Part shown: positions 1 through 33,063 of the stretch, piece after piece
Layout of the letters: every line of letters starts with the position of its first letter
How positions within the stretch are numbered: the stretch's first letter is position 1
Source of the DNA: Candidatus Micrarchaeota archaeon CG1_02_49_24
GTDB lineage: Archaea > Micrarchaeota > Micrarchaeia > Anstonellales > UBA8471
Direction: 5' to 3'
NCBI GenBank assembly: GCA_001871535.1
Contig: MNVF01000038.1
Coordinates: 1-33,063 of the forward strand
Length of the DNA: 33,063 bases
The notes under the pieces: generated by a model
What the model saw: only the letters and a program-made list of their open reading frames with translations
Told to the model about the DNA's origin: nothing
Databases searched by the model: none
Made by a program: the position numbers and the translations under genes

Positions 1-2
1 TT

Positions 3-83
3 GAGCGACCAGCACCCGTAGCGTTTCCGAATGGTGCTGGCGTTGGTTTTGCCCCACGGCACAACCATGCGCAAAACTCGCTC
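3..83 (-). repeat. Family-A double-hairpin element, copy 4. It is in inverted orientation, lies 3' of the aconitase-X small-subunit gene, and its outer stem may continue past the left edge of the window.
   Basis: Read on the minus strand the layout is gagcg-a-[gttttgc N18 gcaaaac]-caacg-[ccagcac N18 gtgctgg]-t-cgctc. Plus-strand coordinates are stems 9-15/34-40 and 46-52/71-77, loops 16-33 and 53-70 (18 nt each), linker 41-45. Confidence 0.75.
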
Positions 84-107
84 CAAAAGGTCATGGAATA
101 CATTCAA

Positions 108-503
108 TTAAATCTTTACAATTCCCCTTTCCGCATCCACTTCAACCGTTTTCCCGCTTTCAATCTTGTCTATTTCGATTTTGTCAACGCATGGAATTTC
201 CGAAATAATGCAGCCGACTGCAACAATCGTTTCGCACTCCTTGTTAATTATTGCCGCTGGCGCCTTGCCGTTTTTTTTCAGCCTGTAAAGGGTGTAAGAG
301 CCGACGGTTGAGCCTTTCCCATTGGGAAACGCCAATATTTTGCCGGCAACGCTTTTGCCTTCCAATGGATGACCCTTTTCCACAATAATTCCGCTGTCCG
401 GGTCTACGCCGCCATAAAAAGATACAGGGGCTATTGAAACCATGGCCTCGCCCTTTGCTTTGCCGGAACAAATTTTTCTGCCTGTTAGGTTGACCATTTT
501 CAA
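108..503 (-). CDS. Phosphomevalonate dehydratase small subunit (aconitase X swivel domain, DUF126 family)
   Basis: The 131-aa ORF has DUF126-like motifs (VSFYGGVDP..G, ILAFPNGKGSTVGSY, APAAII). Its start abuts the stop of the upstream DUF521 gene at 504/503. It lies in an operon with UbiD and UbiX. Confidence 0.85.
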   Translation of the reverse strand: MKMVNLTGRKICSGKAKGEAMVSIAPVSFYGGVDPDSGIIVEKGHPLEGKSVAGKILAFPNGKGSTVGSYTLYRLKKNGKAPAAIINKECETIVAVGCIISEIPCVDKIEIDKIESGKTVEVDAERGIVKI

Positions 504-1676
504 TCACTCCAAAGCAACTTCAACCAATTTTTTCAATGGCAATATTTTTGTCTTGAACCCATTCATCATTTTCGCGTAATAACAGCCTTTTGCCGAATCT
601 GTCGCCAGGCATTTGAAGCGCCCTTTCAACGGCGAAACCGCCATGCAGGTGTCGCAGGCGAATTTTGCCCCTGCGTCTTCGATTGTTTTGGCAACCCCCA
701 TGCTGTCGGCAATCTTTTTTGTCGGTCTTGCCGTGCAAATCCAGAATTCCTTTCTGACTTTTTTCCCCTGCAATAGTTTTGCAACCTGTTCTATTTCGCT
801 GAGGGATGCGTGCGGGCAGCCGATTGAGACAAAATCCACATCTCCTGGGTCCGTCAAGGCAACGATTGCCTCATCAATTTCCTTCTTTGAAACTGAAACC
901 TTTTCTTTTGGCGCACGCGTCTTATAGGGAGTGATGCCTTCGATGTGGTATAATGCCGTTCCGCCGTAAGTTGCAATTGAAGCGCTGAAAGATTTCAGTT
1001 CTTCAATGGAGGCGCTTTTTATTCCTTTGATTAACGGGATTTTGTTCCCTATCATGTTCCCGATGACATGGCCCAATGCCCCGAAATCCGGAACATCATT
1101 TATTGCGCAATCGACTTCGACCACAACCTGCGCTTGCCTGTTTTCGTCAAGATGCAGGCCAAATTCCGGGGTTTTCCCGGTAAGGGCTGACGCCAATGCC
1201 GACGGCCCGCCTTCCCTGTTTGTTTTTGCCCCGATTACCGAATTGGCAAAAGCAACCGCGGAACTTTCGCTCCAGGCAATATGCTGCCCGAAGACCGGGA
1301 GATTTCCAACGAGGTAGGGGGTACAGGTGCATGTAGCAATAACCCCCATTCTCTTGAAAGCGCCGATTACCAGGTCCTGCTGCTTTGCAAAATCTTCTGA
1401 AAACCCAAGAGTGCGCCAGTTTTCCAGGTCCATTCCCGCGGGATTGAGGGTGGTCAAAACCCTTGCCCTCCCATCGCGGGCCATCTCTGCCAGGAACTCC
1501 AGGCCGGCTTCCCCCAGATTTTTATAGGACACCCCTGCAATCTGGACGCTTGAAACGTCAATAAGGCGCTTTGCTCCGAAAATTTCTCCCAATGCCACCA
1601 GGATTTCCATGGATTTTTTGACAGCATTTCCCTGTGCGCCGGAAAGCATCTGCTTTTCTGAAAAAGCCAGTTTCAT
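504..1676 (-). CDS. Phosphomevalonate dehydratase large subunit (aconitase X catalytic domain, DUF521 family)
   Basis: The 390-aa ORF has DUF521-like motifs (VQIAGVSY, TLNPAGMD, CTCTPY, WSESSAVAFANSV). It is adjacent to the DUF126 partner and to a UbiD-family gene. Confidence 0.85.
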   Translation of the reverse strand: MKLAFSEKQMLSGAQGNAVKKSMEILVALGEIFGAKRLIDVSSVQIAGVSYKNLGEAGLEFLAEMARDGRARVLTTLNPAGMDLENWRTLGFSEDFAKQQDLVIGAFKRMGVIATCTCTPYLVGNLPVFGQHIAWSESSAVAFANSVIGAKTNREGGPSALASALTGKTPEFGLHLDENRQAQVVVEVDCAINDVPDFGALGHVIGNMIGNKIPLIKGIKSASIEELKSFSASIATYGGTALYHIEGITPYKTRAPKEKVSVSKKEIDEAIVALTDPGDVDFVSIGCPHASLSEIEQVAKLLQGKKVRKEFWICTARPTKKIADSMGVAKTIEDAGAKFACDTCMAVSPLKGRFKCLATDSAKGCYYAKMMNGFKTKILPLKKLVEVALE

Positions 1677-1683
1677 AAAATCA

Positions 1684-3249
1684 CTACAAAAACCTTGTCA
1701 AATCAACCTTCGGGAAAACCGCTTTCCCGAAGTTCTTGCCATTCGCCTTCAACGGGGCAGTGCAGTCAAACCCGCATTTTGCGGTGAAGCACGTTCCGGG
1801 CTCGGCGCTCGGGTCCAGGCTTGAGCCTTTTTCCCTGGGTTTCATCACAAGGCCAGCGTCTGCCTGGAAGCGCGTTGCCATTGCCCACTCGATATCAAGG
1901 GGGTTGTAGATGTCAATGTCCTTGTCAACTATGAAGACGTGCTTGCAGCTTTTATGGCCTTCGAATGCCGCGGCAACCGCCTTTTTCCCGTCGTCTTCCT
2001 GCCGCTTGTCAATTTTGACTATCGCGTGCAGCCAGGAGCAGCCGCCTGGATTGATGTTCACGTCGAGGCATTTGACACCGGCTTCCTCAACCTTTTTGAA
2101 AATCGTGGGCTCGCGCGGCATGCCCATAATGACCTTGTGCTCAAGCTTGCCGGGCAGCAATGCCTGCCATATCGCATCTTTTCTATGGGTTATTCTTTTT
2201 ATCGTGAGCACCGGCTCCTGCCTTGTTATGTCTGTCGTCTCGGTAAGGTCAACAAACGGCCCTTCTGGGGCTTTTTCGTCAAGCCTGACAGTGCCCTCAA
2301 GTACAAACTCGCAGTCTGCCGGAATCGTGGCGTCAAACGTTTTCGCCCTTACAACCTTCAGCGACTCGAGCGAGTTTGCTATCTCCAGTTCGTTCAGGCC
2401 GAAGTCTACTGAGGTTGCGGCAGCAATAAGCACGTTTGGCGCATTGCCGACGCAGACCGCAACATTGAGCTCCTCGTTCTTTTTCAGCAGCTGGTCAAAG
2501 TGCCTGTCTCTTACGACCCGTATTGAAAATTTGTTCTTCCCTATCTGCATTGCCCTATGGAAATCCACGTTCTGTATGCCATCCTTGTCCCTTGTTATGA
2601 AGACCCCGGAACTTATGTAATTGCCGCCGTCTCCTTCGCAGTGGAAGAGTATGGGCAACTTGTCCAGGTCTATTTCCCCAAACTCCACTTCCTGGCAGGG
2701 CGCGCTTTTCACTTCCTCTGGCTTTGTGGGGTGCTCTATTGCCCGGGTTATCTTGGGGATAAGGCCGCCAGCATGAATACTCCGAGGGCTGAAGCCCTCG
2801 GTTTCTGCTGGGTAAACCTGTTCTGGTAATGTCTGTTGGGCTTCAGGCGAGAACCCAGCAGAAACCGCATAGGTGGGTGCGCTTTTTCCCAGCACTAAAC
2901 TGCTGGGTTTCGAGATATTTCTGAGCGAGTGCTGCGCTTGGGGTTGCCGTATGGCAGCACCAACGCCCGGGCCCAAACACCTATCTGTGCTGGCTCGGGT
3001 CGCTCCGGAATATCTCGGCGCACCCTCTGAGTATTCATCAATGCCGAAATAGGCGGCAACCTGCCCCTTGGTGGCAAAGATGTTTCCTGCAACCCTGAAG
3101 CCCGACCCCGTTATTTTTTCAAAAAGCACAGGCCTTTCGCCAGACCCGTTCAGTATGGCCGAAGCCTCCAATTTTCTTGAAACTGACTTTTTCACCGTTG
3201 TAAGCCGGCCCTGCGCGTCCAGCTTTTCAAGATAGCTGCGAAAACTCAT
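1684..3249 (-). CDS. UbiD-family decarboxylase, probably anhydromevalonate phosphate decarboxylase. It carries a ~91-codon in-frame insertion.
   Basis: The UbiD fold is recognisable over the whole ORF (PVLFEKI..GNIF, SAPCQEV, GNYISSGVFIT, PEGPFVDLTE, GGCSWLHAIV). ATG at 3249 overlaps the ubiX stop as ATGA, whereas the track start at 3258 is GTG. Residues ~75-165 are foreign to the family. Confidence 0.85.
   Translation of the reverse strand: MSFRSYLEKLDAQGRLTTVKKSVSRKLEASAILNGSGERPVLFEKITGSGFRVAGNIFATKGQVAAYFGIDEYSEGAPRYSGATRASTDRCLGPGVGAAIRQPQAQHSLRNISKPSSLVLGKSAPTYAVSAGFSPEAQQTLPEQVYPAETEGFSPRSIHAGGLIPKITRAIEHPTKPEEVKSAPCQEVEFGEIDLDKLPILFHCEGDGGNYISSGVFITRDKDGIQNVDFHRAMQIGKNKFSIRVVRDRHFDQLLKKNEELNVAVCVGNAPNVLIAAATSVDFGLNELEIANSLESLKVVRAKTFDATIPADCEFVLEGTVRLDEKAPEGPFVDLTETTDITRQEPVLTIKRITHRKDAIWQALLPGKLEHKVIMGMPREPTIFKKVEEAGVKCLDVNINPGGCSWLHAIVKIDKRQEDDGKKAVAAAFEGHKSCKHVFIVDKDIDIYNPLDIEWAMATRFQADAGLVMKPREKGSSLDPSAEPGTCFTAKCGFDCTAPLKANGKNFGKAVFPKVDLTRFL
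2764..3036 (+). repeat. Composite hairpin insertion inside the UbiD ORF (antisense to the gene). It contains family-A copy 3.
   Basis: Nested and adjacent inverted repeats account for most of it (a handful of short linker runs are left over). These are ccgagggc-tgaa-gccctcgg (2782-2801), ttctgctgggt/acccagcagaa (2803-2813/2853-2863), gggtgcgc/gcgcaccc (2875-2882/3018-3025), cccagca-ctaaac-tgctggg (2888-2907) and the core at 2911-3017. Confidence 0.8.
2911..3017 (+). repeat. Family-A double-hairpin element, copy 3
   Basis: The layout is cgagatatttctgagcg-a-[gtgctgc N18 gcagcac]-caacg-[cccgggcc N18 ggctcggg]-t-cgctccggaatatctcg. The loops are 2936-2953 and 2974-2991, both 18 nt. Confidence 0.85.
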
Positions 3250-3800
3250 TTGCCCCACCGCCTGAACTTTTCATTTTTAATTCCAAACAAATCCATTATC
3301 TTTCCGGTAATAAACGATTCCAAATCCTTTATAGTTTTGGGTTTATAATAGAACGCCGGAGACAGGGGGAAAACAATTACGCCATAAACCGAAAGGTCGT
3401 ACATGTTCCTCAGGGTAGGTGGGCTTAAAGGCGTTTCCCTGACGCACACCACAAGCCTTTTCCCAGTCTTCAGCATGTTGTCCGCGGCCCTTGAAATCAA
3501 AGTCGAGCAATCCGCCCTCGCAATCTCTGAAATGGTTTTAATTGAAGCCGGAATTACAATCATTCCATCCACCAGAAAGGAAGAGCTTGCAATGGGCGCA
3601 GTCATATCATGATTTGAAAAAACATGTGAAGCCAATTTTTTAATACTCGCAACCGTGCAACTGGTTTCTTCCACAACCAATTTTTCCGCCCAGTCGCTTA
3701 CCACCAGGAAGGTTTCAACCTTTGCCTCTTTCAGGGCATTCAGCAGGTCAATGGCGTAATTCACGCCAGATGCGCCGCAGATGCCGACTATAAGCCTCAA
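3246..3800 (-). CDS. ubiX: Flavin prenyltransferase UbiX (makes prenyl-FMN for the UbiD-family enzyme)
   Basis: The 184-aa ORF has an N-terminal MRLIVGICGASG flavoprotein motif and overall UbiX/Pad1 likeness. It is the first gene of the minus-strand operon. Confidence 0.9.
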   Translation of the reverse strand: MRLIVGICGASGVNYAIDLLNALKEAKVETFLVVSDWAEKLVVEETSCTVASIKKLASHVFSNHDMTAPIASSSFLVDGMIVIPASIKTISEIARADCSTLISRAADNMLKTGKRLVVCVRETPLSPPTLRNMYDLSVYGVIVFPLSPAFYYKPKTIKDLESFITGKIMDLFGIKNEKFRRWGK

Positions 3801-3889
3801 TAACTCACCCTAGAACATCAGATTTTACGAATTGAATGTAAATTATTGAAGTGCTGCCATTTAAAATCGGGGGTTTTGCCAATATAATT

Positions 3890-5113
3890 ATGGAAACTAC
3901 TAGTTCAGGGCAGCTATTCCAGCGCCTCAGGAAACAGGGCTATCACCTAGTGGGAAAACATTCTGCTGTGAAAGCCTGCAAATGGGCAGGCTGCGCACTT
4001 AGGAGAGAGGGCAAGTGCTACAAACACGCTTTTTACGGAATTGAGAGCCATCGCTGCGTCCAGTGCACGCCTGCATTGCAATTCTGCACCCTTTCATGCA
4101 GGTTTTGCTGGAGGATGATGCCCGAAATTTCAAAGCGAGTGCCGTATGAACCTGCACTTATTTGCGGCACCGACGCCCAAGCCCCTATGAAACCGCCCGA
4201 TGGCTTGGGTCGCTTGGAGATTTCGCCAGAGGAGAAATGGCAGAAATTGCCAACGGATTTTGAATGGGATGACGCAGGCACGATTATTGACGGACTGCTT
4301 ATGGGGCAGAAGAAACTTGTTTCCGGCTTTGGCGCATTTGCGGATAAAAAAATGTTCGGCGAAGCATTGGCTCCCAGGCATGCAGCCATAAGCCTTACCG
4401 GCGAGCCTACGATATACCCGCACCTTGGAGAATTGATTTGTGAATTCCATAAAAGGGAGATGACCACCTTCCTCGTGACAAATGGCACGCTACCTCAACA
4501 AATCCGAAAACTGGAAGCTGAAAAGCGCCTGCCCACCCAATTATATGTTTCAATGGTAGCCCCTGATGAGAAGACATACCTTCAGACCGCGCAAACCGAG
4601 GACAAACGGCTATGGAAAAACTATCTGGAAACATTGGAAATTTTGAAGGGAATTGGAAAATGTCACAGGACTGCGCTCAGGATGACGCTGGTGAAAAGAT
4701 TGAATGCAGGAACCCGAAACACACAACCCGAAACCCTGACATGTTGGAGCGAGCGCTCCGAGACGGCACTTATGGCAGGAGCGCCGACGCCCGAGCCACA
4801 GGACAATTCCATGAAGGCTCGGGTCGCTCCGACATGTCACCGAAACTGCATTGACGGTTATGCCAAGCAGATTGAGCTTGCCAAACCATGGTATGTGGAA
4901 GTGAAAAGCTTCGTTTATGTCGGAGGGGCAAGGAAGGAGGAGCGGGGCCTGTGCTTAAACGACATGCTCATGATGGAGGAGGTAAGGGAATTTGCAAAAC
5001 TGCTCGCTGAAAAAACAGGCTACATTATCGCGGCCGAGCATGCGCCCAGCAGGGTGGTGCTCCTGTGCAGGAATGAAAACGCAGCAGAAGGCAGGATAAT
5101 AAAACATGCCTGA
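3890..5113 (+). CDS. taw1: tRNA 4-demethylwyosine synthase Tyw1/Taw1 (radical SAM). It carries two in-frame insertions.
   Basis: Motifs seen are HSAVKACKW, the radical-SAM CTLSCRFCWR, SLTGEPT, FLVTNGT, LYVS and VEVKSFVYVGGAR. ATG at 3890 fits the family N-terminus, whereas the track start at 3851 is GTG. Confidence 0.85.
   Translation: METTSSGQLFQRLRKQGYHLVGKHSAVKACKWAGCALRREGKCYKHAFYGIESHRCVQCTPALQFCTLSCRFCWRMMPEISKRVPYEPALICGTDAQAPMKPPDGLGRLEISPEEKWQKLPTDFEWDDAGTIIDGLLMGQKKLVSGFGAFADKKMFGEALAPRHAAISLTGEPTIYPHLGELICEFHKREMTTFLVTNGTLPQQIRKLEAEKRLPTQLYVSMVAPDEKTYLQTAQTEDKRLWKNYLETLEILKGIGKCHRTALRMTLVKRLNAGTRNTQPETLTCWSERSETALMAGAPTPEPQDNSMKARVAPTCHRNCIDGYAKQIELAKPWYVEVKSFVYVGGARKEERGLCLNDMLMMEEVREFAKLLAEKTGYIIAAEHAPSRVVLLCRNENAAEGRIIKHA
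4124..4224 (+). repeat. Family-A double-hairpin element, copy 1 (inside Tyw1, sense orientation)
   Basis: The layout is gaaatttcaaagcg-a-[gtgccgt N18 gcggcac]-cgacg-[cccaagcc N18 ggcttggg]-t-cgcttggagatttc. The loops are 4146-4163 and 4184-4201. Confidence 0.85.
4703..4852 (+). repeat. 150-nt insertion inside Tyw1 containing family-A copy 2 (core 4738-4838)
   Basis: The outer clamp is aatgcag/ctgcatt (4703-4709/4846-4852). The core is gacatgttggagcg-a-[gcgctcc N18 ggagcgc]-cgacg-[cccgagcc N18 ggctcggg]-t-cgctccgacatgtc. The 5' arm carries aacccgaaac twice. Confidence 0.85.
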
Positions 5114-5135
5114 GAAAAAGTTGCAGGTGGGTTTT

Positions 5136-5756
5136 ATGAAACAAGTGCGAACGAGGAAATCTGAAAAAGTAAACAAAACAATTAAGGCGCTCATCATAGA
5201 TTTGGACGGCACTCTCGTGGATTCAACCGATTCGGTCATTCAGATGTACAATACGGTGTTCGCTGATTTCGGGCTGGAACAGCCCCATGAAAATAAGGTG
5301 CGGGCGCTCTTTGGCAGGACAACGCGCGAGTTCATAAACACCCTTGCGCCAGAGCTGCCGGATGACAGGAAAAAGGCCATGTTCAATGCCCTGAGAACGG
5401 CTACCATCGAGGTCGTGCCCTTGATAAAGAAGGGCGAGCTCTGCGGACATATCCCAAAGTTTGCTGAAAAATACAAGCTTGCAGTGGTAACCAACAGGGG
5501 AGAGAATTCCACCAACATCATACTTGAGAAGTTCGATATCCGCAAATATTTTGATTTGGTGGTCAGCGCAGTGCTCCACGAGCCAAAGCCCAGCCCGGAC
5601 ATGCTCTTTTATGTGCTGAAGCAGTTCGGAATATCCCCGGAGGAAGCGGTTTTCCTGGGCGACAGGGACGTGGATGCGATGGCAGGCGCACGGGCTGGTG
5701 TGAGAACACTATTGGTGCCTTTGGGAAAAAAGGCAATGGATGAATTGCTCGGCTAA
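5136..5756 (+). CDS. HAD-superfamily phosphatase (phosphoglycolate phosphatase-like)
   Basis: Motifs seen are IIDLDGTLVDS, VVTNR, KPSPD and GDRDVD. The start is either ATG 5136 or ATG 5106, the latter overlapping the Tyw1 stop. Confidence 0.8.
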   Translation: MKQVRTRKSEKVNKTIKALIIDLDGTLVDSTDSVIQMYNTVFADFGLEQPHENKVRALFGRTTREFINTLAPELPDDRKKAMFNALRTATIEVVPLIKKGELCGHIPKFAEKYKLAVVTNRGENSTNIILEKFDIRKYFDLVVSAVLHEPKPSPDMLFYVLKQFGISPEEAVFLGDRDVDAMAGARAGVRTLLVPLGKKAMDELLG

Positions 5757-6136
5757 CTAGGCCTTATTTTCCTTCTTGAGGTGGTTTTCCTTTGGACACG
5801 CATGACCATCCAATGGCCTGTGCGATTTGGCCCGCGCTTTGGAGGGATACGGATTATTTTTGGATAAAAAACCGTGACTGTCTGCGCAGGAGATTGAGCC
5901 TTAACCTTCATTACAGAAGACCTAACCGGCTTAGGGTCAATAGCGCCATTGCCGCCAGAATGAGTGGCAGGGTTCCCTTTTTTCCCGTTAGGCACTGACG
6001 CCCAGGGTGGCAAAGTGCCTGGGGATGCCGCAGGAACAACTTGAAGCGCACCTGCACGTGAAAAAACTCCTAACGGCGCAACTAGGCCTCGCAACTCCTC
6101 AAGCAAGACTAACCTTCTCTCAAACGGCATATCCAC
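5753..6136 (-). CDS. Hypothetical small basic, Pro/Gly-rich protein (doubtful)
   Basis: This is the only long ORF in a 500-bp gap and lies divergent from endA. It has no recognisable motif and a low-complexity composition. Confidence 0.3.
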   Translation of the reverse strand: MDMPFERRLVLLEELRGLVAPLGVFSRAGALQVVPAASPGTLPPWASVPNGKKGNPATHSGGNGAIDPKPVRSSVMKVKAQSPAQTVTVFYPKIIRIPPKRGPNRTGHWMVMRVQRKTTSRRKIRPS

Positions 6137-6256
6137 ACCCCGGTATTAGACATCCAATTCCAAATTGATTTTGTTATAGATATATTAAATACCGCTATTT
6201 AAAGCTTCTGGCGCAGGCAAATGCTTTTTTAAGTTTCGGAACTCAAATTTTGATGC

Positions 6257-7432
6257 ATGATTATTTTAGACCTAGACGTAAAGAGGCATGAAGCCAGGGT
6301 CAGCGACGCCTCCAGCGTTGGCCAGCTGGTCAATGGCTGCTATGGCGAAATGGTGAAAGGCACCATCCACCTGACCCCGGAGGAAGCGCTCTATCTCATG
6401 GACATACGCAATGCCAGGGCATTTGACGAAAAACTCAACGAATATTCGTTCAACCAGGTGGCAGGCCTCTTCAAGGTGCCTAAGCTTATCCCCCGCTACC
6501 TGACCTATAAGGATTGGAGGGACAGGGGCCTCATTGCCCGCAATTTCAGGGATTTGGCAAGGCTCAACGAGCGCTTCAACAAGGACGTGGTGGCAAACTA
6601 CCCGCACTCTGAATTCCAGCCAAAGCAGTTCTCAGTTGACGGCATGTTCTTCAAGGACAGCCTCATGAGCGTAATCGATGAGGAAAATGCAGGCCGGGAG
6701 CTTTACAACACATATTGGATAGGCCAGTACGGCACCTACAAGGCAGATGCCCGCGGCAAGCTCCTGAAGCTGGATGTATACGAAACCCTTTTCCTGCTCA
6801 GGCATTTCAATTTCAAGCTGGTGAATTCAGATGAAAAAGAGGTCCTGGCAACTGCCAGGGGCCACAACAAGGACTTCCCAAGCCTTTATGATGTGTATGA
6901 GGACTGGCGGCTCAGGAACTTCATACTCAAGACAGGGTTCAAATTCGGCACCCATTTCCGGGTCTATTTCCCTGGCGCCAGCCCGGCAAAAAGCGGCACA
7001 GACTGGATGCATTCCAAGCACGTGATACACGTGTTTCCAAGGAAGAGCAAGCTGCTCATATCCGAATGGGCGCGGGCAATCAGGGTGGCCCATTCAGTGA
7101 GAAAGACGTTCATACTTGCCATCCCAGGGGAAAAGGCAAAGGGCGAAAAGGAAGTCAGTGAGCTGGATTTCCTGCTCTATCACAGGAGAAAGGAGGGCAT
7201 TGAGACGCCGCGGGAGGGCAAGCCGAAATACCTAATGTTTTCGCTCTCTGAGGAAGAGTTCATAGGCGGTGCTGAGCTTGCCAATGCGATTGAATTCTGC
7301 AAGAAAGCCGGCCTTGGCCTGATGCTTGCCATTGCGGATAGGGAGACCAGCGTCACCTACTACCTTGTGAGAAGGATTGACCTGAAGGGAAGCAAATACG
7401 GATATTATGAAATTGGATGGTACCAGCCGTAA
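6257..7432 (+). CDS. endA: tRNA-splicing endonuclease, single-chain multi-unit form (resembles the three-unit epsilon-type described for ARMAN archaea)
   Basis: The central catalytic unit is GFKFGTHFRVY...HSKHVIHVF...AHSVRKTFILAI (Tyr/His/Lys). An N-terminal unit has LTPEEALYLM and YKDWRDRGLIAR. An extra C-terminal structural unit ends in LMLAIADRETSVTYYLVRR. At 391 aa it is roughly twice a homotetramer-type subunit. Confidence 0.85.
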   Translation: MIILDLDVKRHEARVSDASSVGQLVNGCYGEMVKGTIHLTPEEALYLMDIRNARAFDEKLNEYSFNQVAGLFKVPKLIPRYLTYKDWRDRGLIARNFRDLARLNERFNKDVVANYPHSEFQPKQFSVDGMFFKDSLMSVIDEENAGRELYNTYWIGQYGTYKADARGKLLKLDVYETLFLLRHFNFKLVNSDEKEVLATARGHNKDFPSLYDVYEDWRLRNFILKTGFKFGTHFRVYFPGASPAKSGTDWMHSKHVIHVFPRKSKLLISEWARAIRVAHSVRKTFILAIPGEKAKGEKEVSELDFLLYHRRKEGIETPREGKPKYLMFSLSEEEFIGGAELANAIEFCKKAGLGLMLAIADRETSVTYYLVRRIDLKGSKYGYYEIGWYQP

Positions 7433-7494
7433 TGGTCTCGGGTCTTGGATATCTGGACTCTGAACCCTGGACTCTGGACCCTGGATTGATGGGG
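7433..7494. repeat. Heptamer-like word array (ggtcttgg atatctgg actctga accctgg actctgg accctgg)
   Basis: The array starts directly after the endA stop (TAA 7430-7432). It contains ggactctggaccc at 7469-7481, which recurs at 7889-7901. Confidence 0.7.
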
Positions 7495-7504
7495 CAGATT
7501 GCTA

Positions 7505-7861
7505 ATGGTTCAAAATGTGAAAAACCTGAAGGTATATCAAGAAGCGTTTCAGCTTTTGAAAGAGGTATATCTTTATTTCAAAGACGTAAAAACAAGCCTA
7601 CGGCTGAAGGAATAATTGTTTGGGTCTGTTTCACCTATTTGCGCCAATCTAGCTGAAATGGCGGCATTTACAAGTAAACCAGCACAACGACAGAAAGTAA
7701 TTGTTTGTATTGGAGAATGTAATGAAGCTGAATATTGGTTGGATCTTTGCAGCGCGATAGAGATACTTGACCGTGAAAATCATGACCGATTCGCAAACCA
7801 ACTAATAGCGATAAGAAAACAATTATTCAACCTGTTAACAATTATTACAAAAAGTTGTTGA
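7505..7861 (+). pseudogene. Four-helix-bundle protein gene (23S rRNA intervening-sequence protein family) with an in-frame TAA at 7613-7615
   Basis: The reading is MVQNVKNLKVYQEAFQLLKEVY...LRLKE-TAA-LFGSVSPICANLAEMAAF...ECNEAEYWLDL, all in one frame. Both halves resemble the family. Confidence 0.65.
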
Positions 7862-7869
7862 GGCTAAAC

Positions 7870-9072
7870 ATGAATCCATCAGGACTCAGGACTCTGGACC
7901 CAAGACCCGCTGGACCCAAGACCCTGGACCCTAGACTCGACGGCAAGCATATCTGCATCTGCATCACAGGCAGCGTCGCCTCTGTCAGGGCATTCGACTT
8001 GGCAAGGCTGTTGATTAAATTTGGCGCCAAAGTTACCTGCGTTGCATCATCTGAAGCATTGCGCTTTGTGGCAAAGGAGAGCCTTGAATGGGCAACCGGC
8101 AACCCGGTGATTGACAAAATCACCTATAAGTGCGAGCACCTTGAGCTGGCAAAGTGCGATGCAGTTGTAATTGCGCCTGCAAGCGCAAATACAATTTCAA
8201 AAATCGCCCTGGGCATCGCCGACACGCCGGTTACCCTTGTGGCACAGAGCGCGCTGACACAAACACCCGCCATAATTGCGCCTGCCATGCACAGGCTGCT
8301 GATGAACCCCATAATCAAGGAGAACCTGAAAAAACTGGAAAAACTGGAAAAGGTCACGGTGATTCCTTCGGTGAAAGCCGATGGAAAGGAGAAATTGGCT
8401 GATGTGGAGGAGATTGCGGATTATGCAATAAGGGCAGTTGCGACAAAGCGCCTGGAAGGAAAGAGGATTTTGATAGTGGGAGGTGCCTTCAGGGAATACA
8501 TTGATGACGTGAGGTTCATTTCAAACGGAAGCTCTGGCAGGTTTTCGGTTGCGCTTGCGAAAGAATGTTTTTACCAGGGGGCGGATGTGACATTGGTGCA
8601 TGGAAAAACTGAGGTTGCCGCGCCAAAATATGTTGAAACGATGGGGATTGAAACAACAACGGAATTGATTGGAAAGATTGAAGAATTTGCGAAAGGAAAA
8701 TGCATCATACTCTTCCCGGCAGCCCTTAATGATTTTTCAATTGTGAAAAAAAAGGACGGCAAATTTGACAGCACAAAAAGGCAACCCATTGAGCTGGCGC
8801 CATTGCCGAAGGCAATCAAAATCGCAAGAGAAGCGAACAGAACGGCGAAAATAATCGGGTTTAAGGCTGAGGTTAGTAGCAGTGTTAATGCAGAAAAAAT
8901 AAAACGATTGCTGGAAAATTGTGATTCTCTTGTTTGGAATGATATTGGGAAGCATGGGTTTGGCAGTGATGAGACTGAGATAATTATATTTGCCAAAAGC
9001 GGAAAGGAAATTGGAAAATTTGCCGGGATGAAAGATGAACTGGCAGAGAGAATAATCGATTTGGTTCAGTGA
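7870..9072 (+). CDS. coaBC: Bifunctional phosphopantothenoylcysteine decarboxylase / phosphopantothenate-cysteine ligase (CoaBC/Dfp)
   Basis: The flavoprotein domain shows ICITGSVASV and APASANTISKIALGIADT. The DFP domain shows ILIVGGAFREYIDDVRFISNGSSG. The only ATG upstream of the core is 7870, so the first ~24 codons are encoded by the word array. Confidence 0.85.
   Translation: MNPSGLRTLDPRPAGPKTLDPRLDGKHICICITGSVASVRAFDLARLLIKFGAKVTCVASSEALRFVAKESLEWATGNPVIDKITYKCEHLELAKCDAVVIAPASANTISKIALGIADTPVTLVAQSALTQTPAIIAPAMHRLLMNPIIKENLKKLEKLEKVTVIPSVKADGKEKLADVEEIADYAIRAVATKRLEGKRILIVGGAFREYIDDVRFISNGSSGRFSVALAKECFYQGADVTLVHGKTEVAAPKYVETMGIETTTELIGKIEEFAKGKCIILFPAALNDFSIVKKKDGKFDSTKRQPIELAPLPKAIKIAREANRTAKIIGFKAEVSSSVNAEKIKRLLENCDSLVWNDIGKHGFGSDETEIIIFAKSGKEIGKFAGMKDELAERIIDLVQ
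7879..7940. repeat. Heptamer word array (caggact caggact ctggacc caagacc ... ctggacc ctagact) overlapping the coaBC 5' end
   Basis: It has a visible 7-nt period and shares ggactctggaccc (7889-7901) with the array at 7433-7494. Confidence 0.7.
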
Positions 9073-9160
9073 AGACTTGAAGACAGCACGCAATGCGTGC
9101 GCAAGACATGAGGATATTAAGACCAGTTAAGATATCAAGACATGTTAAGACGTGAAGACC
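9071..9160. repeat. AAGAC word array with an embedded hairpin, filling the coaBC-aRF1 intergenic region
   Basis: aagac or aagat occurs at 9072, 9080, 9103, 9119, 9129, 9137, 9147 and 9155, with the last five spaced 8-10 nt apart. The hairpin gcacgc-aat-gcgtgc lies at 9086-9100. Confidence 0.65.
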
Positions 9161-9161
9161 T

Positions 9162-10352
9162 ATGGTTATGGATGAAACACTGAAAACCAGGTACATAATG
9201 GAGCGCGAATTCCGCAGGATGAAGGCGCACGAGGGCAGTGGCACTGAGCTGATTTCGCTCTACATCCCGGAAACCTATCCCCTAGGCAACATCAGCAACA
9301 TGCTCAGGAGCGAATACAGCCAGGCATCCAACATCAAGTCAAAGGCCACGCGCAAGAACGTGATGGCCGCCATTGACAAAATACTCAATTATCTCAGGCC
9401 GTTCAACAAGGTTGGCAAGAACGGCATGGCGCTCTTTTGCGGCAACATATCAAGGGACGACAGCGTGACTGACGTGATACTGTTCAAGATCGTGCCGCCC
9501 CAGCCGCTCGAGGTGCAGCTCTACAGGTGCGATTCAAAATTCTTCATGGAACCCCTCGAACGGATGGTTGAGATAAAAAATGCCTACGGCCTGGTGGTGA
9601 TGGACGGAAGGGAGGCAACCATCGCAATCCTCAAGGGCACCAACATCAACATAGTCAAGAAAATGAACTCGACGGCCCATGCCAAGATCCGGAAGGGCGG
9701 CCAGTCTGCACGTCGTTTTGAGCGCCTTATCCAGGAAAGCATAGATCTCTATTACACGCGCATTGGCGAGGCAATGGACGAACACCTCCTTGGCAGGATT
9801 GATGGCGTGATTGTCGGAGGACCAGGCCCAACCAAGGACTTTTTTCTGAGAGCGAAATCCTTCAACTACCAGTTCAAAATCATCGGCATGGTTGACACGG
9901 GCTATACTGATGAATACGGCCTGCGCGAGCTTGTGGAAAAGGCAAAGGAACTCCTTGCCGAGCAGGAGATTGTGAAGGAACGGGAATTGATAGAGCGCTT
10001 CGTCAAGGAGGCTTCGGGCAATGGCTTAGCCACCTATGGATTGGAGAAAACGCTAAGGGCAATTTACAAGAATCAGGCGGACAGGATACTCGTTTCAGAC
10101 GACAGCGGATTTAGGGTAAGGCAATACAAATGCGGCGAGTGCACCAGCATTTCCTTTTCTGCGGACAACAGGTGCCAGCTCTGCCAGTCGGAAAACATAT
10201 CCCTGCTGGAGGAGAAGCCCCTGGAAGATGCCATGCTCGACCTTGCCATTGAGAAAAATATTGAATACGTGCCTGTTTCAGGAAAGAGCGCTGAGGGAAA
10301 GCAGTTCCTCATGGGATTTCAGGGGATTGGGGCCTTTTTGAGATATAGGTAA
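9162..10352 (+). CDS. prf1: Peptide chain release factor aRF1
   Basis: It has the NIKS motif (QASNIKSKATRKN), the GGQ motif (RKGGQSARRF), GTELISLYIP, and a CxxC...CxxC mini-domain in the C-terminal part. Confidence 0.9.
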   Translation: MVMDETLKTRYIMEREFRRMKAHEGSGTELISLYIPETYPLGNISNMLRSEYSQASNIKSKATRKNVMAAIDKILNYLRPFNKVGKNGMALFCGNISRDDSVTDVILFKIVPPQPLEVQLYRCDSKFFMEPLERMVEIKNAYGLVVMDGREATIAILKGTNINIVKKMNSTAHAKIRKGGQSARRFERLIQESIDLYYTRIGEAMDEHLLGRIDGVIVGGPGPTKDFFLRAKSFNYQFKIIGMVDTGYTDEYGLRELVEKAKELLAEQEIVKERELIERFVKEASGNGLATYGLEKTLRAIYKNQADRILVSDDSGFRVRQYKCGECTSISFSADNRCQLCQSENISLLEEKPLEDAMLDLAIEKNIEYVPVSGKSAEGKQFLMGFQGIGAFLRYR

Positions 10353-10371
10353 CGGTAAATTTTGGGACAAT

Positions 10372-10854
10372 TCACCCATTCGCATTGCTGCTATAGCCCG
10401 CCGTGCCCACGCCTAATTTGCAGGCAGTCTGGTTCGTAACTCCAATTTCCATCCTGCCAGAATAGATTCTGGTGCCAGGCGTGCTCTTCACGATGAATGA
10501 GAGCGTGCCCTTCCACAGCCCATCGCACTTGCTTACGGGGATGGGCTTGCTGAGGTTTGCCTCGCCGAATACGCAGCCGCTTTCATCATATGCATAGTTG
10601 ACCAGTTTCTTGCCCACAAAAACCTGGCTTGAGACCAAATCAGTGGCGCACTGCATGATGGCAATTTTCTGCTCAGGGGTGACAGCGCCGCGCACGTCCA
10701 TAACTATGGAAACGCTTTTCGCGGAGATTATGTTGCCCAGGAACTCCTGCAGCGGCACCTCTTGCTCCTGCGGGCTGAATAGGATGAAATTGCTCAGTAT
10801 AAGAGCAAGCCCAATGCCCAACGCAAGAACCAGCAGCTTGATGGTTGAATCCAT
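10372..10854 (-). CDS. Small membrane-anchored protein (hypothetical)
   Basis: The start was moved to MDSTIKLLVLALGIGLALIL (ATG 10854). The 46 upstream codons of track ORF 10372..10992 run through non-coding hairpin repeats. Confidence 0.6.
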   Translation of the reverse strand: MDSTIKLLVLALGIGLALILSNFILFSPQEQEVPLQEFLGNIISAKSVSIVMDVRGAVTPEQKIAIMQCATDLVSSQVFVGKKLVNYAYDESGCVFGEANLSKPIPVSKCDGLWKGTLSFIVKSTPGTRIYSGRMEIGVTNQTACKLGVGTAGYSSNANG

Positions 10855-11110
10855 GAAAATCCCTCTAACAGTTGCGGGTTCCGGGTTGCGAGTTTCGGGC
10901 ACTGAATACGTAACTCGGAACTCATCGACCCGAAGGGGAGAGCTATTCGCCGGCAGGCGATCAACAGCTATTGCTGTTGAGAATTTCTCCAACTGGAGAA
11001 ATGCCAGCAGACGAATTCAAAAACCCGAAACCCGAAACTCTTATCAGCTGCCAATTGGATTTCGCTTGATAGCGAAAAGCTCGCAACATAGAAGATGTCG
11101 ACCACCTTGC
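10855..11110. repeat. Tetraloop mini-hairpin array (family B) in the intergenic leader
   Basis: Hairpins seen are tcaacagc-tatt-gctgttga (10961-10980), atttctcc-aact-ggagaaat (10983-11002) and tttcgct-tgat-agcgaaa (~11061-11078). The words acccgaaac and gagtttcggg occur in inverted copies. Confidence 0.7.
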
Positions 11111-13204
11111 CTACGTTGCGATTACTTTTGCGAACTCGCAGGCGCTGAAATAAGTGTCATCGCCCTGGAGCGTGACCTCCTGGACATACACGTTGCTGTA
11201 GCTGGCAGCATTCCTGGTTGAGTATTTGAGCGAGACAATGGGCATATTGGCAAGCTGCAAGATGCAACTTGTGCCATTGAGCGTCTCATTGCCTACTGCG
11301 CAGGAGCTGCCTGAGTCATAGACGAGAAAAACCGTCTTGTTCCTGGCCACCAGGGATGCCTTTATGCTGCTGACACAGGCAAGCATGGGGTCTGAAAGAT
11401 GAGTGGTATCCACCCGCACGAGGGTGGAATTGCTGTTCTCCAGGGCCGCATAGAATGAGGAGAATGTGCCATTGTCAGCACCGCTGCCCACCAGCCAGTA
11501 GATGCCGCCGGAAAGCACGATGGCCCCGATTATGCCGGCTGCGAACAGCAGACCCCAGACCACATAGACGAACTTTTTGGCGAACCTCTTCCTGAAATAG
11601 ACAAGGCCGCCCAGGAAAATCAGCACTGCCACGGATATGAGCGCAAGGTCGAACACGCCGACCAGCACAGGCAAGCCTATGCGGATGGATGTTTCCCTGT
11701 CACCCAGGTTAATGCGCTCGTTGAACATCGAGGCTGCGCCGAGAATCGGGTAGGAGAGCTTTTCTGAAAGCGCAGATGGCGCATTAGCCAGGCTTCCTGA
11801 AGAGCGTTGGAGATAAACATCATAGCCTGCTGCAAGCTGCTTGTATTCCGCCTCCAGCACGCCATATTCCTCATTGGTAAGCGGAGGGGCGAATTCAGAG
11901 GATAGCTTGAAATATTTCCTTGAAAGATTCGCATATTCGGAAAGCAGGGCTGAATTATTTCCAACGCTCTGCCACTGGGCACGGAGGTCTTTCCCATAAA
12001 TTGATTTGTTAGCCAGGGAAACTTTTTCGTAGGGCACGGTAAGGTTCGCATAGGATTCGCTCATGAGATAGAGTGTGTCCTCAAGCTCGTCTATGTCCTG
12101 GGGGATTAGGGAATATTTGCCATTCTTCATTTTTGCATCTATGGTGGTCTTGATATTCAGGTAGTTCTCATAAATTCCTGCTAACGCCTCGTCGCTGACC
12201 ACATTCCGGGAATCTGCGGCAAGCCTTGTCAGGTTGCCGTATTTTGCCTCGAGCGCTGAGACCCGGCTTCCATAGAGGCCGGTGTAATGCTGCTTCTCCT
12301 TGAATTTGATTCTGCCCTCGCTGCCTGCAAGCAAGGCAGTTACCCGGGCATCCAAATCGGCAAGGCTGGCAGTTTTGTCAATGAGGAACTGCACCTGGCT
12401 GAGCGCGGCATTCACAGAGCTCGCATTGTTTGTGGGTGAGGGGCAAAAACCAATGCAATCAGAACAGGATTCGCCCAGGGCTGGCAGCCGCAGCGGCGTC
12501 TGGCGCACGCCGGCATCATATTGCTTTACCTTGCCCAGCCTGGCCTGGATATCAGTAAGCTGGCTGTTGACATTGTTGGGTGTCAATGTATCAAGGTCGG
12601 AAAAGATGCCCTTGATGTTGTCATCAAGGCCCTTTAGATTAGTGCTATAAGAGATAAAGGGCGCAACGAAGCCAGACGGGTCGCAACTGCCTGCACCATA
12701 GCGATTGCATATCATCTGCGCCACCACGAGGCATGTGGTCTGGTCAAGGCAGAATCCATCCGGGCTCATGCCTGTCTTAAGCTGGGTCCTGCAGACCTCC
12801 TCGGATTTGCCATAAGGCGTCTTGAAATTCCTGCTGTCGTTGTATGCATCTACGGTATCCCTAAGCTGCTGAAACTCAAGTTGGGAAGGATAATATTCGG
12901 ACAGGTAGCTCTGGCGCAGGATGGCACCCACAAGGGCAGTATCGTCCAGTTTATCATTGCCCCTGAGGACAAAGGTGTTCACGCCCCTGATGGAAACCAC
13001 CTGATAGGCGATGTTGTTATAGGTCACGCTGTCTGTGCGGATATCTGCTACACTCTCATTAGGGTAGAGATAGCTGGTATAGTCAAATGCAAATAAGGAT
13101 GCTGAAAGAAGCAAAACTGCAAACAATAGTGGCAAATACCTGGGATACCTGAGGGTCGCCTCTTGAATCAACCTGTTGGTCGATTGAATGTCCCTTTGGG
13201 ACAT
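11111..13204 (-). CDS. Large membrane protein with an N-terminal extracytoplasmic domain and C-terminal TM helices (hypothetical)
   Basis: It has a signal-like segment (YLPLLFAVLLLSASLFA), many N-x-S/T sequons and two C-terminal TM helices. The start was set at ATG 13204 because the track start at 13363 reads through the hairpin array. Start remains uncertain. Confidence 0.65.
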   Translation of the reverse strand: MSQRDIQSTNRLIQEATLRYPRYLPLLFAVLLLSASLFAFDYTSYLYPNESVADIRTDSVTYNNIAYQVVSIRGVNTFVLRGNDKLDDTALVGAILRQSYLSEYYPSQLEFQQLRDTVDAYNDSRNFKTPYGKSEEVCRTQLKTGMSPDGFCLDQTTCLVVAQMICNRYGAGSCDPSGFVAPFISYSTNLKGLDDNIKGIFSDLDTLTPNNVNSQLTDIQARLGKVKQYDAGVRQTPLRLPALGESCSDCIGFCPSPTNNASSVNAALSQVQFLIDKTASLADLDARVTALLAGSEGRIKFKEKQHYTGLYGSRVSALEAKYGNLTRLAADSRNVVSDEALAGIYENYLNIKTTIDAKMKNGKYSLIPQDIDELEDTLYLMSESYANLTVPYEKVSLANKSIYGKDLRAQWQSVGNNSALLSEYANLSRKYFKLSSEFAPPLTNEEYGVLEAEYKQLAAGYDVYLQRSSGSLANAPSALSEKLSYPILGAASMFNERINLGDRETSIRIGLPVLVGVFDLALISVAVLIFLGGLVYFRKRFAKKFVYVVWGLLFAAGIIGAIVLSGGIYWLVGSGADNGTFSSFYAALENSNSTLVRVDTTHLSDPMLACVSSIKASLVARNKTVFLVYDSGSSCAVGNETLNGTSCILQLANMPIVSLKYSTRNAASYSNVYVQEVTLQGDDTYFSACEFAKVIAT

Positions 13205-13262
13205 AGCTCGACGAACAAGGTTCGCCGATAGCTCAGCGACTATTGTCGCTGATGTGCACGCA
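13150..13262. repeat. Tetraloop mini-hairpin array (family B) overlapping the 5' end of the 11111..13204 gene
   Basis: The string is tcaacc-tgtt-ggtcga, then ttga-atgtccc-tttg-ggacat, then agc-tcgacgaac-aagg-ttcgccga (imperfect), then agc-tcagcgac-tatt-gtcgctga. The same ttgaat and agc junction words occur at 16519-16573 and 21097-21145. Confidence 0.7.
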
Positions 13263-13363
13263 AATTGGTTCATAAGTGGTTTATTGAGAGAAATATTTAT
13301 AAAGAGGAATGAAAGAAATGGAAAAACGTGGGAATTAGGAGCTGCACAACAAAAGGCTGACAA

Positions 13364-13426
13364 TAGGAAAAATAAAGAAAATAAAAAAAGAGGGGAGTAG
13401 TTAGCTCCCTTATCTACTTAGCCACT
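13364..13426 (-). terminator. Probable archaeal oligo-T terminator after the S-layer-like gene
   Basis: The minus strand reads ...cccctc ttttttt atttt ctttatttttcc within ~60 nt of the TAG stop at 13427-13429. Confidence 0.4.
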
Positions 13427-16159
13427 CTATGACCTTACCAATTCGCTGAGGAATTGGTTTCCAGCCGTCTGAGTGTCAGCTGCGGTCTGACCGGCAACAA
13501 CGATTACGTTGCCAATCTTCTTCACAACTACACCCTGGGTTGCAATGTCCACAGAGCTGCCTGCCAGTGCGTCTGCAGAGACTGTGCTGACCGCCGGACC
13601 ACCAACTGAGATGACCAGGCCAGCCGCGTCAGCCGCTGAATCCATCACTACCAAGCTGTCTGCAAGCTTGTATGGCACAGTGGTTGTGACCTGCGCCACA
13701 TTGTCGGGCAGAATCACTGCTGTCACAGCTGTTGAATCAACTGTGCAGCTTGCTGCGCCTGCACCGCCTGCCGAGCATGCTCCGAGCGTCTCGTCAATGC
13801 TCTTCACCTTGATTTTCACGCCGTTTGAAAGGGTCTGTTCTGCCCCTTCCTTGAGCGTGTAGGTGTCGCCAGAGATCGCTGCCGTGCTCTGTGTGCTAAG
13901 GGTCCACTTCACGTTTGCCACTCTCTTGGCAATCTTGAAGTCTGCAGAGTCTGACGTCATGTCCCTGAACTCAGAGCCTCTCACTGTTATGAAAGGCGCA
14001 TCCGGGTTGGAGGTGATGGTCGGGACATCTGCGGACGGGCTGATGCCATACAGGATTGACTTGGTCGCTGAGCCAGTCGGAAGGATTCTCTGCGTTGCAT
14101 TGAAGTCCGCCGTGCTGGTTATGTTGAACGACATGTTGCTCAGGGCGGTCATCGTTGTACTCCCTATCCTGCCTGCGTCCTCATAGATATTCACCTGAAG
14201 GCCGCCTGTTCCCAAGCCTGCGCCGATAGATGTGGTATCAGTCGCACCCGCAGCATTGCCCCACTTGAACTCAATGGCACCGGTTGTGATGCCTACCGGA
14301 GTTCCGGAGATGAGGTCGCCTGCTGTCCTGTATTTCACGTATTTCCTCGCGCTAGTGTAGGTACCATCGGTAGTTGCTGTTGTGCCGGTGGTTGTTTCCC
14401 GTATCGGATATGCCGCATAGTTCGTGCAGGACGGAGACGTCTTTGCATAAATGGTGCCGGTCCGCGGATCAACATAGAATGTAGTTACACTATCAAATCC
14501 CACTTCAAAATTACCGGTGCTCGTGGTAACCTTCACAAGAGCATTGCTCAATGTGCTAGCTGCATCATTGCTGTTGGTGCAGGCGACCGCTGTAGAGCTG
14601 TTCAAGCCCGTGATATTCTGGACCATCAGACTTGCGTCGGTCTCAATGCTGAAATGCAGCGCGTCCTTCTCTGCCTCAGTCAGGTCAGACCCGCCAAACG
14701 TGAGCTTGAACGTGTCCGGCTGCTTTAACAGAGTGAACGAATCACCTGGAACCATTCCAGATTCTCTCGTGTCATAGTAGATGGTGATTTCCCTCAACGC
14801 ATCTACGTTGTCAGCATTGGCCCAGCTGGTTGGGGATGACTGTATGTTCCTGTTTTTCCAGCCAAGATAGACCTTGTAGCGGACGTTGTCTTCATTGTCA
14901 ACCGCCTGGCCATTCTGGAGCGTCAGCTCCTCGCTTAGGACTGCAATTTCAGCCCACTTCGCGGCGAGGGTAACACCGGCTGCTGTTTTATAAATGTAGA
15001 TTTTCGCAATCTTTCCGCTCGGCGTCTTGTATGAGAAGGTAGAGCCGACGGAAATCTTGGTCTGGTCCAGCAGGTTGTCGTTGGCATCCAATATGTCAAC
15101 GATGGCCGGGTGGGCATTCTCAGCGCCTTCTGCGACTGAAATATCAGCTAGGCGCACCTTGATTTCTCCAGCGTCAATCACTTCGCCGACTGAAATGATC
15201 TTGTAGCTAGACTCTTTTGCAAGGCGGATTGAGCCACCGCGGCTGATGCCACTGTTTGTGGTGGTATTGCCAATGCCGGATGTCGTGCTTACTGGCTGTG
15301 ACATGCCGGTCAGCACCCACTTCTCACCGAGGAACCAAATCCTCATGCGGTGGTTTGCCGTCGCATCAGAGCTTGTCGTTGTGCAGTTACCATAGTAACC
15401 GTCGGCTGGGTTGGTTGCCGTGCACACCGGGATACCATAGTCATCGTTGGTGAACCGGATGGTGTAAGCCAGATTAGTCATCTTGCCTTCCAGGCGGTTA
15501 CTTGATGTAGAGTATTTGTTCTCACCGGATACCCAGATGAACTGCTCTTCCTTATAGACATTGTCCGACAAAGCGGATTTCGTGTCCTGGATAGAGTCAG
15601 TCTTGAGCACTGGGAATTCACTTGACGAGACCTTCAAGACACCAAGGTCTATTGCTGCAGCACTGTCCATTGCCCGTGCAAGAGAGTTTATCTCAGAGCT
15701 TGTGTCAGAGGTAGTTTGGTTGTATTGGTCCTCTGGATTGACACGCTGCCTATTCTTCAGAGTTTTGTCGACATAGTCATGAATTGTTGTCACTATGTCA
15801 TAGGTGCCTGCTGTCACGCCTGGGATGGTAACTTCCAAAGTCACGCTCTCGTCAAGCACAGCGCATGAACCCTGTTGCCCTGCTGTTACGGTTGGCACTG
15901 CACAAGTAGCATCGCCACTCGTTCCAGCGGTCAATGTTGCTGCTTTGTATGCCTCATTGGCAAGTCTTGCAGCAATATTGGCGGCAACGACACCATCGCT
16001 TATTGCGGCTTTTGTTCCGACAGCGACCTTCGCCACCGGTTGGCCGTTATCATTTACGAGCGTGGTATCCTCGTATTTTACTGCGCCGAAAACTGCAGAT
16101 ATGCCTAACAGGCCCATACCCGCAACCACGGCTAATTTTCTTATATCTATGCCTTTCAC
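13427..16159 (-). CDS. Candidate S-layer or major surface glycoprotein
   Basis: The 910-aa ORF has an N-terminal signal-like segment (LAVVAGMGLLGISAVFGA), a Thr/Ser/Asn/Gly-rich composition and no internal TM. Its GTG start is preceded by a strong GAGGTGA. It is the first gene of the surface operon. Confidence 0.6.
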   Translation of the reverse strand: MKGIDIRKLAVVAGMGLLGISAVFGAVKYEDTTLVNDNGQPVAKVAVGTKAAISDGVVAANIAARLANEAYKAATLTAGTSGDATCAVPTVTAGQQGSCAVLDESVTLEVTIPGVTAGTYDIVTTIHDYVDKTLKNRQRVNPEDQYNQTTSDTSSEINSLARAMDSAAAIDLGVLKVSSSEFPVLKTDSIQDTKSALSDNVYKEEQFIWVSGENKYSTSSNRLEGKMTNLAYTIRFTNDDYGIPVCTATNPADGYYGNCTTTSSDATANHRMRIWFLGEKWVLTGMSQPVSTTSGIGNTTTNSGISRGGSIRLAKESSYKIISVGEVIDAGEIKVRLADISVAEGAENAHPAIVDILDANDNLLDQTKISVGSTFSYKTPSGKIAKIYIYKTAAGVTLAAKWAEIAVLSEELTLQNGQAVDNEDNVRYKVYLGWKNRNIQSSPTSWANADNVDALREITIYYDTRESGMVPGDSFTLLKQPDTFKLTFGGSDLTEAEKDALHFSIETDASLMVQNITGLNSSTAVACTNSNDAASTLSNALVKVTTSTGNFEVGFDSVTTFYVDPRTGTIYAKTSPSCTNYAAYPIRETTTGTTATTDGTYTSARKYVKYRTAGDLISGTPVGITTGAIEFKWGNAAGATDTTSIGAGLGTGGLQVNIYEDAGRIGSTTMTALSNMSFNITSTADFNATQRILPTGSATKSILYGISPSADVPTITSNPDAPFITVRGSEFRDMTSDSADFKIAKRVANVKWTLSTQSTAAISGDTYTLKEGAEQTLSNGVKIKVKSIDETLGACSAGGAGAASCTVDSTAVTAVILPDNVAQVTTTVPYKLADSLVVMDSAADAAGLVISVGGPAVSTVSADALAGSSVDIATQGVVVKKIGNVIVVAGQTAADTQTAGNQFLSELVRS

Positions 16160-16260
16160 ACTATCACCTCGTAAAGGCTTTTAGCATTAACAATGAGGTT
16201 AATCCAACACAACGCTTATAAACGTTGCTCCTTAACCTAAACTTTTGTTTATACTTTATC
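16160..16260 (-). promoter_or_regulatory. Putative promoter and Shine-Dalgarno region of the S-layer-like gene
   Basis: On the minus strand, GAGGTGA (16164-16170) lies 4 nt before the GTG. TATA-like TTTATAAG (16215-16223) and AGTATAAAC (16247-16255) lie upstream. Confidence 0.4.
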
Positions 16261-16419
16261 CCCCTAACCTACGGCTGGGTGTGTAATTGATAATCTGCAA
16301 TCAACGTATAAATCAAAGAACCTTTTAGAAAACACTGATTTGCCATATTCCCACAAAACGATAGTTTCCACAAGATTACGTCGGAGAGACCAGATGGCTG
16401 CTCTCAGTGAGAAATTCGA

Positions 16420-16447
16420 TTAAACCTTAAACTTTAGACCTTAAACC
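16420..16447. repeat. Four tandem heptamers: ttaaacc ttaaact ttagacc ttaaacc
   Basis: Read directly from the sequence. It abuts the duplicated 3' end of the Cdc48-like gene. Confidence 0.7.
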
Positions 16448-16450
16448 TAT

Positions 16451-16614
16451 TTCCTCTCCCCGTAAGTCTTCATGTTGATGAAACTGAAGAGAGCTTCGCT
16501 GCTCACGCATGCATGCTCTCATTCTGTTTGAATGCACCTGCGGATGCATAGCTCGGCGACTGTTGTCACCGATTCCCCAAGCCCCTTCACTTCCTCTCCC
16601 CGTAAGTCTTCATG
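16451..16614. repeat. 24-nt perfect direct repeat (16451-16474 and 16591-16614) flanking a 116-nt hairpin-rich insertion at the 3' end of the Cdc48-like gene
   Basis: ttcctctccccgtaagtcttcatg occurs twice, 140 nt apart. Both copies encode ...MKTYGERK followed by a stop (TGA at 16587, TAG at 16447). Confidence 0.8.
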
Positions 16615-19600
16615 AATGCATAATAAGCCTGCAACATCTCTAAGGAAATGGATGGCCGCCTGCCCTTTATCACTGCAAATATCTCTGCCATTGAGAGATG
16701 CGGTTCAATGCCCCTCAGCTTTTTCTTCACCATCTCAAGCTTGACCCCCTGGCAGATTGAGGTGATGTCTGCCGCCGAGAAGCCCTCAGTCAGCCTGCTG
16801 AGCTCATCATAATCAATGACTGCCCCTGCCGCCACACCCTCAAGGTTTCTCTGGAAGATGTTGGCCCGTGCTTTCAGGTCAGGCGGTGGGATGAACACTA
16901 TCTTGTCAAACCTGCCGGGCCTCATGAGCGCAGGGTCGAGAATCTCCGGCTTGTTGGTGGCGCCTATGAGAAGCACGTTCTTGAGCTCCCGGACCCCGTC
17001 AAGCTCGGAGAGCAGCTGGCCGACAAGGCCGCCATCTGAGAGCTCACGGGAGGGCGCCACAGTCTCAATCTCGTCTATGAATATGATGGCAGGCGCCTGC
17101 TCCTTGGCGCGGTTGAATGTTTCTTTCAGCACCCGGATGCTGTTGGCATAGCCCTTTTTGAGCAGCTCGGCACCTGAGAGAAACTGGAAGGTGGCCTTCA
17201 ACTCATTGGCGGCAGCCTTGACTATGAATGTTTTGCCGCACCCTGGAGGTCCGAATAGGAGCATGCCCTTGTAGGGCTTGACCTTGTACTGCTCCATCAA
17301 GTCCTCGTGGAGAAGCGGCAGCTCGATGGCATCCAGGAGAATGGTCTTCACCTCATCCAGGCCGACCACGTCTGCCCATCTCACAGCATCCTCTTTTTTC
17401 TTTTCCACCTGGCGGCCGACTCTCCTTTCGAAATCAAGCCGGAACTGCTCGTATTCCTCGAGCTGCTCCAGGCCGACGCTGGGCCTGACGTTGTCCAGCA
17501 CCCGCAGGAGGTGCTCCATGGTGATGGGCAGGATTTTGTTCTGCTTTGACGCGTCGGCGGCTGCAAACCGCGCGGCTTCCCTGCACACATTGGCTATATC
17601 AGCGCCCGAGAACCTGTCGGTTTTCTTTGCCAGGAGGCCAAGGTCGATATTTGCCGTTGGAAGCTTGCTCAGCTGCACCTTGAAAATGTCCTTTCTTCCT
17701 TCGGGGTCAGGCAGCTTCATATAGATGATTTTGTCGAACCTGCCGGGCCTGAGAAGGGCGGCATCAAGCATATTGGGGACGTTGGTGGTGCCTATGACCA
17801 TCACGGGCTTGGTTGCGCCCTTGTAGCCGTCAAGCTCTGTGAGAAAAACGGACATTACCCTGGGCGCCACGTCGTCTGCGCTGTAAAGCTCGCGCTTTTT
17901 CCCAATGGAATCAATCTCGTCAAAGAAAAGGATGGAGGGCGCGTTTTCCCTGGCGACCTTGAAAATTTCCGCGACATTTTTCTCGCTGTTGTGGGCAAAG
18001 ATGCCGCCGAACCCGCCAGCGAAATTCTGGCAGGGCTCAACTGAGATATCGTAAACGAATTCCTCATCGGCAACCTGCCTTATTTCCTCAACCCTGTCCC
18101 AATAGATGTCGCCATTGACCACTTTTTCAAGGCTGGTGGATGATGCACCAAGCTTTGTATGTTTCATCAGAAGAATTTGCCTGCCTATGGTTGCCGAGCC
18201 TGCCTCAGAATATTTCTTAAGGTTCCGGAAGACCCATTCCTTCAGCTCGCCGGAGAGCGGTATCTGCACATCGCGGTGCCAGGAACCGGCCTCAAGCGCG
18301 CATTCATACCGCTTGTTCCGCATATCATCCAGAAATCCTATCTGCCCAAAACCCCGGAAGGGTTCGCCGGTCAGGAAAATGCGATACATAAGGGCGCCGC
18401 TCCATTCCATTTTTTCACGCACAGTGGCAACGATGCCGAAATACAATAATAGATATAGAAGCTGGCTGGCAAGGGTTTTGCTGGCAGTGCAGGCCTCGAC
18501 AGTGCCAATTCCTTTCTGATTTTCATAAACCGTGCCATCGCCAGAGAAATAGCCCCTGAGAAAGGCGGCAAGCCTCAGCCTGTCAAGCGAGAACACGGCA
18601 ACTGGCGCCTTCTTCCTCTCAGCACCATGCTCAAGCCCAAGGAAATGCCTCATGAAAACATAAAGCACCCTACCTGGGATATATATGTCGCGGCCCCTGC
18701 CGACGCCACGAAAGTTTTCAGTTTTGGAGTTTCCAGTCTGGGAGTTTTGACTCTCTTCCCTTTCTTCTCCCGAGGGTCTTCTTTCTGGGAAAGAAGAGGC
18801 TCTTTTCTTTTCATAGATGATTATTTTGCCGAAAAGCTTTGCGCATAGTTCGGCAATCTTTCCGAGCTGGCAGTCAGAGGTGCTTACCCTGACCGTGTCT
18901 TCCCGAGTGTAGCTGCCCTCTGCAACCCACAGGCCGAGAAAGAGCGCCAGCTCTCCATCAAGCTTGATTATGCCCGGCAGGCCTTTGCAGGCGCCCTTTC
19001 CTGTGCAGACCAGGATTTTACTGCTGTCATATGAAATGCCGGTGCGCTCCATGAGTGCAATGAACCTGCCGGCCGGCAGTGAAATTTCCTTTTCCCTTGA
19101 CAGAATGTATTTCAAGTATTTGGTATTTTTTAGGCCGAGAAGGATATGTGTTTCGTTTGCGCCGATTTTTTCAACAGCAAGTTTTACGTAATCTCTGACT
19201 CGAGTTACCCTAAGGCCATAATCCGCATGTTTCAGGCTGCCGAGAAAATCAAGCTGCCCAACAGGTGCACTGGGAAACTCGACTCTGGAGGGGATTGCGA
19301 TGTATGAAAAACCCGCCTTGAGTTTTGAGGTTTCAATGCTCTTCACTGAGCTGCCGTCTATAGTGAATAGGGAATGATAACCGGTAACGCGAATTCTGCG
19401 GCCGCTCCTCGTGCGCACTTCGTAAATGGGGGATGTGCATTTGTGTTTTATGTGGCCGGCGATTTCGGCAAACACGGCTTTCCCTTTTTCGTCGAAGCTC
19501 AGAACTTTGGCATCCCTCCTTTGCTCAACAATTTCTCCAATCTTTGCAAGCTTTACCGCACCGTTTTCCATTATCATGATTTCCTCATCGTATGGCAGGC

Positions 19601-20912
19601 TTTCGCCGTACCATTGAGATAAAAGCTCTGAAGTTTTCACATTGTAGAAGCCATAGCTCATCTCCTTTGAGAGAGCGCGCATCAGCATGGTTTTGCCTGT
19701 TCCGGGCGGGCCGAAAAGAAGCACGCCGCTGGGCGGCTTTATGCCGTAGGTGAAGCTCAATTCCTTGTGAAGGAGCGGTGTGATGATTGCCTCGCGCAAC
19801 TCTGCCTTCACGTCATTGTAGTTGCCCACATCATCAAGGGATTTTTCAGCCGTTGACTCTGCCATGTCCTGGACGCCGAACTTGCCGAACTTCTTTGTCT
19901 TCCGCCTGCGCTCAATCAGGCGCTCCCTGCTAAGGTCAACACCGCAGAAGTCAAGCAGGGCCACAATGGCAATCGAGATTACTATATATATAACAGAAAC
20001 CGCAGAGAACATGAACGGCACGCCAAATGCGCTCAGCAAAAGATTGGCCGCAGGCACTCCTAAGAGGGAGAGCGCACCCACGGTCTGCTTCCAATTGCTC
20101 TTTATATTGCCAGGCAGCCAGCCTGCAAGGAACAGGATTGCCCCCCAAAGAAAAATGTGGAGAAGGCCTGAGTCGGCAATGAACAGCTTAAGCATATTGT
20201 CAGCAATTTTCCCCAGCGATGGGGTAATCTGCTTCAATATTATGTCATAGGAGAAAATTGAAACCACAGATGCGGCTGCCTTGGATGGGAGTTCCAGCAG
20301 GCCCACCTCTTCCCTGATGTCATGCTGGAGCGCATCAATCTTCGGGGTGAACTGGCCCAGGTTTGTGATAGGCATGAAGGCGCTGTTCTGCACTATCCAG
20401 AGCGAGGACAGGAGAAGGATTAAACAGACAGCCGGGATGGAAATCACAATACTCCGCTGGGAGCCGGTGCGGAAAGCCCCGAGCACCATGAGCAACGGCA
20501 CAAACCCGGAAAGCAGCGAAAATGGCAATGGCGCAAACGGCGCGCACACGATTATTTCAAGGAATGCAATGACATCCCAGTCTTCATGCATCTGGAATAG
20601 GACAAGGGAGATAATTAGCATAAACGGCCATACGAATAGCGGCGCCTGATAGGAGAGGGCAGGAATTGCGAATATTATGCCCATGATTATGCCAACCTGG
20701 GGAAACCTGTAGGCAGCCAGGCCGCAGGCGAGCGCAAGCAAAAATGAGATGTAAATAGGATAGAACTGGAAAAGCACGAGAAGATAGAGCGCGCCCAGGA
20801 AAATCAGCACAGCATTGCCGAGCTCCTTGTTCTCCTGAAGGGATTGTAGCGTTGCCCTGACCTTCTGCTCGGACATGGTTGCGGATTTCAGTTGTTGTGT
20901 TGAAGCGCTCAC
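16587..20912 (-). CDS. Membrane-anchored double-AAA+ ATPase (Cdc48/VCP-like D1+D2) interrupted by an intein
   Basis: About 330 N-terminal residues form multiple TM helices. D1 has Walker A GPPGTGKT and Walker B ILFFDEIDS. D2 has GPPGCGKT and IIFIDEIET. SRH-like and arginine-finger regions follow each domain. Confidence 0.85.
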   Translation of the reverse strand: MSASTQQLKSATMSEQKVRATLQSLQENKELGNAVLIFLGALYLLVLFQFYPIYISFLLALACGLAAYRFPQVGIIMGIIFAIPALSYQAPLFVWPFMLIISLVLFQMHEDWDVIAFLEIIVCAPFAPLPFSLLSGFVPLLMVLGAFRTGSQRSIVISIPAVCLILLLSSLWIVQNSAFMPITNLGQFTPKIDALQHDIREEVGLLELPSKAAASVVSIFSYDIILKQITPSLGKIADNMLKLFIADSGLLHIFLWGAILFLAGWLPGNIKSNWKQTVGALSLLGVPAANLLLSAFGVPFMFSAVSVIYIVISIAIVALLDFCGVDLSRERLIERRRKTKKFGKFGVQDMAESTAEKSLDDVGNYNDVKAELREAIITPLLHKELSFTYGIKPPSGVLLFGPPGTGKTMLMRALSKEMSYGFYNVKTSELLSQWYGESLPYDEEIMIMENGAVKLAKIGEIVEQRRDAKVLSFDEKGKAVFAEIAGHIKHKCTSPIYEVRTRSGRRIRVTGYHSLFTIDGSSVKSIETSKLKAGFSYIAIPSRVEFPSAPVGQLDFLGSLKHADYGLRVTRVRDYVKLAVEKIGANETHILLGLKNTKYLKYILSREKEISLPAGRFIALMERTGISYDSSKILVCTGKGACKGLPGIIKLDGELALFLGLWVAEGSYTREDTVRVSTSDCQLGKIAELCAKLFGKIIIYEKKRASSFPERRPSGEEREESQNSQTGNSKTENFRGVGRGRDIYIPGRVLYVFMRHFLGLEHGAERKKAPVAVFSLDRLRLAAFLRGYFSGDGTVYENQKGIGTVEACTASKTLASQLLYLLLYFGIVATVREKMEWSGALMYRIFLTGEPFRGFGQIGFLDDMRNKRYECALEAGSWHRDVQIPLSGELKEWVFRNLKKYSEAGSATIGRQILLMKHTKLGASSTSLEKVVNGDIYWDRVEEIRQVADEEFVYDISVEPCQNFAGGFGGIFAHNSEKNVAEIFKVARENAPSILFFDEIDSIGKKRELYSADDVAPRVMSVFLTELDGYKGATKPVMVIGTTNVPNMLDAALLRPGRFDKIIYMKLPDPEGRKDIFKVQLSKLPTANIDLGLLAKKTDRFSGADIANVCREAARFAAADASKQNKILPITMEHLLRVLDNVRPSVGLEQLEEYEQFRLDFERRVGRQVEKKKEDAVRWADVVGLDEVKTILLDAIELPLLHEDLMEQYKVKPYKGMLLFGPPGCGKTFIVKAAANELKATFQFLSGAELLKKGYANSIRVLKETFNRAKEQAPAIIFIDEIETVAPSRELSDGGLVGQLLSELDGVRELKNVLLIGATNKPEILDPALMRPGRFDKIVFIPPPDLKARANIFQRNLEGVAAGAVIDYDELSRLTEGFSAADITSICQGVKLEMVKKKLRGIEPHLSMAEIFAVIKGRRPSISLEMLQAYYAFMKTYGERK
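17988..19601 (-). mobile_element. 538-aa intein with a LAGLIDADG homing-endonuclease domain, inserted in AAA+ D1 between Walker A and Walker B
   Basis: The host junction is WYGE|S...FAHN|SEKNV, which restores the canonical GESEKNV. Block B is RVTGYHSLF. The two LAGLIDADG motifs are LALFLGLWVAEGS and LAAFLRGYFSGDGT. The C-terminal block is VYDISVEP..NFAGG..IFAHN followed by Ser+1. Confidence 0.85.
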
Positions 20913-20959
20913 AGACTTAACTGCAACGCTAAATATTAAAAATTTGTGTTAACTGACAC

Positions 20960-21290
20960 GGACTAGATTCACAGGTATCAGATTTTACGAAGAGCCCATC
21001 GAGCAGACTTTGTCTGTTTGAGCTATCGCGCAACAGCACGATTCAATCGGCGGCAGCAGTCGGCGAGATTTTCACCCGCAGGTGAAAAGCCAGCAGGCAA
21101 TCGGCGGCAGCAGTCGCCGAGCTATGCACCATCTGGTGCATTCAACTGTCAGCAAGGCTGACAGTACACAGATTGAGCCTGTTTGAATCGACCTGTTGGT
21201 TGATCAGATTTTCCGAAGAGCCTCTCTCGCTGATGCGAGAGACCCTGCACAATGTGCAGGGTATGAAGGCTCATTCGGAAAATCTGATAA
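20960..21290. repeat. Hairpin-dense divergent intergenic region (families B and C)
   Basis: Hairpins seen are cagac-ttt-gtctg (21004-21016), ttttcacc-cgca-ggtgaaaa (21069-21088), tgcacc-atct-ggtgca (21125-21140), ctgtcag-caagg-ctgacag (21146-21164) and tcgacc-tgtt-ggttga (21188-21203). The direct repeat caatcggcggcagcagtcg recurs 55 nt apart. Confidence 0.75.
21203..21281 (+). repeat. 79-nt perfect repeat, copy A (family-C three-way-junction element)
   Basis: It is identical to 32919-32997. The fold is cagattttccgaagagcc-[tctctcgc tgat gcgagaga]-[ccctgcac aatg tgcaggg]-tatgaa-ggctcattcggaaaatctg. The closing stem extends to 21287 in this copy. Confidence 0.9.
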
Positions 21291-21467
21291 TATAGATAAC
21301 ATAACCCCACGTAACTATTTGCACATCCAATTTAAATTTTGCACCCCAGTTGTACAACCATGCAGTTCCTTGCATATTCACTCAGCAGCCTTCCCTTTCT
21401 TTATCCCCTCCAGCAATCATCGCGCAGCAGCGCCACCACAAGCTTCTACCTGGATGACGCCACCAAG

Positions 21468-22613
21468 ATGGCAATCCTTATCATAGTTTTCTCAGCCGGA
21501 TTCATAGCCCTCCTCTACCTCATGAAAAAAACCAGCGCGAAAAAGACGAAATATCTCACCAGCGTAGACACCCAGAGGCTGCCGGGCGAAGGCGCCCATG
21601 TGGGCCGAATCGCAGAGCAGAGCTTGAGTGCCTACCTGCCCTTTGACAAGCTCACCATGCATTCCCTGGTGGCAGGCGCCACTGGTTCAGGCAAGACCGT
21701 TGCTGCCCAGGTAGTTGCCGAGGAGGCGCTCCTGAACAAGGTGAGCATACTCGTGTTTGACCCAACGGCGCAATGGACAGGCTTCCTCAGGAAGCAGGCT
21801 ATAAGCGATATGCTGAAACGGTATGCGCGGTTTGGCCTGCAAAAGAGCGATGCGCGTGCATTCGACGGCAACATCTACCTAGTGGAAAATTCCGAAACGT
21901 TCCAGATAAACGTGAAAAAATACATGATGCCCGGAGAGATAAACGTATTCGTGCTGAACAGGCTGAAGCCCCAGGAGATGGAAATCATTGTTACCCGCGT
22001 GATTAAGGCGGTATTCGAGGCGAACCTGGAGGAATACAGGGGGCTGCGGCTGCTCATTGTGTTTGACGAGGTGCACAGGCTGCTTCCGAAGTTCGGGGGG
22101 ACTGGTGAAGGGTTTAAGCAGATAGAACGCGCGGTCCGCGAGTTCAGGAAATGGGGCGTTGGGATGGTGCTTGTCTCCCAGGTGCTGAGCGATTTTGTTG
22201 GTGAAATCAAGGCGAACATTGGCACTGAGATGCAGTTCCGGACGAAATACGAGCAGGATTTGGAGCGCATACGCTACAAATTCGGCCCGGAATCATTGCT
22301 GGGAGTGGTGAAGGCAAATGTCGGCACCGGGCTGATGCACAATTCGGAATACAACAACGGCAATCCCTATTTCGTGGAATTCCGGCCGCTCTTGCACAAT
22401 GTGGTGCGATTGAGCGACAAGGAGCTTGACACTTATAAAAGGTATAATGACAGGATTGTGGCGTTGGAGCAGAGAATTGAGAAAATGAAGGAAGATGGGA
22501 ATGATGTATTTGATTTGAACCTTGAGCTGAACCTGGCAAAAGATAAAATGAAAAAGGGCGCGTTCAACATTGTGGATATTTACCTTGAGAGCCTGGAAGG
22601 GAAGACGGCTTGA
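21468..22613 (+). CDS. Membrane-anchored P-loop NTPase of the HerA/FtsK/VirB4-like (DUF87-type) kind
   Basis: It has an N-terminal TM (MAILIIVFSAGFIALLYL), Walker A (VAGATGSGKT) and Walker B (LLIVFDEVHRL). The start was moved from TTG 21339 to ATG 21468. Confidence 0.65.
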   Translation: MAILIIVFSAGFIALLYLMKKTSAKKTKYLTSVDTQRLPGEGAHVGRIAEQSLSAYLPFDKLTMHSLVAGATGSGKTVAAQVVAEEALLNKVSILVFDPTAQWTGFLRKQAISDMLKRYARFGLQKSDARAFDGNIYLVENSETFQINVKKYMMPGEINVFVLNRLKPQEMEIIVTRVIKAVFEANLEEYRGLRLLIVFDEVHRLLPKFGGTGEGFKQIERAVREFRKWGVGMVLVSQVLSDFVGEIKANIGTEMQFRTKYEQDLERIRYKFGPESLLGVVKANVGTGLMHNSEYNNGNPYFVEFRPLLHNVVRLSDKELDTYKRYNDRIVALEQRIEKMKEDGNDVFDLNLELNLAKDKMKKGAFNIVDIYLESLEGKTA

Positions 22614-22812
22614 AAAGGACCTGCTCTTCCAGGCTGACGATAATGTTCTACTCTTGGTCCATAATGTTCTGGGAAGGCACACGCCACTCTTTCTCTAGTG
22701 CGGTTATCCCAGCCGCCTGCGACATTAGAAACAAATTGGGCAAGATATGTTCCCACAACTTCTTTAGGATCAGGGCGTGTAGTAACTTCCTGTAGTGCAA
22801 CTTTAGCATGAT

Positions 22813-23100
22813 TTCTTATGCCCTCTGGTAATCCATCATCATGGATGGCTTCACGTAACAAATCTGTCCGGCCGATTCCTGCCGCAGCGTCAAGCGCATA
22901 TGTTCTTATGCCCTCTGGTGATCCATCATCATGGATGGCTTCCCTTAACAAATCTGTCCGGCCGATTCCTGCCGCAGCGTCAAGCGCCGTATGCATTTGC
23001 GTTTGCGCATGGTTTCTTATGCCCTCTGGTAATCCATCATCATGGATGGCTTCCCTTAACAAATCTGTCCAGCCTCTTCCTGCCGCAGCGTCAAGCGCAC
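22813..23100 (-). repeat. Three near-identical coding repeat units (offsets 90 and 111 nt) encoding HEAT repeats
   Basis: ttcttatgccctctggt.atccatcatcatggatggcttc...tcctgccgcagcgtcaagcgc starts at 22813, 22903 and 23014. The peptide is LDAAAGIGRTDLLREAIHDDG.PEGIR. Confidence 0.85.
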
Positions 23101-23106
23101 TTTTTA

Positions 23107-23204
23107 GTAAAGTCCCTATCTTGCCAACCACTTCATCTCTATTTCCTCGGAATACAGGGTGTGCACGAGCCCGGTAAAGTCCCTATCTTGCCAACCACTT
23201 CATC
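23107..23204. repeat. 31-nt perfect direct repeat (23107-23137 and 23174-23204) bracketing 36 unique nt
   Basis: gtaaagtccctatcttgccaaccacttcatc occurs twice with a 67-nt offset. Confidence 0.85.
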
Positions 23205-23660
23205 AGGCACATCGATGGTAGTTGTAGCCAAATGATAAAAATCACGTAAAGCAGATAAGTCTACGTTTTCTGTTAATTCGTTCAATGCATCCTTAAATTG
23301 CTCCTTTGTAAAAGCCATTATCTCACCCTTGTCGTTTTATGTATTGATATACATATGTCAGGTAAAGTATATAAATGGATGCGCGCTTGTTTAACCCGCC
23401 AAGCCGTGAGTGAGATTATTGGAAGCGAAAATCAAGCCGAAAGCCTGAAAATTTAATCTCGTTTTGGTTCAGTTTTCGGTCTTGTCATTGTCGTTACAAC
23501 GCAGCCAAACACATCCACGCGCCAGTGGCCGGCTACCCATGGAGGTGACCTGCCTAACGCTGCCATTGCATCCCTGACATAAGGGTATAATCCAGAACCA
23601 TGGAGAGTTGTAGCTCTTCCTGCATTCCTTCTTGGATTTTGATTTTGTGCCTGACACATA

Positions 23661-24290
23661 TCAATCACCTACAAGGTTATCGCCAATAGCAGATATCATC
23701 ATGGCAGCGAACTTTTTCCTCATCGCCACAGCATTACCGGCAAATAGTTTGCCGTCCTCATACTCCTGCGCTGCAAGCAGATACATATCCCCGGCATCCA
23801 CAAATTTCCTTTCCCGTTCCAGCTCCTCTGCCAGCCTCCCGTAAGCATGGGCTGCGAACTCTTCCTGATTTATCCCCCTGTAAATTTCATTGCCCTGCTC
23901 AACAAGTTCAGCCAATGCCGCCTTTCGCTCATCACCTTGTTTGCCTGACAATTTCCGCGCGGCTATCCTTAACAGCACCGCGGCTGCGGCGGCTGCCAAT
24001 TTCCTGATTTTCGGAGATACTGCTATCGGATATTTGTCCACATCATAGGTCTTGCCACCGGTCACCGCCGCTTTTTGAAAAGTCTTCTGCATTTTTTCCT
24101 TATCTTTCTCGTATAAGGCTGCCGCCTTTTCTGCAAGCAGCCCGCCCAAATTCAGTTCAACAAGAGGCAGCCTTCTGAAAGTCATTCTGAAGGCAAATGA
24201 AACCAACGGGATGGCAGCACTGACTGCTAATTTCCTCAATGGCCCGGTTTTCAATGCACTTTCAACAACTGCCATGCTCCCACAACACAT
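23661..24290 (-). CDS. Hypothetical alpha-helical protein
   Basis: The 209-aa ORF is Ala/Lys/Glu-rich with no recognisable motif. An alternative start is ATG 24275. Confidence 0.45.
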   Translation of the reverse strand: MCCGSMAVVESALKTGPLRKLAVSAAIPLVSFAFRMTFRRLPLVELNLGGLLAEKAAALYEKDKEKMQKTFQKAAVTGGKTYDVDKYPIAVSPKIRKLAAAAAAVLLRIAARKLSGKQGDERKAALAELVEQGNEIYRGINQEEFAAHAYGRLAEELERERKFVDAGDMYLLAAQEYEDGKLFAGNAVAMRKKFAAMMISAIGDNLVGD

Positions 24291-24383
24291 CTTTTATTGC
24301 AGATATGTTATTATTAGTGAGGAGATGATATTTAAATACTTGTAAATTAAATATTGCTGTTTGATTTATTGTGTGATGGGATT

Positions 24384-25565
24384 ATGAGTGCATTTCAGGT
24401 TGCTAATTCATCTAATAGGAGAGGGATAATATTAGGGATTTCAGGGGCAGGAACGAGAGGGCAGGGAAACCTTGCCACTGCCATTAACAATATTGCATCT
24501 GACCCTGAACTACCTTTCTTTTTTGACCCAGTTGGTGTTTACACTCCAAGCGGAAACGGGGCACGCACATTAAAAACACGATTTTTTCCTCAGGCAACTG
24601 TGTTTGAAGGACCTAGGGGATATGAACAGATGATGAAAACCAGTTTAAGGAGAGAAAACGAGATTGCTGCTGTGATTATTGCATCCCCCAATCAATGCCA
24701 TGAAGAGCAAACTAAAACTGCGATGAAGGGGGGTATTGATGGGGTCAGTGGAATTTACGTGGATAAGCCTATTGCATTACTAGATACCGGTGTTCAAGGA
24801 GTAAGCGAAGCAATTAGGGAAACCCGTTTTTCCGGAGTGATAGTAGTCGGGCTTCCTTTTAGGTTAGATCCTACTATTCAGGGATTGGGAGAAATGCTGG
24901 TTGATGAAGTTCTTGATATCGGGGATGTTGTGTCAATTTCACATAGAGGCACATTGAACCTTGTCAAGGAAGGGGAGGAAGCGGGGAATTGGAAATGTGG
25001 ATACGGCATGGGCGACCCTATTTCAATGTTTGGCATACACTTAGTGGATATGCAGATTGAATTGATGGCACAACTTGGGAATACACTTACCATATCCCCG
25101 GGAGGGATTGTGATAGGAAAAACTTGGAGACATAATAACAGCAGGTTTACATTAGACACAGGTGTAGATGCAAGAATACAGTATTATGACTATACAAATA
25201 AGACCACTCCTGCGGGAGAACTCCACGTTGATGTGGACGCGCCAGAATTCTCTTTAAACTGGGAGATAATAGGGAACAGGGGAAGCCTGAAAATGAATCA
25301 AAATAGGGATGGAAAATCAATCCAATTCACTGGCAGGGCAGGAGAACATGAGCTGACTGAGGAGGAGATAGCTAAACACGCCCCGGATTACTGCAAAACC
25401 CATGGGCATGCAGCCACAAGAGAGCTATTAGACTGGGGGACTGCGATAACCCAATTTGGAGAATACCACCCAGCTGCAAGCTTTTATAAAGTTATGAGAA
25501 ATGAATGGGTCGGCCATGCGATTATGTTATCAGCAAGGAGTGGGGAAGAAATCCGGCTTGGTTAG
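24384..25565 (+). CDS. Gfo/Idh/MocA-like oxidoreductase (divergent)
   Basis: Family-like motifs are IILGISGAGTRGQ, AAVIIASPNQCHEEQTKTAMKGG and YVDKPIAL. The gene is visibly AT-richer than its neighbours. Confidence 0.45.
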   Translation: MSAFQVANSSNRRGIILGISGAGTRGQGNLATAINNIASDPELPFFFDPVGVYTPSGNGARTLKTRFFPQATVFEGPRGYEQMMKTSLRRENEIAAVIIASPNQCHEEQTKTAMKGGIDGVSGIYVDKPIALLDTGVQGVSEAIRETRFSGVIVVGLPFRLDPTIQGLGEMLVDEVLDIGDVVSISHRGTLNLVKEGEEAGNWKCGYGMGDPISMFGIHLVDMQIELMAQLGNTLTISPGGIVIGKTWRHNNSRFTLDTGVDARIQYYDYTNKTTPAGELHVDVDAPEFSLNWEIIGNRGSLKMNQNRDGKSIQFTGRAGEHELTEEEIAKHAPDYCKTHGHAATRELLDWGTAITQFGEYHPAASFYKVMRNEWVGHAIMLSARSGEEIRLG

Positions 25566-25629
25566 GTTGAAGCCAGGGGAGACAGCAGTGATTAACAATT
25601 TATAAATAACCCAGGGCATAATCTATTGC

Positions 25630-26469
25630 ATGAATAACAGATTATTGACGATATTTTTGCTGGTTTTATTTGCAGGCACGCTAGTCGCAGATTTCAAGCT
25701 GAAAGATATTGACGTGGTGGTATTTGCCAGGGATGAGCCTCTGGTGGAGGAAACCATCTCATTCTACATAACCACCAATGAATCGCTCAACGAACACAAA
25801 ACCGCGCCCATCGCAAGGAACGACCTGGAGGCATGGGTCAAGCGCACCAGCCTGAACGATATACGCCAGCACTTCGACCCCGAAGTGGCGAACATCAGTG
25901 AATTCATCATCCTGCCCCAGGAAACCAAATATTCCGCAGCAGAGGGTTCATACTATTCAAGCGTCAGGATACAGTACATTGCCCACAGGTATTACAACGG
26001 CACTGTGGCGCTGCCCGATACTGGCATATTCACGGTCGCGCAGTCAAAGCCCAGGATAAAGGAGTATGTGCTCAATGAAGAGGCGCTCAATTTCGGCAGC
26101 GGGTTCGGAGGGGACGCGGTCCTTGGGGAAAATGTCAGGCTGACATTGCAGCTGCCCAAGGAAGCCCGGGGGATTTATTTCTCCATCGACCCAAGCGAAG
26201 CGGAGCCAAGTGACTTCACGCTCGGCAGCGATGGAAAGAAACAATACATTGGCGATGAGCGCACCTTCTATTGGATGCATACGCGGCTGCCCTCGTTCAC
26301 GGTCAAATACTACATAGAACTGCCCTTGCAAGAGGAGATTAGGCAGGCTGTGGACAGCATTGCCAACAGGGTGGTGCTGATTTTCACAGGCCGGGACAGC
26401 CTCTCAGCAATCGTGCTAGTTGCAGCCATCCTGGTTTCGACCTATGCAATCCTCAAAGTTAAAAAGTAG
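25630..26469 (+). CDS. Hypothetical surface protein with an N-terminal signal/anchor and a C-terminal TM
   Basis: It begins MNNRLLTIFLLVLFAGTLVA and ends LSAIVLVAAILVSTYAILKVKK. It carries N-x-S/T sequons. Confidence 0.6.
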   Translation: MNNRLLTIFLLVLFAGTLVADFKLKDIDVVVFARDEPLVEETISFYITTNESLNEHKTAPIARNDLEAWVKRTSLNDIRQHFDPEVANISEFIILPQETKYSAAEGSYYSSVRIQYIAHRYYNGTVALPDTGIFTVAQSKPRIKEYVLNEEALNFGSGFGGDAVLGENVRLTLQLPKEARGIYFSIDPSEAEPSDFTLGSDGKKQYIGDERTFYWMHTRLPSFTVKYYIELPLQEEIRQAVDSIANRVVLIFTGRDSLSAIVLVAAILVSTYAILKVKK

Positions 26470-26488
26470 AATATACGGTGGGTTTGTG

Positions 26489-27967
26489 ATGCTTCATCAG
26501 ATTGAAAAACTTCTTTTGGCTGCCATGGAGCAGGGAAGGGATTATGATGTGCCCTCTCTCGCAGTGGCAACAGGCCTTGACCCGGGGGCAGTAATGAAGG
26601 GCATTGCCTGGCTGGAGGAAAAGGGGGCGCTTGCGAAATCAGTGAGCATCAGCAAAAAAACCGAAATCACAGATGAAGGCAAACACTACATAGATAATAA
26701 ATTCCCGGAAAACAGGGTTTACGACAAGGTTGTTGCCGCAGGGGAAAATGGAGCGCCGATGTCCGCATTCGATGCCGAAGAAACGCGCATAGGACTAGGA
26801 TTGGCAAGAAAATCAGGATGGATTGCACCGCAACAATCACCAAATGGATTCACCTTCAGAAAAGGAACCGCGCCTGCTGTTGACAAGGCAAAGGAATTGA
26901 AGGCAATAAAATTGGGGCCCCACACACAGTATCTAGTGGAGTTCATGGAGCGAAAGCTCTGCGAAACAATTGAGAAAAAATCTGTCAGCGTGAAGCTTAC
27001 TGAAAGCGGTGCAGCACTCAGGAAAGATGCATCAATGCCAACTGCCAGAAGCTCAACAATTCCATCGAATGCAGATATTGCAGCACCAATAAACACCATA
27101 ACTTCAGACTTCATAAGGGCGAAAGCCTGGAAGGATACGGGAGTTGAGATTAGAGGGTATAACGTGCTCGCCCCGGTTGAAGTGCCATTTGCGGCAAAGA
27201 GGCACATAGTTGGCCGCGCCATCCGCAGGATAAAGGATATCTTCCTCTCCCTTGGGTTTGAGGAGATGGGTGGCTCGCTCATAGAGGCGGGCTTTTGGAA
27301 TTTTGACGTGCTGTTCCAGCCCCAGGACCACCCGGCAAGGGAGTTGGCAGACACATTCTACCTGGACAAGGCAGTGAAGCTTGGCAGTGGCGGGGAGCGG
27401 GCACTCATCAAGCGCGTGAAGGAAGTGCATGAGAACGCCTGGGGCACGCCCTGGCTGGAGGCAGAGGCCTCAAAGTGCGTGCTGAGGACCCATACCACGG
27501 CCGTGAGCGCACGCTATCTGGCAAAGCTGGCTGGAAGCAAGATTAAGAAAAAATATTTCTCAGTAGGCAAGGTCTACCGCAATGAATCGATTGATTTCAA
27601 GCACCTGGCAGAGTTCCACCAGATAGAAGGCATTATTGTGGATGAGAATGCCACGTTCGCTGACCTGCTGGGCACCCTGAAGCAGTTCTACTCCAGGCTC
27701 GGCTTTGAGAAGATAAGGTTCATGCCCAGCTATTTCCCATACACCGAGCCTTCGCTTGAGATTGAGGTCTATTTTGAGGATAGGAAAGAGTGGCTGGAGC
27801 TCGGCGGCGCGGGCATATTCAGGCCAGAGGTGAGCAAACCCCTTTGTGGCAGGTATCCTGTGCTGGCGTTCGGGCTTAGCATGGAGAGGCCGCTTATGCT
27901 CAAGCTGGGCATAAGCGATATAAGGATTCTCTACGAAAACAATATGACACTTTTACGTGAACAGTAA
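26489..27967 (+). CDS. pheS: Phenylalanine--tRNA ligase alpha subunit (archaeal type)
   Basis: Class II motifs are FQPQDHPARE, LRTHTTAVSARYL, GKVYRNESIDFKHLAEFHQIEG, PSYFPYTEPS and GAGIFRPEV. ATG at 26489 was chosen over the track start. Confidence 0.9.
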   Translation: MLHQIEKLLLAAMEQGRDYDVPSLAVATGLDPGAVMKGIAWLEEKGALAKSVSISKKTEITDEGKHYIDNKFPENRVYDKVVAAGENGAPMSAFDAEETRIGLGLARKSGWIAPQQSPNGFTFRKGTAPAVDKAKELKAIKLGPHTQYLVEFMERKLCETIEKKSVSVKLTESGAALRKDASMPTARSSTIPSNADIAAPINTITSDFIRAKAWKDTGVEIRGYNVLAPVEVPFAAKRHIVGRAIRRIKDIFLSLGFEEMGGSLIEAGFWNFDVLFQPQDHPARELADTFYLDKAVKLGSGGERALIKRVKEVHENAWGTPWLEAEASKCVLRTHTTAVSARYLAKLAGSKIKKKYFSVGKVYRNESIDFKHLAEFHQIEGIIVDENATFADLLGTLKQFYSRLGFEKIRFMPSYFPYTEPSLEIEVYFEDRKEWLELGGAGIFRPEVSKPLCGRYPVLAFGLSMERPLMLKLGISDIRILYENNMTLLREQ

Positions 27968-28001
27968 CGTTTTGTTATTCGCTACGGAATCCGGTGGGTT
28001 T

Positions 28002-29942
28002 ATGGAAAACATAGCGCCAGCGCTGGCCGCATTTCTTGTGCTTCTTCTAGCAAACCTCATAGGCATTGGAACTGTTTTCGGAACTTTTTCAATCATTGAA
28101 TCAGGCATTGCAGATTCCGGTGGTGGGCACTCTCTTTACGCACTGGTTAAATCCGAAGAAGGAACAAACCTCACGCTGCTCTGGGTTGGGGGAAGCAAAC
28201 AGCAAACCTATCTTCTTGAGCATGCAACCCCCTATCCGAATTCAACCCTGGATAAATTCCGCGACTTTCTGTCAATGAGGCTGAAACGGCAGGGCATTGC
28301 ACTGGGAAAAACAACCCTCGGAAACCTAACCAGCCTTTCCGGAAGCATTGTGATAATACCCACGACCTTTTTCCCGGCTGAATTGAATGACGGGGCATTG
28401 CTGGATGGGATGGCGGCAGGAAACAATACCATGGTATTCCTGGGAAAACAATTTGATTACCTGATTGATGGGGAGGGCAGCCTTGTGCTAAACCCAACTG
28501 GCACCGCGCCCAAAAGCGCCTTGCAAATCCTGCAAATCAACGCCACCATTGCAGACGATGAAAACCAAAACCTTCCGAACTTCAAGACCGCAAATAAGAT
28601 TGCCGAAGATATTGCCTATGGGCGGTTCGGCACTGTTTACGCAGCGGCGGATTTCGCATTGGTGAATGGCACGAAAATAATATATGCGCAAGCAGGTGCG
28701 GAGCCACAGCCAGGCACAACAGGTGCCGGAAAAATCATAAACAAAAATACCCTTGGAACATATTACTTTGAGCCGCAGGCCTATTCCGGGAAACTGAAAA
28801 ACCCCAACTTGGCCTATCAGGGAAAAACACCTGTGGAATTTACAACTGCCAATTCTTACAATGAATCGCTGGTGCTTGAGTTTACCCTGAAGGTGAGGGA
28901 TGCCGAAAAAACCGTTGCCACAGCCAATCTCGGCAAATCACTGGTGAAACATGCCTATTTTTCATCTGCGGCAATTGAGCTGGCTCCAGGCGACTACCTG
29001 CTCAAGGTCTTTGACCAGTATGGCACCGCCCATGCTGCCTCGCTCCTTCATGTAAAAATGATTACGTTCGCACCAGACAACGCAGGCATGCTGCACATCT
29101 ATGAGGACGGCATGCCCTACCGGGGCGTGGCTGAGATAGCAACGGGCAATGGAATCGTATCAGTGCAGGTAGATGGTGCGCTAATGACAGGGGAGGGTGT
29201 GGCTGTGCGCGTGCACGGCACAGAATTTCAACCCGGAAATGCCAGGGAGAACTCCACGCTTGCATTCTATTATACATACTGGCCGATTGCCCTGGCGATT
29301 GTTGTGGCAAGCTACCTGTTCGCCAATCCAGGAGCCGGGAAAACCTATAAACTCCTGATGCCGGCGCTTGCCAGGCCCAAAAAGAAGGTGACGATTACCC
29401 TTGAAGGATTCATGGTGCTTATGAAAGAATTTTGCAGCAGACCGGCCCACCTCACAGAAGTGATATACAAACTGAATGAGCACCTGAGCAGGGAACGGAT
29501 GATTACCGTGGACGAGAGCTCTGTGCTAAGGATAATGGGCGCCATGGAATTCATGAAATCCTATGACGATTATTATTTCTATTCGGAAACCGTGGTTGGG
29601 GAACCCGGGGCGAGCACAGAAGAGGCGTTCGAAACTGAATATATTGAACGGCGGCTGCGCGACCTCGCCATAGTGAACGGAAGGAAAACCCTTGGGAGCT
29701 ATGAGAAGAACGGAAACATATATGAGCTATTTCCCTACCCAAAGCTTCCAGGCAAAATCGGGCTCGCAGAAAACGCGCAGCACGCGCGGCTAAAGATTGC
29801 TGTTTTCAAAAACAAGGCAGACGCGGATGCATTCAGGGGAAAGATTGCAAACGGGCCTGACCCGAGATTGCGGCTGGCCCTGGCAAATGGCGCGCTTCTG
29901 CTGATGGGCGTAGAGGAAGTGGGAAAATGGCTGGAAGGTTAG
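28002..29942 (+). CDS. Hypothetical membrane protein with a large extracytoplasmic domain, a second TM and a cytoplasmic C-terminal domain
   Basis: It begins MENIAPALAAFLVLLLANLIGIG and has a second hydrophobic helix (WPIALAIVVASYLFA). No family was recognised. Confidence 0.6.
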   Translation: MENIAPALAAFLVLLLANLIGIGTVFGTFSIIESGIADSGGGHSLYALVKSEEGTNLTLLWVGGSKQQTYLLEHATPYPNSTLDKFRDFLSMRLKRQGIALGKTTLGNLTSLSGSIVIIPTTFFPAELNDGALLDGMAAGNNTMVFLGKQFDYLIDGEGSLVLNPTGTAPKSALQILQINATIADDENQNLPNFKTANKIAEDIAYGRFGTVYAAADFALVNGTKIIYAQAGAEPQPGTTGAGKIINKNTLGTYYFEPQAYSGKLKNPNLAYQGKTPVEFTTANSYNESLVLEFTLKVRDAEKTVATANLGKSLVKHAYFSSAAIELAPGDYLLKVFDQYGTAHAASLLHVKMITFAPDNAGMLHIYEDGMPYRGVAEIATGNGIVSVQVDGALMTGEGVAVRVHGTEFQPGNARENSTLAFYYTYWPIALAIVVASYLFANPGAGKTYKLLMPALARPKKKVTITLEGFMVLMKEFCSRPAHLTEVIYKLNEHLSRERMITVDESSVLRIMGAMEFMKSYDDYYFYSETVVGEPGASTEEAFETEYIERRLRDLAIVNGRKTLGSYEKNGNIYELFPYPKLPGKIGLAENAQHARLKIAVFKNKADADAFRGKIANGPDPRLRLALANGALLLMGVEEVGKWLEG

Positions 29943-31198
29943 CGTTGCCTGCGCTGCTTGCGCTTGCAACTTTCGTTTTCCTTTTGCTCTCAACGCCATT
30001 CGCATTAAGCCAGATGTTCCTTGATATGAATCTTTCAAACTCAGGGCTCACGCTGCTCGGCCTGGACCAGAACCTTGTGGCTGCGCCTGAGCGTGCGCCT
30101 GATGCGGGCAACCCGGTAATATTTTCATTCGTGAAGGTGGTGGATGCTTTCCCAAGCGTGGGTGATGCAGACGGAGAATGGATAAGCACAGACTTGGGTG
30201 CAGCGCTCGTGTGGGCCTGGGGCGCAGGCTCTTTTGAAGGGATTATTGATGAACACAATCCAGAGGCCTGCAGTGGGACCAAATATGCTTTTGCAAAAAC
30301 ATCACAGCCATATGCTGTTGGAAATGCAAGGGCAACTGCTGGAACAGCTCCCAGGACAATTGCATTGGGCGGGAATTATCTGACACTCTATCGCGCAGGA
30401 GAGATTTATCCTGAGGTCACCCAAAACGCAGCAAACAAGACTGTGCCGGACTACCCGGGGCTCACAATAAATATTGATGCAGCCATAGTGTTCCCGTATA
30501 GAATCACAAAAACAGCCTACCGCCTTTCCTGTGATAAAACCAGATGCACCTGCAAACAGCAAACCACAACTTCGGAAAAAACATTCGCATCAGTTGTCTC
30601 TGACAGCAAAACCTACAGCATTGAAACGAAAAACTTCACTTTTTTCCTCATCCGCCCTGTGCTTTACGAACAGCTGAACTACAAGCCGGCCTTTGAATTC
30701 CTGCTGCTCGGGAATAGGAAAATTGCAAACCTCACCATCTGGCAAAACAACAAAACCATCGGAGAAGCACAATTCCTTTCTTTTTCAGATTATTCAGATG
30801 AATTCGGTTATTTGCACGCCAGGGCAACTGATGAGGCAGCCCGGAAAAATGTCACAGCCGCAGCCTATGAACATTATACGCATCAGCCAACCATCGCCAA
30901 TATCACATATGCACGGCAATTGTTTGTGAATGCAACCATGAAAGAGAATGAATCATTGGGGGAAAATATGATGGCAGTGATTATATCCGACAGGTTTGGG
31001 AATGCATTCGGGCACCATGTGGCTGTGAGAAATCGCCTGGCGGGAGGAGCCCGGGCAAGTGCAGGAAATGATACGGTGCGCGGAACGCTTGCCGGCAGTG
31101 AGATGCATCCGCTTGAATTGCAATTGGGAGAAGGAATTGTTTCGCTGCTGCTTGCAGCTGCAATTGTGTTTGCATTCGTGACACTCCCCAATGCTTAA
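29927..31198 (+). CDS. Hypothetical secreted protein with a C-terminal anchor
   Basis: The signal-like N-terminus is MAGRLALPALLALATFVFLLLSTPFALS and the C-terminal TM is IVSLLLAAAIVFAFV. It overlaps the upstream stop by 16 nt. Confidence 0.6.
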   Translation: MAGRLALPALLALATFVFLLLSTPFALSQMFLDMNLSNSGLTLLGLDQNLVAAPERAPDAGNPVIFSFVKVVDAFPSVGDADGEWISTDLGAALVWAWGAGSFEGIIDEHNPEACSGTKYAFAKTSQPYAVGNARATAGTAPRTIALGGNYLTLYRAGEIYPEVTQNAANKTVPDYPGLTINIDAAIVFPYRITKTAYRLSCDKTRCTCKQQTTTSEKTFASVVSDSKTYSIETKNFTFFLIRPVLYEQLNYKPAFEFLLLGNRKIANLTIWQNNKTIGEAQFLSFSDYSDEFGYLHARATDEAARKNVTAAAYEHYTHQPTIANITYARQLFVNATMKENESLGENMMAVIISDRFGNAFGHHVAVRNRLAGGARASAGNDTVRGTLAGSEMHPLELQLGEGIVSLLLAAAIVFAFVTLPNA

Positions 31199-31224
31199 AT
31201 CCATTGCCGCACAAATTTGCTGCA

Positions 31225-31479
31225 ATGACAATCCTGGATGATATTCTGAAAAGCGGCGCCTATACTAGGCGGGTAAAGCGGGCAGGCATGCTCCAAAAGA
31301 TAACCTTCAGAATCATTGAGGAAGATGGGATAAAATACCTTTTCTCAGGCAAGTTTTTTGAAATTCCGGAGCTCATTGAGGCAGCAAACGAAACCGGTCT
31401 GCCATTCAAGACAAAAAACGGCAAAGTCTTCCCAAATAAAAAAAGCGCTGAGAGCTATAGGTGCAAGACCAGTATATGA
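31225..31479 (+). CDS. Small hypothetical protein
   Basis: An 84-aa ORF from ATG 31225 (the track start is 31204) with no recognisable motif. Confidence 0.35.
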   Translation: MTILDDILKSGAYTRRVKRAGMLQKITFRIIEEDGIKYLFSGKFFEIPELIEAANETGLPFKTKNGKVFPNKKSAESYRCKTSI

Positions 31480-31582
31480 CCAGTAAGACCTTAGTCCAAG
31501 GTTTAAAGTTTAAGGTCTAAGGACGGTTTTGGACTTTGAACCCTAGACATTTAGACCTTAGGACTTATTAAGACCTGAAGAC
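31480..31582. repeat. Convergent intergenic region built from 7-nt words (taagacc, ttagtcc, ttaaggt, ctaagga, ttagacc...) with a 10-bp inverted repeat
   Basis: taaggtctaa (31511-31520) pairs with ttagacctta (31551-31560). The array fills the whole gap between two convergent stops. Confidence 0.7.
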
Positions 31583-32833
31583 TTACAGCTGCGCTTTCTC
31601 CCTTGTCAGATAAAGATAGGCTCCAATTGCCACAGCTGCCAGCACCACCACACCGCCCAGGACAATAGGCAGGGGCATGCCCACGCTTCCTAAATTGCCC
31701 CCTATAATCCCTGGGCTGGTCGAATTCGTATCAAGAATTACCAGCACGGCACTGCCAGCCACCGAATTCCTGTTCCCGGCATTGTCTATCGCATAGACGA
31801 TGTAGCTCAGTGAATCTGCCAGCCCGACATCCAGCTCTGCCTCATAGATAGAATTCGAATCCATGTACATCGTTTCCCTGCCGTGCCTGGAGCCTGACAC
31901 GTAGTCTACATAAACATCGCTGAGCTCGCCCATGCCACTTCCGTAGATACCAGACTCTGCCACCATGGCGCGCACCCGGGCATATCTATCGCCCAGGCGC
32001 TCCACGATTATGTTGCTAATCTCAGGTGGGTGCATATCAAAAAAAATGATAATGTTTGTGCCTTCGCTGAGGTCAGCCCTGGCAGTCTGTTTGAACCCCT
32101 TGGACTGGGCAGTAAACACTGCTGTTGGCCCTACATAATCCTTGAATTTCGCCATACCCAGCTCGTCCGCCTCATCGATGCGGTCGAGGAGGGTGACATA
32201 GCCCTTGACGGGCTCTCCGGTGTCATCCATGAGCTTGACAATCGGGTTATAAACAGGGAAAATAATATCTTCAGAGGTATCGCCCCTGACGGTGATGGAC
32301 TTGACCTGCTGGCCGTTTGAAAAATCAGCTATGATCGTCGTATCGCCAGGGGGCACAAGGAATGCCACATCTCCGTTGGCGTTGGCATAGCCAGTGAAAT
32401 TGCCCGCAGAGACCCTGCTCAAAAGCGGCGCCCTGCGCTGGTCGGTAACCTTTACCTTGAGGAGGTAGAGCTCTGTCTGAATTATTATGGAGGATGGGTG
32501 TTGGTAAACTTCAATCTCTCTCCTTGCACCCTTGTAGCCATAGAGAACCCGGATGGTCACTGTTTTGTCAACTTCGCCCTCCACAATCTCCACATTCTCA
32601 ATGGTGAAACTTGCCATGCCAAGGGCGTCAGATAGCTGGGAAATAGTCTGGAGCCCCCTGAGCGAATCGCGCTGATAGGTCACGAAGACTGTGGCATTCT
32701 GCACAGGCCTGCCAAGCATGTCCACCACCTGCACGGATACATAGTCATTGAAGGTGGAGAAAGCTGCTGGCACTAGGAGAAGCATGAATGCAATTGCAAA
32801 CACTAACATTGGCAAATATCTAGCTATATGCAT
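31583..32833 (-). CDS. Hypothetical surface protein (beta-rich, CarboxypepD_reg-like N-terminal module, C-terminal TM anchor)
   Basis: The signal-like N-terminus is LPMLVFAIAFMLLLVPAAFS. VQVVDMLGRPVQNATVFV resembles Ig-like regulatory domains. The C-terminal anchor is VVVLAAVAIGAYLYL. Confidence 0.6.
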   Translation of the reverse strand: MHIARYLPMLVFAIAFMLLLVPAAFSTFNDYVSVQVVDMLGRPVQNATVFVTYQRDSLRGLQTISQLSDALGMASFTIENVEIVEGEVDKTVTIRVLYGYKGARREIEVYQHPSSIIIQTELYLLKVKVTDQRRAPLLSRVSAGNFTGYANANGDVAFLVPPGDTTIIADFSNGQQVKSITVRGDTSEDIIFPVYNPIVKLMDDTGEPVKGYVTLLDRIDEADELGMAKFKDYVGPTAVFTAQSKGFKQTARADLSEGTNIIIFFDMHPPEISNIIVERLGDRYARVRAMVAESGIYGSGMGELSDVYVDYVSGSRHGRETMYMDSNSIYEAELDVGLADSLSYIVYAIDNAGNRNSVAGSAVLVILDTNSTSPGIIGGNLGSVGMPLPIVLGGVVVLAAVAIGAYLYLTREKAQL

Positions 32834-32918
32834 GGATTGATTTTGACAGGGAAATTAAAAAGATTGCTTATTTGATATCACTCAGATAATTGAGCGGCAA
32901 CAACCGAAAAGCAGACTT

Positions 32919-32997
32919 ATCAGATTTTCCGAAGAGCCTCTCTCGCTGATGCGAGAGACCCTGCACAATGTGCAGGGTATGAAGGCTCATTCGGAAA
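32919..32997 (+). repeat. 79-nt perfect repeat, copy B (family-C element)
   Basis: It is identical to 21203-21281 and lies upstream of the 31583..32833 gene. Confidence 0.9.
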
Positions 32998-33063
32998 TCC
33001 AGTTTTCGCTTGATAGCGAAAATCTCAAGGACTGTTGTCCTTGAATTCTCGTGAAGTTGGCGC
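32998..33063. repeat. Further tetraloop hairpins at the window edge
   Basis: These are ttttcgct-tgat-agcgaaaa and aaggac-tgtt-gtcctt. The first is nearly the same hairpin as at ~11061-11078. Confidence 0.6.

Follow-up and report, generated by a model that had tools for sequence, protein, structure and literature searches.

A probable palindromic mobile DNA element of groundwater Micrarchaeota, carried both between and within genes

The four double-hairpin loci found at the start of the window, the 33,063-nucleotide (33-kb) stretch of DNA analysed here, belong to a repeat family, element E, that is probably a non-autonomous, palindromic mobile DNA element of the MITE/REPIN/RPE kind and would be translated when it lies in genes. 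It often sits in-frame within essential genes, and in this it resembles the "selfish DNA" repeats of Rickettsia bacteria.

Copies, distribution and architecture of element E

The elements of the window referred to below are the following.

1..85, minus strand: E copy 4, pattern match 4-82(-), covariance model R1 63.7 bits, cut by the window edge
2775..3036, minus strand: U-type T-shaped palindromic element, outer arms GAATACTCCGAGGG / CCCTCTGAGTATTC
2911..3017, plus strand: E copy 3, inverted repeat I1 with an 18-nt terminal inverted repeat, R1 98.1 bits
4124..4224, plus strand: E copy 1, R1 93.6 bits
4709..4737, plus strand: degenerate heptad repeats (CCGAAAC ACACAAC CCGAAAC CCT), left flank of copy 2
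4738..4838, plus strand: E copy 2, R1 106.1 bits
21203..21288, plus strand: family B, 86-nt T-shaped repeat, fold z = -10.6 (RNA) and -12.0 (DNA)
32919-32997: second copy of family B

The pattern AGCGA-N(28-38)-CRACG-N(30-40)-TCGCT matches the window four times, at 4-82(-), 2924-3004(+), 4134-4214(+) and 4748-4828(+), against a chance expectation of 0.01 from shuffles, and 0 of 100 shuffles reached four matches; the original prediction of four loci built to one blueprint is thereby borne out. Folded as RNA, all four copies form the predicted three-way junction (z = -4.3, -7.3, -5.6 and -3.3). With DNA parameters, the outer stem and hairpin 2 are retained in all three copies tested (4124-4224, 4738-4838 and 2911-3017), and in the minimum-energy structure of the copy at 2911-3017 hairpin 1 folds differently. 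The covariance model found no additional copy in the other 28 kb of the window, all four lying within the first 5 kb. Copy 4 (3-83) is downstream of the AcnX small-subunit gene (108-503, minus strand) and is the first of a tandem pair, the second member of which, a fifth copy, falls just beyond the window edge; its complete form and the tandem copy 5 are visible at L002:264-455.

Copies beyond the window were sought with a stricter pattern, which matched 37 metagenome loci, and with model R1, which confirmed 34 of the 37. The prediction had been staked on the existence of further copies, and about 35 distinct full-length copies are now at hand from independent groundwater metagenomes (JGI and ENA samples) and three NCBI Micrarchaeota MAGs; this wider set also upholds a genuine repeat family with conserved geometry and junction nucleotides. 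The GC-rich element is 101 nt long (range 99-102), or 103 nt if the usual flanking T…A is counted, and consists of a 14-17-bp terminal inverted repeat around a pair of hairpins of 7-8 bp each, which lets one strand fold by itself into a T-shaped three-way junction. It has polarity, since R1 tells its strands apart (about 100 versus about 50 bits). The eight loops of the window copies are indeed all 18 nt with the stems as first drawn, but across the family they vary from 17 to 19 nt and the conserved quantity is total length. The loops and outer stems of the window copies, initially taken for unrelated words, turned out to be otherwise: the hairpin-1 loops of the copies at 4124 and 4738 have the motif GCACTTAT in common, those at 2911 and 3-83 share TGCCGTATGG/TGCCGTGGGG, the outer stems are all variants of one consensus, GAYAYNTYRRAGCG, and a consensus TGACAYNTYGGAGCGAG… relates outer stems and loops. 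Judged by these motifs, the copies are diverged relatives rather than unrelated words.

Rfam holds no family matching E even at a threshold of E<=1, in agreement with its placement outside described RNA families; the pattern had no match in IMG/VR, nor did the copy-2 region in a blastn search of a phage collection. A search of the literature on DPANN/Micrarchaeota and on archaeal MITEs found no paper describing such repeats, and E has apparently not been described before for DPANN archaea, although the kind of element is already known.

Mobility and the maintenance of the stems

One line of evidence for mobility is that copy 2 is identical to L139:1302-1402 while the flanks of the two are unrelated, and further loci carry copies that differ by 1-4 nt. 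Identical 101-nt copies at different loci imply recent copy-paste, the supposed absence of which had been the argument against a MITE. Copy 1 is missing from the sister genome L001 and from L106, both of which match its joined flanks across the junction, and an alignment of TYW1 proteins shows a gap in P0002 at the same site. Despite this absence, copy 1 is rather diverged from all sampled copies, so that its source has escaped sampling or, alternatively, L001 has lost it. E also occurs within the linker of another E (L123:2373; L112/L104) and within the hairpin arm of family B (L110:5209; L135:2277), a distinct repeat with a 20-bp outer stem and two short-loop hairpins, copies of which, 98-100% identical, were seen on about 15 of the fetched contigs. 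Inside an E loop at L129:6404 lies a 45-nt mini double hairpin, and chimeric and truncated copies of E are also present. No consistent target duplication was found next to E copies: at L110, deletion of T plus 101 nt (102 nt) gives back a perfect hairpin with no duplication, whereas the net insert of copy 1 relative to L001 is 105 nt, signatures that differ but come from one nested case and one comparison with a copy-lacking genome, respectively. Relative to host genes, copies point either way, and many are intergenic.

The compensatory stem changes noted in the window proved abundant in the wider alignment. Stem cells are paired in 95% of cases compared with 81.6% in shuffles, 18 of the 29 base pairs vary on both sides, and control alignments with partners slid by 1-3 columns are paired at only 30-45%. 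Mismatches of the G·T/T·G type (18) are about as frequent as A·C/C·A (20), which suggests a strand-symmetric pairing constraint that fits DNA rather than one RNA strand. Between close pairs of copies, loops are the fastest to change (0.100 substitutions per site), followed by the outer stem (0.076); inner stems (0.040) and the junction (0.027) are the most conserved parts of E. Between copy 2 and its L001 orthologue there are 6 differences in 101 positions, all outside the inner stems and junction, which makes the copy 94% identical, as against 87% for TYW1 as a whole; this conservation could be due to concerted evolution or to recent re-insertion. That of the stems could reflect arm-to-arm template switching instead of selection for transposability.

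The covariation, the invariant junction nucleotides, the conserved length, the stable predicted folds and the polarity are also what would be expected of a structured RNA family, cis-acting in mRNAs or forming independent small RNAs, with the three-way junction selected at the RNA level. We consider this improbable, because E is found in both orientations and several frames relative to host ORFs, G·U is no commoner than A·C, unlike in functional RNAs, Rfam is silent, and E behaves like a transposon, with identical copies at loci that are unrelated, nested and chimeric copies, and one copy that a sister genome lacks. An inference from the geometry to selection on RNA structure, and against a MITE, is accordingly not supported. 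It is very unlikely that the palindromes were made locally by replication slippage or template switching with arm-to-arm correction, without transposition. Small hairpin modules and variable heptad arrays abound in the genome (one extra heptad follows copy 2 at 4840-4846, and heptad number and side differ in L001), the UbiD insert has hairpins within hairpins, and arm-to-arm templating would yield symmetric Watson-Crick maintenance. However, a (near-)identical 101-nt sequence with a conserved junction cannot arise independently at different loci, and the family is common to samples from different sites. Template switching may nonetheless help to maintain the stems and to expand the heptads and hairpins. 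The slow evolution of the junction nucleotides, and the conservation of copy 2 beyond that of the gene around it, would suit a DNA element domesticated for use by its host, such as a site that binds a protein or is associated with recombination or replication, in which the junction is what is bound and not a signal for transposition; the arbitrary placement in other repeats, in leaders and in coding loops, with either orientation, the one sister-genome difference, and the fact that positional regularity was not seen among the copies make such a function very doubtful.

Copies within genes and a proposed route of insertion

Copy 1 lies in sense orientation in TYW1, directly after the radical-SAM CxxxCxxC motif and in-frame, with element base 1 at codon position 1; copy 2 is also in sense in TYW1 but in another frame, with base 1 at codon position 3. 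An AlphaFold model of TYW1 gives a pLDDT of about 30 at aa 78-118 (copy 1) and aa 276-316 (copy 2), and above 90 for the core elements around both inserts. Copy 3 is antisense within a UbiD-like ORF (1684-3258, minus strand) that has a gap in Pfam coverage between UbiD_N (aa 10-77) and UbiD (aa 183-). It is nested in the loop of the older U element, itself an in-frame insertion in the UbiD linker, which has grown here through copy 3 and additional hairpins (2799-2867, 2889-2907). The U element of L001 is without copy 3; its intact 115-nt form stands at L001:1616-1730 (R1 26.3 bits), and a relative is found in the TYW1 gene of a distant Micrarchaeota (L141:10339-10431, 26.2 bits). Elsewhere, antisense copies occupy a MutL inter-domain linker (L134) and a pilin-like N terminus (L117), and an ORF of 634-644 aa with three antisense copies is open in two diverged orthologues (L133, L137). 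All in-gene copies leave the host frame open, across up to about 315 nt, with at least four frames used; their sites are loops, linkers or N-terminal leaders and no core elements. The family is poor in stop codons, with 3.9 of 6 frames open per copy compared with 2.68±0.21 in dinucleotide shuffles. From the open frames and insertion sites, we infer that an in-gene copy would simply be translated, adding about 34-35 residues to the protein as a disordered loop at its surface.

Like the archaeal bulge-helix-bulge introns of tRNA, rRNA and Cbf5 pre-mRNA, E is short, intervenes in archaeal genes (here conserved enzymes), has a length that suits in-frame removal (cf. the net insert of copy 1) and lies near a gene for a broad-specificity splicing endonuclease, the three-unit EndA 1.4 kb away (6257-7432); but an intron-like sequence cut from the mRNA, and absent from the protein, is hardly credible where the bulge-helix-bulge is missing (the outer stem runs as an uninterrupted helix, with 94% pairing over 29 copies and no 3-nt bulges), copies are antisense in UbiD, MutL and other ORFs or intergenic, frames stay open even in diverged orthologues, which splicing would not need, and core elements are avoided.

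We put forward the following account of E as a probable mobile DNA element. The family lives in a lineage of groundwater Micrarchaeota (DPANN) and probably reaches new sites by copy-paste, with a preference for targets that are already palindromic, such as other repeats (in their linkers, loops and arms), and also for heptad arrays. A copy landing in a gene would survive only with the reading frame kept open. The conserved junction and hairpins, as folded single-stranded DNA, could represent the substrate of the mobilising enzyme, for which a HUH/Y1 transposase (IS200/IS605- or RAYT-like) acting in trans is the most plausible candidate, if only a possible one. HUH/Y1 (IS200/IS605-like) transposition inserts without target duplication. 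IS200-like Y1_Tnp genes occur on E-bearing contigs (L126:2116-2556 and L104:3109-3546), as do TnpB genes, a co-occurrence that, like E density, is biased by the selection of these contigs for carrying E. About 250 kb of sequence yielded no autonomous element whose terminal repeats are of the E type, and the ends of the IS200-like elements show no resemblance to E. IS200/IS605 elements are normally without terminal inverted repeats, whereas those of E are long.

Comparison with known systems

The Rickettsia palindromic elements (RPEs; Ogata et al. 2000, in the summary of PMC10969869) have much in common with E: both comprise several families of palindromic repeats, about 100-150 bp in length, that are inserted in-frame in unrelated housekeeping genes of a host with a reduced genome, at sites compatible with protein folding and with no adjacent dedicated transposase. 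E differs in its use of both orientations and at least four frames, and in being GC-rich and archaeal with a conserved three-way junction and two large-loop hairpins, and the two have no sequence similarity.

The REP/REPIN elements, which go with RAYT transposases, and the palindromic repeats tagged with GTAG or CGTC have, as does E, subsets with different stem sequences (PMC3733652). They further resemble E in their hairpin units, the short conserved tag beside the stem, frequent inverted pairs, some intragenic copies and a proposed single-stranded-DNA mobilisation by Y1 (IS200-like) transposases. The CGTC families also lack a dedicated transposase, and the reverse strand of the E linker reads CGTCG or CGTTG. 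REPs, however, are mostly extragenic 20-40-nt hairpins with 4-5-nt loops, whereas E is a 101-nt T-shape whose loops measure 17-19 nt and whose outer stem has 14 bp, and a REPtron-like arrangement, a Y1 gene flanked by E copies, was not found.

Classical prokaryotic MITEs of the terminal-inverted-repeat type include Correia, ERIC and the Sulfolobus SM elements (PMC10969869). E and MITEs alike are short, non-coding and multi-copy, with terminal inverted repeats or subterminal hairpins, stable stem-loop folds, nesting in one another and archaeal occurrence. Typical MITEs are AT-rich and intergenic, while E has a high GC content, often sits in-frame within genes and lacks the consistent target-site duplication of the terminal-inverted-repeat type; no parent insertion sequence with matching ends was found. 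The palindrome-associated transposable elements of Haloquadratum are MITEs derived from IS200/IS605.

The inverted terminal repeats of parvoviruses such as AAV are T-shaped and processed by a HUH endonuclease. These serve a linear viral genome as telomeres, whereas E is an interspersed chromosomal repeat; in both, a long palindrome around two small ones gives a three-way junction in single-stranded DNA, and the flip/flop of the AAV repeats has a counterpart at L117, where the flanks are the same but the E core is turned round.

Four copies in the window and a family beyond it

E, the double-hairpin element of about 101 nt, is best read as a mobile palindromic DNA repeat and not as an RNA family. 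The original prediction described four loci built on one blueprint, and this was borne out, since the pattern AGCGA…CRACG…TCGCT matches four times, at those loci, where 0.01 matches are expected from dinucleotide shuffles. A covariance model built from six E copies (R1) finds exactly four copies over the 33-kb window and nothing further above noise.

Copies of E in the window
4124-4224 (+) and 4738-4838 (+), inside the TYW1 ORF 3851-5113 (+), in two different frames
2911-3017 (+), inside the UbiD-like ORF 1684-3258 (-), antisense
1-85 (-), intergenic, downstream of the AcnX small-subunit gene

An outer stem and two hairpins are predicted for each of these copies by RNA folding (z -3.3 to -7.3). 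With DNA parameters the outer stem and hairpin 2 are kept in the three copies tested, and hairpin 1 is refolded in the minimum-energy structure of the 2911-3017 copy. All host ORFs in the window remain open, and Pfam places a gap of ~105 residues at the 2911 copy, separating the N-terminal and Rift domains of the UbiD-like ORF. The copy at 3-83, truncated by the window edge, is whole in a second assembly of the same species (GCA_013330115.1, contig L002), which adds a fifth copy in tandem and further hairpin repeats at the end of the contig.

The organism belongs to the Micrarchaeota (DPANN): homologues of its TYW1 bear this name, and the window encodes genes of the archaeal mevalonate pathway together with a splicing endonuclease of three units. 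A 1441-aa ORF for a CDC48-type AAA ATPase (16587-20912, -) seems to be interrupted, in the first of its ATPase domains, by a large insertion resembling an intein, and a 183-aa ORF (22580-23131, -) carries three near-identical repeats of ~30 residues (…DAAAGIGRTDLLREAIHDDGLPEGIRNHA…). The 500 nt from the HAD hydrolase to EndA (5757-6256) have no called gene in sister assemblies; the one ORF they contain (127 aa) is odd in composition, and at gathering score Rfam gives nothing there.

Further copies, whose absence would have counted against the original prediction, were found in metagenomes. A loose pattern run over GTDB genomes gave only chance matches in GC-rich bacteria (L003-L103), which were set aside as irrelevant to E. 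A stricter pattern run over JGI and ENA metagenomes returned 37 loci, 34 of them confirmed by R1, with ~50 best-strand matches that reduce to ~35 distinct full-length sequences from over 20 loci; the end of a contig in a Crystal Geyser Micrarchaeota MAG holds an additional, partial copy. A search for host proteins through the E-encoded peptide (an example of an insert-encoded peptide is VPYEPALICGTDAQAPMK) yielded just two short matches, one of which, in a Crystal Geyser Micrarchaeota MAG, led to locus L143; this census is uninformative because protein clusters are represented by insert-free relatives.

E is nearly always 101 nt long (range 99-102), with loops of 17-19 nt, and one subfamily has gained a base in the first loop and lost one in the second. 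Its outer stem is a terminal inverted repeat of 14-18 nt, 94% paired across 29 copies, with the consensus TGACAYNTYGGAGCGA / TCGCTCCRANRTGTCA, and the invariant positions are concentrated at the junction (GAGCGAG, CCRACGCC and GGTCGCTC). The sequences had been called unrelated, which does not hold: the outer-stem subfamilies (GACATGTYGGAGCG, GACACTTCGGAGCG, GACACGTTCGAGCG, GACATTCCGAAGCG and GATATTTCGGAGCG) are plainly related and modules are mosaic among copies. E itself codes for no protein, and the frames in use vary from copy to copy. Consistent with the view that this is no known RNA family, Rfam 15 gave no match to the whole window at gathering score and nothing overlapping the E elements at E<=1 in 1-5400. 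A scan of IMG/VR and BLAST against plasmids and phages found no match, so these searches connect E with no known virus or plasmid.

Conservation of pairing

Pairing was quantified on 29 distinct 101-nt copies. Standard pairs fill 95.0% of cells, against 81.6% in shuffles and 30-45% when partners are slid by 1-3 columns, and both sides change in 18 of the 29 pairs, so that the compensatory stem changes first noted in the window are real; the covariation score is 0.42 against 0.175. An RNA read from a single strand should accept G·U but not A·C, whereas in E stems the two mismatch types are equally frequent (18 G·T/T·G, 20 A·C/C·A). The constraint on pairing is thus strand-symmetric, as a DNA palindrome shows; what keeps it would be templating of one arm by the other, or selection on the ability of either strand to fold.

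Among close pairs of E copies, substitutions per site fall from 0.100 in loops through 0.076 in the outer stem and 0.040 in the inner stems to 0.027 at the junction. The 4738 copy is common to the window and to the sister genome contig L001 (GCA_964358515.1; 87-95% nucleotide identity to the window), and 6 of its 101 nt differ, four in loops and two at one outer-stem pair; its inner stems and junction show no difference, while TYW1 overall is 87% identical. Two further structural features were rejected: mutual information shows nothing beyond relatedness for loop-loop pairing (a pseudoknot), and a conserved 1x1 outer-stem mismatch, suggested by the window copies, is merely the most variable pair in the 29 copies.

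Mobility and insertion into genes

Several features of its distribution indicate that E moves. The 4738 copy and L139:1302-1402, which sits in an unrelated intergenic region, agree at all 101 nt, and copies differing from it by 1-4 nt are found at further loci. The 4124 copy is missing from L001, with a net difference of 105 nt. When the flanks of several copies are joined, they recreate other repeats: E interrupts the 5-nt linker of a second copy (at L123:2373 and in L112/L104/L107/L128) and lies within a hairpin arm of the 86-nt family B repeat (L110:5209; L135:2277), and a 45-nt mini double hairpin is itself nested in an E loop (L129:6404). Chimeric and truncated copies also occur, and in L117 the E core is flipped between the same flanks. 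Degenerate heptad arrays (YCGNAAC)n surround the copies of the GACATGT subfamily. Most copies are flanked as T[GAC…GTC]A, and neither a fixed target-site duplication nor a consistent direct repeat was found; copy 1 (4124-4224) fits a 2-4-nt duplication (GCCC/GCCA) and the L110 case fits none.

Other repeats in the window and on fetched contigs
Window 21203-21288 and 32919-32997: family B, 86-nt T-shaped, its outer stem of 20 bp enclosing two hairpins with short loops (z ~-11 to -12 for the fold)
Window 10871-10898 (-), 11025-11038 (+) and 4709-4737 (+): degenerate heptad arrays (Y-C-G/A-N-A-A-C)n
L133:1745-1765 and 8830-8850, L123:6546-6566, L130:7207-7234: heptad arrays elsewhere
Window 11059-11090, L129:6432-6476, L001:2693-2740: mini double-hairpin modules, ~41-48 nt

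Family B copies are 98-100% identical and present on ~15 of the contigs retrieved; the two in the window are both found upstream of gene starts, and at other loci the family is an insertion target of E. Heptad arrays vary in copy number and in many cases come after a TATA-like box. They are located at the 5' end of ORFs or immediately ahead of it, and give PETRN-like peptides where translated. Mini modules consist of two 6-7-bp hairpins with 3-4-nt loops and a short linker, and the one nested in an E loop in L129 has 45 nt and GATT/GATT flanks.

Within open ORFs, E is found in either orientation and in four frames or more, and the insertion sites are loops, linkers or leaders.

Copies of E inside genes
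TYW1: two copies, sense
UbiD: antisense
MutL (L134): antisense, in the linker between DNA_mis_repair and MutL_C
Pilin-like protein (L117): antisense, in the leader
634-644-aa membrane-anchored protein (L133): 3-4 copies, antisense occurs, frame kept in two diverged orthologues

In-gene copies are probably translated, on indirect but consistent evidence. AlphaFold models the two TYW1 inserts (aa 78-118 and aa 276-316) as loops of low confidence, with pLDDT ~30 compared with more than 90 for the surrounding fold, and E is short of stop codons, with 3.9 of six frames open compared with 2.68±0.21 in shuffles. A translated peptide module is ruled out, since frames and orientations differ and reading E in sense frames 0 and 1 or in antisense frames gives different peptides. 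An intron with a bulge-helix-bulge (a pair of 3-nt bulges on either side of a 4-bp helix, at exon-intron boundaries) is likewise rejected, because the helix of the outer stem is unbroken in all folds and throughout the alignment, copies are antisense in UbiD, MutL, L117 and L133, and host frames are open. The hypothetical 634-644-aa protein, to the left of the window (L002:1-260; L133:10007-11941), has a C-terminal transmembrane helix, and its linker is made of 3-4 E/U copies in frame; the L002 contig ends within this cluster, which suggests that the repeats break assembly.

Related genomes carry other inserts in these genes. L001:2693-2740 is a 48-nt mini double hairpin that forms a 16-residue in-frame insert, absent from the window, at another position in TYW1. 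The UbiD insert in L001 is a simpler 115-nt T-shaped element (family U), which in the window has been invaded by the 2911 copy and extra hairpins. TYW1 proteins of more distant Micrarchaeota have other in-frame inserts close to the same sites, and in distant lineages (TYW1 ~45% identical) L141:10339-10431 and L142:~2150-2250 are palindromic multi-hairpin in-frame inserts. That of L141 (protein P0005) is U-type and T-shaped, scores ~26 bits with R1 and lies 17 residues downstream of the site of window copy 1.

Candidate mobilising enzymes and known systems

A Pfam scan of 137 ORFs, from contigs that had been selected for carrying E, returned two IS200-like Y1 transposases, two TnpB-domain ORFs (OrfB_IS605, Cas12f1-like_TNB) and a DDE fragment.

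Transposase-related genes on E-bearing Micrarchaeota contigs
L126:2116-2556 (+) and L104:3109-3546 (-): IS200-like Y1 genes, with hairpin ends such as CTACGGGTTTTAACCCGTAG and ATAGGGGCAAAGCCCCTAT
L121:9022-10275 (+): TnpB-like gene
L126:1548-1976 (+): DDE_3 fragment

Both Y1_Tnp genes are flanked by hairpins of their own, with E 0.9-1.7 kb away. No Y1 transposase gene flanked by E (a REPtron) was found on E-bearing contigs, no long autonomous element bounded by E ends in ~250 kb, and the ends of the IS200-like and TnpB elements show no likeness to E. Y1/HUH transposases act on single-stranded DNA hairpins and insert without target duplication. We tentatively propose, as a possibility we rate below even, that such an enzyme would act on folded single-stranded E and move it; this would fit the lack of a clear duplication, the preference for single-stranded parts of palindromes, and the conserved hairpins and junction. 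It is rather improbable that the T-junction is the substrate of a dedicated, undescribed machinery that mobilises the superfamily of E, U, B and mini modules throughout the Micrarchaeota, the elements having evolved to be coding-compatible. Its recognised core would be GAGCGAG / CCRACGCC / GGTCGCTC, candidates would be an archaeal HUH/Y1-type or structure-specific enzyme on folded single-stranded DNA, and elements of ~34 codons with few stops on both strands could live in essential genes of streamlined genomes. A less likely variant has the fold recognised at the RNA level, with the insert cut out of the transcript.

To our knowledge, DPANN archaea, with their tiny streamlined genomes, have no reputation for repeat proliferation. 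Here, at least three T-shaped palindromic repeat families are spread through one DPANN lineage, with MutL, TYW1 and the UbiD-type decarboxylase that serves the archaeal mevalonate pathway among their in-frame hosts, and a structurally related element also occupies TYW1 in a distant lineage of Micrarchaeota. As an archaeal parallel to Rickettsia, this lends support to the view that repeat invasions are tolerated in small, host-dependent populations. E accounts for the unusual variation in length and the low-complexity inserts of Micrarchaeota proteins, both of which bear on annotation, alignment and the prediction of structures, and it would explain breaks in MAG contigs. Its copies form a clean natural data set for compensatory evolution in DNA palindromes, and E is a candidate substrate for studying archaeal single-strand transposition; its three-way junction is unusually well conserved.

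The original prediction was right in seeing a real, undescribed, structure-conserving family and favoured selection on a structure over a MITE; E reads better as a mobile palindromic DNA repeat than as an RNA family. In fold, E resembles parvovirus terminal repeats, which are likewise T-shaped. E shares with MITEs its size (99-102 nt, where MITEs stay below ~500 bp), inverted ends, copy number and presence/absence polymorphism, but no cognate parent element with the same ends appears in the ~250 kb examined and target duplication is not consistent. A 2024 review places archaeal MITEs only in Sulfolobus, Halobacterium, Haloquadratum, Desulfurococcus and a few others (PMC10969869), and literature searches on Micrarchaeota, DPANN, archaeal MITEs and Rickettsia palindromic elements in archaea returned no description of such elements. 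REP/REPIN and CGTC/GTAG-tagged palindromes (PMC3733652), together with IS200/IS605-derived or TIR-type MITEs, are the next closest analogues. REP/REPIN with RAYT are 20-40-nt hairpins with a terminal GTAG/CGTC tag, whereas E has 7-8-bp stems, 17-19-nt loops and the conserved tags GAGCGAG, CCRACGCC and GGTCGCTC, with CGTCG only as a reverse-strand linker. The closest analogues are the Rickettsia palindromic elements, which, as described in PMC10969869, sit in frame in housekeeping genes of a reduced genome and encode one conserved peptide. E has no single conserved peptide, but it too is palindromic and lies in frame in unrelated genes at structurally permissive sites (TYW1 twice, UbiD, MutL, the pilin-like protein and the 640-aa membrane protein), an archaeal parallel to the "selfish DNA in protein-coding genes" of Rickettsia.

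Follow-up and report, generated by a model that had tools for sequence, protein, structure and literature searches.

In-frame insertion of a composite palindromic repeat, probably a MITE-like element, in an archaeal UbiD-family decarboxylase gene

What is the long extra segment in the UbiD-family decarboxylase gene of Candidatus Micrarchaeota archaeon CG1_02_49_24, how did it come to be there, and is it part of the protein? The gene lies in a 33,063-nt stretch of contig MNVF01000038.1, here called the window. The original prediction, made from the letters of this DNA, was that the gene carries an in-frame insertion of about 91 codons that is built largely of nested hairpins and is antisense to a repeat element. 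The open reading frame (Table 1) encodes an intact product of 524 aa, which matched the Pfam families UbiD_N (residues 10-77), UbiD (183-371) and UbiD_C (376-499) and the NCBIfam model TIGR00148, and in which the family-invariant residues all align. PDB chain 6h6v aligned to query residues 5-60 and then to 159-520, its own numbering passing across the break only from 60 to 71. Outside the insert, dN/dS between the window gene and the orthologue in a 95%-identical relative, L001, was 0.21, and the host gene is under purifying selection. Synteny with AcnX and UbiX genes suggests that it is probably the archaeal mevalonate-pathway decarboxylase; this synteny is the sole basis for the label 'essential isoprenoid-pathway enzyme'. 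The nearest named UbiD homologues came from MAGs of Diapherotrites and Micrarchaeota. These, and the window genes for a tRNA-intron endonuclease, an eRF1-type release factor and TYW1, agree with the archaeal host that had been proposed.

To delimit the insertion, we compared the protein with its homologues. The segment was missing in all 120 of the best UbiD homologues, which are 430-468 aa long (mostly 430-440 aa). In-silico deletion of positions 2775-3038 gave a 436-aa protein reading ...AAYFGIDAGGLIPK... and gave back FGI-DAGG-LIPK, the spacing of the orthologues. The net insertion is 264 nt, made up of a 262-nt element (2775-3036) and one AT, and corresponds to 88 codons (EYSEGA...PRSIH). 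An in-frame insertion was thus present as predicted, while its length had been overestimated, since the AGG at the end of the segment first proposed is host-gene sequence outside the insertion. A word-indexed protein search with the 88-aa peptide matched nothing, not even the parent protein, and was replaced by an exhaustive HMMER search of 1.84 billion representative proteins. This search returned one real relative, an ORF from another copy of the element, which together with the orthologues lacking the segment indicates that it is lineage-specific rather than a conserved domain. The same insertion was found at 99.8-100% identity in L004, L005 and L006 (independent ENA and JGI assemblies); with four independent assemblies in agreement, it is no assembly artefact. 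In the AlphaFold model the insert had pLDDT values below 50, and the flanking N-terminal and central core blocks were mostly above 90. The insertion site falls in a loop between predicted helices 61-67 and 163-172, and the 88 encoded residues are predicted to form a disordered loop. The predicted tryptic peptides of the insert are YSGATR, CLGPGVGAAIR, QPQAQHSLR and NISKPSSLVLGK. At the same UbiD site, L001 carries a 115-nt version of the element compared to 262 nt in the window, encoding 39 residues compared to 88; this shorter version in the sister lineage had not been noticed before.

Two multi-copy repeat families make up the insert: an outer element (O) and a module nested within it (A). 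An inverted-repeat scan and folding z-scores showed that it is built from nested hairpins, as had been claimed. Folding energies of the 266 nt were -142 kcal/mol for the + strand (z -8.7) and -131 kcal/mol for the mRNA-sense strand (z -9.6), and none of 200 shuffles was as stable as the native insert. A 16-nt inverted repeat with one mismatch, overlooked in the original prediction, closes the entire insert; its helix consists of 10 bp, a 1x1 mismatch and 5 bp. As O runs left to right on the + strand, the UbiD gene reads it right to left. The two small hairpins and the 8-bp clamp were recovered exactly as described, and the 11-bp stem proposed at 2803-2813/2853-2863 exists too but is longer, a perfect 15 bp. 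An alternative pairing (2789-2797/2838-2846) covaries with L001, CTGAAGCC/GGCTTCAG compared to CTAAAGCC/GGCTTTAG. In the composite O copies L132 and L145, the 15-bp stem is preserved by compensatory changes and the hairpin at 2888-2907 is replaced by CCTACACC/GGTGTAGG. The arms of family A form an inverted repeat at 2911-2928/3000-3017.

Table 1. Positions of the host gene and of the repeat features in the window
Feature	Position	Strand	Basis
A module downstream of AcnX small-subunit gene, clipped by window edge	1..96	-	Covariance model
UbiD-family decarboxylase gene, insertion host	1684..3258	-	Pfam and NCBIfam matches, PDB alignment, homologues
Composite O element including AT at both ends	2773..3038	+	Outer inverted repeat, folding z-scores, O census, L132/L145 homology, deletion test
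O left terminal inverted repeat ATGAATACTCCGAGGG	2773..2788	.	Pairs with 3023-3038; 16 nt, 94%
Short hairpin CCGAGGGCT/AGCCCTCGG	2782..2801	.	Arms 2782-2790/2793-2801
Perfect 15-bp stem with 39-nt loop	2799..2867	.	2799-2813/2853-2867
8-bp clamp, 5' half GGGTGCGC	2875..2882	.	Pairs with 3018-3025; conserved in all O copies
Small hairpin CCCAGCA/TGCTGGG	2888..2907	.	Arms 2888-2894/2901-2907
Family-A module, 103 nt (11-nt arm, 81-nt core, 11-nt arm)	2913..3015	+	Covariance model, alignment, covariation
O right terminal inverted repeat CCCTCTGAGTATTCAT	3023..3038	.	Pairs with 2773-2788
A module in TYW1 (TYW1-a), sense, CC/CC flanks	4123..4225	+	Covariance model; L001 comparison
Second A module in TYW1, sense, CC/CC flanks	4737..4839	+	Covariance model

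At least eight copies of O have the same ends. Their 16-bp terminal inverted repeats, ATGAATACTCNGAGGG, occur in all copies and are always preceded by AT, and such ends were also found at no fewer than 10 other loci. The copies range from 115 to 427 nt and contain no transposase gene, the read-through frame being the sole long open one. The AT flanks are constant and self-complementary, so that a duplication and a part of the repeat look the same. The 262-nt composite of the window aligned end to end with the L132 and L145 composites, and the hairpins showed compensatory changes. The first description of the locus had missed both that O forms a multi-copy family, with a terminal inverted repeat of its own, and that the composite recurs elsewhere as a unit.

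Family A folds as a three-way junction, in the UbiD gene flanked by CG on both sides (2911-2912 and 3016-3017). A covariance model scored this module at 96.6 bits on the + strand compared to 48.7 bits on the - strand, confirming that the proposed core is a true repeat, antisense to UbiD. In the P1 stem, helices of 8 bp and 5 bp are separated by a small symmetric internal loop, which is 2x2 in the consensus. Four copies of A lie in the window and about 45 more in 213 kb of related contigs. Among 32 distinct copies, the 81-nt core was free of gaps in all but a few, and 18 of the 28 base pairs had changed on both sides. Paired cells made up 96.8% of the alignment, compared to 82% after shuffling and 31-43% when the partners were slid; the copies of A and O share descent, and this overstates independence in these covariation figures as in the stop-codon statistics below. 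Wobble pairs were about as frequent as A.C mismatches, except for one invariant G.U (columns 56:91), and the G.U and A.C counts showed no preference for either folding strand.

Copies occur in frame, in both orientations, in the genes for UbiD, TYW1 (two copies), MutL and a 644-aa protein. The two TYW1 copies are in sense orientation, and those in UbiD, MutL and the L160 protein run antisense to the host gene. The TYW1 insertions coincide with two breaks between the blocks that align to PDB 2yx0, and the MutL insertion lies in an inter-domain linker. The second TYW1 module is enclosed by GAAACYCG-type repeats and a 7-bp inverted repeat (~4703-4852), and another A is nested in the 3' arm of the copy at the window edge, beyond the window. 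Modules also lie in intergenic arrays. The ArgG locus L147 was discarded as an additional genic case, its two A copies lying upstream of the Pfam domain and probably being intergenic. Inserts within genes have practical consequences: they depress family-model scores (303.7 bits for TYW1, below the NCBIfam cut-off of 317.95) and lead to truncated gene calls (a 308-aa TYW1 in both L004 and L005). Those in UbiD, TYW1 and MutL can also be regarded as natural loop-insertion experiments.

The repeats are biased towards compatibility with reading frames. In the UbiD insert, stops interrupt each of the six frames except that of the gene, as expected from the earlier claim that the frame stays open although the element is antisense; in mononucleotide shuffles of the insert, a given frame was open about 3% of the time. 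Unit plus 2-bp flank is divisible by three for A (103 + 2 = 105) and for both the short O (115 + 2 = 117) and the O of the window (262 + 2 = 264). Between the two lineages, UbiD and TYW1 differ by five indels, every one a multiple of three (147, 105, 48, 21 and 21 nt), and the length was 0 mod 3 in 6/8 O copies. One O frame, the one used in UbiD, was stop-free in seven of the eight copies, over up to 431 nt, and was also open in L132 and L145, which lie outside long genes. Nearly all the other O frames contained stops (up to 10). Four of the six A frames were each stop-free in 69-84% of copies compared to 29% expected. The length and stop-codon biases, together with the copies in four different genes, uphold the parallel drawn with the in-frame persistence of Rickettsia elements.

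Comparison of the close lineages revealed presence/absence polymorphism. L001 lacks the module at the TYW1-a site, the gap measuring exactly 105 nt (103 + 2), and deletion of 103 + 2 nt from TYW1 gave RMMPEEKWQ compared to RMMPENKWQ in L001. Identical 2-bp flanks, as read off the context listing, were present in 6 of 13 distinct A contexts and absent in about half, with a chance expectation of 1 in 16. Neither the window nor about 300 kb of related contigs yielded an autonomous element whose ends match. A single transposon gene was seen, for a TnpB in L137, and this TnpB element was dismissed as an autonomous partner because its ends are unlike those of O and A. IMG/VR contained no copy of A and 17 matches to O ends, all single-ended and chance-like, giving no sign of viral carriage, which was set aside. 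Scanning genome contigs with the loose pattern GCGAGN{26,34}CCRACGCCN{24,34}GGTCGC yielded only chance matches in GC-rich bacteria. ARAGORN detected no tRNA or tmRNA in the window and four related loci, and a tRNA- or tmRNA-like origin was rejected. Rfam 15 searched at the gathering score returned no family across the entire window, and an E-value search of 2650-4950 gave just two sub-threshold matches (19.6 bits).

We consider it probable that the insert is a composite, non-autonomous, MITE-like palindromic element that landed in the UbiD coding sequence and is translated as a tolerated loop. A composite O, bounded by the 16-bp terminal inverted repeats and AT and carrying an A module and extra hairpins, would have inserted into the gene, with O and A mobilised in trans by a putative transposase or recombinase that recognises folded or inverted-repeat ends. 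Since a unit plus its putative 2-bp duplication is a multiple of three and the sequence is depleted in stops, insertion would add codons rather than break the gene. The element would then be transcribed with UbiD and translated, its 88 residues forming a disordered loop that joins two N-terminal helices, and we propose that the enzyme remains functional with this loop. We infer that both the mature mRNA and the protein contain the segment. Folding at -131 kcal/mol, the segment might hinder ribosomes.

How probable is it that the segment is instead removed from the transcript, as a novel hairpin-bounded archaeal intron that an RNase or splicing endonuclease cuts out before religation, leaving a protein without the 88 residues? 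The 16-bp helix joins both ends, the insert folds to a closed rod, loss of the 264 nt gives an orthologue-like protein, and a 391-aa tRNA-splicing endonuclease is encoded 3 kb away (6257-7432), the multi-unit endonucleases of ultrasmall archaea having a broad substrate range. However, the bulge-helix-bulge (BHB) motif, 3-nt bulges around a 4-bp helix, is lacking at the junctions of both O and A, where the O stem has a 1x1 mismatch and the A stem a 2x2 loop, and the insert was rejected as a BHB intron. Excision of exactly the helix-bounded 266 nt would cause a frameshift, the elements lie in both orientations relative to host genes, and Rfam gave no intron or ribozyme match. Moreover, an excised segment needs neither a length that is a multiple of three nor freedom from stops, and both hold in every genic case. 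This argues against excision, which we regard as decidedly improbable. Very improbable in our judgement is a co-opted function, as an mRNA element tuning operon translation or stability or as an encoded loop acting as a functional peptide module. In its favour, compensatory changes keep all hairpins across diverged copies, the O frame is open even outside long genes and the insert is retained in both 95%-identical lineages. The same modules, however, recur in either orientation, both within unrelated genes and in arrays between genes, and the peptide varies greatly in length at one site, is predicted to be disordered and has no homologues elsewhere.

It seems unlikely that the repeats spread and change without transposition, by recombination, gene conversion or template switching, with hairpins held by quasi-palindrome correction and not by selection. 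Conversion between copies with shared ends fits the short and the long composite O at the UbiD site, the P2 and P3 segments seemingly shuffled among A copies, and the L160 and L165 copies, which are 99% identical as far as the O end and divergent beyond it; template switching can neutrally produce what look like compensatory changes in DNA hairpins. Yet conversion is unable to make the first copy inside the unrelated genes for UbiD, TYW1 and MutL. At TYW1-a, a clean event of 103 + 2 nt with CC duplicated accounts for the gap, and identical element ends occur within many unrelated flanks. That the gene is inactivated or the assembly chimeric is barely conceivable. Repeats can mislead assemblers, and L165 and L160, whose left flanks differ, suggest such problems elsewhere, but four independent assemblies concur on the insertion, and the intact ORF with its aligned invariant residues, the dN/dS value and the confident AlphaFold core speak against inactivation. 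The MITE-like element remains the preferred reading, although near-constant core and loop lengths and structure-preserving divergence, odd for decaying MITEs, may hint at a further function or mechanism. A speculative extension, which we think rather doubtful, is that A and O are a new class of archaeal mobile element propagating via a folded single strand of DNA or RNA. On this view, the compensatory changes that preserve every helix and the almost invariable core and loop lengths would both be accounted for; if true, units of 3n after a 2-bp duplication and stop-poor sequence would be a strategy to colonise coding regions in a small, gene-dense genome. In a more radical variant, the host may excise A and O from RNA through a so far undescribed pathway of hairpin-guided cutting and ligation.

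How do these repeats compare with known systems? Archaeal BHB introns (in tRNA, rRNA and cbf5 mRNA) are likewise structured intervening segments with paired ends, and a splicing endonuclease gene lies near the insert; unlike them, A and O lack the BHB motif, are antisense as well as sense, always keep the frame and lack stops. REP/BIME sequences and IS200/IS605-derived PATEs are also structure-rich repeats, and folded-strand recognition is a plausible parallel. REPs, however, are 20-40 nt long and extragenic, IS200/IS605 derivatives have neither terminal inverted repeats nor a duplication, and the TnpB gene present in the same community (L137) has ends unlike O or A. With MITEs, A and O share small size (under ~500 bp), the lack of a transposase gene, terminal inverted repeats, apparent short flanking duplications, nesting, multiple dispersed copies and presence/absence polymorphism among close strains. 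No cognate autonomous IS turned up for them in the window and ~300 kb of related contigs, and they depart from MITEs in that the A arms differ in sequence between subfamilies yet remain complementary, and that internal hairpins and core lengths are far more conserved than would be expected of passive copies. A notable share of the copies also lies inside genes, while MITEs are mostly intergenic (PMC11602168).

To our knowledge, in-frame 'selfish' palindromes in housekeeping genes are held to be mainly a peculiarity of Rickettsia. As far as their description in a 2024 review of prokaryotic MITEs goes, the Rickettsia palindromic elements (RPEs; Ogata et al. 2000, 2002) are in-frame palindromic repeats in housekeeping genes, and that review names few archaeal MITEs and no in-frame archaeal example (PMC10969869). 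On that description, RPEs and A/O are alike in being short (~100-150 nt), palindromic, multi-copy and without an encoded transposase, and in lying in frame in unrelated housekeeping genes at fold-compatible positions. RPE families each have a conserved open frame, comparable with the O frame and the four A frames above. The likeness is one of description and not of compared sequence, and we claim no membership; the RPE host is an alphaproteobacterium and the host here is an archaeon, and across two domains of life sequence homology would not be expected. Unlike RPEs, at least two families nest in each other here, A is a three-way junction with abundant covariation and not a simple hairpin, unit plus 2-bp flank is 3n, and A is open in four of six frames with both orientations used. 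If such a system, with its nested modules, strict 3n units, stop-depleted frames and strong structural covariation, arose independently in this uncultivated archaeon, which is probably of DPANN type, coding-compatible mobile DNA would be a recurrent evolutionary solution in compact genomes.

The gene carrying the insert was assigned to the UbiD family, as originally predicted, by Pfam, TIGR00148 and alignment with the closest solved structure, 6h6v. UbiD_N, UbiD and UbiD_C domains were matched at residues 10-77, 183-371 and 376-499 of the protein, and the 6h6v alignment covers residues 5-60 and then 159-520, while the 6h6v numbering moves only from 60 to 71. The segment between the UbiD blocks was absent from all 120 best homologues, whose identity reaches no more than 78% and whose length is 430-468 aa (430-440 aa in nearly all cases); the named ones are MAGs of Diapherotrites, Micrarchaeota and other archaea. 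Removal of 2775-3038 (264 nt, 88 codons) gave a 436-aa protein reading ...AAYFGIDAGGLIPK..., with the spacing found in orthologues, FGI-KPNE-LIPK. The in-frame insertion was thus confirmed and its size corrected from the ~91 codons first proposed to 88. An exhaustive search with the insert peptide against 1.84 billion representative proteins returned another element-derived ORF as its sole match, which, together with the homologues, indicates that the peptide is not a conserved domain. In a predicted model, the insert loops out between two helices, 61-67 and 163-172; it has pLDDT <50 and lacks secondary structure, whereas values in the adjoining N-terminal and central core blocks mostly exceed 90.

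Independent ENA and JGI assemblies (contigs L004, L005 and L006) contain this insert too, at 99.8-100% identity. In the contig of a sister lineage, L001, whose flanking DNA is ~95% identical to the window, the insert has the same site and the same ends (DEYSEGA...GFSPRSIH) and only 39 codons. The dN/dS between the two UbiD genes, with the insert left out, was 0.21. These sequence comparisons indicate that the insert is not an artefact and that the UbiD gene is alive.

Coordinates of the features in the window (forward-strand positions)
Feature	Position	Strand	Remarks
A module	1-96	-	at window edge
UbiD-family gene	1684..3258	-	524-aa ORF; Pfam and TIGR00148 match
Outer 16-nt inverted repeat	2773-2788/3023-3038		encloses whole insert
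Perfect 15-bp inverted repeat	2799-2813/2853-2867		longer than originally predicted
A module	2913-3015	+	inside UbiD
TYW1 radical-SAM gene	3851-5113	+	adjoins UbiX; two A modules in sense
A module (TYW1-a)	4123-4225	+	inside adjacent TYW1
A module (TYW1-b)	4737-4839	+	inside TYW1
Repeats around TYW1-b	4703-4852		GAAACYCG-type repeats and 7-bp inverted repeat
tRNA-splicing endonuclease gene	6257-7432	+	391 aa
Family C, 50-nt inverted repeat	16528-16577/21096-21145; also 21044-21138		84% complementary
ORF flanked by family C	16587..20912		1441 aa
Family B, 79-nt exact direct repeat	21203-21281 and 32919-32997		
93-nt tandem unit, three copies	22806-23099		92-94% identity; start-to-start 90 and 111 nt
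ORF containing tandem unit	22580..23131	-	

All the inverted repeats listed by the original prediction are present, but one stem is longer than given there and the outer 16-nt repeat had been overlooked. Folding of the 266 nt gave -142 kcal/mol (z = -8.7) on the plus strand and -131 kcal/mol (z = -9.6) on the mRNA-sense strand. The outer repeat belongs to a family, O, of which at least eight further copies were found with ends AT|GAAYACTYCGAGGG, the L end continuing with CTAAAGCC and the R end with GCGCACCC. The smallest copies span 114-115 nt between the AT dinucleotides; larger ones carry A modules, namely one in the window and in the related contigs L132 and L145, and three in L160. The 262-nt composite of the window can be aligned throughout with the L132 and L145 composites, and the compared hairpins are kept by compensatory substitutions (for example CCCAGCA/TGCTGGG versus CCTACACC/GGTGTAGG). 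From this alignment, the composite is propagated as a unit.

The A module (103 nt) has an 81-nt core between two 11-nt arms. A single metagenome scan gave ~30 distinct A copies from 43 loci, most of which belong to a small number of groundwater sample series; the covariance model detected ~45 copies in 213 kb. In an alignment of 32 distinct copies, gaps are almost absent, and the copies share a three-way junction (P1a, 2x2 internal loop, P1b, P2, P3). Changes on both sides were seen in 18 of 28 pairs, and 96.8% of alignment cells were paired, compared to 82% in column shuffles and 31-43% with slid partners. The UbiD copy scored 96.6 bits on the plus and 48.7 bits on the minus strand, bearing out the predicted antisense placement of the core in UbiD; the modules in TYW1 are sense. 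A modules also occur inside the arms of other A modules, and between genes they are packed into dense arrays together with other families of small palindromes. One copy (L155, 6401-6552) is 152 nt long owing to a 45-nt (15-codon) insertion inside the module, another nested event and a multiple of three. All four copies are confined to the first 5 kb of the 33-kb window (AcnX-UbiD-UbiX-TYW1 region), and the covariance model found none in the remaining 28 kb, which suggests local hopping or regional bias.

Several observations point to mobility. TYW1-a is missing from L001, leaving an alignment gap of exactly 105 nt, and removal of 103 nt plus one flanking CC restores RMMPEEKWQ (RMMPENKWQ in L001). 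CG stands on both sides of the UbiD copy and CC on both sides of TYW1-b; by our reading, identical 2-bp flanks occur in 6 of 13 distinct A contexts, against a chance of 1/16. Every O is bordered by AT; this dinucleotide is palindromic and hence ambiguous as a duplication.

Several features suggest that the elements are made for a place in reading frames. With 2 flanking bp added, the units measure 105 nt (A, 103 + 2) and 117 or 264 nt (O, 115 + 2 or 262 + 2), and 6 of 8 O copies are multiples of three. All five indels between the two lineages in UbiD and TYW1 (147, 105, 48, 21 and 21 nt) are likewise multiples of three. As predicted, the frame stays open across the insert, the gene's own being the only stop-free one of six. 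Seven of the 8 O copies, among them composites of 266, 368 and 431 nt, have no stop in this frame (chance for one given frame over 266 nt, ~0.03), and nearly all of the other five frames contain stops, up to 10. Of the six A frames, four lack stops in 69-84% of the 32 copies, compared to 29% in shuffled sequence, and the terminal TGA of TGACA closes the other two. Shared ancestry means that these statistics overstate independence, but the pattern is consistent across diverged subfamilies. The elements clearly sit inside UbiD, twice inside TYW1, in MutL and in the gene of a 644-aa membrane protein, whose reading frame crosses 143 codons made of O and three A modules. TYW1 shows two breaks between blocks aligned to PDB 2yx0, and the MutL element lies in an inter-domain linker; the positions in the UbiD, TYW1 and MutL proteins look tolerated. 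The TYW1 protein scores 303.7 bits, just below the NCBIfam cut-off of 317.95, and in L004 and L005 gene callers cut it short at 308 aa. The L001 TYW1 gene has 21-nt indels either side of the shared A module and a 48-nt hairpin-containing in-frame insert, GGGIEHPKDARAIAQE, absent from the window (~5400-5450, minus strand, codons after ...CALR). Each lineage thus has its own private in-frame insertions.

Several other repeats and genes were observed. Family B has an outer inverted repeat, ATCAGATTTTCCGAA..., around two hairpins; in the same-community contig L137 (2893-2977 and 5865-5945) it lies next to repeated promoter-like sequence and flanks a 2.9-kb segment. This segment, missing from the otherwise near-identical contig L150, holds a TnpB-family RNA-guided endonuclease gene (4681-5799, minus strand; 159.8 bits to guided_TnpB). 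Family C is of the type TTGAATGC-hairpin-ATAGCTCGRCG, with motif arrays also in L165 (2140-2260). The 93-nt tandem unit is probably a protein repeat. The splicing endonuclease is far longer than the matched 177-position tRNA-intron lyase (EndA) model, suggesting a multi-unit enzyme. Multi-unit splicing endonucleases have been reported in ultrasmall archaea.

Our best reading is that the insert is a MITE-like, gene-tolerant palindromic element, resembling a non-autonomous DNA transposon. No autonomous partner of O or A was found in the window and related contigs; the TnpB-type element was rejected in this role, as its ends are unrelated to both. Excision of the insert at the RNA level might be considered, given a splicing endonuclease gene 3 kb away, but is unlikely: the element has no bulge-helix-bulge motif and no Rfam match, elements occur in both orientations, and a segment that is cut out would not need frame and stop constraints. 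Gene conversion or template switching probably contributes: either would account for one site holding O in a short and a long form and for P2 and P3 being shuffled among A copies. Neither, however, can account for how elements first reached unrelated genes.

As a MITE-like element, the insert would pass into mRNA and then into protein as an additional disordered loop; we infer both this translation and the mechanism of mobilisation. Rickettsia palindromic elements (RPEs) within genes behave in this way, being transcribed and translated as an extra loop (PMC10969869), and the RPE-like reading of the original prediction is supported by the in-frame copies in UbiD, TYW1, MutL and the 644-aa protein. 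The most interesting point of the system is what maintains the structure: a mobilising enzyme may recognise it, propagation may pass through a folded single-strand intermediate, or neutral correction may preserve the hairpins. No archaeal precedent was found in the open-access literature. Set against RPEs and ordinary MITEs, this system stands out by its archaeal host, a modular build with nested elements, an A module that forms a covarying three-way junction whose core and loop lengths hardly vary, and units that follow a 3n rule once a putative 2-bp duplication is counted.

Follow-up and report, generated by a model that had tools for sequence, protein, structure and literature searches.

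The window, that is the whole 33,063-nucleotide stretch of the Candidatus Micrarchaeota contig that was analysed, encodes at positions 3851–5113 a radical-SAM protein, which was identified as Tyw1/Taw1 on the basis of Pfam matches (Radical_SAM and Wyosine_form), a sequence search against P. horikoshii TYW1 (2YX0; E 2e-68), and matches to PDB entries 2YX0, 6DJT and 2Z2U by both sequence and fold (TM 0.88–0.90). The maximal open reading frame comprises 420 aa (the database version has 407 aa and starts 13 codons later), the CRFCWR and EWDD segments occupy residues 83–88 and 138–141, respectively, and the invariant residues C43, C56, K58, C69, C79, C83 and C86 are all retained. Comparison with the closest relative gave a dN/dS of 0.20 (dS 0.37), and the gene is under purifying selection. 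Furthermore, an independent assembly from another project (GCA_013330115.1) encodes a 407-aa protein identical to this one, and the insert described below is thus no one-off assembly artefact. The features of this gene and of the repeat family, designated family A, are as follows (bit scores refer to the covariance model):

1–85, minus strand: family-A copy cut at the left window end (57.6 bits; model positions 12–98)
2913–3015, plus strand: family-A copy in a UbiD-family gene (1684–3258, minus strand) (97.4 bits)
3851–5113, plus strand: host gene Tyw1/Taw1 (4-demethylwyosine synthase, radical SAM)
4121–4122, plus strand: CC dinucleotide at the 5' junction, repeated at 4226–4227 (comparison of filled and empty sites with L001)
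4123–4225, plus strand: Tyw1 insertion 1, family-A copy, 103-nt imperfect palindrome (covariance model R1 and fold)
4123–4138, plus strand: 5' arm of the outer stem, CGAAATTTCAAAGCGA, pairing with 4210–4225
4139–4170, plus strand: hairpin 1, 7-bp stem GTGCCGT/GCGGCAC with an 18-nt loop (columns 20–26/45–51)
4171–4175, plus strand: unpaired junction linker CGACG, family consensus CRACG (columns 52–56)
4176–4209, plus strand: hairpin 2, 8-bp stem CCCAAGCC/GGCTTGGG with an 18-nt loop (columns 57–64/83–90)
4210–4225, plus strand: 3' arm of the outer stem, TCGCTTGGAGATTTCG, pairing with 4123–4138
4226–4240, plus strand: CCAGAGGAGAAATGG (P-E-E-K-W), 10 of 15 positions identical to the empty site of L001
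4737–4839, plus strand: Tyw1 insertion 2, family-A copy, sense, in another reading frame (109.3 bits)

Insertion 1 starts six codons past the last cysteine of the CxxxCxxC motif and codes for Tyw1 residues 92–125 (EISKRVPYEPALICGTDAQAPMKPPDGLGRLEIS), of which VPYEPALICGTDAQAPMKPPDGLGR is an example of a tryptic peptide unique to the insert. Covariance model R1, which was built from related copies and run over the window, matched it with 91.3 bits (E 9e-22) on the plus strand and 36.5 bits on the minus strand, bearing out the original prediction that a family-A member lies in frame between the CxxxCxxC and EWDD segments. That prediction had given the element 101 nt at 4124–4224; its place was correct while its size was not, as the ends are C4123 and G4225 and 4124–4224 represents the next pair inward. 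At the DNA level insertion 1 folds (−23.1 kcal/mol, z −4.2) as a three-way junction composed of a 16-bp outer stem and two hairpins, the outer stem running unbroken for 9 bp from C4123–G4225 and, after one A·G mismatch, for 6 bp more.

The effect on the length of the encoded loop was as had been anticipated. Forty-nine residues lie between R88 and E138 (about 50 had been estimated), and the loop from R88 to W139 numbers 50 residues, compared to 12–18 in 75 of 84 orthologues, which agrees with the usual length of about 15 proposed beforehand. The matching stretch of 2YX0 (chain 94 to 102) is about 37 residues shorter, and the excess of some 34 codons coincides with the palindrome. The mirrored EISKR...RLEIS in the protein is likewise real and results from the self-complementary GAAATTTC arms of the element. 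No unrelated orthologue carried a segment of the same length and similar sequence, and the reading as an insertion therefore stands. However, the supposition that this part of the enzyme is structurally constrained did not hold to any strong degree, since loops of 23–60 residues occur at the site in 9 of the 84 Micrarchaeota-like orthologues and since AlphaFold2, which models the core of Tyw1 with pLDDT >90 and in a fold matching TYW1 structures, renders residues 93–128 as disordered (pLDDT <50). The insertion thus most likely adds merely a floppy surface loop of about 35 residues to the modelled protein; that it is translated with Tyw1 is suggested by the preservation of the frame.

The closest relative (P0002/L001), which is syntenic with the window, reads CWRMMPEN-KWQKLP at this position and lacks 105 nt exactly at insertion 1. 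The net insertion consists of the 103-nt palindrome plus CC, i.e. 35 codons, through which the reading frame remains open, as predicted. The CC at 4121–4122 and 4226–4227 is a candidate 2-bp target-site duplication, while CCAGAGGAGAAATGG is probably the original Pro-Glu...Lys-Trp portion of the loop, homologous to CCTGAAAATAAGTGG of the relative; upstream, P91 and E92 may have been partly rebuilt from the 5' end of the element. A duplication of 6–7 bp (CCCGAA/CCAGAG) was considered and found to be less parsimonious than 103 nt plus CC, which is preferred because it fits the column-by-column family alignment. Insertion 1 is missing in L001, in L115, in the more distant L002 and in almost all other orthologues, and its presence or absence thus differs between relatives; judged by these alignments it is an insertion and not an ancestral feature. 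Among the long-loop orthologues, P0005 carries a distantly related element, independently inserted in the Tyw1 loop; filled (L156, junction repeat GCA/GCA) and empty (L158) sites attest such an independent insertion, of a distant relative of family A, in another lineage. Additionally, insertion 2 is common to the window and L001 and absent in L002, and the UbiD copy is absent in L001, whose UbiD protein has 472 aa compared to 524 aa in the window. Further empty sites among the loci analysed were confined to the Tyw1 cases, the flanks of other apparent ones being repeats themselves.

The element at 4123–4225 belongs to a dispersed, structured repeat family, of which the covariance model detected exactly four copies in the window. 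The copy at the left end forms part of a tandem element array in related contigs, and in three of them (L123, L136 and L151) it recurs with a further copy after it. The UbiD copy is antisense to its host gene and still in frame, occupying the gap between the Pfam domains UbiD_N and UbiD, and its hairpin sequences differ between the window and the orthologous copy of L118. Insertion 2 is flanked by CCCGAAA-type heptamers (about 4709–4736 and 4840–4846) and lies in a region of Tyw1 (residues 290–325) with pLDDT <50. A fixed-gap search with the shared pattern AGCGAG-N30-CCRACGCC-N28-30-GGTCGCT found family-A loci in groundwater metagenomes, approximately 34 of the 43 matched loci appearing genuine; the same pattern had no match in viral contigs, a loose gapped version gave only chance matches to GC-rich bacteria among genome contigs, and no similarity was found in the plasmid and phage collections searched. 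In-frame hosts comprise Tyw1 (two sites), UbiD, a MutL linker, an unknown 634-aa ORF, P0121 and P0122, the last two having been obtained with a concatenated six-peptide protein query that missed the window's own Tyw1 and so provides no census. Family-A copies are also found between genes, nested in one another and in tandem arrays with shared arms, and their hairpins look mosaic between copies. The core length is nonetheless very constant (spacers of 30 + 30 nt), the junction motifs are conserved, and the orientation is well defined, with a difference of about 50 bits between strands. In the literature searched, elements of this kind were described neither for Micrarchaeota nor for DPANN or any other archaea.

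What is conserved in family A is nucleotide sequence and structure and not the peptide. Overall, 94.4% of the cells in the family alignment are paired, with double changes in 17 of 31 pairs, values that were reached in 0 of 500 shuffles, and RNAalifold independently predicted the same three-way junction. The outer stem (A3 columns 4–19/91–106) is 91% paired in 19 copies with double changes in 8 of 16 pairs, its outermost ~10 bp being variable; hairpins 1 and 2 are 99% and 96% paired with compensatory changes in 5 of 7 and 4 of 8 pairs, respectively, and the linker is invariant or near-invariant. The hosts read the elements in frames +1, +2 and two antisense frames, and because the frames differ the encoded peptides are completely different and unrelated between hosts. 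Mismatches in the stems comprise 18 G·T and 19 A·C pairs. Taken together, the occurrence of both orientations within genes (the UbiD and MutL copies being antisense), the varied frames and the equal numbers of G·T and A·C mismatches indicate that the structure is conserved at the level of DNA and not of RNA. In insertion 2, stem pairs have decayed differently, with T·G in one of the window and L001 and C·A in the other where C–G is found elsewhere, and its dS (0.13, only three synonymous differences) is below the 0.37 of the rest of Tyw1. Similarly, the outer stem of insertion 1 displays several compensated double changes relative to the nearest subfamily. These compensated changes, or the low dS of insertion 2, could hint at structural constraint or at gene conversion.

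We consider it probable (roughly 0.78) that 4123–4225 represents a non-coding, selfish, 'Y-shaped' palindromic repeat, resembling a MITE (miniature inverted-repeat transposable element) or a Rickettsia palindromic element (RPE), that is translated as a tolerated loop. According to this proposal, a family-A element would have entered Tyw1 at the DNA level in a Micrarchaeota-like lineage after its split from the lineage of L001, adding 103 nt together with the 2-bp junction repeat (105 nt, 35 codons). It would have survived because it kept the reading frame free of shifts and stops and because the site, just behind the motif that binds the Fe-S cluster, is a surface loop of variable length. The insert would then be transcribed and translated together with Tyw1, giving some 35 residues of disordered, functionless loop. 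The three-way junction would be needed for propagation of the element itself, acting on DNA (single-stranded or as a cruciform) in source copies, and would serve no function of the Tyw1 mRNA.

The most serious competing account, although one we hold to be unlikely, is that the family spreads without a transposase, by recombination or templated break repair (microhomology copying, template switching), its symmetry resulting from hairpin-templated repair and not from selection for recognition by an enzyme. Junction identity is just 2–3 bp (CC at insertion 1, GCA in L156), and such spread would also suit the nested elements, the tandem arrays with shared arms and the mosaic-looking hairpins, while the differing hairpins of the UbiD copies of the window and L118 are as expected from gene conversion. 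In addition, no transposase or autonomous partner was identified among the ORFs of the window, nor was a long element with family-A termini or separated half-sites present in 247 kb of related loci. However, the constant core length, the conserved junction motifs and the defined orientation are better explained by recognition through a specific protein, and as the search covered genome fragments only, little weight attaches to the missing transposase.

A domesticated function, in which the insert would serve as a new loop that binds tRNA or a partner, as a site of translational pausing or as DNA bound by a protein, comparable to some bacterial REP/ERIC repeats, appears improbable. The insert lies six residues past the last cluster cysteine, near the substrate approach, related lineages show repeated extensions of the same Tyw1 loop, and the compensated stem changes relative to the nearest subfamily would be in keeping with a function. 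Stop codons are also rarer in the elements than in shuffled sequence (50 open frames versus 38 ± 4), a depletion that could represent adaptation to coding hosts and not pure survivorship. Against this, the closest relative lacks the insert while its Tyw1 is otherwise conserved, the insert is predicted to be disordered, the peptides are wholly different between copies and in differing frames, and the loop extensions of other lineages are unrelated in peptide sequence.

It is more improbable still that the hairpin is cut from the Tyw1 transcript, by a three-unit EndA or by self-cleavage, leaving a mature loop of normal length. Were the compact and very stable element removed with one CC (105 nt), a canonical Tyw1 would result, reading MMPEEKWQKLP, with a 15-residue loop that is among the commonest lengths, and the window encodes a broad-specificity three-unit splicing endonuclease, EndA (391 aa, 6257–7432), 2 kb downstream. 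The locus thereby resembles archaeal bulge-helix-bulge introns (of tRNA, rRNA and Crenarchaeota cbf5 mRNA), which are likewise short structured inserts with a splicing endonuclease gene nearby. To our knowledge, however, EndA is universal in archaea, and its proximity therefore carries no weight. A bulge-helix-bulge motif, in which a 4-bp helix is bracketed by two 3-nt bulges at the exon-intron junctions, is absent, the outer stem being a continuous 16-bp helix whose flanks, GCC and CCA, cannot pair. Moreover, family A occurs in either orientation as well as between genes and in tandem; the copies in UbiD and MutL are antisense and keep the frame open there as well, and all coding copies lack stops and have lengths that keep the frame, neither of which splicing would demand. 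Nor are G·U pairs in excess over A·C. No curated Rfam 15 covariance model matched the window at gathering score, and at E ≤ 1 only two weak off-target matches, to no ribozyme or intron family, were obtained in 2700–5000. An intein was rejected as well, as the insert comprises 34–35 aa (inteins, with splicing blocks of an N-terminal Cys/Ser and a C-terminal His-Asn plus nucleophile, have at least ~130 aa), is conserved at the nucleotide level and brings no Pfam intein domain to Tyw1. The window does contain a genuine intein at another position.

Finally, although repeats do break assemblies here and the left window end falls within an element array, a mis-assembled repeat or a decaying Tyw1 pseudogene is scarcely credible in view of the second assembly, the unique sequence on both flanks of the insert, the intact reading frame, the conserved catalytic residues and the low dN/dS.

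The reading of 4123–4225 as a selfish palindromic repeat invites comparison with known systems. Going by the summary of Ogata et al. 2000 in PMC10969869, RPEs resemble family A in being palindromes (about 100–150 bp for RPEs) that occur as several families in a small-genome lineage, often in frame in unrelated housekeeping genes to which they add a fold-compatible peptide, and a mobilising activity is known for neither. Family A indeed lies in frame within unrelated housekeeping ORFs without disrupting them. Each RPE is, however, reported there to encode a conserved peptide (PMC10969869), whereas family A is read in at least four frames and in both orientations, yielding differing peptides and no family-specific peptide conserved in a single frame. 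The three-way junction, strong covariation and conserved junction motifs are the traits that define family A relative to RPEs; the hosts also differ, alphaproteobacterial for RPEs and archaeal (Micrarchaeota-like, DPANN) for family A, and no sequence relationship between them is known, nor is family A assigned to any of the families RPE-1 to RPE-10.

MITEs, which include the intragenic ERIC/RU elements of enterobacteria and are known in some archaea (Sulfolobus, haloarchaea) (PMC10969869, PMC2759123), share with family A a small size, multiple copies, terminal inverted repeats, hairpin formation, presence/absence polymorphism between relatives and occasional in-frame fusion to host ORFs. Family A is small (103 nt, below ~500 bp), non-coding and multicopy (dozens in related contigs), its outer stem supplies the terminal inverted repeats, and insertion polymorphism is seen for Tyw1 insertion 1, the UbiD copy and L156/L158. 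In contrast to MITEs, no parent insertion sequence with matching termini was found in the window or in the 247 kb of related loci, its termini vary with compensatory changes in place of a fixed transposase-binding terminal repeat, and its internal Y-shaped structure is conserved. Identical flanking dinucleotides were noted at 10 of about 22 distinct copies, many of which are not independent, as most derive from one heptamer-flanked subfamily and the other copies have none; the junction duplication (≤2–3 bp) is thus short and inconsistent across subfamilies, so that family A is here termed MITE-like. A palindromic target-site duplication of 8–10 bp was considered in view of the self-complementary arms of three copies in the window (GAAATTTC, GACATGTC, GAGATATCTC) and was rejected since other copies (TGACACGTT...AACGTGTCA) carry inverted and not direct repeats.

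In IS200/IS605-derived palindrome-associated elements (PATEs) and REP/BIME elements (mobilised by Y1/HUH enzymes), as would be the case for family A, hairpins in DNA and not a fixed terminus are recognised, which would suit covariation in which G·T and A·C mismatches are balanced, and target-site duplications are absent or very short. These elements, however, have no long terminal inverted repeat around their hairpins and insert beside a fixed 4–5-nt target, whereas the 5' flanks of family A (…ACCC, …TCGG, …GGCT, …GGCG) contain no conserved target; an IS200/IS605-type element was rejected on these grounds, and no TnpA or RAYT gene was encountered in the sequences inspected. Integron attC sites, which carry the core sites RYYYAAC/GTTRRRY, were considered as a further structure-defined class and rejected, the termini TGACA...TGTCA appearing unlike those cores and the copies not lying between gene cassettes.

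It is tentatively suggested, at well below even odds, that the Y-shaped palindromes of family A and of a family B constitute an undescribed class of archaeal mobile DNA. Such a class would be defined by the three-way junction in DNA, with its identity residing in the outer stem, the two hairpins and the short conserved junction motifs instead of fixed terminal repeats; it would be moved by a structure-specific enzyme and would systematically settle in those loops and linkers of housekeeping proteins that permit insertion, in DPANN archaea with reduced genomes. On the same tentative view, its members would regularly supply such organisms with new stretches of peptide. More radical still, and far less probable, would be excision of the elements from the mRNA by a form of splicing new to archaea.

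With inserts of this type, Micrarchaeota marker genes yield inflated and distorted protein alignments, domain calls and phylogenies, and masking is advisable; the covariance model provides a means of finding those of family A. Filled and empty sites also represent strain-level markers in groundwater populations. Family A shows unusually clean covariation for a structure acting at the DNA level, with equal G·T and A·C and both orientations, and it makes the long-open question of RPE-like movement more testable, by way of a protein that would recognise the conserved CRACG junction. That two lineages acquired insertions independently in one and the same loop of Tyw1 constitutes a natural experiment on radical-SAM sites that tolerate 30–45 extra residues. 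If the selfish-repeat reading is correct, 'selfish DNA in protein-coding genes', best known from Rickettsia, would operate in ultrasmall DPANN archaea too, and would reach even an Fe-S radical-SAM enzyme, within a few residues of its cluster ligands.

The Tyw1/Taw1 enzyme encoded in the window aligns with the solved P. horikoshii structure except at two breaks, which correspond to insertions 1 and 2. The gene, and the copies of family A (a dispersed palindromic repeat) in the window, are as follows.

3851-5113, + strand: Tyw1/Taw1 radical-SAM enzyme ORF (Pfam Radical_SAM and Wyosine_form; P. horikoshii TYW1 2YX0, E 2e-68)
4123-4225, + strand: insertion 1, an imperfect palindrome with terminal pair C4123-G4225 (from the sequence)
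4737-4839, + strand: family-A copy, Tyw1 insertion 2 (repeat finding, pattern search and the covariance model R1)
2913-3015, + strand: family-A copy in the UbiD gene, which itself lies on the - strand (same methods)
1-85, - strand: family-A copy cut by the window end (same methods)

In the 2YX0 alignment, query residues 92 to 137 span chain residues 94 to 102 at insertion 1 (approximately 37 residues extra), and residues 285 to 335 span 250 to 255 at insertion 2. Insertion 1 starts six residues past C86, the last cysteine of C79-x3-C83-x2-C86, and ends immediately ahead of F137-E-W-D-D; this break and an empty site in the related contig L001 bear out the original prediction that a family-A element separates the CxxxCxxC motif from the EWDD segment. 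The element had been placed at 4124-4224, and the palindrome is indeed present; those positions are the next pair inward from its true ends. The peptide quoted for the insert is encoded exactly by it, and the EISKR...RLEIS mirror is likewise found in the protein because the GAAATTTC arms are self-complementary. As DNA the element folds at -23.1 kcal/mol (z = -4.2), and as RNA in context at -42.6 kcal/mol, in a stem with two internal hairpins.

Alignment of 84 orthologues showed that the R88..W139 loop comprises 12-18 residues in 75 of them and 50 in the window, in agreement with the claim that about 50 residues follow CRFCWR where about 15 are usual. The second Tyw1 loop has five residues in 80 of the 84 and reaches 50 in the window and in P0002 alone, the latter a 74%-identical Tyw1 identified by homology search that lacks the insertion 1 segment (CWRMMPEN-KWQKLP). 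Its contig, L001 (NCBI GCA_964358515.1), shows synteny with the window (UbiD-UbiX-Tyw1-HAD-x-EndA-...-Dfp), and DNA comparison located the empty site at ATGATGCCTGAAAAT|AAGTGGCAG, a point at which the window carries 105 extra bases. The more distant contig L002 carries neither insertion; named homologues of Tyw1 at greater distance carry the annotation Candidatus Micrarchaeota. By parsimony, insertion 1 would have been gained in the window lineage after its split from L001 (Tyw1 dS 0.37), and insertion 2 would be the older of the two.

All family-A copies share the pattern AGCGAG-N30-CCRACGCC-N28-30-GGTCGCT, and a fixed-gap scan of public metagenomes returned 43 loci, of which by inspection ~34 are genuine, from groundwater samples, and nine are chance matches in GC-rich DNA. 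Nineteen distinct copies could be aligned with no internal gaps except a 2-nt gap in two. The structure has an outer stem of 16 bp enclosing a first hairpin of 7 bp and a second of 8 bp, with an unpaired linker of five bases (CRACG) between the two. Across these copies 94.4% of positions are paired, with both-side changes in 17 of 31 pairs; neither column shuffles (0 of 500) nor slid-partner controls came near the observed pairing, and RNAalifold independently predicted the same three-way junction. R1, which was built from family-A copies, gave the four copies in the window 58-109 bits on one strand, with scores ~50 bits lower on the other, which shows that the element is polar; additional diverged copies were detected among the related loci.

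The frame of insertion 2 differs from that of insertion 1, and its flanks (~4709-4736 and 4840-4846) are CCCGAAA-type heptamers that form part of the insertion, the 3' tract being longer by 21 nt (three units) in L001. The UbiD copy is antisense and in frame, and adjoins a separate simple hairpin at 2799-2867 (CGGTTTCTGCTGGGT...ACCCAGCAGAAACCG, z -4.2). The L001 UbiD (472 aa vs 524 aa in the window) has neither, and orthologous UbiD copies from other samples (L118 and L131) differ in hairpin sequence with the pairing kept.

Non-Watson-Crick stem cells in 26 unique copies comprise 18 G·T and 19 A·C; a functional RNA transcribed from one strand would tolerate G·U and not A·C. The pattern argues that the constraint on family A acts on DNA, and not on sense RNA or peptide. 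Copies occur in both orientations: those in Tyw1 are sense, those in UbiD and within the disordered linker of a MutL homologue (L148) antisense. Others form mixed tandems in the C-terminal region of an unknown ORF of 634 aa (L146/L151), and some are intergenic or upstream of genes. Host frames are +1 at insertion 1, +2 at insertion 2 and two antisense frames elsewhere, and because the frame varies between copies the encoded peptides are unrelated. A protein search identified two more hosts with in-frame copies, P0121 (sense) and P0122 (antisense), small hypothetical proteins that are probably membrane or pilin-like; the P0121 copy has an extra segment nested within hairpin 1. For four of the six frames, 60-85% of copies have no stop; both 'frame 0' readings run into the TGA of the usual TGACA terminus. 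The total of 50 open frames, against 38 ± 4 in dinucleotide shuffles (6 of 1000 reach 50), is modest evidence only, since the copies are not independent.

All residues invariant across the 84 orthologues are kept (C43, C56, K58, C69, C79, C83 and C86); we take these to be the auxiliary-cluster cysteines, Schiff-base lysine and radical-SAM cysteines of M. jannaschii TYW1. With the inserts left out, the window and L001 genes give a dN/dS of 0.20, and Tyw1 is thus under purifying selection. The AlphaFold2 model (mean pLDDT 82.9, pTM 0.82, >270 residues above pLDDT 90) matches three solved TYW1 structures at a target-normalised TM of 0.88-0.90, with residues 93-128 and 290-325 below pLDDT 50 and devoid of secondary structure. 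In nine of the 84 orthologues the insertion 1 loop holds 23-60 residues; their sequences are unrelated, and similar segments of the same length were not found in unrelated orthologues. The loop is intrinsically permissive and less structurally constrained than had been assumed. With this sole correction, the finding is real and the original interpretation holds.

One of these nine, the Tyw1 of another Micrarchaeon, P0005 (L156:3338-3432), carries an extra 96 nt forming a Y-shaped palindrome, which R1 recognises in the same orientation as a distant family-A relative (24.8 bits, E 4e-5). Its junction repeat is GCA, and the site is empty in its relative P0019 (L158), which makes this another, independent colonisation of that loop at a point 16 residues further on. 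The Tyw1 of L001 has its own 48-nt in-frame insert (GIEHPKDARAIAQERD, L001:2686-2734) between auxiliary-cluster cysteine codons, built from a pair of small hairpins (GCATCC-TAA-GGATGC and ATCGCGC-AAGA-GCGCGAT). An element in L133 is bordered by similar sequence, and the insert is probably yet another small repeat family.

Column-wise family alignment sets insertion 1 from C4123 to G4225 with CC on both sides (4121-4122 and 4226-4227), and 103 + 2 = 105 nt equals the observed net gain. The original loop would have been ATG ATG CCA GAG GAG AAA TGG (M-M-P-E-E-K-W), persisting downstream of the element, where 10 of 15 positions match CCT GAA AAT AAG TGG of L001; upstream, P91-E92 would have been rebuilt from CC and the element's own 5' CGAA. 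Flanking dinucleotides are identical at 10 of ~22 distinct copies. Eight of the ten belong to one subfamily with TGACATGT termini, every copy of which, at other loci too, is set in CCCGAAA-type heptamer arrays, and these eight are therefore not independent; no flanking duplication was seen in the other subfamilies. No transposase domain was found in the window, nor separated half-elements in 247 kb of related loci, and copies frequently lie within or directly against other palindromic elements, and form tandem arrays with common arms. Two routes of spread may be considered. An enzyme that recognises structure in single-stranded or cruciform DNA would account for the constant 30 + 30-nt geometry, the conservation of the junction motifs and the equal numbers of G·T and A·C. 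Copying through repair or recombination would account for junction repeats of microhomology size and for the mosaic copies.

The likeliest explanation (probability approximately 0.78) is that a selfish palindromic repeat inserted in frame into Tyw1 and is carried by the enzyme as a disordered loop. That the insert has since been domesticated for a function is considered improbable. Removal of insertion 1 from the transcript is less probable still: the outer stem is continuous, the bases outside it (5' GCC, 3' CCA) are unable to pair, and no bulge-helix-bulge could be drawn at the junctions from the sequence or the DNA and RNA folds. Rfam gave no match at gathering score over the whole window and nothing relevant at E <= 1 around family-A copies, and the antisense copies, which are open all the same, speak against any processing of a sense RNA. 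The proximity of the splicing endonuclease EndA (6257-7432) carries no weight, as it is to our knowledge a universal archaeal gene. An artefact or pseudogene is scarcely credible. A second assembly (GCA_013330115.1) encodes an identical Tyw1 protein, so an artefact of one assembly is ruled out.

EndA (+ strand, 391 aa, N-terminal and catalytic domains detected) matches in size the three-unit enzymes that have been reported in ARMAN/Micrarchaeota, and L001 and L156 also encode an EndA of 391-393 aa adjoining Tyw1. Insertion 1 falls well below the length of an intein. The window does contain a genuine one: the Cdc48/VCP-like double AAA ATPase (16587-20912, - strand, 1441 aa) is interrupted by an intein that carries a LAGLIDADG homing-endonuclease domain (Pfam Intein_splicing, residues 447-975).

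Further repeats populate the window, including a second family of Y-shaped palindromes.

21203-21289 and 32919-32997, with a partial copy at 20976-21007: family B

Family B combines an outer stem of 20 bp with two hairpins (folded as DNA, -37.8 kcal/mol, z -10.9), and two copies of 79 nt, separated by 11.7 kb, show 100% identity. Family-A copies lie within family-B-like sequence in L119, L142 and L146, and the elements are therefore nested. CTGGACY heptamer repeats (7439-7493 and 7880-7936) bracket the EndA-Dfp intergenic segment 7446-7944; L001 has unrelated DNA with a 251-aa ORF there, and the segment has thus been replaced, or is an indel, between bounding heptamer arrays. A further CCCGAAA tandem occurs at 11014-11047. 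Three tandem 90-111-nt units, 92-94% identical, occupy 22806-23099 inside a small ribbon-helix-helix (CopG-like) ORF (22580-23131, - strand), which adjoins a HerA/DUF87-type ATPase gene (21339-22613). A 50-nt inverted repeat (16528-16577 vs 21096-21145, 84% complementary, 4.5 kb apart) flanks the Cdc48 gene; its unit recurs as a tandem pair at 21044-21138 (54-nt spacing), forming a further repeat family that adjoins a family-B copy.

The closest analogue of family A is the Rickettsia palindromic elements (~150 bp, ten families), of which R. conorii has 44, nearly half of them in frame within ORFs (PMC10969869); the ERIC/RU elements of enterobacteria, which also occur within genes (PMC2759123), and prokaryotic MITEs generally are similar too. 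Family A works like these systems and is not a demonstrated member of any, differing in its archaeal host, its three-way-junction architecture with extensive covariation, its use of several frames and both orientations, and in showing no clear duplication of the target site and no parent element. The open-access full texts searched contained no account of elements of this kind from Micrarchaeota, DPANN or other archaea, and within that literature family A appears not to have been described in Archaea before. Its structure-function predictions are clean and open to test, and it matters practically for the annotation and phylogenomics of DPANN genomes.

Follow-up and report, generated by a model that had tools for sequence, protein, structure and literature searches.

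Genomic context of the TYW1 gene

The window, that is, the whole 33,063-nt stretch of DNA analysed here, comes from a Micrarchaeota (DPANN) archaeon. Micrarchaeota are host-associated and have reduced genomes. Positions 3893 to 5113 on the forward strand encode archaeal TYW1/Taw1 (4-demethylwyosine synthase, a radical SAM enzyme), as judged from Pfam Radical_SAM and Wyosine_form matches. The protein had 5258 homologues, and the best-matching named ones were TYW1 proteins of Micrarchaeota. Its alignment with PDB 2YX0 was gapped only at two sites, referred to below as insertions 1 and 2, and the Radical_SAM match spanned just part of the domain. Insertion 2 encodes the peptide AGTRNTQPETLTCWSERSETALMAGAPTPEPQDNSMKARVAPTCHRNC between ...TLVKRLN and IDGYAKQIE, a site at which relatives have about five residues. 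A gene for a 391-aa tRNA-splicing endonuclease is located 1.1 kb downstream of the TYW1 gene (6257-7432). Elsewhere in the window, an AAA ATPase gene contains a genuine intein with a LAGLIDADG domain.

Extent and boundaries of insertion 2

Relative to its homologues, TYW1 carries at insertion 2 a composite of 135 nt (45 codons) at 4712-4846. Ten of the inserted residues came from a repeat tract and 35 from an element within it. The preliminary description had correctly placed an insertion here, but its length of 150 nt was too long, because the host codons for N, A and G on the 5' side and for C and I on the 3' side had been included. The tract is 30 nt long and built of 7-nt repeats. Its left part of 25 nt (ACCCGAA ACACACA ACCCGAA ACCC) occupies 4712-4736, and the remainder (GAAAC) lies beyond the element at 4842-4846, both on the forward strand. 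With the core and one CC removed, the tract reads as ten codons, TRNTQPETRN. The word aacccgaaac, which had been reported to occur twice in an arm of the insertion, was located at 4711-4720 and 4725-4734. The suspicion that this arm might be a separate module was also borne out: it is a 7-nt tandem-repeat tract, of which at least six further instances without a core occur in the window. This arm represents the target tract and lies outside the element proper.

An outer clamp of 7 bp had been proposed to enclose the insertion. Both words are present on the forward strand. The left one (aatgcag, 4703-4709) consists of host codons N and A and the first base of G, outside the element, and the right one (ctgcatt, 4846-4852) combines the last base of the tract with host codons C and I. 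Their pairing was at chance level (p about 0.09), with 9.4% of placements drawn at random within the window having a perfect inverted repeat of at least 7 bp in 45-nt flanks. No comparable flank repeat was present at the other canonical copies, and a synonymous change from GCA to GCT breaks the clamp in the orthologue L001. Both the outer clamp and the length of 150 nt are incidental. A direct repeat of ATTGA around the 150-nt span was considered as a target duplication and rejected, as its spacing of 151 nt (counted by hand) is incompatible with an in-frame insertion.

Structure of the element

Within the tract lies the second family-A core of the preliminary description. The core itself was recovered, with TIR-bounded ends that gave it 103 nt (4737-4839, forward strand) instead of 101 nt. 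Its assignment draws on TIRs matching at 15 of 16 positions, on its fold and covariation, and on a score of 126 bits with the covariance model R1. The TIR sequence is TGACATGTyGGAGCGA..., 15-16 bp in length. The CC dinucleotides on the two sides (4735-4736 and 4840-4841) make up a 2-bp target-site duplication. The GC content of the element was 62%, against 50% for the window, and a 111-nt stretch around it was identical to a copy at another locus (L044). Element and duplication add up to 105 nt (103 + 2), or 35 codons; the downstream reading frame is therefore kept at every insertion. The element is also free of stop codons in three to four of its six frames, so that the ORF stays open after about half of genic insertions.

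A single strand of the element folded into a three-way junction, made up of an outer stem formed by the TIRs (4737-4751 with 4825-4839) and two internal hairpins, i (4753-4759 with 4778-4784) and ii (4789-4797 with 4816-4824). The RNA fold of 4690-4865 had an energy of -69.3 kcal/mol (z = -4.9), and the DNA fold of the core had -36 kcal/mol (z = -7.7). Across the copies, 92.9% of cells were paired, compared with 33-42% in slid controls. Changes on both sides of a pair, which are compensatory, were seen in 17 of 36 pairs, and none of 500 shuffles reached so high a count. Hairpin ii and the junction (ACGCCCnnGCC...GGCTYGGGTCGCT) were nearly invariant, while the other stems covaried. The covariation of the internal hairpins suggests a role for single-stranded DNA or RNA in the spread of the element. 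The asymmetry between G-U and A-C pairs was too weak to assign one strand, or RNA, as the carrier of the structure. Rfam 15 gave nothing at the gathering score in the whole window; between 2700 and 5000, a search with E values up to 10 returned weak sub-gathering matches only, and none of them overlapped the elements.

Distribution of copies and target sites

The window holds four copies in 33 kb, three of them full-length at 103 nt and one truncated. Insertion 1 of the TYW1 gene is a family-A element at 4123-4225 on the forward strand (93.8 bits with R1), flanked by CC at 4121-4122 and 4226-4227. A further forward-strand copy at 2913-3015 (91.4 bits), with CG at 2911-2912 and 3016-3017, lies in a UbiD-family gene that occupies 1684-3258 on the minus strand. 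This copy is antisense to the gene and sits inside a larger nested insertion (about 2712-3027); the N-terminal and central domains of UbiD were about 100 residues apart. The fourth copy, at 1-97 on the minus strand, is cut by the start of the window and 3'-truncated (51.2 bits, E = 1.6e-10), and follows immediately downstream of an AcnX swivel-domain gene. The 16-mer GGCTCGGGTCGCTCCG matched three times in the window, compared with 0.15 expected.

About 19 distinct copies were found with the covariance model in related Micrarchaeota groundwater contigs, which had been retrieved by a strict pattern. These contigs contained two to four copies per 4-14 kb. Fourteen of 16 copies measured exactly 103 nt, and 13 had TIRs matching at 14 to 16 of 16 positions. 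The flanking dinucleotide was the same at both ends in 11 of the 16 listed copies, representing 10 independent loci. The matching flanks were mostly CC, with TC/TC, CG/CG and GG/GG also observed. The GG/GG copy (L038) is inverted relative to the same target, and the duplication stays with the target strand. Several divergent or composite copies had no matching flanks. Most insertion sites fitted RAAC-YC|RGAAC, the junction between 7-nt repeat units. Some copies were nested and some intergenic, and both orientations relative to host genes occurred. Contigs, and hence assemblies, as well as gene calls were seen to break within elements. The two insertions in one gene had been taken to point to a high element load or to a target preference, and there is evidence for both, from the copy density and the breaks inside elements on the one hand and from the RAAC-YC|RGAAC targets on the other. 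Another TYW1 of Micrarchaeota has a distantly related sequence of 103 nt where insertion 1 lies, a hint that the superfamily might not be confined to this lineage.

Comparison with a close relative

The locus L001 comes from a syntenic close relative, with about 87% nucleotide identity across the TYW1 gene and 87-95% across syntenic blocks. Insertion 1 (105 nt) is absent from it, and the empty site could be cleanly reconstructed once the boundaries were anchored on the TIRs (103 + 2). The predicted empty site, ATG ATG CCA GAG GAG AAA TGG, has the same length as ATG ATG CCT GAA AAT AAG TGG in L001, and the encoded peptides, MMPEEKWQ and MMPENKWQ, are likewise equally long. Among the proteins clustered with the window TYW1, none represented an allele lacking an insertion. 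Indels in coding sequence that distinguish L001 from the window were without exception multiples of three (18, 21, 48, 105 and 147 nt).

Insertion 2 is shared by the two, with a positional difference. In L001, too, a tract of 30 nt is bordered by the same codons of the host gene, and the core lies after nucleotide 4 of the tract, compared with nucleotide 25 in the window, a displacement of 21 nt. The two tracts may be non-orthologous: they were identical at 23 of 30 positions by hand count, a weak match given that all such tracts resemble each other. The cores differed at 6 of 103 positions, while host synonymous sites differed by 29%. Four of the six changes fell in loops, as assigned by hand. 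This slow divergence of the core could reflect recent movement, and could also reflect function or gene conversion.

Reading frames and the encoded peptides

In the two TYW1 copies, different frames are used for the cgacgcccRagcc segment, as had been noted from its translations GTDAQAP and GAPTPEP. Insertion 2 is read as LTCWSERSE..., and insertion 1 as ...GTDAQAP...; a MutL-like ORF (L042, identified by eye from its sequence) and the loci L038 and L041 read ...ERPEPS..., and the UbiD copy reads ...GATRAS.... With at least four combinations of frame and orientation in use, and pairing kept by compensatory changes, the element is conserved as nucleotide sequence and structure and not as a peptide, in agreement with the preliminary description. 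The intragenic copies, two in TYW1 and the others in UbiD, the MutL-like ORF and a 644-aa ORF, were all open in the host frame, in both orientations; the screen required an ORF spanning the element, and disrupted genes would count as intergenic in it. These were in-frame insertions into unrelated genes at positions compatible with the fold.

Among homologues, only P0002, the protein of L001, shares the insertion-2 peptide in near-identical form, and its gene has the inverted repeats as well. The homologues without the repeats all lack the peptide, including a TYW1 at 57% identity; the earlier concern that the peptide might be conserved independently of the DNA repeats was thus not realised. 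A search of 5.8 billion proteins with the element peptides gave two matches, a result that says little on element abundance, since it used a word index with four concatenated frames, is ill-suited to 35-aa queries and left the window's own TYW1 unlisted. In the AlphaFold2 model the TYW1 fold was kept and lay largely above a pLDDT of 90, a level exceeded by 205 of 406 residues. Both insertions appeared unstructured, with values below 50 at residues 80-114 and 275-315. The predicted tryptic peptides of insertion 2 are NTQPETLTCWSER, SETALMAGAPTPEPQDNSMK and VAPTCHR, and insertion 1 encodes VPYEPALICGTDAQAPMKPPDGLGR. An intein was rejected, as the insert has 35-45 aa compared with a minimum of about 130 aa and carries neither a Cys/Ser N-terminus nor a C-terminal His-Asn with Cys/Ser/Thr after it.

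Search for a partner transposase and for other hosts

The window contained no transposase, and about 140 kb of Micrarchaeota sequence yielded no autonomous IS with matching ends. A single transposase was encountered in the related contigs that were examined, in an IS481-type element (L052) beside a composite copy. Its ends (TGTGGTATCC...) are unrelated and the direct repeat that flanks it measures about 12 bp, so that it was rejected as a partner. A palindrome-associated element derived from IS200/IS605 was also discarded on account of the true TIRs, the same flanking dinucleotide at both ends and the GG/GG flanks of the inverted copy. Elements of that type have subterminal hairpins in place of TIRs, make no target duplication and insert strand-specifically on the 3' side of a fixed target of 4-5 nt. 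Scanning genome contigs with the hairpin-ii pattern yielded chance matches only, in high-GC bacteria, and this lineage is apparently missing from the species representatives. Four matches to the TIR in viral contigs were due to chance, none being confirmed by the covariance model. A 45-aa difference in TFIIE-alpha length between two loci (L055 and L056) was considered as a possible element and attributed to a different start and C-terminal end.

Origin of insertion 2

Insertion 2 is probably a non-autonomous MITE-type element that landed in a 7-nt-repeat tract within a surface loop, and it is likely translated. At 103 nt and with no transposase ORF, the element has the size (below about 500 bp) and coding content of a MITE, together with TIRs, a target-site duplication, dispersed copies and insertion polymorphism. 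A transposase encoded elsewhere would move it in trans, duplicating 2 bp of the target, with the junction RAAC-CC|RGAAC between repeat units as the preferred site. A CC duplication of this length is, to our knowledge, unusual among known IS families. From the open frames and the predicted fold we infer that translation of the 45 residues would give an unstructured loop that joins a beta strand (...TLVKRLN) to the following helix (DGYAKQIELA...) and leaves the TYW1 fold intact.

In a composite extension of this picture, which we regard as doubtful, the element and the 7-nt tracts would form a two-part system for the colonisation of coding sequence, in a DPANN genome that is densely packed with genes. 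The tracts would serve as landing pads whose length changes in frame-preserving 21-nt steps, and the combined length of element and duplication would have been adjusted to 35 codons. Movement would proceed via a structured, single-stranded intermediate with the help of an unrecognised enzyme. The element may still hop within one tract, as its 21-nt displacement in L001 relative to the window would fit. In a weaker variant, the junction may be a new kind of RNA-level excision signal. It is quite unlikely that the element has been recruited by the host as a functional nucleic-acid structure (a protein-bound junction, translation pausing or a recombination signal). Such recruitment would account for the near-invariance of hairpin ii and the junction beside covarying stems, and for a core divergence of 6/103 against 0.29 at synonymous sites with most changes in loops. 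However, an invariant interior is equally expected of a transposase-binding site, and low divergence of recent insertion or of gene conversion among copies. The copies moreover share no common host-gene context, being found between genes as well as within them, in either orientation and in several frames, and insertion 1 is dispensable in L001.

Excision from the mRNA, by the splicing endonuclease at a BHB or by self-cleavage, would yield a protein without the insert. The archaeal protein gene cbf5 does carry BHB introns, and those of Crenarchaeota are likewise short structured insertions in a housekeeping gene; the element is strongly structured, an endonuclease gene lies nearby, and the three-unit endonucleases of ARMAN-type archaea have relaxed specificity. 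Such an intron is nevertheless very unlikely, because neither a BHB nor the relaxed hBH can be drawn: the outer stem runs through 15-16 continuous bp without 3-nt bulges, and there is no pairing between the flanks GAAACCC and CCGAAAC. An intron would need neither 105 nt nor a stop-free frame, yet all intragenic copies are in frame and open; copies lie in both orientations and between genes, and there was no ribozyme or intron family match. That the peptide is a lineage-specific protein module, with the palindrome secondary, seems highly improbable despite its near-identity in the window and P0002, as the same DNA gives unrelated peptides in different genes, the segment has low pLDDT and is missing from all other aligned TYW1 proteins, and the peptide search found two proteins only. 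We give almost no credence to programmed bypassing, in which the ribosome would skip the insert as at the 'byp' hairpins of yeast mitochondria. The insert does resemble these in being a GC-rich mobile hairpin in coding sequence, with similar words (CCGAAAC) on either side. Bypassing would be superfluous for copies that are all in frame and stop-free, and it would have to span about 105 nt with no conspicuous matching pair of take-off and landing codons; all bypass gaps known to us are far shorter.

Relation to known repeat families

MITE-type insertion, the favoured explanation, finds its closest parallels in prokaryotic MITEs and in Rickettsia palindromic elements (RPEs). Prokaryotic MITEs include archaeal ones in Sulfolobus, Halobacterium and Haloquadratum, and share with the present element the small size, the lack of coding capacity, TIRs, target-site duplication, many copies, nested insertions and presence/absence differences between relatives (PMC10969869). 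MITEs are described as mainly intergenic (PMC11602168), whereas a large share of the copies here is intragenic and in frame by construction. The covarying internal stems are also unlike MITEs, as a purely double-stranded transposase substrate would not need them, and no parent IS was found in the Micrarchaeota sequence searched.

RPEs (Ogata et al. 2000, via PMC10969869) and the present element are both palindromic repeats of about 100-150 bp with many dispersed copies in small genomes, lie in frame in unrelated housekeeping genes as well as between genes, form predicted stable hairpins and are sited where the host fold tolerates them, with no transposase known for either (PMC10969869). Each RPE encodes a conserved peptide (PMC10969869). 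Unlike RPEs, the present element has clean 15-16-bp TIRs, a 2-bp duplication, a fixed 35-codon increment, a covarying three-way junction, a 7-nt-tract target and several reading frames. The host of RPEs is an alphaproteobacterium and that of the present element a DPANN archaeon, so sequence relatedness is not expected, and the two resemble each other only in behaviour. PARCELs are palindromic coding repeats that can likewise be read in either orientation, but they are tandem intragenic repeats in genes for surface proteins of Mollicutes and protists, and the amphipathic peptides they encode are similar (PMC2996958), whereas the present copies are single and dispersed and give unrelated peptides. 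In the literature, we found no such elements described for Micrarchaeota or DPANN.

The element is best read as a non-autonomous MITE that would behave like an RPE. Our results suggest the presence of selfish palindromic repeats within essential genes of a DPANN archaeon. The host genes would survive because element plus duplication equals 35 codons and contains no stop in most frames. The phenomenon known from Rickettsia would thereby extend to a second group with reduced genomes. Such inserts lengthen proteins by 35-100 residues and split Pfam domain matches. They also mislead gene callers, which place starts inside the insert, and break metagenome assemblies. At the same time, they constitute natural raw material for new protein loops.

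Host gene and neighborhood of the insertions

The contig is archaeal and gene-dense. The ORF at 3893-5113 encodes a TYW1/Taw1 radical-SAM enzyme (Pfam matches to Radical_SAM and Wyosine_form), and its nearest named homologues all come from Micrarchaeota, a DPANN phylum. Around it lie genes for UbiD and UbiX family proteins, a HAD hydrolase, a tRNA-splicing endonuclease, CoaBC, aRF1 and an intein-bearing AAA ATPase. No tRNA genes or Rfam families were detected in the window. The endonuclease (6257-7432, 391 aa) has N-terminal and catalytic domain matches, and its gene also adjoins Tyw1 in L001, a close syntenic relative, and in L045, another contig compared. This length is long for an archaeal EndA, and the protein resembles the three-unit enzymes known from ARMAN-type archaea. 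The AAA ATPase (1441 aa, Cdc48-type, 16587-20912, minus strand) is split by an intein that includes a homing-endonuclease domain of the LAGLIDADG type (Pfam matches to Intein_splicing and LAGLIDADG_3). The 499-nt segment between the endonuclease and CoaBC (7446-7944) has 7-nt repeat tracts at both borders; in its place L001 (6033-7005) has 973 nt encoding a minus-strand 251-aa protein. Three tandem units of ~90-111 nt, 92-94% identical, occupy 22806-23099 within a minus-strand ORF (22580-23131) that has a weak ribbon-helix-helix match.

Composition of insertion 2

The second insertion in Tyw1 is real. The preliminary description reported a long peptide where relatives have few residues, two aacccgaaac words and a hairpin core, all of which are present in the sequence; an alignment of 17 TYW1 proteins placed about 5 residues between ...LN and GYA..., compared with 50 in the window. 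Against the Pyrococcus horikoshii TYW1 structure (2YX0), the alignment was broken only at query residues 79-123 and 272-320. The RNA fold of 4690-4865 had an energy of -69.3 kcal/mol (z = -4.9 against shuffled controls), and the DNA fold of the core alone had -36 kcal/mol (z = -7.7).

The limits of the insertion had to be redrawn. The 7-bp inverted repeat aatgcag/ctgcatt (4703-4709/4846-4852), previously taken as an outer clamp of the element, is at chance level, with perfect inverted repeats of at least 7 bp found in 45-nt flanks at 9.4% of random window placements. No comparable flank repeat recurred at the other canonical copies of the element family (family A). The clamp consists almost throughout of host codons, and one synonymous substitution (GCA to GCT) disrupts it in the L001 orthologue. 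The insertion measures 135 nt (4712-4846) rather than 150 nt, and the core, with its inverted repeats as limits, 103 nt (4737-4839) rather than 101 nt. Removal of the core and one CC leaves ACCCGAAACACACAACCCGAAACCCGAAAC, a 30-nt (10-codon) tract of 7-nt repeats between the host codons GGA and TGC. The tract and a 105-nt element add up to 135 nt or 45 codons, in agreement with the protein alignments. Because the insertion splits in this way, the aacccgaaac word is a separate module, a question raised in the preliminary description, and similar tracts without a core are found at 10870-10900 and 11020-11040.

Distribution and termini of the family-A element

Three matches to the motif GAGCGAG, 33 nt, ACGCCCnnGCC, 18 nt, GGCTYGGGTCGCT were found in the window, all of them plus-strand: in the minus-strand UbiD gene (2913-3015) and in Tyw1 as insertion 1 (4123-4225) and the core of insertion 2. 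A covariance model built from 11 copies recovered a fourth, truncated at the edge of the window (1-97, minus strand). Nine groundwater loci came from a strict pattern search of metagenome contigs, and in these and further related contigs the model found ~19 distinct copies, the fourth window copy among them, with 2-4 apiece on related contigs of 4-14 kb. In the clusters of the window Tyw1, contigs and gene calls begin or end within the elements, as expected because high-copy repeats break assemblies. Since the strict pattern gave only chance matches, in high-GC bacteria, among 185,579 species-representative genomes, and a protein search with the peptide frames in concatenated form had only 2 hits, the subfamily looks confined to a narrow lineage. 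Nested copies with an extra small hairpin within the hairpin-i loop were present in L040 (6403-6550) and L038 (11989-12174).

To define the ends, every one of the 16 listed copies was anchored on the conserved inner motifs. Fourteen were exactly 103 nt long, and in 13 of the 16 the terminal 16 nt were complementary at 14-16 of 16 positions. The same dinucleotide flanked both ends in 11 of the 16 copies, representing 10 independent loci. It was mostly CC, the exceptions being TC/TC (L037), CG/CG (the window UbiD copy) and GG/GG (L038), where the element is inverted relative to the same target sequence. Such flanks are the signature of a 2-bp target-site duplication. Together, 103 and 2 nt make 105 nt or 35 codons, and therefore every insertion keeps the downstream frame. 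The canonical unit is stop-free in three frames, plus a fourth in some copies, and the terminal TGA is read as a stop in the two closed frames.

At most sites the target was RAAC-YC|RGAAC, the joint of two 7-nt repeat units. Coreless tandem tracts of the form RRACYYN lie at 7452-7485, 7879-7936, 10871-10899, 11021-11038, 16420-16448 and 31494-31522, and tracts of this type would be the preferred target of the element. Their units include TCTGGAC, AAACCCG and TTAAACC, and they are sited at gene ends and at the edges of variable segments. CoaBC has an N-terminal extension encoded by the 7879-7936 tract, and the tracts at 16420-16442 and 31498-31520, separated by 15 kb, are inverted relative to each other.

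Other small repeats were also present. Two 79-nt repeats (21203-21281 and 32919-32997) are 100% identical, contain two hairpins and begin with ATCAGATTTTCCGAAGAG; 20976-21007 and 3810-3832 are weaker relatives, and all window copies are upstream of gene starts. In L039, L040, L041 and L043 the word ctcttcggaaaatctgat of this repeat is directly next to family-A copies, and in L038/L052 it is slightly downstream of one. The two arms of a 50-nt inverted repeat (16528-16577 and 21096-21145; 84% complementary, 4.5 kb apart) flank the AAA ATPase gene on both sides, with a 41-nt direct repeat adjoining one arm (21044-21138), and are probably another small repeat family.

Comparison with a syntenic relative

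The syntenic contig L001 (from GCA_964358515.1), 87-95% identical to the window in nucleotide sequence, lacks insertion 1. Without 4123-4225 and one CC, the window reads ATG ATG CCA GAG GAG AAA TGG (MMPEEKW); the L001 site reads ATG ATG CCT GAA AAT AAG TGG (MMPENKW), exactly the length of this reconstructed empty site. Insertion 2 is present in L001 with the same host codons at both sides and the same total length, and the core follows nt 4 of the tract in L001 and nt 25 in the window, the two positions being 21 nt (three repeat units) apart. On the simplest reading, the core would have inserted or moved into a pre-existing tract once the window and L001 lineages had separated. Between the two cores, 6 of 103 positions differ, compared with 29% of the synonymous sites of the host gene (dS 0.37); selection or gene conversion may instead have kept them alike. 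Over 111 nt, the window core and the bases adjoining it match a copy in L044 without a difference.

In UbiD, 219 nt of the window correspond to 72 nt of L001. The L001 72 nt (1640-1711) represent a second hairpin family that encodes ...EGMLPPKA...GFSPRSIH and includes the hairpin CCGAGGGCTGAAGCCCTCGG (window 2781-2800), beside which the window family-A copy is nested. This second family lies between the N-terminal and central domains of UbiD in both contigs, and the whole window insertion (2712-3027, ~100 residues) nests at least three modules. Another presence/absence difference lies in the N-terminal region of Tyw1 (~2678-2740 in L001), where L001 but not the window has an in-frame insertion of 48 nt (IEHPKDARAIAQERDS) made up of two small hairpins (z = -3.5).

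Fold, translation and alternative explanations

The consensus fold is a three-way junction comprising an outer stem of ~15 bp, hairpin i and hairpin ii. Among 13 distinct copies, standard pairs filled 92.9% of cells, compared with 33-42% when partners were slid by 1-3 columns, and both sides had changed at 17 of 36 pairs, a number reached in none of 500 shuffles. Hairpin i was 98.9% paired, with compensatory changes at 5 of 7 pairs, while the sequence of hairpin ii and the junction was nearly invariant. Covariation of the internal hairpins suggests that a single-stranded form is important, whether DNA or RNA; G-U and A-C pairs are not balanced in a way that distinguishes the strand.

All copies inside recognizable genes were open in the host frame, using at least four frames and both orientations. 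Intragenic copies were defined by an ORF spanning the element, a definition that could miss gene-disrupting copies. The genes were Tyw1 (twice), UbiD, a MutL-like ORF in L042 (assigned by eye from the sequence), where the copy sits in an inter-domain linker, and a 644-aa ORF in L041 with three adjoining copies. Intergenic copies also occur, among them L044 1301-1403 and a copy in L039 that is apparently situated upstream of an ArgG-like gene. The coding sequences of the window and L001 differed by indels of 18, 21, 48, 105 and 147 nt, all multiples of three. The AlphaFold2 model gave a confident TYW1 fold (205 residues with pLDDT of at least 90), in which residues 80-114 and 275-315, corresponding to the two insertions, lay between strand and helix with pLDDT below 50. 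This indirect evidence suggests that the inserts are translated within the host proteins.

A bulge-helix-bulge intron removed from the mRNA was excluded on anatomy: the junctions lie at the base of a continuous 15-16-bp helix, there are no 3-nt bulges, and the flanks do not pair with each other. The nearby endonuclease is an ordinary archaeal housekeeping gene. An intein was rejected, as the insert is much too small and has no splicing motifs. Translational bypassing is an unnecessary assumption when the inserts are already open in the host frame. A lineage-specific functional peptide is contradicted by the reading of family-A DNA in several frames; the cgacgcccRagcc segment does change frame between the two Tyw1 copies, as the preliminary description noted. 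Its interpretation of a nucleotide- or structure-level element is supported by this use of several frames and by the covarying fold. Exaptation of the element for a nucleic-acid function is possible, in line with the invariant hairpin ii and the low core divergence.

No transposase with ends matching family A was found in the window or the related contigs examined. L052 carries a 967-bp IS481-family insertion sequence (422-1388; TIRs TGTGGTATCC.../...GGATACTACA) adjoining a composite family-A copy (185-370). It was rejected as a partner; its ends are unrelated to the 103-nt element and its flanking direct repeat is ~12 bp (CTGATTTATAAC). IS200/IS605 elements occur in >65% of Micrarchaeota genomes (2026 survey, PMC13343696), but their mechanism is at odds with genuine TIRs and with a duplication tied to the strand of the target.

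Wider relatives and relation to known elements

Insertions of other kinds occupy the insertion-1 loop, or positions close to it, in further Micrarchaeota TYW1 genes, and the DNA of those examined formed strong hairpins (z -2.6 to -5.9 against mononucleotide shuffles). The insertion in the Tyw1 of L045, from a distant Micrarchaeota (10334-10436; protein P0005, 45% identical to the window protein), is 103 nt long with a three-way-junction fold, matches the family-A model weakly (21.9 bits, E = 0.0026), and has the GGGCTTTAGCCC hairpin in common with the second hairpin family of UbiD. Because of these features there are hints, on thin evidence, of an older and wider superfamily.

No account of elements like these in Micrarchaeota or DPANN turned up in full-text literature searches. 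The closest analogue in behavior is the Rickettsia palindromic element (RPE; review PMC10969869). Family A has the tested anatomical features of a MITE (a miniature inverted-repeat transposable element), for which a cognate autonomous IS was looked for and not found. It differs from both in its DPANN host, its increment of exactly 35 codons, its covarying three-way junction and its preference for 7-nt repeat tracts as targets. Taken together, the sequence comparisons suggest that family A is a MITE with RPE-like behavior, the mechanism of which is partly resolved at the DNA level, with putative translation of the inserts and a putative transposase.

Follow-up and report, generated by a model that had tools for sequence, protein, structure and literature searches.

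The REP/BIME repeats of Proteobacteria, which are mobilised by RAYT (TnpA-REP), are short G+C-rich palindromes of high copy number and mostly extragenic position that form mosaic clusters with other conserved short motifs, carry strand-specific features and vary between strains. In published surveys, the REP-associated Y1 classes occur in Bacteria only (PMC6006769). Rickettsia palindromic elements (RPEs), which are single bacterial elements of ~100 to 150 bp, enter protein-coding genes in frame and do not destroy them (PMC10969869). MITE and BOX elements are non-autonomous and multi-copy and have strong predicted folding; pneumococcal BOX elements, boxA-(boxB)n-boxC, combine fixed ends with a variable number of internal units. 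The archaeal MITEs of Sulfolobus, Halobacterium and Haloquadratum are deletion derivatives of insertion sequences (PMC10969869). Finally, IS200/IS605 ends and integron attC sites conserve the structure of one strand, not its sequence, and tolerate imperfections on that strand only. The genomes of DPANN archaea such as Micrarchaeota are small and streamlined and, to our knowledge, not known for repeat proliferation.

Here, we describe arrays of tetraloop mini-hairpins (A to E) in a window of 33,063 nt, the whole stretch of DNA analysed, from Candidatus Micrarchaeota archaeon CG1_02_49_24. We found no description of such elements in DPANN archaea in the literature. Their closest counterparts, by analogy, are REP/BIME, MITE/BOX and Rickettsia palindromic elements. 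The arrays share with REP/BIME the palindromic, high-copy, mosaic, strand-specific and strain-variable character listed above, and with MITE/BOX the non-autonomous, multi-copy character and strong predicted folding; one sub-element (21203-21288) has 20-nt inverted ends, and the composites resemble pneumococcal BOX in having fixed ends and variable internal unit numbers. The likeness to RPEs is a functional analogy, with no sequence relationship expected: stop-free insertion in frame, here in the N-terminal region of a surface-protein gene (11111..13273) and in an RFC large-subunit gene. On balance, we consider it likely that the arrays are lineage-specific, non-coding, modular palindromic repeats, that is, selfish DNA of a MITE-, REP/BIME- or RPE-like kind, and that they have multiplied within the genome of this uncultivated groundwater archaeon. 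They differ from REP/BIME in being archaeal, and from RPEs in being built of 45- or 54-nt units of mini-hairpins, mostly intergenic and in long arrays. The archaeal MITEs described so far, unlike the elements here, are not tetraloop-hairpin arrays. The features of the arrays are as follows.

10855..11110, no strand assigned: array A, a mosaic of hairpin modules from the stop of the 11111..13273 gene to the ATG of the next gene at 10854; hairpins at 10947-10960, 10961-10980, 10983-11002 and 11060-11077, with flanking heptamer runs at 10871-10899 and 11021-11038.
13160..13254, minus strand: array B, 95 nt in place of 5 nt in a relative (net +90 nt, or 30 codons); hairpins at 13233-13252, 13208-13228, 13188-13204 and 13168-13183 on the minus strand, with linkers GAGCTAT and ATTCAA.
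16474..16590, minus strand: array C, a 117-nt element that starts with GTGAAGGGGCTTGGGGAATCG and ends with TTTCATCAAC and includes the 45-nt unit 16528-16573.
16591..16613, minus strand: first copy of a direct repeat, ATGAAGACTTACGGGGAGAGGAA, in which the AAA ATPase gene has its final codons (MKTYGERK).
16451..16473, minus strand: second copy of the direct repeat, the identical 23 nt, followed by the original TAG.
20977..21288, no strand assigned: array D, a composite lying between two divergent promoters; the covariance model places units at 21046-21088 and 21100-21145, and two more hairpins lie at 21145-21165 and 21183-21204.
21203-21288: sub-element of array D, 86 nt, with the 20-nt inverted ends (ATCAGATTTTCCGAAGAGCC ... 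GGCTCATTCGGAAAATCTGAT) around two hairpins.
32919..33044, no strand assigned: array E, which precedes the TATA box of gene 31583..32833.

Each basic module consists of a 16- to 20-nt hairpin whose loop reads ANCA on one strand and is closed by a C-G pair. Modules are linked head to tail via short fixed words, with CGAGCTAT, ATTCAA, GAGATTT/GAGAATT and AAAGCC as conserved junction words, in support of the modular hairpin family with conserved junction words proposed in an earlier note on this DNA. Two or three modules make up units of 45 or 54 nt, which are assembled into arrays and larger composites, some with inverted ends. The mixed set of 4-nt loops listed in that note gave way to a stricter rule, as the loops are not arbitrary: among 500 hairpins, AACA/TGTT was counted 92 times, ATCA/TGAT 44, AGCA/TGCT 24 and CGCA/TGCG 25, a bias absent at control loci. 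Compared to REP/BIME, these hairpins are shorter, carry the fixed C-ANCA-G loop and run mostly head to tail instead of strictly alternating. In addition, they lack the GTAG/CGTC tag found at the hairpin foot of REP/BIME: GTAG/CTAC is found at 2 of 129 hairpins and CGTC at 16, by reading of the sequences mostly inside stems, and upstream of the hairpins CGAG(C/A)T is the word that is conserved. A CRISPR array was rejected, as the hairpins abut via junction words of 2 to 7 nt and have no spacers; riboswitch and terminator readings were ruled out on anatomy.

Perfect hairpins (stem of at least 5 bp, loop of 3 to 5 nt) were counted and compared to 300 dinucleotide-preserving shuffles. Four were found in array A (10855-11110; 0.70 expected), three in array B (13163-13262; 0.28 expected) and six in array D (20960-21300; 1.10 expected), counts reached by none of the shuffles, and four in array E (32900-33063; 0.65 expected), a count reached by two. 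Hairpin density, which the earlier note had itself named as a point on which its claim could fail, is therefore above shuffled expectation in these arrays. The coding region 11111-13162 and three other intergenic stretches showed no excess, being at or below shuffled expectation. Folding z-scores are -4.6 for array A, -5.1 for array B and -11.4 for array D; a separate fold of array B (13160..13254, minus strand) gave -48.1 kcal/mol (z -5.7).

A covariance model of the two-hairpin unit recovered all three places where that unit had first been pointed out, namely 21100-21145 on the plus strand (68.8 bits) and 16528-16573 and 13184-13229 on the minus strand (66.5 and 54.6 bits), together with a fourth copy at 21046-21088 on the plus strand (31.4 bits). 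The top score in 333 kb of unrelated control DNA was 24.9 bits. The second helix of the unit is paired in 100% of 11 distinct copies, with three of its seven pairs covarying (UA/AU/GC/CG), and the covariation score is 0.276 versus 0.104 for shuffled data (0/500 shuffles as high). The proposal that stem changes are mostly compensatory thus holds.

Array B lies at the start of the surface-protein gene, where three features are relevant.

13294..13303, minus strand: TATA box TTTATAAATA, beginning 30 nt before the ATG at 13273.
13271..13273, minus strand: likely true start ATG (MNQFAC...), kept in the relative and located at the predicted transcription start.
13202..13204, minus strand: ATG in the hairpin 13188-13204, within the inserted repeat and missing from the relative.

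The TATA box is identical between the window and relatives L113/L114, and an all-A/T octamer is likewise found 24 to 32 nt upstream of many other starts in the window. The orthologue in these relatives, at 90% protein identity, retains both the TATA box and an ATG matching 13273 but has no array B. This points to array B as a net 90-nt in-frame, stop-free insertion, in a two-way comparison whose polarity is judged from the extra 90 nt being repeat. The insert spans codons 7 to 38, between the ATG at 13273 and the signal-anchor segment. Judging from promoter geometry and conservation, the gene likely starts at the ATG at 13273; since this ATG coincides with the predicted transcription start, the mRNA would be leaderless. 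Previous start calls for this gene and for its orthologue were both wrong, each in a different way.

The best ATG chosen earlier, 13204-13202 on the minus strand, indeed sits in the 5' arm of the 7-bp hairpin 13188-13204, and the accompanying reservation that the real start may lie elsewhere was well placed. That ATG is a by-product of the repeat and probably not the start. The idea attached to it, that the arrays are cis-regulatory RNA leaders whose 5' UTR hairpins include one, 13188-13204, that sequesters the start codon and so exerts translational control over the surface-protein gene, could draw on the stability of this hairpin and on the position of array B downstream of the promoter, from which it would be transcribed with the gene. 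However, the orthologue has neither array B nor the ATG at 13204, and this ATG has no TATA box at a suitable distance and no Shine-Dalgarno motif, a motif that the internal genes starting at 10854 (GAGG) and 16159 (GAGGT) do have. The other arrays are also not confined to intergenic leaders: D and E precede the TATA boxes of neighbouring genes, A lies between cistrons, C is at a gene 3' end, and an RFC large-subunit gene (L132) carries an in-frame module inside its coding sequence. Moreover, dozens of unrelated loci carry identical modules, and an Rfam search gave no match at the gathering score or even at E<=1. We regard control by start-codon sequestration as highly improbable.

The selfish-repeat reading is consistent with how the arrays vary from site to site. 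At array A, relative L113 keeps the flanks, and the middle is a different mosaic of 464 nt; in the more distant relative L146, the site holds a spacer of only 37 nt. Array C provides the TGA that terminates the AAA ATPase gene, whose C-terminal YGER[KR] is kept across Micrarchaeota homologues, and the direct repeats around array C are a duplicated target flanking the element. Elements of the array C type, with compensatory stem changes, are also present at other loci (L132, L128 and L139), and the array D composite is repeated elsewhere as well (L124/L120 and L133). Array E contains an exact 79-nt copy of 21203-21281, 11.7 kb apart, followed by hairpins at 33003-33022 and 33025-33044. The end word of the 21203-21288 sub-element recurs at 20977 and 32919; most arrays are without such ends. 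The nearest other AAA ATPase homologue has only 52% identity and offers no comparison for arrays C and D as insertions. Target duplications comprise the 23 nt at C, an imperfect one of ~15 nt in L132, at most GCGAC (~5 nt) or none at B, and none at D. In contrast to MITEs, there is no consistent target-site duplication here, and the available loci showed no parent insertion sequence sharing these ends.

Between near-identical strains, whole units come and go. Strain L135 has an additional 45-nt unit at the array D locus, array C contigs in two runs skip exactly 45 nt (16528-16572), array D contigs skip 54 nt (21044-21097), and one locus has four copies of the 45-nt unit, three of them in tandem. 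The whole-unit indels are bounded by short repeats (TGA/TGA). These indels and tandem units, the 23-nt duplication at array C, which resembles a template-switch scar, and the perfect stems, which intrastrand templating predicts, would also suit a by-product of replication or repair, in which palindromes at fragile intergenic sites arise and multiply by slippage and by hairpin-primed or template-switch synthesis; such a process needs no transposition, and no transposase was found in the window or in ~190 kb. Against it stand the larger composites, near-identical over ~330 nt at unrelated loci, and the exact 79-nt copy in array E. In addition, one set of junction words and ANCA loops is used genome-wide, which points to copying from a common source and not to independent origin. 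We consider a local origin by replication or repair alone very unlikely.

Copy number and dispersal were assessed in sequencing data. Logan word depth rises from ~20 in the flanks of array A to 223-360 over the array (10-18x), and from ~7 in the flanks of array D to 710-975 (>100x); contigs break at the arrays and continue into other modules. In an exact-pattern scan of metagenome contigs, 21 of 29 loci were true, and the free N12 formed a palindromic G-NNNN-loop-NNNN-C at all 21, with seven different stem-loop sequences. The covariance model gave ~100 matches at E<1e-5 within ~190 kb, and 128 distinct ANCA-type hairpin contexts were counted in 166 kb of non-redundant DNA. Two distant Micrarchaeota loci and a relative at 78% eRF1 identity yielded no covariance-model matches and no loop bias, and viral contigs held no family members and only non-palindromic chance matches. 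When the 16-mer junction word CAGTCGSCGAGCTATG was queried against genome contigs, the matches listed included only single chance matches in unrelated bacteria; loci from the CAGTCGSCGAGCTATG scan were reused as negative controls for the covariance model. The best named matches of eRF1 and the AAA ATPase are Candidatus Micrarchaeota. The repeat family is confined to one groundwater lineage of these DPANN archaea.

The two strands of the modules are not equivalent. The ANCA strand contains 49 stop trinucleotides, versus 145.5 +/- 9.7 in shuffled sequences and 131 on the opposite strand, a depletion of about three-fold. As this strand is nearly stop-free and all unit lengths observed are divisible by three, sense copies are tolerable within genes. 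Mismatches also favour the ANCA strand (G.T over A.C, 20:5), and array C folds at -45.8 kcal/mol on its minus strand versus -34.7 on the plus strand, 11 kcal/mol better on the ANCA strand. Strand-specific folding was nevertheless dropped as a general rule, as the energy difference is not significant across 66 unique units. Likewise, a first count in which the ANCA strand was sense between co-directional genes (15:1) was lost under stricter gene calls, because the stop-poor ANCA strand yields spurious ORFs. Module orientation is mixed inside single arrays and relative to neighbouring genes.

Modules are present in metatranscriptome contigs, one of which (453-553 nt) has a depth of 16-117 versus ~4 for the S-layer mRNA; these RNA libraries are unstranded contigs that may include DNA. 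Given these contigs and the G.T preference, the modules may have a role at the RNA level. Both findings would also fit a structured nucleic acid that is useful to the host and kept by selection, for instance ANCA-tetraloop platforms for proteins, protection of RNA ends, mRNA stabilisers or insulators, or parts of an abundant ncRNA, as would the conserved loop and closing pair, the covarying stems and the folding preference of array C. Mixed orientation, the lack of a general strand difference in folding energy, modules within coding sequence, the complete turnover of content between relatives at 90% protein identity and the whole-unit changes between strains argue the other way, and we consider host utility an unlikely explanation.

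In the selfish-repeat reading, copies are placed at new chromosomal sites, as shown by orthologous sites that are filled in one genome and empty in another and by the recurrence of identical composites at loci otherwise unrelated. Arrays then grow and shrink by whole units, as seen between the near-identical strains, presumably through slippage at the repeated junction words or unequal exchange between them. Stems stay perfectly paired while their sequence differs, and loops and junctions are strand-specific; some enzyme may thus recognise the folded single strand, either as DNA while replication or transposition takes place or possibly in the form of RNA. Sense-oriented copies can be tolerated inside genes, of which two cases were seen. 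IS200/IS605 ends and attC sites offer a possible model of such recognition by analogy only, and no Y1 transposase, TnpB or integrase was seen in the available DNA. No transposase domain was found in the window, a regex search for the HUH...Y (HUH-Y1) motif gave 0 matches in ~190 kb (~0.2 Mb of genome examined), a Pfam search of 100 ORFs returned no transposase family among the 25 most-matched of 131 families, and a tRNA/tmRNA search found nothing relevant. No RAYT was found in ~190 kb, and the modules also differ from REP/BIME in their abundance in divergent promoter regions.

A bolder extension, which we put forward tentatively and think rather unlikely, is a previously undescribed archaeal mobilisation system. 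Here, a hairpin-specific enzyme, either a RAYT counterpart or unrelated, would copy C-ANCA-G units that evolved to be codon-phased (45/54 nt) and stop-free on one strand. Such units could then add peptides to the proteins of a DPANN symbiont with a reduced genome, among them surface and replication proteins, and so supply variation in both proteins and regulation.

The hundreds of hairpin modules break metagenome assemblies in this lineage, and, as they differ between strains and reach into coding sequence, they are a practical problem for binning and gene calling. The repeat family also gives a view on the persistence of selfish DNA in reduced genomes. If a dedicated enzyme exists, structure-specific mobilisation of single-stranded DNA of the REP/RAYT type would extend to Archaea. 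The stop-free units, with observed lengths divisible by three, would add an independent second example of 'selfish DNA in proteins' of the Rickettsia type.

The window is archaeal chromosomal DNA with a G+C content of ~50%, and groundwater and aquifer metagenomes contain its sequence nearly word for word. Its genes include those for eRF1, a tRNA-splicing endonuclease, CoaBC, PheRS, an intein-containing AAA ATPase, and an S-layer-like protein. For both eRF1 and the ATPase, the closest named homologues come from Candidatus Micrarchaeota, at only 50 to 54% identity, and eRF1 has one further relative at 78% identity. In its length, the endonuclease is reminiscent of the three-unit enzyme known from ARMAN-2. 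A tRNA search found no tRNA genes in the window, and Rfam gave no match above noise anywhere in it. The ATPase gene (16587-20912, minus strand) has an intein bearing a LAGLIDADG endonuclease; at a related metagenome locus (L143, 3020-8152), GyrA likewise has LAGLIDADG and intein-splicing domains, the latter in two stretches. A small minus-strand ORF with a ribbon-helix-helix match (22580-23131) contains three copies of ~90 to 93 nt, 92 to 94% identical (22806-23099), which yield a 30-residue protein repeat. The endonuclease and five runs of abutting mini-hairpins, arrays A to E, are located as follows.

6257-7432, plus strand, tRNA-splicing endonuclease, 391 residues, with N- and C-terminal endonuclease domains
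10855-11110, array A, abutting mini-hairpins
13160-13254, array B, abutting mini-hairpins
16474-16590, array C, abutting mini-hairpins
20977-21288, array D, abutting mini-hairpins
32919-33044, array E, abutting mini-hairpins

In arrays A, B, D, and E, perfect-hairpin counts are reached by none or almost none of 300 dinucleotide shuffles, so that the hairpin density claimed in the earlier note does exceed shuffled expectation there; no excess was found in the other intergenic stretches or the coding region tested. Folding z-scores equal -4.6, -5.1, and -11.4 for A, B, and D. The covariance search proposed in that note was run on the window and ~190 kb of family loci. The model of the two-hairpin unit recovered all three copies described previously, plus a fourth, with window matches of 31 to 69 bits; in 333 kb of control DNA, no match scored above 24.9 bits. 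Stem changes are indeed compensatory, as the second helix is paired in 11 of 11 distinct copies and three pairs show up to four Watson-Crick forms.

Modules are read here on the strand bearing the 4-nt loop ANCA. Among 500 perfect 4-nt-loop hairpins from the ~190 kb of family loci, the loops are strongly biased, with AACA/TGTT (92), ATCA/TGAT (44), CGCA/TGCG (25), and AGCA/TGCT (24), and a C-G pair closes 62 of 81 distinct hairpins. The junction words on this strand are CGAGCTAT, ATTCAA, GAGATTT/GAGAATT/GAGATAT, and AAAGCC-ANCA-GGC. Two hairpins and their junctions make up a 45-nt unit, present in four copies at one locus (three of them tandem), and three hairpins make up a 54-nt unit. Metagenome contigs were scanned with the pattern TCGNCGAGCTATG-N12-CATTCAA, giving 29 loci. 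In all 21 that are family members, the free N12 is palindromic (G-NNNN-loop-NNNN-C), and its stem-loop takes seven different sequences; the other eight were rejected as chance matches in other organisms, with a non-palindromic N12. A second class of intergenic repeats, short tandem heptamers (TCTGGAC, GTTGCGG/AAACCCG, TTAAACC, GTCTAAG, and GGTCTTA), frequently borders hairpin arrays and varies between relatives (window 7452-7485, 7879-7936, 10871-10899, 11021-11038, 16420-16448, and 31494-31522; L113, from a relative with 90% protein identity, 2960-3190).

Comparison between loci reveals that copies occupy new sites and that arrays vary by whole units. In the 90% relative (L113/L114), the flanks of array A are the same but the 464-nt mosaic between them is an entirely different one; a more distant relative has 37 nt between the two orthologous genes and no hairpin array. 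The array D composite (~330 nt) also occurs, with different flanks, in metagenome loci L124/L120 and L133, and 79 nt of it recur without change at 32919. In a near-identical strain (L135), the array D locus is longer by one 45-nt unit, and population contigs show an exact 45-nt skip in array C and a 54-nt skip in array D. Word depth in the Logan contig resource rises 10- to 18-fold over array A and >100-fold over array D, and contigs break at both arrays and run into other modules. Run X14 is a small data set from 2019, labeled with one organism and comprising 1.9 Mb of contigs; array D modules (21057-21247) reach a depth of 5,000 to 85,000 in it, the flanking genes are absent, and one contig corresponds to the L133 locus. 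Two distant Micrarchaeota loci showed neither loop bias nor a covariance-model match, and viral contigs held no family members.

Array C starts with GTGAAGGGGCTTGGGGAATCG, ends with TTTCATCAAC, and is bordered by a 23-nt direct repeat that codes for the genuine, conserved C terminus of the ATPase, MKTYGERK. The array brings a new stop codon, TGA; the former one, TAG, stands after the second repeat copy. Its head word was found at four loci. A copy of this element type at metagenome locus L132 has its own, imperfect flanking repeat and an internal stem of GACGGC/GCCGTC versus GAGAGC/GCTCTC in array C.

Array B lies near the 5' end of the surface-protein gene (minus strand), whose product has only two database relatives, namely itself, called from ATG 13273, and the 90% homologue. 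At the DNA level, this relative retains CTCTTTATAAATATTTCTCTCAATAAACC and ATGAACC(A/C)ATTTGCGTGCA, followed directly by GCGACC(T/C)TCAGGTATCCCAG. At the array site, the window has 95 nt versus 5 nt in the relative, a net gain of 90 nt, or 30 stop-free codons. ATG 13204, previously proposed as the best start, is present solely within this insert, and neither it nor TTG 13171 is preceded by a TATA box or a Shine-Dalgarno motif, the latter being present at internal genes of the window. A TATA box begins 30 nt upstream of ATG 13273. Many other starts (3249, 3890, 6257, 7870, 20912, 21360, 24290, and 32833) have an all-A/T octamer 24 to 32 nt upstream, which points to leaderless mRNAs. Because the relative keeps the 13273 region, the TATA spacing fits, and the downstream candidates lack motifs, we infer from conservation and promoter geometry that the gene spans 11111..13273, in line with the suggestion that the real start lies elsewhere. 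Array B would then code for residues 7 to 38, preceded by MNQFAC and followed by the signal-anchor segment RYPRYLPLLFAVLLL. Gene callers picked differing, probably wrong, starts for this gene (L113 593-2746; window 11111-13363): the start called for the relative's protein lies upstream of the TATA box, and the longest ORF in the window begins at TTG 13363.

Sense copies persist in ORFs. At L132, an ORF matching RFC subunit 1 (1946-3253; 1sxj_A, E 2e-18) carries a module at ~2066-2108, with GAGCTATGCGCCAACAGGCGCATTCAA in frame directly before the Walker A motif of this large-subunit homologue; intergenic copies elsewhere have the same 27-mer. At another metagenome locus, an ORF (L138, 9152-9859) appears to read ~55 codons into an array before its stop, which suggests that an insertion shifted the original stop codon. 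On the ANCA strand, 91 distinct intergenic hairpin segments contain 49 stop trinucleotides versus 145.5 +/- 9.7 after shuffling, and 131 on the opposite strand. All insert and unit lengths seen (45, 54, 90, and 117 nt) are divisible by three, on the basis of few independent events.

Mismatches on the ANCA strand favor G.T over A.C by 20:5, the cases not being independent, and in array C this strand gives the more stable fold, by 11 kcal/mol; among 66 unique units, the two strands do not differ significantly in folding energy. Blocks occur in both orientations within arrays, regardless of flanking-gene direction. An early 15:1 sense bias was rejected as an artefact, because the stop-poor strand yields spurious ORFs. 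Module-built contigs are found in three aquifer metatranscriptomes, which are unstranded and may include carried-over DNA. One abundant contig (453 to 553 nt) reaches a depth of 16 to 117 versus ~4 for the S-layer mRNA. Its depths were 117, 27.6, and 15.8 in RNA runs X25 to X27; it is made up in part of array modules and the head word GGGGAATCG, with counterparts at L120 2932-2959 and 3058-3084.

Neither the window nor 100 related-locus ORFs showed a transposase (best 25 of 131 Pfam families matched; ~0.2 Mb covered), and a motif search of ~190 kb found no HUH-Y1 motif. The family differs from REP elements in lacking their conserved tag (GTAG at only 2 of 129 hairpins), and from MITEs in that target-site duplications are not fixed. 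According to published surveys, REP-associated Y1 transposases occur in Bacteria only (PMC6006769), and the archaeal MITEs reviewed so far are from Sulfolobus, Halobacterium, Haloquadratum, and Desulfurococcus (PMC10969869). We found no description of such repeats in the literature on Micrarchaeota or DPANN. The recognised form may be a single-strand hairpin, and arrays could be resized by slippage or unequal exchange. This hairpin family behaves like REP/BIME, MITE/BOX, and RPE elements.

Follow-up and report, generated by a model that had tools for sequence, protein, structure and literature searches.

A polymorphic insertion with an unusually long target duplication at the 3' end of a Cdc48-like ATPase gene in a Candidatus Micrarchaeota archaeon

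In Candidatus Micrarchaeota archaeon CG1_02_49_24, the last codons of a Cdc48-like ATPase gene are present twice, on either side of a short stretch of hairpin-forming DNA. This arrangement raises the question of how the duplication was generated, and whether it means that hairpin modules of this genome are mobile. The sequence analysed, referred to as the window, is a stretch of 33,063 nt of contig MNVF01000038.1. It belongs to a DPANN archaeon of groundwater and aquifer metagenomes, and the genes around the insertion have housekeeping functions. The event at the gene end is a genuine and polymorphic insertion whose target duplication is unusually long; it provides no evidence for transposition of hairpin modules.

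The duplicated gene end

The 24-nt sequence TTCCTCTCCCCGTAAGTCTTCATG, named R, forms an exact direct repeat (family D10 of the repeat finder); its copies are 140 nt apart from start to start and enclose the 116 nt of insert I (Table 1). The chance expectation for such a pair in 33 kb is about 5e-8 by our own calculation. In gene orientation R reads C ATG AAG ACT TAC GGG GAG AGG AA, and the proximal copy continues into the insert with G TGA, while the distal one is followed by A TAG. The translated ORF terminates with ...AFMKTYGERK-TGA, while the distal copy reads MKTYGERK-TAG, the old gene end being found 140 nt downstream of the present one; the only difference between the two MKTYGERK copies is the third base of the Lys codon (AAG vs AAA), outside the 24-mer. 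Insertion of this DNA with its first four bases G TGA, together with the duplication, leaves the protein unchanged; the chance that an insert starts with a purine and a stop codon, as preservation of the protein needs, is about 2% (own calculation). The initial annotation had described the repeated MKTYGERK codons with their TGA and TAG stops, the perfect 24-nt duplication around 116 nt, the hairpins in between and the regeneration of the C-terminus by the duplication. The codons and stops are exact in sequence and translation, the duplication was confirmed by sequence and repeat finder, the hairpins were reproduced by folding, and the regeneration is borne out, as the proximal R with G TGA leaves the protein unaltered.

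The protein encoded by the target gene has about 330 aa of polytopic membrane sequence at its N-terminus, and further contains two AAA domains and a 538-aa intein with a LAGLIDADG domain; Pfam matches are AAA (twice), AAA_lid_3, Intein_splicing and LAGLIDADG_3. In this protein the membrane domain replaces the Cdc48 N-domain, and the intein, with its LAGLIDADG homing endonuclease, splits the first AAA domain (extein junctions ...SQWYGE/S...FAHN/SEKNVAEIF). The homing endonuclease was considered as a cause of the gene-end event and ruled out, its site being about 1.4 kb from the 3' end of the gene. No relative above 63% identity was found in the protein database. The orthologues from Micrarchaeota (L004-L014), with 50-57% identity, are informative on conservation of the C-terminus, although not on empty sites. 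Nearly all of them end with ...YGERK/N/V-stop, indicating that the C-terminus of this essential-looking gene is under constraint.

Table 1. Positions in the window of the features discussed in the text
Feature	Position	Strand	Remark
ATPase gene	16587..20876	-	1429 aa, membrane-anchored double-AAA (Cdc48/VCP-like) with intein; from translation and Pfam; 3' end is the insertion target
Polytopic membrane domain of ATPase	19880-20876	-	N-terminal ~330 aa
Intein of ATPase	17988-19601	-	538 aa
Proximal R copy	16591..16614	-	1 nt of Phe, codons M K T Y G E R, AA of final Lys
Present stop TGA	16587..16589	-	within inserted DNA; insert starts G TGA AGG in gene orientation
Insert I, 116 nt	16475..16590		hairpin DNA of the genome's intergenic repeat families
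Two-hairpin module, 45 nt, inside insert	16530..16574		missing from 71-nt short variant in other samples
Distal R copy	16451..16474	-	original gene end, now non-coding; sole copy in empty allele
Original stop TAG	16447..16449	-	after distal R; used in empty allele (X11 contig joins 16450 to 16591)
Boundary motif CTTCATGA	16608..16615	+	over repeat/flank boundary; same motif, same register at second insertion site
Second event: 31-nt repeat, 36-nt insert, 31-nt repeat	23107-23137, 23138-23173, 23174-23204	-	repeat finder family D9
Repeat protein, 223 aa	22580-23318	-	broken by the second event
Relatives of insert modules	21111-21145, 13228-13247
Tandem hairpin array	21044-21138		intergenic
Hairpin-array DNA missing from an X15 contig	20996-21100		upstream of ATPase gene
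86-nt element	21203-21288, 32919-32997		two copies in the window
AGACCTTAAACTTTAAACC-like motif	16425-16449		intergenic
S-layer-type gene (PF05124)	14160-14844

Alleles and copy number in groundwater populations

Public groundwater sequencing runs (X runs; X2 is SRR1534154, PRJNA229517) were analysed through their Logan contigs and unitigs, whose k of 31 is longer than the 24-mer, so that junction k-mers are diagnostic. Unitigs for the flank-repeat-insert (A-R-I) and insert-repeat-flank (I-R-B) junctions are present at chromosomal depth in X1-X7; thus, the duplication is no artefact. An empty site was found in X11, where a contig of 572 nt carries one 24-mer and the TAG stop, and a minor empty allele is present in X3, X5 and X7, with unitigs that end at 16474 and start at 16591. 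This bears out the insertion bounded by a target duplication that the initial annotation had proposed, together with its expectation of a single 24-mer in the empty site. The annotation's worry about mis-assembly proved right for the copy number, which is collapsed in the assembly according to the I-R-I junction contigs, and not for the duplication itself, which the junction unitigs show to be real. A short, 71-nt variant of the insert is present in X3, X6 and X12, as revealed by unitig joints that skip 45 nt. The 24-mer is absent from JGI metagenome contigs, and none of the RNA and Nanopore runs has the locus; a bulge-helix-bulge intron or another RNA-level explanation is ruled out, since the variation is seen in DNA libraries.

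The junction between insert end, 24-mer and insert start (I_end-R-I_start, or I-R-I) is found at 0-3x chromosomal depth across runs; in X2, the depth of its unitig is about 51, versus about 17 for the flanks. When the R+I_start and I_end+R unitigs are compared with the flanks in depth, the unit/flank ratio is ~1 in X4 and, for the short unit, in X6, ~2 in X1, X5 and X7, ~2.7 in X3 and ~3.6 in X2. These junctions and the excess of depth indicate that the 140-nt unit is amplified, as a tandem array or possibly as a circle, while the assembly shows only the one-copy form; indeed, R-I-R is 164 nt, longer than both reads and assembler k (127-141), and units are not countable in any assembly. Isolated cycles are also present, one of 140 nt in X11 and one of 95 nt in X12, made from the short insert; in both runs 16590 is joined to 16451.

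A single position distinguishes two forms of the unit. Position 16514 is T in the window and in the assemblies L001 and L002, and C in the R+I_start Logan unitigs of every run examined. The contigs of the three assemblies pass directly through A-R-I-R-B at k = 127-141, and every 127-mer of R-I-R contains position 16514, so that the one-copy T allele is real and separable from the C units. The C units may be arranged in tandem within part of the population, or may form an array or circle of their own; tandem arrays are favoured because X2 has an excess of junctions with no empty site, because circles of 95-140 bp are physically and technically implausible, and because the hairpin arrays of this genome expand in tandem anyway. 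The locus resembles minisatellites (VNTR) located between direct repeats that flank palindromes, with a 140-nt unit in 0 to several copies and length variants; both a head-to-tail unit junction and copy-number polymorphism were found, the array probably being linked to this locus. However, a minisatellite accounts for expansion and loss of the unit, not for the origin of the first R-I-R. On the practical side, the gene end is a collapsed repeat of variable copy number, which breaks or misleads short-read assemblies.

A second insertion and the proposed origin of both

The 31-nt repeat at 23107-23204, which the initial annotation had taken as a further sign of hairpin-module movement, is a second true insertion, as the empty site of L001 shows; its insert is an unstructured copy of a fructose-1,6-bisphosphatase (FBPase) gene fragment, and it contains no hairpin module. 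The exact 31-mer GTAAAGTCCCTATCTTGCCAACCACTTCATC is found on both sides of 36 nt, and the event interrupts a 223-aa repeat protein after residue 47 of the window translation. L001, an independent assembly with 99.9% identity over 24 kb, contains the 31-mer only once and has the 223-aa ORF uninterrupted, while the filled form is present in JGI contig L087; the second event is recent, polymorphic and gene-disrupting. The protein itself contains three repeats of about 30-37 aa, with a weak match to RHH_1, and is broken by 67 inserted nt.

A DNA scan identified the donor of the 36-mer, with exactly matching ends, in the FBPase gene of contigs L085, L086 and L088; no donor emerged from a peptide search. 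The donor is intact, and folding indicated that the 36 nt are unstructured. The donor locus contains archaeal housekeeping genes (diphthamide synthase, SOD, ThiM, ThiE) and has the GC content of this genome; it bears hairpin modules with 100% identity, and its depth tracks that of this genome in four runs (3.5-3.9, 16.9-18.4, 6.2-6.6 and 7.9-9.3). All these features match, and thus the 36-nt insert is a copy of the organism's own coding DNA; a donor on a foreign, more abundant replicon is ruled out by the direct depth comparison. The insert at the gene end is own DNA as well, although no exact donor was seen for its 116- or 71-nt form, the closest copy having 5 mismatches in 56 nt. The old gene end and the 36-nt insert share 10 nt, GAGGAAATAG, no more than chance would give.

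Microhomology at the four junctions of the two events is 0, 0, 0 and 0-1 nt; they are blunt. Both empty targets have the motif CTTCATSA at their right-hand boundary on the plus strand, with the boundary between S and the final A. On the two strands of the window together (66 kb of strand), CTTCATSA matches only 4 times, and 2 of these matches are exactly on the target boundaries; the chance of this is about 1e-3 after allowing for comparisons, by an own estimate that is post hoc and based on two events. The opposite target boundary, 24 or 31 nt from the motif boundary, shows no conservation. CCG precedes both donors, a faint hint of a PAM. Close direct repeats of at least 16 nt are absent from L085, L086 and L088, except for one within a module array; a 29-nt close repeat in another member of the Micrarchaeota (L012) is internal to the TBP gene and not a comparable event.

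To our knowledge, prokaryotic genomes very rarely show target duplications of 24-31 bp around short pieces of own DNA joined bluntly, and we know of one well-documented source, Cas1-family integration, whose natural off-target events have so far been supported only circumstantially. Here two events are available from an uncultivated symbiotic archaeon; for each an empty-site allele exists in natural populations, and for one an exact donor, which makes the question of mechanism testable.

The preferred reading, with a probability of about 0.5, is that both events arose by staggered-cut integration, or capture, of short pieces of own DNA, with fill-in generating the 24-31-bp duplications. At the gene end, a short duplex fragment copied from the same genome would have entered the last codon of the ATPase gene; the original insert may have been the 71-nt hairpin form, with the 45-nt module added later. 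The two strands would have been cut 24 nt apart, and filling of the gaps would have duplicated these 24 nt as a target-site duplication. The upstream R and the G TGA of the insert would have recreated by chance the Lys codon and a stop; with ...YGERK intact the allele could persist, and preservation of the C-terminus would reflect selection, as survivorship, and not design. The same process would have placed 36 nt of the own FBPase gene, with a 31-nt duplication, into the repeat-protein gene 6.5 kb away. The putative integrase would read the CTTCATSA boundary, between S and A, and set the second cut by a loose yardstick of 24 or 31 nt. Later slippage or unequal recombination between the 24-mers flanking the hairpin DNA would then have produced alleles with 0, 1 or several copies of the 140-nt (or 95-nt) unit. 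The difference between the first event, neutral and widespread, and the second, gene-disrupting and not fixed, is best read as survivorship.

A Cas1-type enzyme is a candidate for the integrase, to which we would tentatively assign about half of this probability; it is favoured because members of the Cas1 family are the only known makers of duplications of this size. In vitro, Cas1-Cas2 of P. furiosus integrates off-target at paired repeat-like sites 30-31 bp apart (PMC6698737), and in E. coli new arrays, called 'neo-CRISPR', can arise from off-target integration (Nivala et al. 2018, as cited in bioRxiv 10.1101/148544). CRISPR loci (Cas12f2) are present in some Micrarchaeota, and cas1, cas2 and cas4 can be part of Cas12f loci (PMC7229846). 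In such off-target integration, a short duplex, often of self origin, is bluntly attached to opposite strands at two staggered sites, and fill-in duplicates about 30 bp of a non-CRISPR target, whose border motifs are shared with the repeat; a similar course is proposed for the events described here. Blunt, homology-independent junctions and a recurrent border motif were indeed found here, in two events and post hoc. The geometry of the second event, a 36-nt insert with a 31-nt duplication, is exactly this one, and its insert agrees with the spacer length of about 30-40 bp. Conversely, the first event, with an insert of 71 or 116 nt and a duplication of 24 nt, is off the spacer ruler.

Casposons offer a second comparison. 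The casposase, a homologue of Cas1, makes duplications of 15 bp, and its yardstick is lost at non-cognate sites (PMC5137440). Casposons share with the course proposed for the present events staggered nicks, a long duplication, insertion beside the 3' end of a conserved gene and a yardstick relaxed off-site; however, they are kb-sized elements with terminal inverted repeats and duplications of 14-15 bp, whereas the inserts here are 36-116 nt long, without inverted repeats and mutually unrelated.

Several observations count against the staggered-cut reading. The events are only two; the first insert, at 71 or 116 nt, is two to three times as long as any normal Cas1-Cas2 spacer; the duplications are unequal (24 vs 31 nt); and the donor of the second event is intact, so that the fragment would have been copied or derived from another genome copy. 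No cas gene, CRISPR array, casposase, integrase, transposase or recombinase is present in the 33-kb window, and neither cas1 nor cas2 in L085-L088. Overall, the locus behaves as if off-target action of an integrase had been succeeded by minisatellite dynamics, and its placement in any named family is tentative.

A more far-reaching proposal, which we regard as rather doubtful, is that a trans-acting integrase, Cas1-like or of an unknown kind, inserts short own DNA at sites of the CTTCATSA type (joined between S and A) throughout the chromosome, with 24-31-bp duplications, and that the gene-end locus is a seed that grows into a regularly interspaced array or cycles through a small circle jointed by the 24-mer. 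If so, the locus would be a natural snapshot of the birth of CRISPR-like arrays or of new satellite families; if the two events are repair accidents, they are ordinary polymorphism.

Alternative origins and the hairpin repeats

The main rival of staggered-cut integration is replicative template switching of the FoSTeS/MMBIR type, which we consider unlikely. A stalled strand would copy 36-116 nt elsewhere and return 24-31 nt behind its point of departure, with no need of nuclease or integrase. Both inserts are indeed copies, and the donor of the second is intact; moreover, hairpin arrays pack this genome and are likely fork stallers, module-level indels are frequent, and the 36-nt donor segment both begins with CGGGC and is followed by CGGGC. 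However, template switching predicts microhomology, and the four junctions show only 0-1 nt; nor would random fork collapse be expected to leave one 7-nt motif at the corresponding boundary of both targets.

An att-type system is improbable. It would consist of a 140-nt (or 95-nt) circle carrying the 24-mer and recombining site-specifically with the chromosomal 24-mer, with integrated, empty and free circular forms. The X11 data have this appearance, as the empty site and the isolated 140-nt cycle are present at similar depth (3.4 vs 2.8) and with no A-R-I junction; the 95-nt cycle of X12, the I-R-I junction of X2 at about three times chromosomal depth, and the C at 16514 in the amplified units, against the T of the contiguous one-copy allele in three assemblies, are also consistent with it. 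On the other hand, a duplex circle of 95-140 bp is hard to form, unable to replicate and rarely enters shotgun libraries; X2 has no empty site despite its excess of junctions, and a minor strain with a multi-copy tandem array gives the same graph. The second event involves an unrelated 31-mer and an unrelated insert, and the first joining of the 24-mer to the insert is left unexplained. In its flanking direct repeats, restored gene end, and empty and 'circle-junction' forms the locus is similar to att elements of tyrosine recombinases; it differs in the absence of an integrase gene from the window, in the 116-nt size of its insert and in the unrelated repeat of the second site. The att-type event restoring the gene end that had been suggested in the initial annotation is therefore a weak explanation, the duplicated sequences being unrelated and the inserts non-coding fragments.

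Highly improbable is also the transposition of the hairpin module as a non-autonomous element, MITE- or REP-like, that would generate target duplications of 24-31 nt. The 116-nt insert does consist of hairpin DNA of a multi-copy family. Its folding z-score is -4.4 for the gene-sense strand and -2.1 for the other, two mismatches becoming G-U pairs in the gene-sense fold; its k-mer depth is 5-30x that of the flanks according to depth profiles, and relatives of its modules are present inside the window (Table 1). Its 45-nt module and the 45-nt tandem unit of L088 (TRF period-45 consensus, 6361-6610) are members of one family, the hairpin families are abundant and polymorphic, and the insert end CCCCAAGCCCCTTCAC is found again at another locus, in a paralogous copy beside an unrelated flank. 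As in REP/BIME and MITE hairpin repeats, the insert is a mosaic of short imperfect palindromes from multi-copy families, which form tandem, polymorphic intergenic arrays. Known REP and MITE mobility produces duplications of 0-10 bp; here, differently, the long duplication is not tied to hairpin modules.

Indeed, the second insert with a long repeat is unstructured FBPase coding sequence and contains no module. The 45-nt module gains and losses observed elsewhere in arrays have a junction ambiguity of only 2-3 nt, indicating that hairpin modules are gained and lost without long repeats; an example is the module at 21084, present in L002 and L087 and not in the window, with an ambiguity of only 3 nt. 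The insert ends, TTGATGAAAC... and ...CCCCTTCAC, are not terminal inverted repeats, nor is one insert related to the other. Around the paralogous 71-nt copy the flanks are unrelated and show no long repeat within the visible 30 nt, and no transposase is present in the window. The claim that hairpin modules move by a mechanism that makes long repeats was consequently not upheld, in view of the unstructured FBPase insert, the module indels with repeats of only 2-3 nt and the missing terminal inverted repeats. As for the nature of the modules, the 116-nt insert is without coding capacity, the whole window has no Rfam match at gathering score, a module 21-mer gave no match in a scan of genome contigs, and IMG/VR viral contigs contain neither the module patterns nor the 36-mer.

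Finally, an assembly artefact, with the duplication present in no real molecule, has a negligible probability: many assemblies do break in these repeats, with the NCBI MAG contig beginning at 16538, the JGI contigs lack the 24-mer and copy number is collapsed, but at least seven independent runs have A-R-I and I-R-B in k=31 unitigs at chromosomal depth, three independent assemblies agree, and the 24-mer is shorter than every k used and cannot have caused false joins.

Other repeats and variable regions were observed in the same contigs. Intergenic tandem hairpin arrays, with periods of 45, 54 and 99 nt, are found in L088 (6266-6612) and in the window; their hairpin modules are joined by conserved linkers such as GCATAGCTCG. 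In a contig of X15, the hairpin array upstream of the ATPase gene is shorter by 103 nt, and the joint carries no repeat. A separate element of 86 nt is bounded by perfect inverted repeats of 15 nt (ATCAGATTTTCCGAA...), which enclose two hairpins; it is present twice in the window and also in L085, L086 and L087. The copies at several loci are 100% identical, and thus the element looks like a recently active MITE. The AGACCTTAAACTTTAAACC-like motif of the window is also present in L088 (6750-6775); both occurrences are intergenic, upstream of genes, and in opposite orientations. The S-layer-type gene (PF05124) shows a cluster of substitutions and two 3-nt indels with respect to L001, while the rest of the 24 kb differs by only about 0.1%; the PF05124 gene encodes a locally hypervariable surface protein.

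Follow-up and report, generated by a model that had tools for sequence, protein, structure and literature searches.

Repeat copies and their setting in the window

Within the window, by which is meant the whole 33,063-nt stretch of DNA that was analysed, a 79-nt sequence occurs twice as a direct repeat, positions 21203-21281 being 100% identical to positions 32919-32997 at a distance of 11.7 kb. Shuffled versions of the window yield not even the 20-nt head with which this repeat begins. Copy 1 is located between the divergently oriented Cdc48 and HerA-like genes, upstream of the HerA-like gene and in the same orientation, while copy 2 is located upstream of a surface-protein gene (31583-32833) and in the opposite orientation to it. 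The perfect repeat and these gene contexts are as they had been described in an initial annotation of the same DNA. Copy 1 ends upstream of a TATA-like ATTTAAATT box at about position 21331. Because it is upstream of the probable HerA promoter, it would lie outside the HerA mRNA. From a reading of the sequence, the 31583-32833 gene has a likely TATA box, and copy 2 is situated ~55 nt beyond it.

The Cdc48-like AAA ATPase (16587-20912, minus strand) contains an intein with a LAGLIDADG homing-endonuclease domain at residues ~447-975. An ORF with a ribbon-helix-helix match (22580-23131, minus strand) includes three ~93-nt tandem copies that are 92-94% identical (22806-23099), and just past them (23107-23204) there is a perfect 31-nt direct repeat with its copies 67 nt apart. 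The length of this gene varies with the contig of the locus, being 223 aa in locus L005 and split in L006.

The fold of copy 1 is a closed three-way junction whose outer stem of 14-15 bp also serves as a terminal inverted repeat of 15-20 nt. Within the junction, GAGCC pairs with GGCUC, and of the two hairpins the first is capped by a UGAU tetraloop and the second is 8-9 bp long. The junction, its stems and the UGAU tetraloop thus agree with the structure first proposed for the repeat; the AAUG tetraloop of that proposal does not, being replaced by an AAU triloop in the minimum-energy fold of the second hairpin. As RNA, copy 1 has a fold energy of -57.9 kcal/mol (z = -12.9), and as single-stranded DNA one of -37.5 kcal/mol (z = -11.9). 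Because all pairs in copy 1 are Watson-Crick, the opposite strand is equally foldable (-57.0). Covariance model R1 scored copy 1 at 46.3 bits. The possibility that the three-way junction is a hammerhead was rejected, the junction strands being without the CUGANGA/GAAA core.

The outer stem is complete in copy 1 only, as had been noted before, and in copy 2 it is broken after TTCGGAAA by a 47-nt insert of two hairpins. Copy 2 is a canonical 197-nt element truncated by the end of the contig. All six of the independent contigs that bear the neighbouring gene of copy 2 stop within the element of copy 2, and it is this failure of assemblers to cross the repeat that puts the end of the window at position 33063. 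An rRNA leader or processing stem was rejected as a cause of the contig break, the related loci having no rRNA or tRNA.

Table 1. Members and fragments of the repeat family in the window
Feature	Position	Strand	Basis or remark
Solitary 15-nt head word ATCAGATTTTACGAA, remnant without element body	3817..3831	+	Shared k-mers, sequence
Decayed headless member with domain-2-like tail (CTCGCAAC...GTTGCGATTA)	10926..11123	+	Shared k-mers; repeat with 33004-33026
Headless family fragment at the Cdc48 stop codon	16475..16590	-	Repeat search, shared k-mers
Module-rich member, head variant ATCAGATTTTACGAAGAGCC then ~7 short hairpin modules	20977..21202	+	Runs directly into copy 1
Copy 1, domain-1-only element (ATCAG...CTGAT)	21203..21289	+	Sequence, fold
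Copy 2, 79-nt domain 1 of a canonical two-domain element	32919..32997	+	Same sequence at 38 distinct sites
Optional 47-nt two-hairpin insert (TCCAGTTTTCGC..GCGAAAA, CAAGGAC..GTCCTTG)	32998..33044	+	Fold; interrupts the outer stem on its 3' strand
Start of domain 2 (ATTCTCGTGAAGTTGGCGC...), ~53 nt missing at the contig end	33045..33063	+	Full copies go on ...TTGGCATTCATCCCCGCCCGAAGGGCGGGGTATTCTGCCAACTTCACGATAA

Other members of the family in the window

Further traces of the family are scattered through the window (Table 1). Two additional head words had been reported, and both are real, at 3817-3831 and at 20977-20996. The latter is a third head, 226 nt upstream of copy 1, and opens a member that is without a closing strand of its own. 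Modules of this member are also present in L085, L017 and other loci, and one of them recurs inverted at 16528-16577.

The headless fragment at the Cdc48 stop codon (116 nt) is flanked by a perfect 24-nt direct repeat (16451-16474 and 16591-16614). Both copies of the 24-nt repeat encode the identical last residues (...MKTYGERK) and a stop codon, and the end of the Cdc48 protein is therefore preserved. No duplication of this kind is found around intact family members.

The window also contains palindromes of ~103 nt (TGACATGTTGGAGCGA...TCGCTCCGACATGTCA, z = -6.5) inside coding genes, at 4737-4839 in Tyw1 (3851-5113, plus strand) and at 2911-3017 in UbiD (1684-3258, minus strand), with possibly another at ~4127-4259. 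When compared with the solved structure 2YX0, the Tyw1 of the window has an insertion of ~45 residues (286-334) that spans the palindrome, much like the Rickettsia palindromic elements. The Tyw1-type palindrome module is nested behind a ATCAGATTTTCCGAAGAGCC head in L034, L090, L101, L103, L107 and L109. Because the contig of the closest relative's HerA locus (L124) ends downstream in GACATGTTGGAGCGA-type palindromes, related species carry these 'family A' palindromes too.

Architecture of the element

The 79-mer is domain 1 of a two-domain element that measures 150 nt, or 197 nt with an insert. In the canonical order the 79-mer is followed by the optional 47-nt two-hairpin insert (TCCAGTTTTCGC...GTCCTTGA), which is present at 38 of the 51 sites with the 79-mer, and then by domain 2, ATTCTCGTGAAGTTGGCGCTTGGCATTCATCCCCGCCCGAAGGGCGGGGTATTCTGCCAACTTCACGATAA. 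An ending after domain 1 alone is rare (3 of 51 sites); copy 1 is among these, with the closing AAAATCTGAT placed right after domain 1.

Across the family, the element starts with an almost invariant head, ATCAGATTTTNCGAA-GAGCC, continues as a variable string of short hairpin modules and has its outer stem closed by GGCTCATTCGN'AAAAT after these modules. Most elements add a second closed domain of the form TCTCG-stem...GGCATTCA-hairpin-GTA...stem'-CGAT(AA). The head and the closing strand are near invariant family-wide, and the interior is a variable chain of ~20-nt hairpins with recurrent loops (GAA, AACA, AGCA and TGAT) plus linkers, so that lengths in the family extend from ~85 to >500 nt. 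The dominant two-domain form (ATCAG...CACGATAA) has unrelated ends and no terminal inverted repeat; inverted termini of 15-20 nt (ATCAGATTTTCCGAAGAGCC...GGCTC(A)TTCGGAAAATCTGAT) occur only in the domain-1-only copies and in tail-to-tail composites of ~520-550 nt.

With the element boundary written as a dash, all units begin A-TCAG and finish (C/Y)GA-T, ends which fit a 2-bp AT duplication and an insertion between A and T alike. No position is conserved among the 12 nt upstream of the head. Downstream, conservation is limited to the 2 nt that follow ...CGAT, which covary with the subfamily. Several upstream genes run into the head and stop at a TGA in the loop of the first hairpin, with a tail such as ...SDFPKSLSR before the stop (L004 2560-2530, minus strand; L108 ~6840; others); in 4-5 cases this stop is 25-31 nt inside the head.

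Copy number, distribution and host

Public collections were scanned for the 20-nt head ATCAGATTTTNCGAAGAGCC, which was found on at least 113 JGI/ENA metagenome contigs, nearly all of them from groundwater samples and often with 2-5 heads per contig. The two copies first noticed are therefore accompanied by many others: the fetched loci contain 131 distinct head sites, as counted by their upstream flanks, with the exact 79-mer at 38 of them and the 79-mer within 3 mismatches at 51. The one-genome-per-species GTDB collection gave four head matches. Two of these are chance occurrences inside coding sequence, and the other two, in Micrarchaeota MAGs (L001 and L004), are elements of clear homology. 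Viral carriage of the family was rejected, as the IMG/VR viral contigs gave 0 head matches.

Heads are within 200 nt of a contig end in 47 of 149 cases. The density of heads, when corrected for ascertainment, is ~0.6-0.9 per 10 kb; for an assumed DPANN genome size of ~1 Mb this therefore corresponds to the order of 100 copies per genome. The host is a groundwater archaeon, probably of the phylum Micrarchaeota (DPANN), because the HerA-like protein has its best named homologue in a Micrarchaeota MAG (58% identity), the two homologous GTDB matches belong to this phylum and the window contains archaeal markers, namely Tyw1, an S-layer protein and the intein-containing Cdc48.

Canonical copies at different sites are ~98% identical and thus point to a recent burst. 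The perfect identity of copy 1 and copy 2 reflects this family-wide burst and not a link between the two loci or their genes. Recent copying, one of the two causes originally offered for the identity, is accordingly retained, and gene conversion between the two loci is set aside. The 79-mer family carries no specific information on either the HerA-like or the surface-protein gene. Full-text literature searches returned no account of the family, which does not by itself prove that none exists.

Covariation and strand bias

The stems of the element covary strongly. In a seed alignment of seven short two-domain members, 18 of 44 pairs show compensatory double changes, and the covariance model built from this alignment gave 113 matches at E < 0.001 in 579 kb. 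Among 85 distinct covariance-model rows, 93.8% of the cells are paired (77% when shuffled), 38 of the 44 pairs change on both sides and the covariation score is 0.268, as compared with 0.092 after shuffling and no more than 0.055 when the partners are slid; because the alignment was fitted to the structure, these numbers lean its way, and some of the matches may be non-homologous hairpins forced in. The cases examined by hand, however, leave no ambiguity. At the variable head base N the pair is C:G, G:C or U:A, and the stem of domain 2 reads TCGCAACGGC/GCCGTTGCGA, TCGTGAAAACGC/GCGTTTTCACGA or TCGCGGAGTG/CACTCCGCGA depending on the subfamily.

The wobble pairs in the stems are biased towards one strand. 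When unique hairpins with a single internal mismatch are counted on the head strand, G.T/T.G exceed A.C/C.A by 17:4 (p = 0.007), with a small number of events (n = 21). Some of these wobbles are kept while adjacent pairs covary, as in TCGATGGC...GCCGTCGA versus TCGATGCC...GGCGTCGA. The excess of wobble pairs on the head strand therefore indicates that the hairpins matter in the single-stranded form of that strand.

Probable mobility and turnover of modules

The ends of the element are sharp and the flanks at different sites are unrelated. One canonical copy interrupts the coding sequence of a TnpB paralogue in its C-terminal part, while the sister copy of this paralogue has no interruption, and the insertion point reads GAGT-AT-GACA when empty and GAGT-ATCAG...CACGAT-AACT when filled. 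This paralogous TnpB is the single filled-versus-empty case that the search for true empty sites produced, and because the comparison is between paralogues the exact ends of the element are uncertain. Members of the repeat family are inserted into TnpA and TnpB copies in L035 and L077. The orthologous HerA locus of the closest relative (L124 1890-2067; 76% protein identity) has no element upstream of HerA, and synteny differs there. No target-site duplication was detected up to 40 nt, the longest word shared by the flanks being no better than that in mismatched controls.

The composition of the element changes in place. When the same locus is compared between samples, clean indels of 42 nt (L015/L117), 47 nt (L041/L105) and ~54 nt (L060/L082) are observed, and the optional insert is present or absent at one locus (L025/L078). 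Such indels consist of whole hairpins, always fall at module boundaries and occur in loci that are identical in both flanks; assembly collapse could partly account for these differences between samples, yet the pattern recurs.

Neighbouring elements that are 0.9-12 kb apart are co-oriented in a ratio of 21:7 (p = 0.0125 with redundant contigs removed), again a small sample of 28 events. With respect to the flanking genes, orientation is random (41:52 in upstream, 36:24 in downstream and 11:7 in tandem contexts).

The two 79-mer copies are therefore best regarded, with a probability of roughly 0.8, as domain 1 of a high-copy, non-coding, non-autonomous family of mobile interspersed repeats. A mobile hairpin module had been one of three suggestions made from the two copies, and it is the one borne out by the occurrence of the 79-mer at 38 or more sites with unrelated flanks, by the TnpB insertion and by the gain and loss of modules at fixed loci.

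Possible mode of spread and candidate enzymes

The elements may spread as discrete DNA units via a strand-specific single-stranded intermediate in which the hairpins are folded. Mobilisation would occur in trans through HUH tyrosine enzymes, in the manner in which REP/BIME sequences are handled by RAYT and PATEs derived from IS200/IS605 are handled. Insertion would take place beside an A/T dinucleotide without target duplication, and the later gain and loss of modules in place would result from nested insertion or from recombination of one copy with another. Trans-mobilisation through folded single-stranded DNA is the preferred mechanism because of the lack of a target-site duplication, the lack of inverted termini, the co-orientation of neighbouring elements and the co-resident IS200/IS605 genes; the 21:7 ratio is the pattern expected from replication-coupled single-strand insertion. 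The single-stranded DNA step is nevertheless put forward tentatively, with the odds leaning somewhat against it.

Genes for IS200/IS605 TnpA (Y1 HUH) and TnpB are found on the same contigs as the elements, and IS200/IS605 elements are present in >65% of Micrarchaeota genomes (PMC13343696). The fetched contigs contain six Y1 TnpA-like ORFs, each of which is either in an IS605-type unit or disrupted by an element, and none is bracketed by the repeats. The IS200/IS605 copies of the fetched loci possess different end hairpins (CCACCCGATAAATCGGGTGG) and ends of the form ...GGTAGTTSAC, as mapped by comparing filled with empty loci (L008 with the window; L084 with L032). An origin of the family from the co-resident IS200/IS605 elements was rejected, since the mapped ends (L008, L035, L046, L049, L069, L084, L101, L103) are unlike the head and the tail. 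The sequence ...ACGATAA, which seemed common to the family and the right end of the L069 TnpB unit, proved to be flank. No tetra- or pentanucleotide target of the kind required by classical IS200/IS605 transposition is conserved 5' of the head.

One of the IS605-type units, consisting of TnpA (~217 aa, NHMHVFV motif) and TnpB, is placed beside a GFO/IDH/MocA-family gene in L008 (from 8625) and is absent in the window. Units of this type (L008 from 8625; L084 1122-3400; empty in L032) have end hairpins CCACCCGAT(A/T)AATCGGGTGG and a right end ...GGTAGTTCAC. Two further candidates for an associated protein were rejected. A 32-member 'protein family' beside the elements consists mostly of spurious ORFs that read through the repeat, merged with real TnpB genes, and the proximity of a small winged-helix protein family to heads is taken to be coincidental, with just 2 of its 4 members adjacent.

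It is also conceivable, if unlikely, that the family represents an undescribed kind of archaeal element made of self-nesting hairpin units, with a strand-specific enzyme (HUH-like or other) and a folded strand that is selected across species. Each unit would then start TC(C)AG, end YGA and be placed after an A, and the selection might be caused by host co-option, for example in the replication or chromosome organisation of a ~1-Mb DPANN genome.

Alternative explanations

The strong covariation of all helices could alternatively mean a cellular role for folded RNA. The family would then be one of structured non-coding RNAs, either small RNA genes or modules in host transcripts, in which selection on the hairpins acts on the RNA, for instance for the protection of transcripts from exonucleases or as processing or terminator signals. 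The enrichment of wobble pairs on one strand and the very stable folds are consistent with such a role, as is the overlap of some copies with the 3' ends of genes, to which they provide the last codons and the stop codon. However, no sequence is conserved upstream of the head and hence there is no shared promoter, the interior of the element is without an AT-rich, TATA-like stretch, and the orientation of the elements is random with respect to flanking genes. No Rfam family matches either, as Rfam 15 gave no hit at gathering score in the window, L001, L004, L005, L006 or L009, and nothing above chance level with permissive thresholds. For these reasons the small RNA gene envisaged in the initial annotation finds no support. 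Copies 1 and 2 are upstream of the probable promoter of HerA and the likely promoter of the 31583-32833 gene, and the near-identity of copies at dozens of sites together with the insertions into IS genes fits a selfish element better than an RNA of the host. Taken jointly, the small RNA and transcript-module versions are rather improbable. The third original suggestion, a regulatory site for the neighbouring genes, is unlikely as well, since copy 1 is upstream of a TATA-like box that is kept in the orthologous, element-free L124.

Two further explanations treat the repeat as mobile or duplicated DNA of a more familiar kind. A classical MITE, as a deletion derivative of a DDE-type insertion sequence that moves by cut-and-paste via terminal inverted repeats, would account for the 15-20 nt inverted termini of domain-1-only copies and tail-to-tail composites, and the AT...AT that bounds every element is potentially a 2-bp duplication; an IS630-like DDE_3 transposase gene is moreover located 27 nt from one head. 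Against this, the inverted termini are absent from the dominant two-domain form and there is no duplication past the possible AT. The IS630-like transposase was rejected as a parent because it occurs at a single locus (L023/L076) and its other end has no matching repeat, and no transposase is bracketed by inverted heads in ~650 kb of fetched element-bearing contigs. Neither the strand bias of the wobble pairs nor the co-orientation of neighbours is expected from double-strand cut-and-paste, and a MITE origin is accordingly held to be quite doubtful. Perfect direct repeats at a spacing of 11.7 kb would also be produced by the att sites of an integrated element, or by a local duplication held identical by gene conversion. 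Yet the interval contains phenylalanyl-tRNA synthetase and ordinary genes but no integrase, the 79-mer is present at 38 sites and another head stands just upstream of copy 1. An att-bounded integrated element was rejected on account of the synthetase inside, the absence of an integrase and the many further copies of the repeat, and the explanation as a whole, duplication included, is extremely improbable.

Comparison with known repeat families

The family of mobile repeats to which the 79-mer is assigned functionally resembles the bacterial REP/BIME and BOX elements and archaeal PATEs, and is a member of none of these by sequence or defining features. The REP/BIME sequences of enterobacteria and pseudomonads, which are mobilised by RAYT, an IS200-like HUH tyrosine transposase, are likewise high-copy intergenic palindromes in mosaic arrays of variable composition; they show no target duplication, their hairpins act single-stranded and some of their units form inverted pairs. 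In contrast, a REP is a single hairpin of 20-40 nt with a GTAG head, whereas the present element measures 85 to >500 nt, begins with a 20-nt head, combines a three-way junction with a second closed domain, and resides in an archaeal host. There is no GTAG before the hairpins of the family, but rather a GTA after them on the head strand, and no RAYT-like gene is flanked by family elements in the fetched contigs.

PATEs, which are non-autonomous derivatives of IS200/IS605 and IS1341, share with the family the lack of inverted termini and of target duplication, hairpins at both ends, strand asymmetry and the presence of IS200/IS605 TnpA and TnpB in the same genomes. Unlike PATEs, the family has ends that differ from those of the local IS200/IS605 elements and no conserved 5' target tetranucleotide. 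The BOX elements of Streptococcus pneumoniae are similarly modular, with internal modules in variable number between a head and a tail, and they have stable folds and ~100 or more intergenic copies. However, there is no sequence relationship, and BOX modules are boxes of 45-60 nt rather than 20-nt hairpins with covarying stems.

MITEs of the Correia, ERIC and RUP type are also small and non-coding, break assemblies and at times lengthen adjacent ORFs, but their termini are inverted and DDE transposases give them TA or other duplications, and the main form of the family has neither feature. The Rickettsia palindromic elements provide an example of selfish palindromes in a reduced genome, and the related 'family A' of the window is in frame in Tyw1 and probably in UbiD; the 79-mer family, in contrast, is found only between genes or overlapping gene ends. 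The family is an architecturally unusual small non-autonomous palindromic repeat in an archaeal phylum with very small genomes.

Significance

DPANN archaea have some of the smallest and most streamlined cellular genomes. The present family indicates that a streamlined lineage still holds on the order of a hundred structured repeats, with related palindromes inside essential genes. The repeats explain the fragmentation of assemblies and bins, about one third of heads being at contig ends, and masking of the family is advised before small RNAs or regulatory motifs are called in these genomes. The covarying stems, the wobble bias, the lack of a target duplication and the co-oriented neighbours make the family a candidate for archaeal single-strand transposition, and its modular interior makes it a natural system in which to study the gain and loss of hairpin modules.
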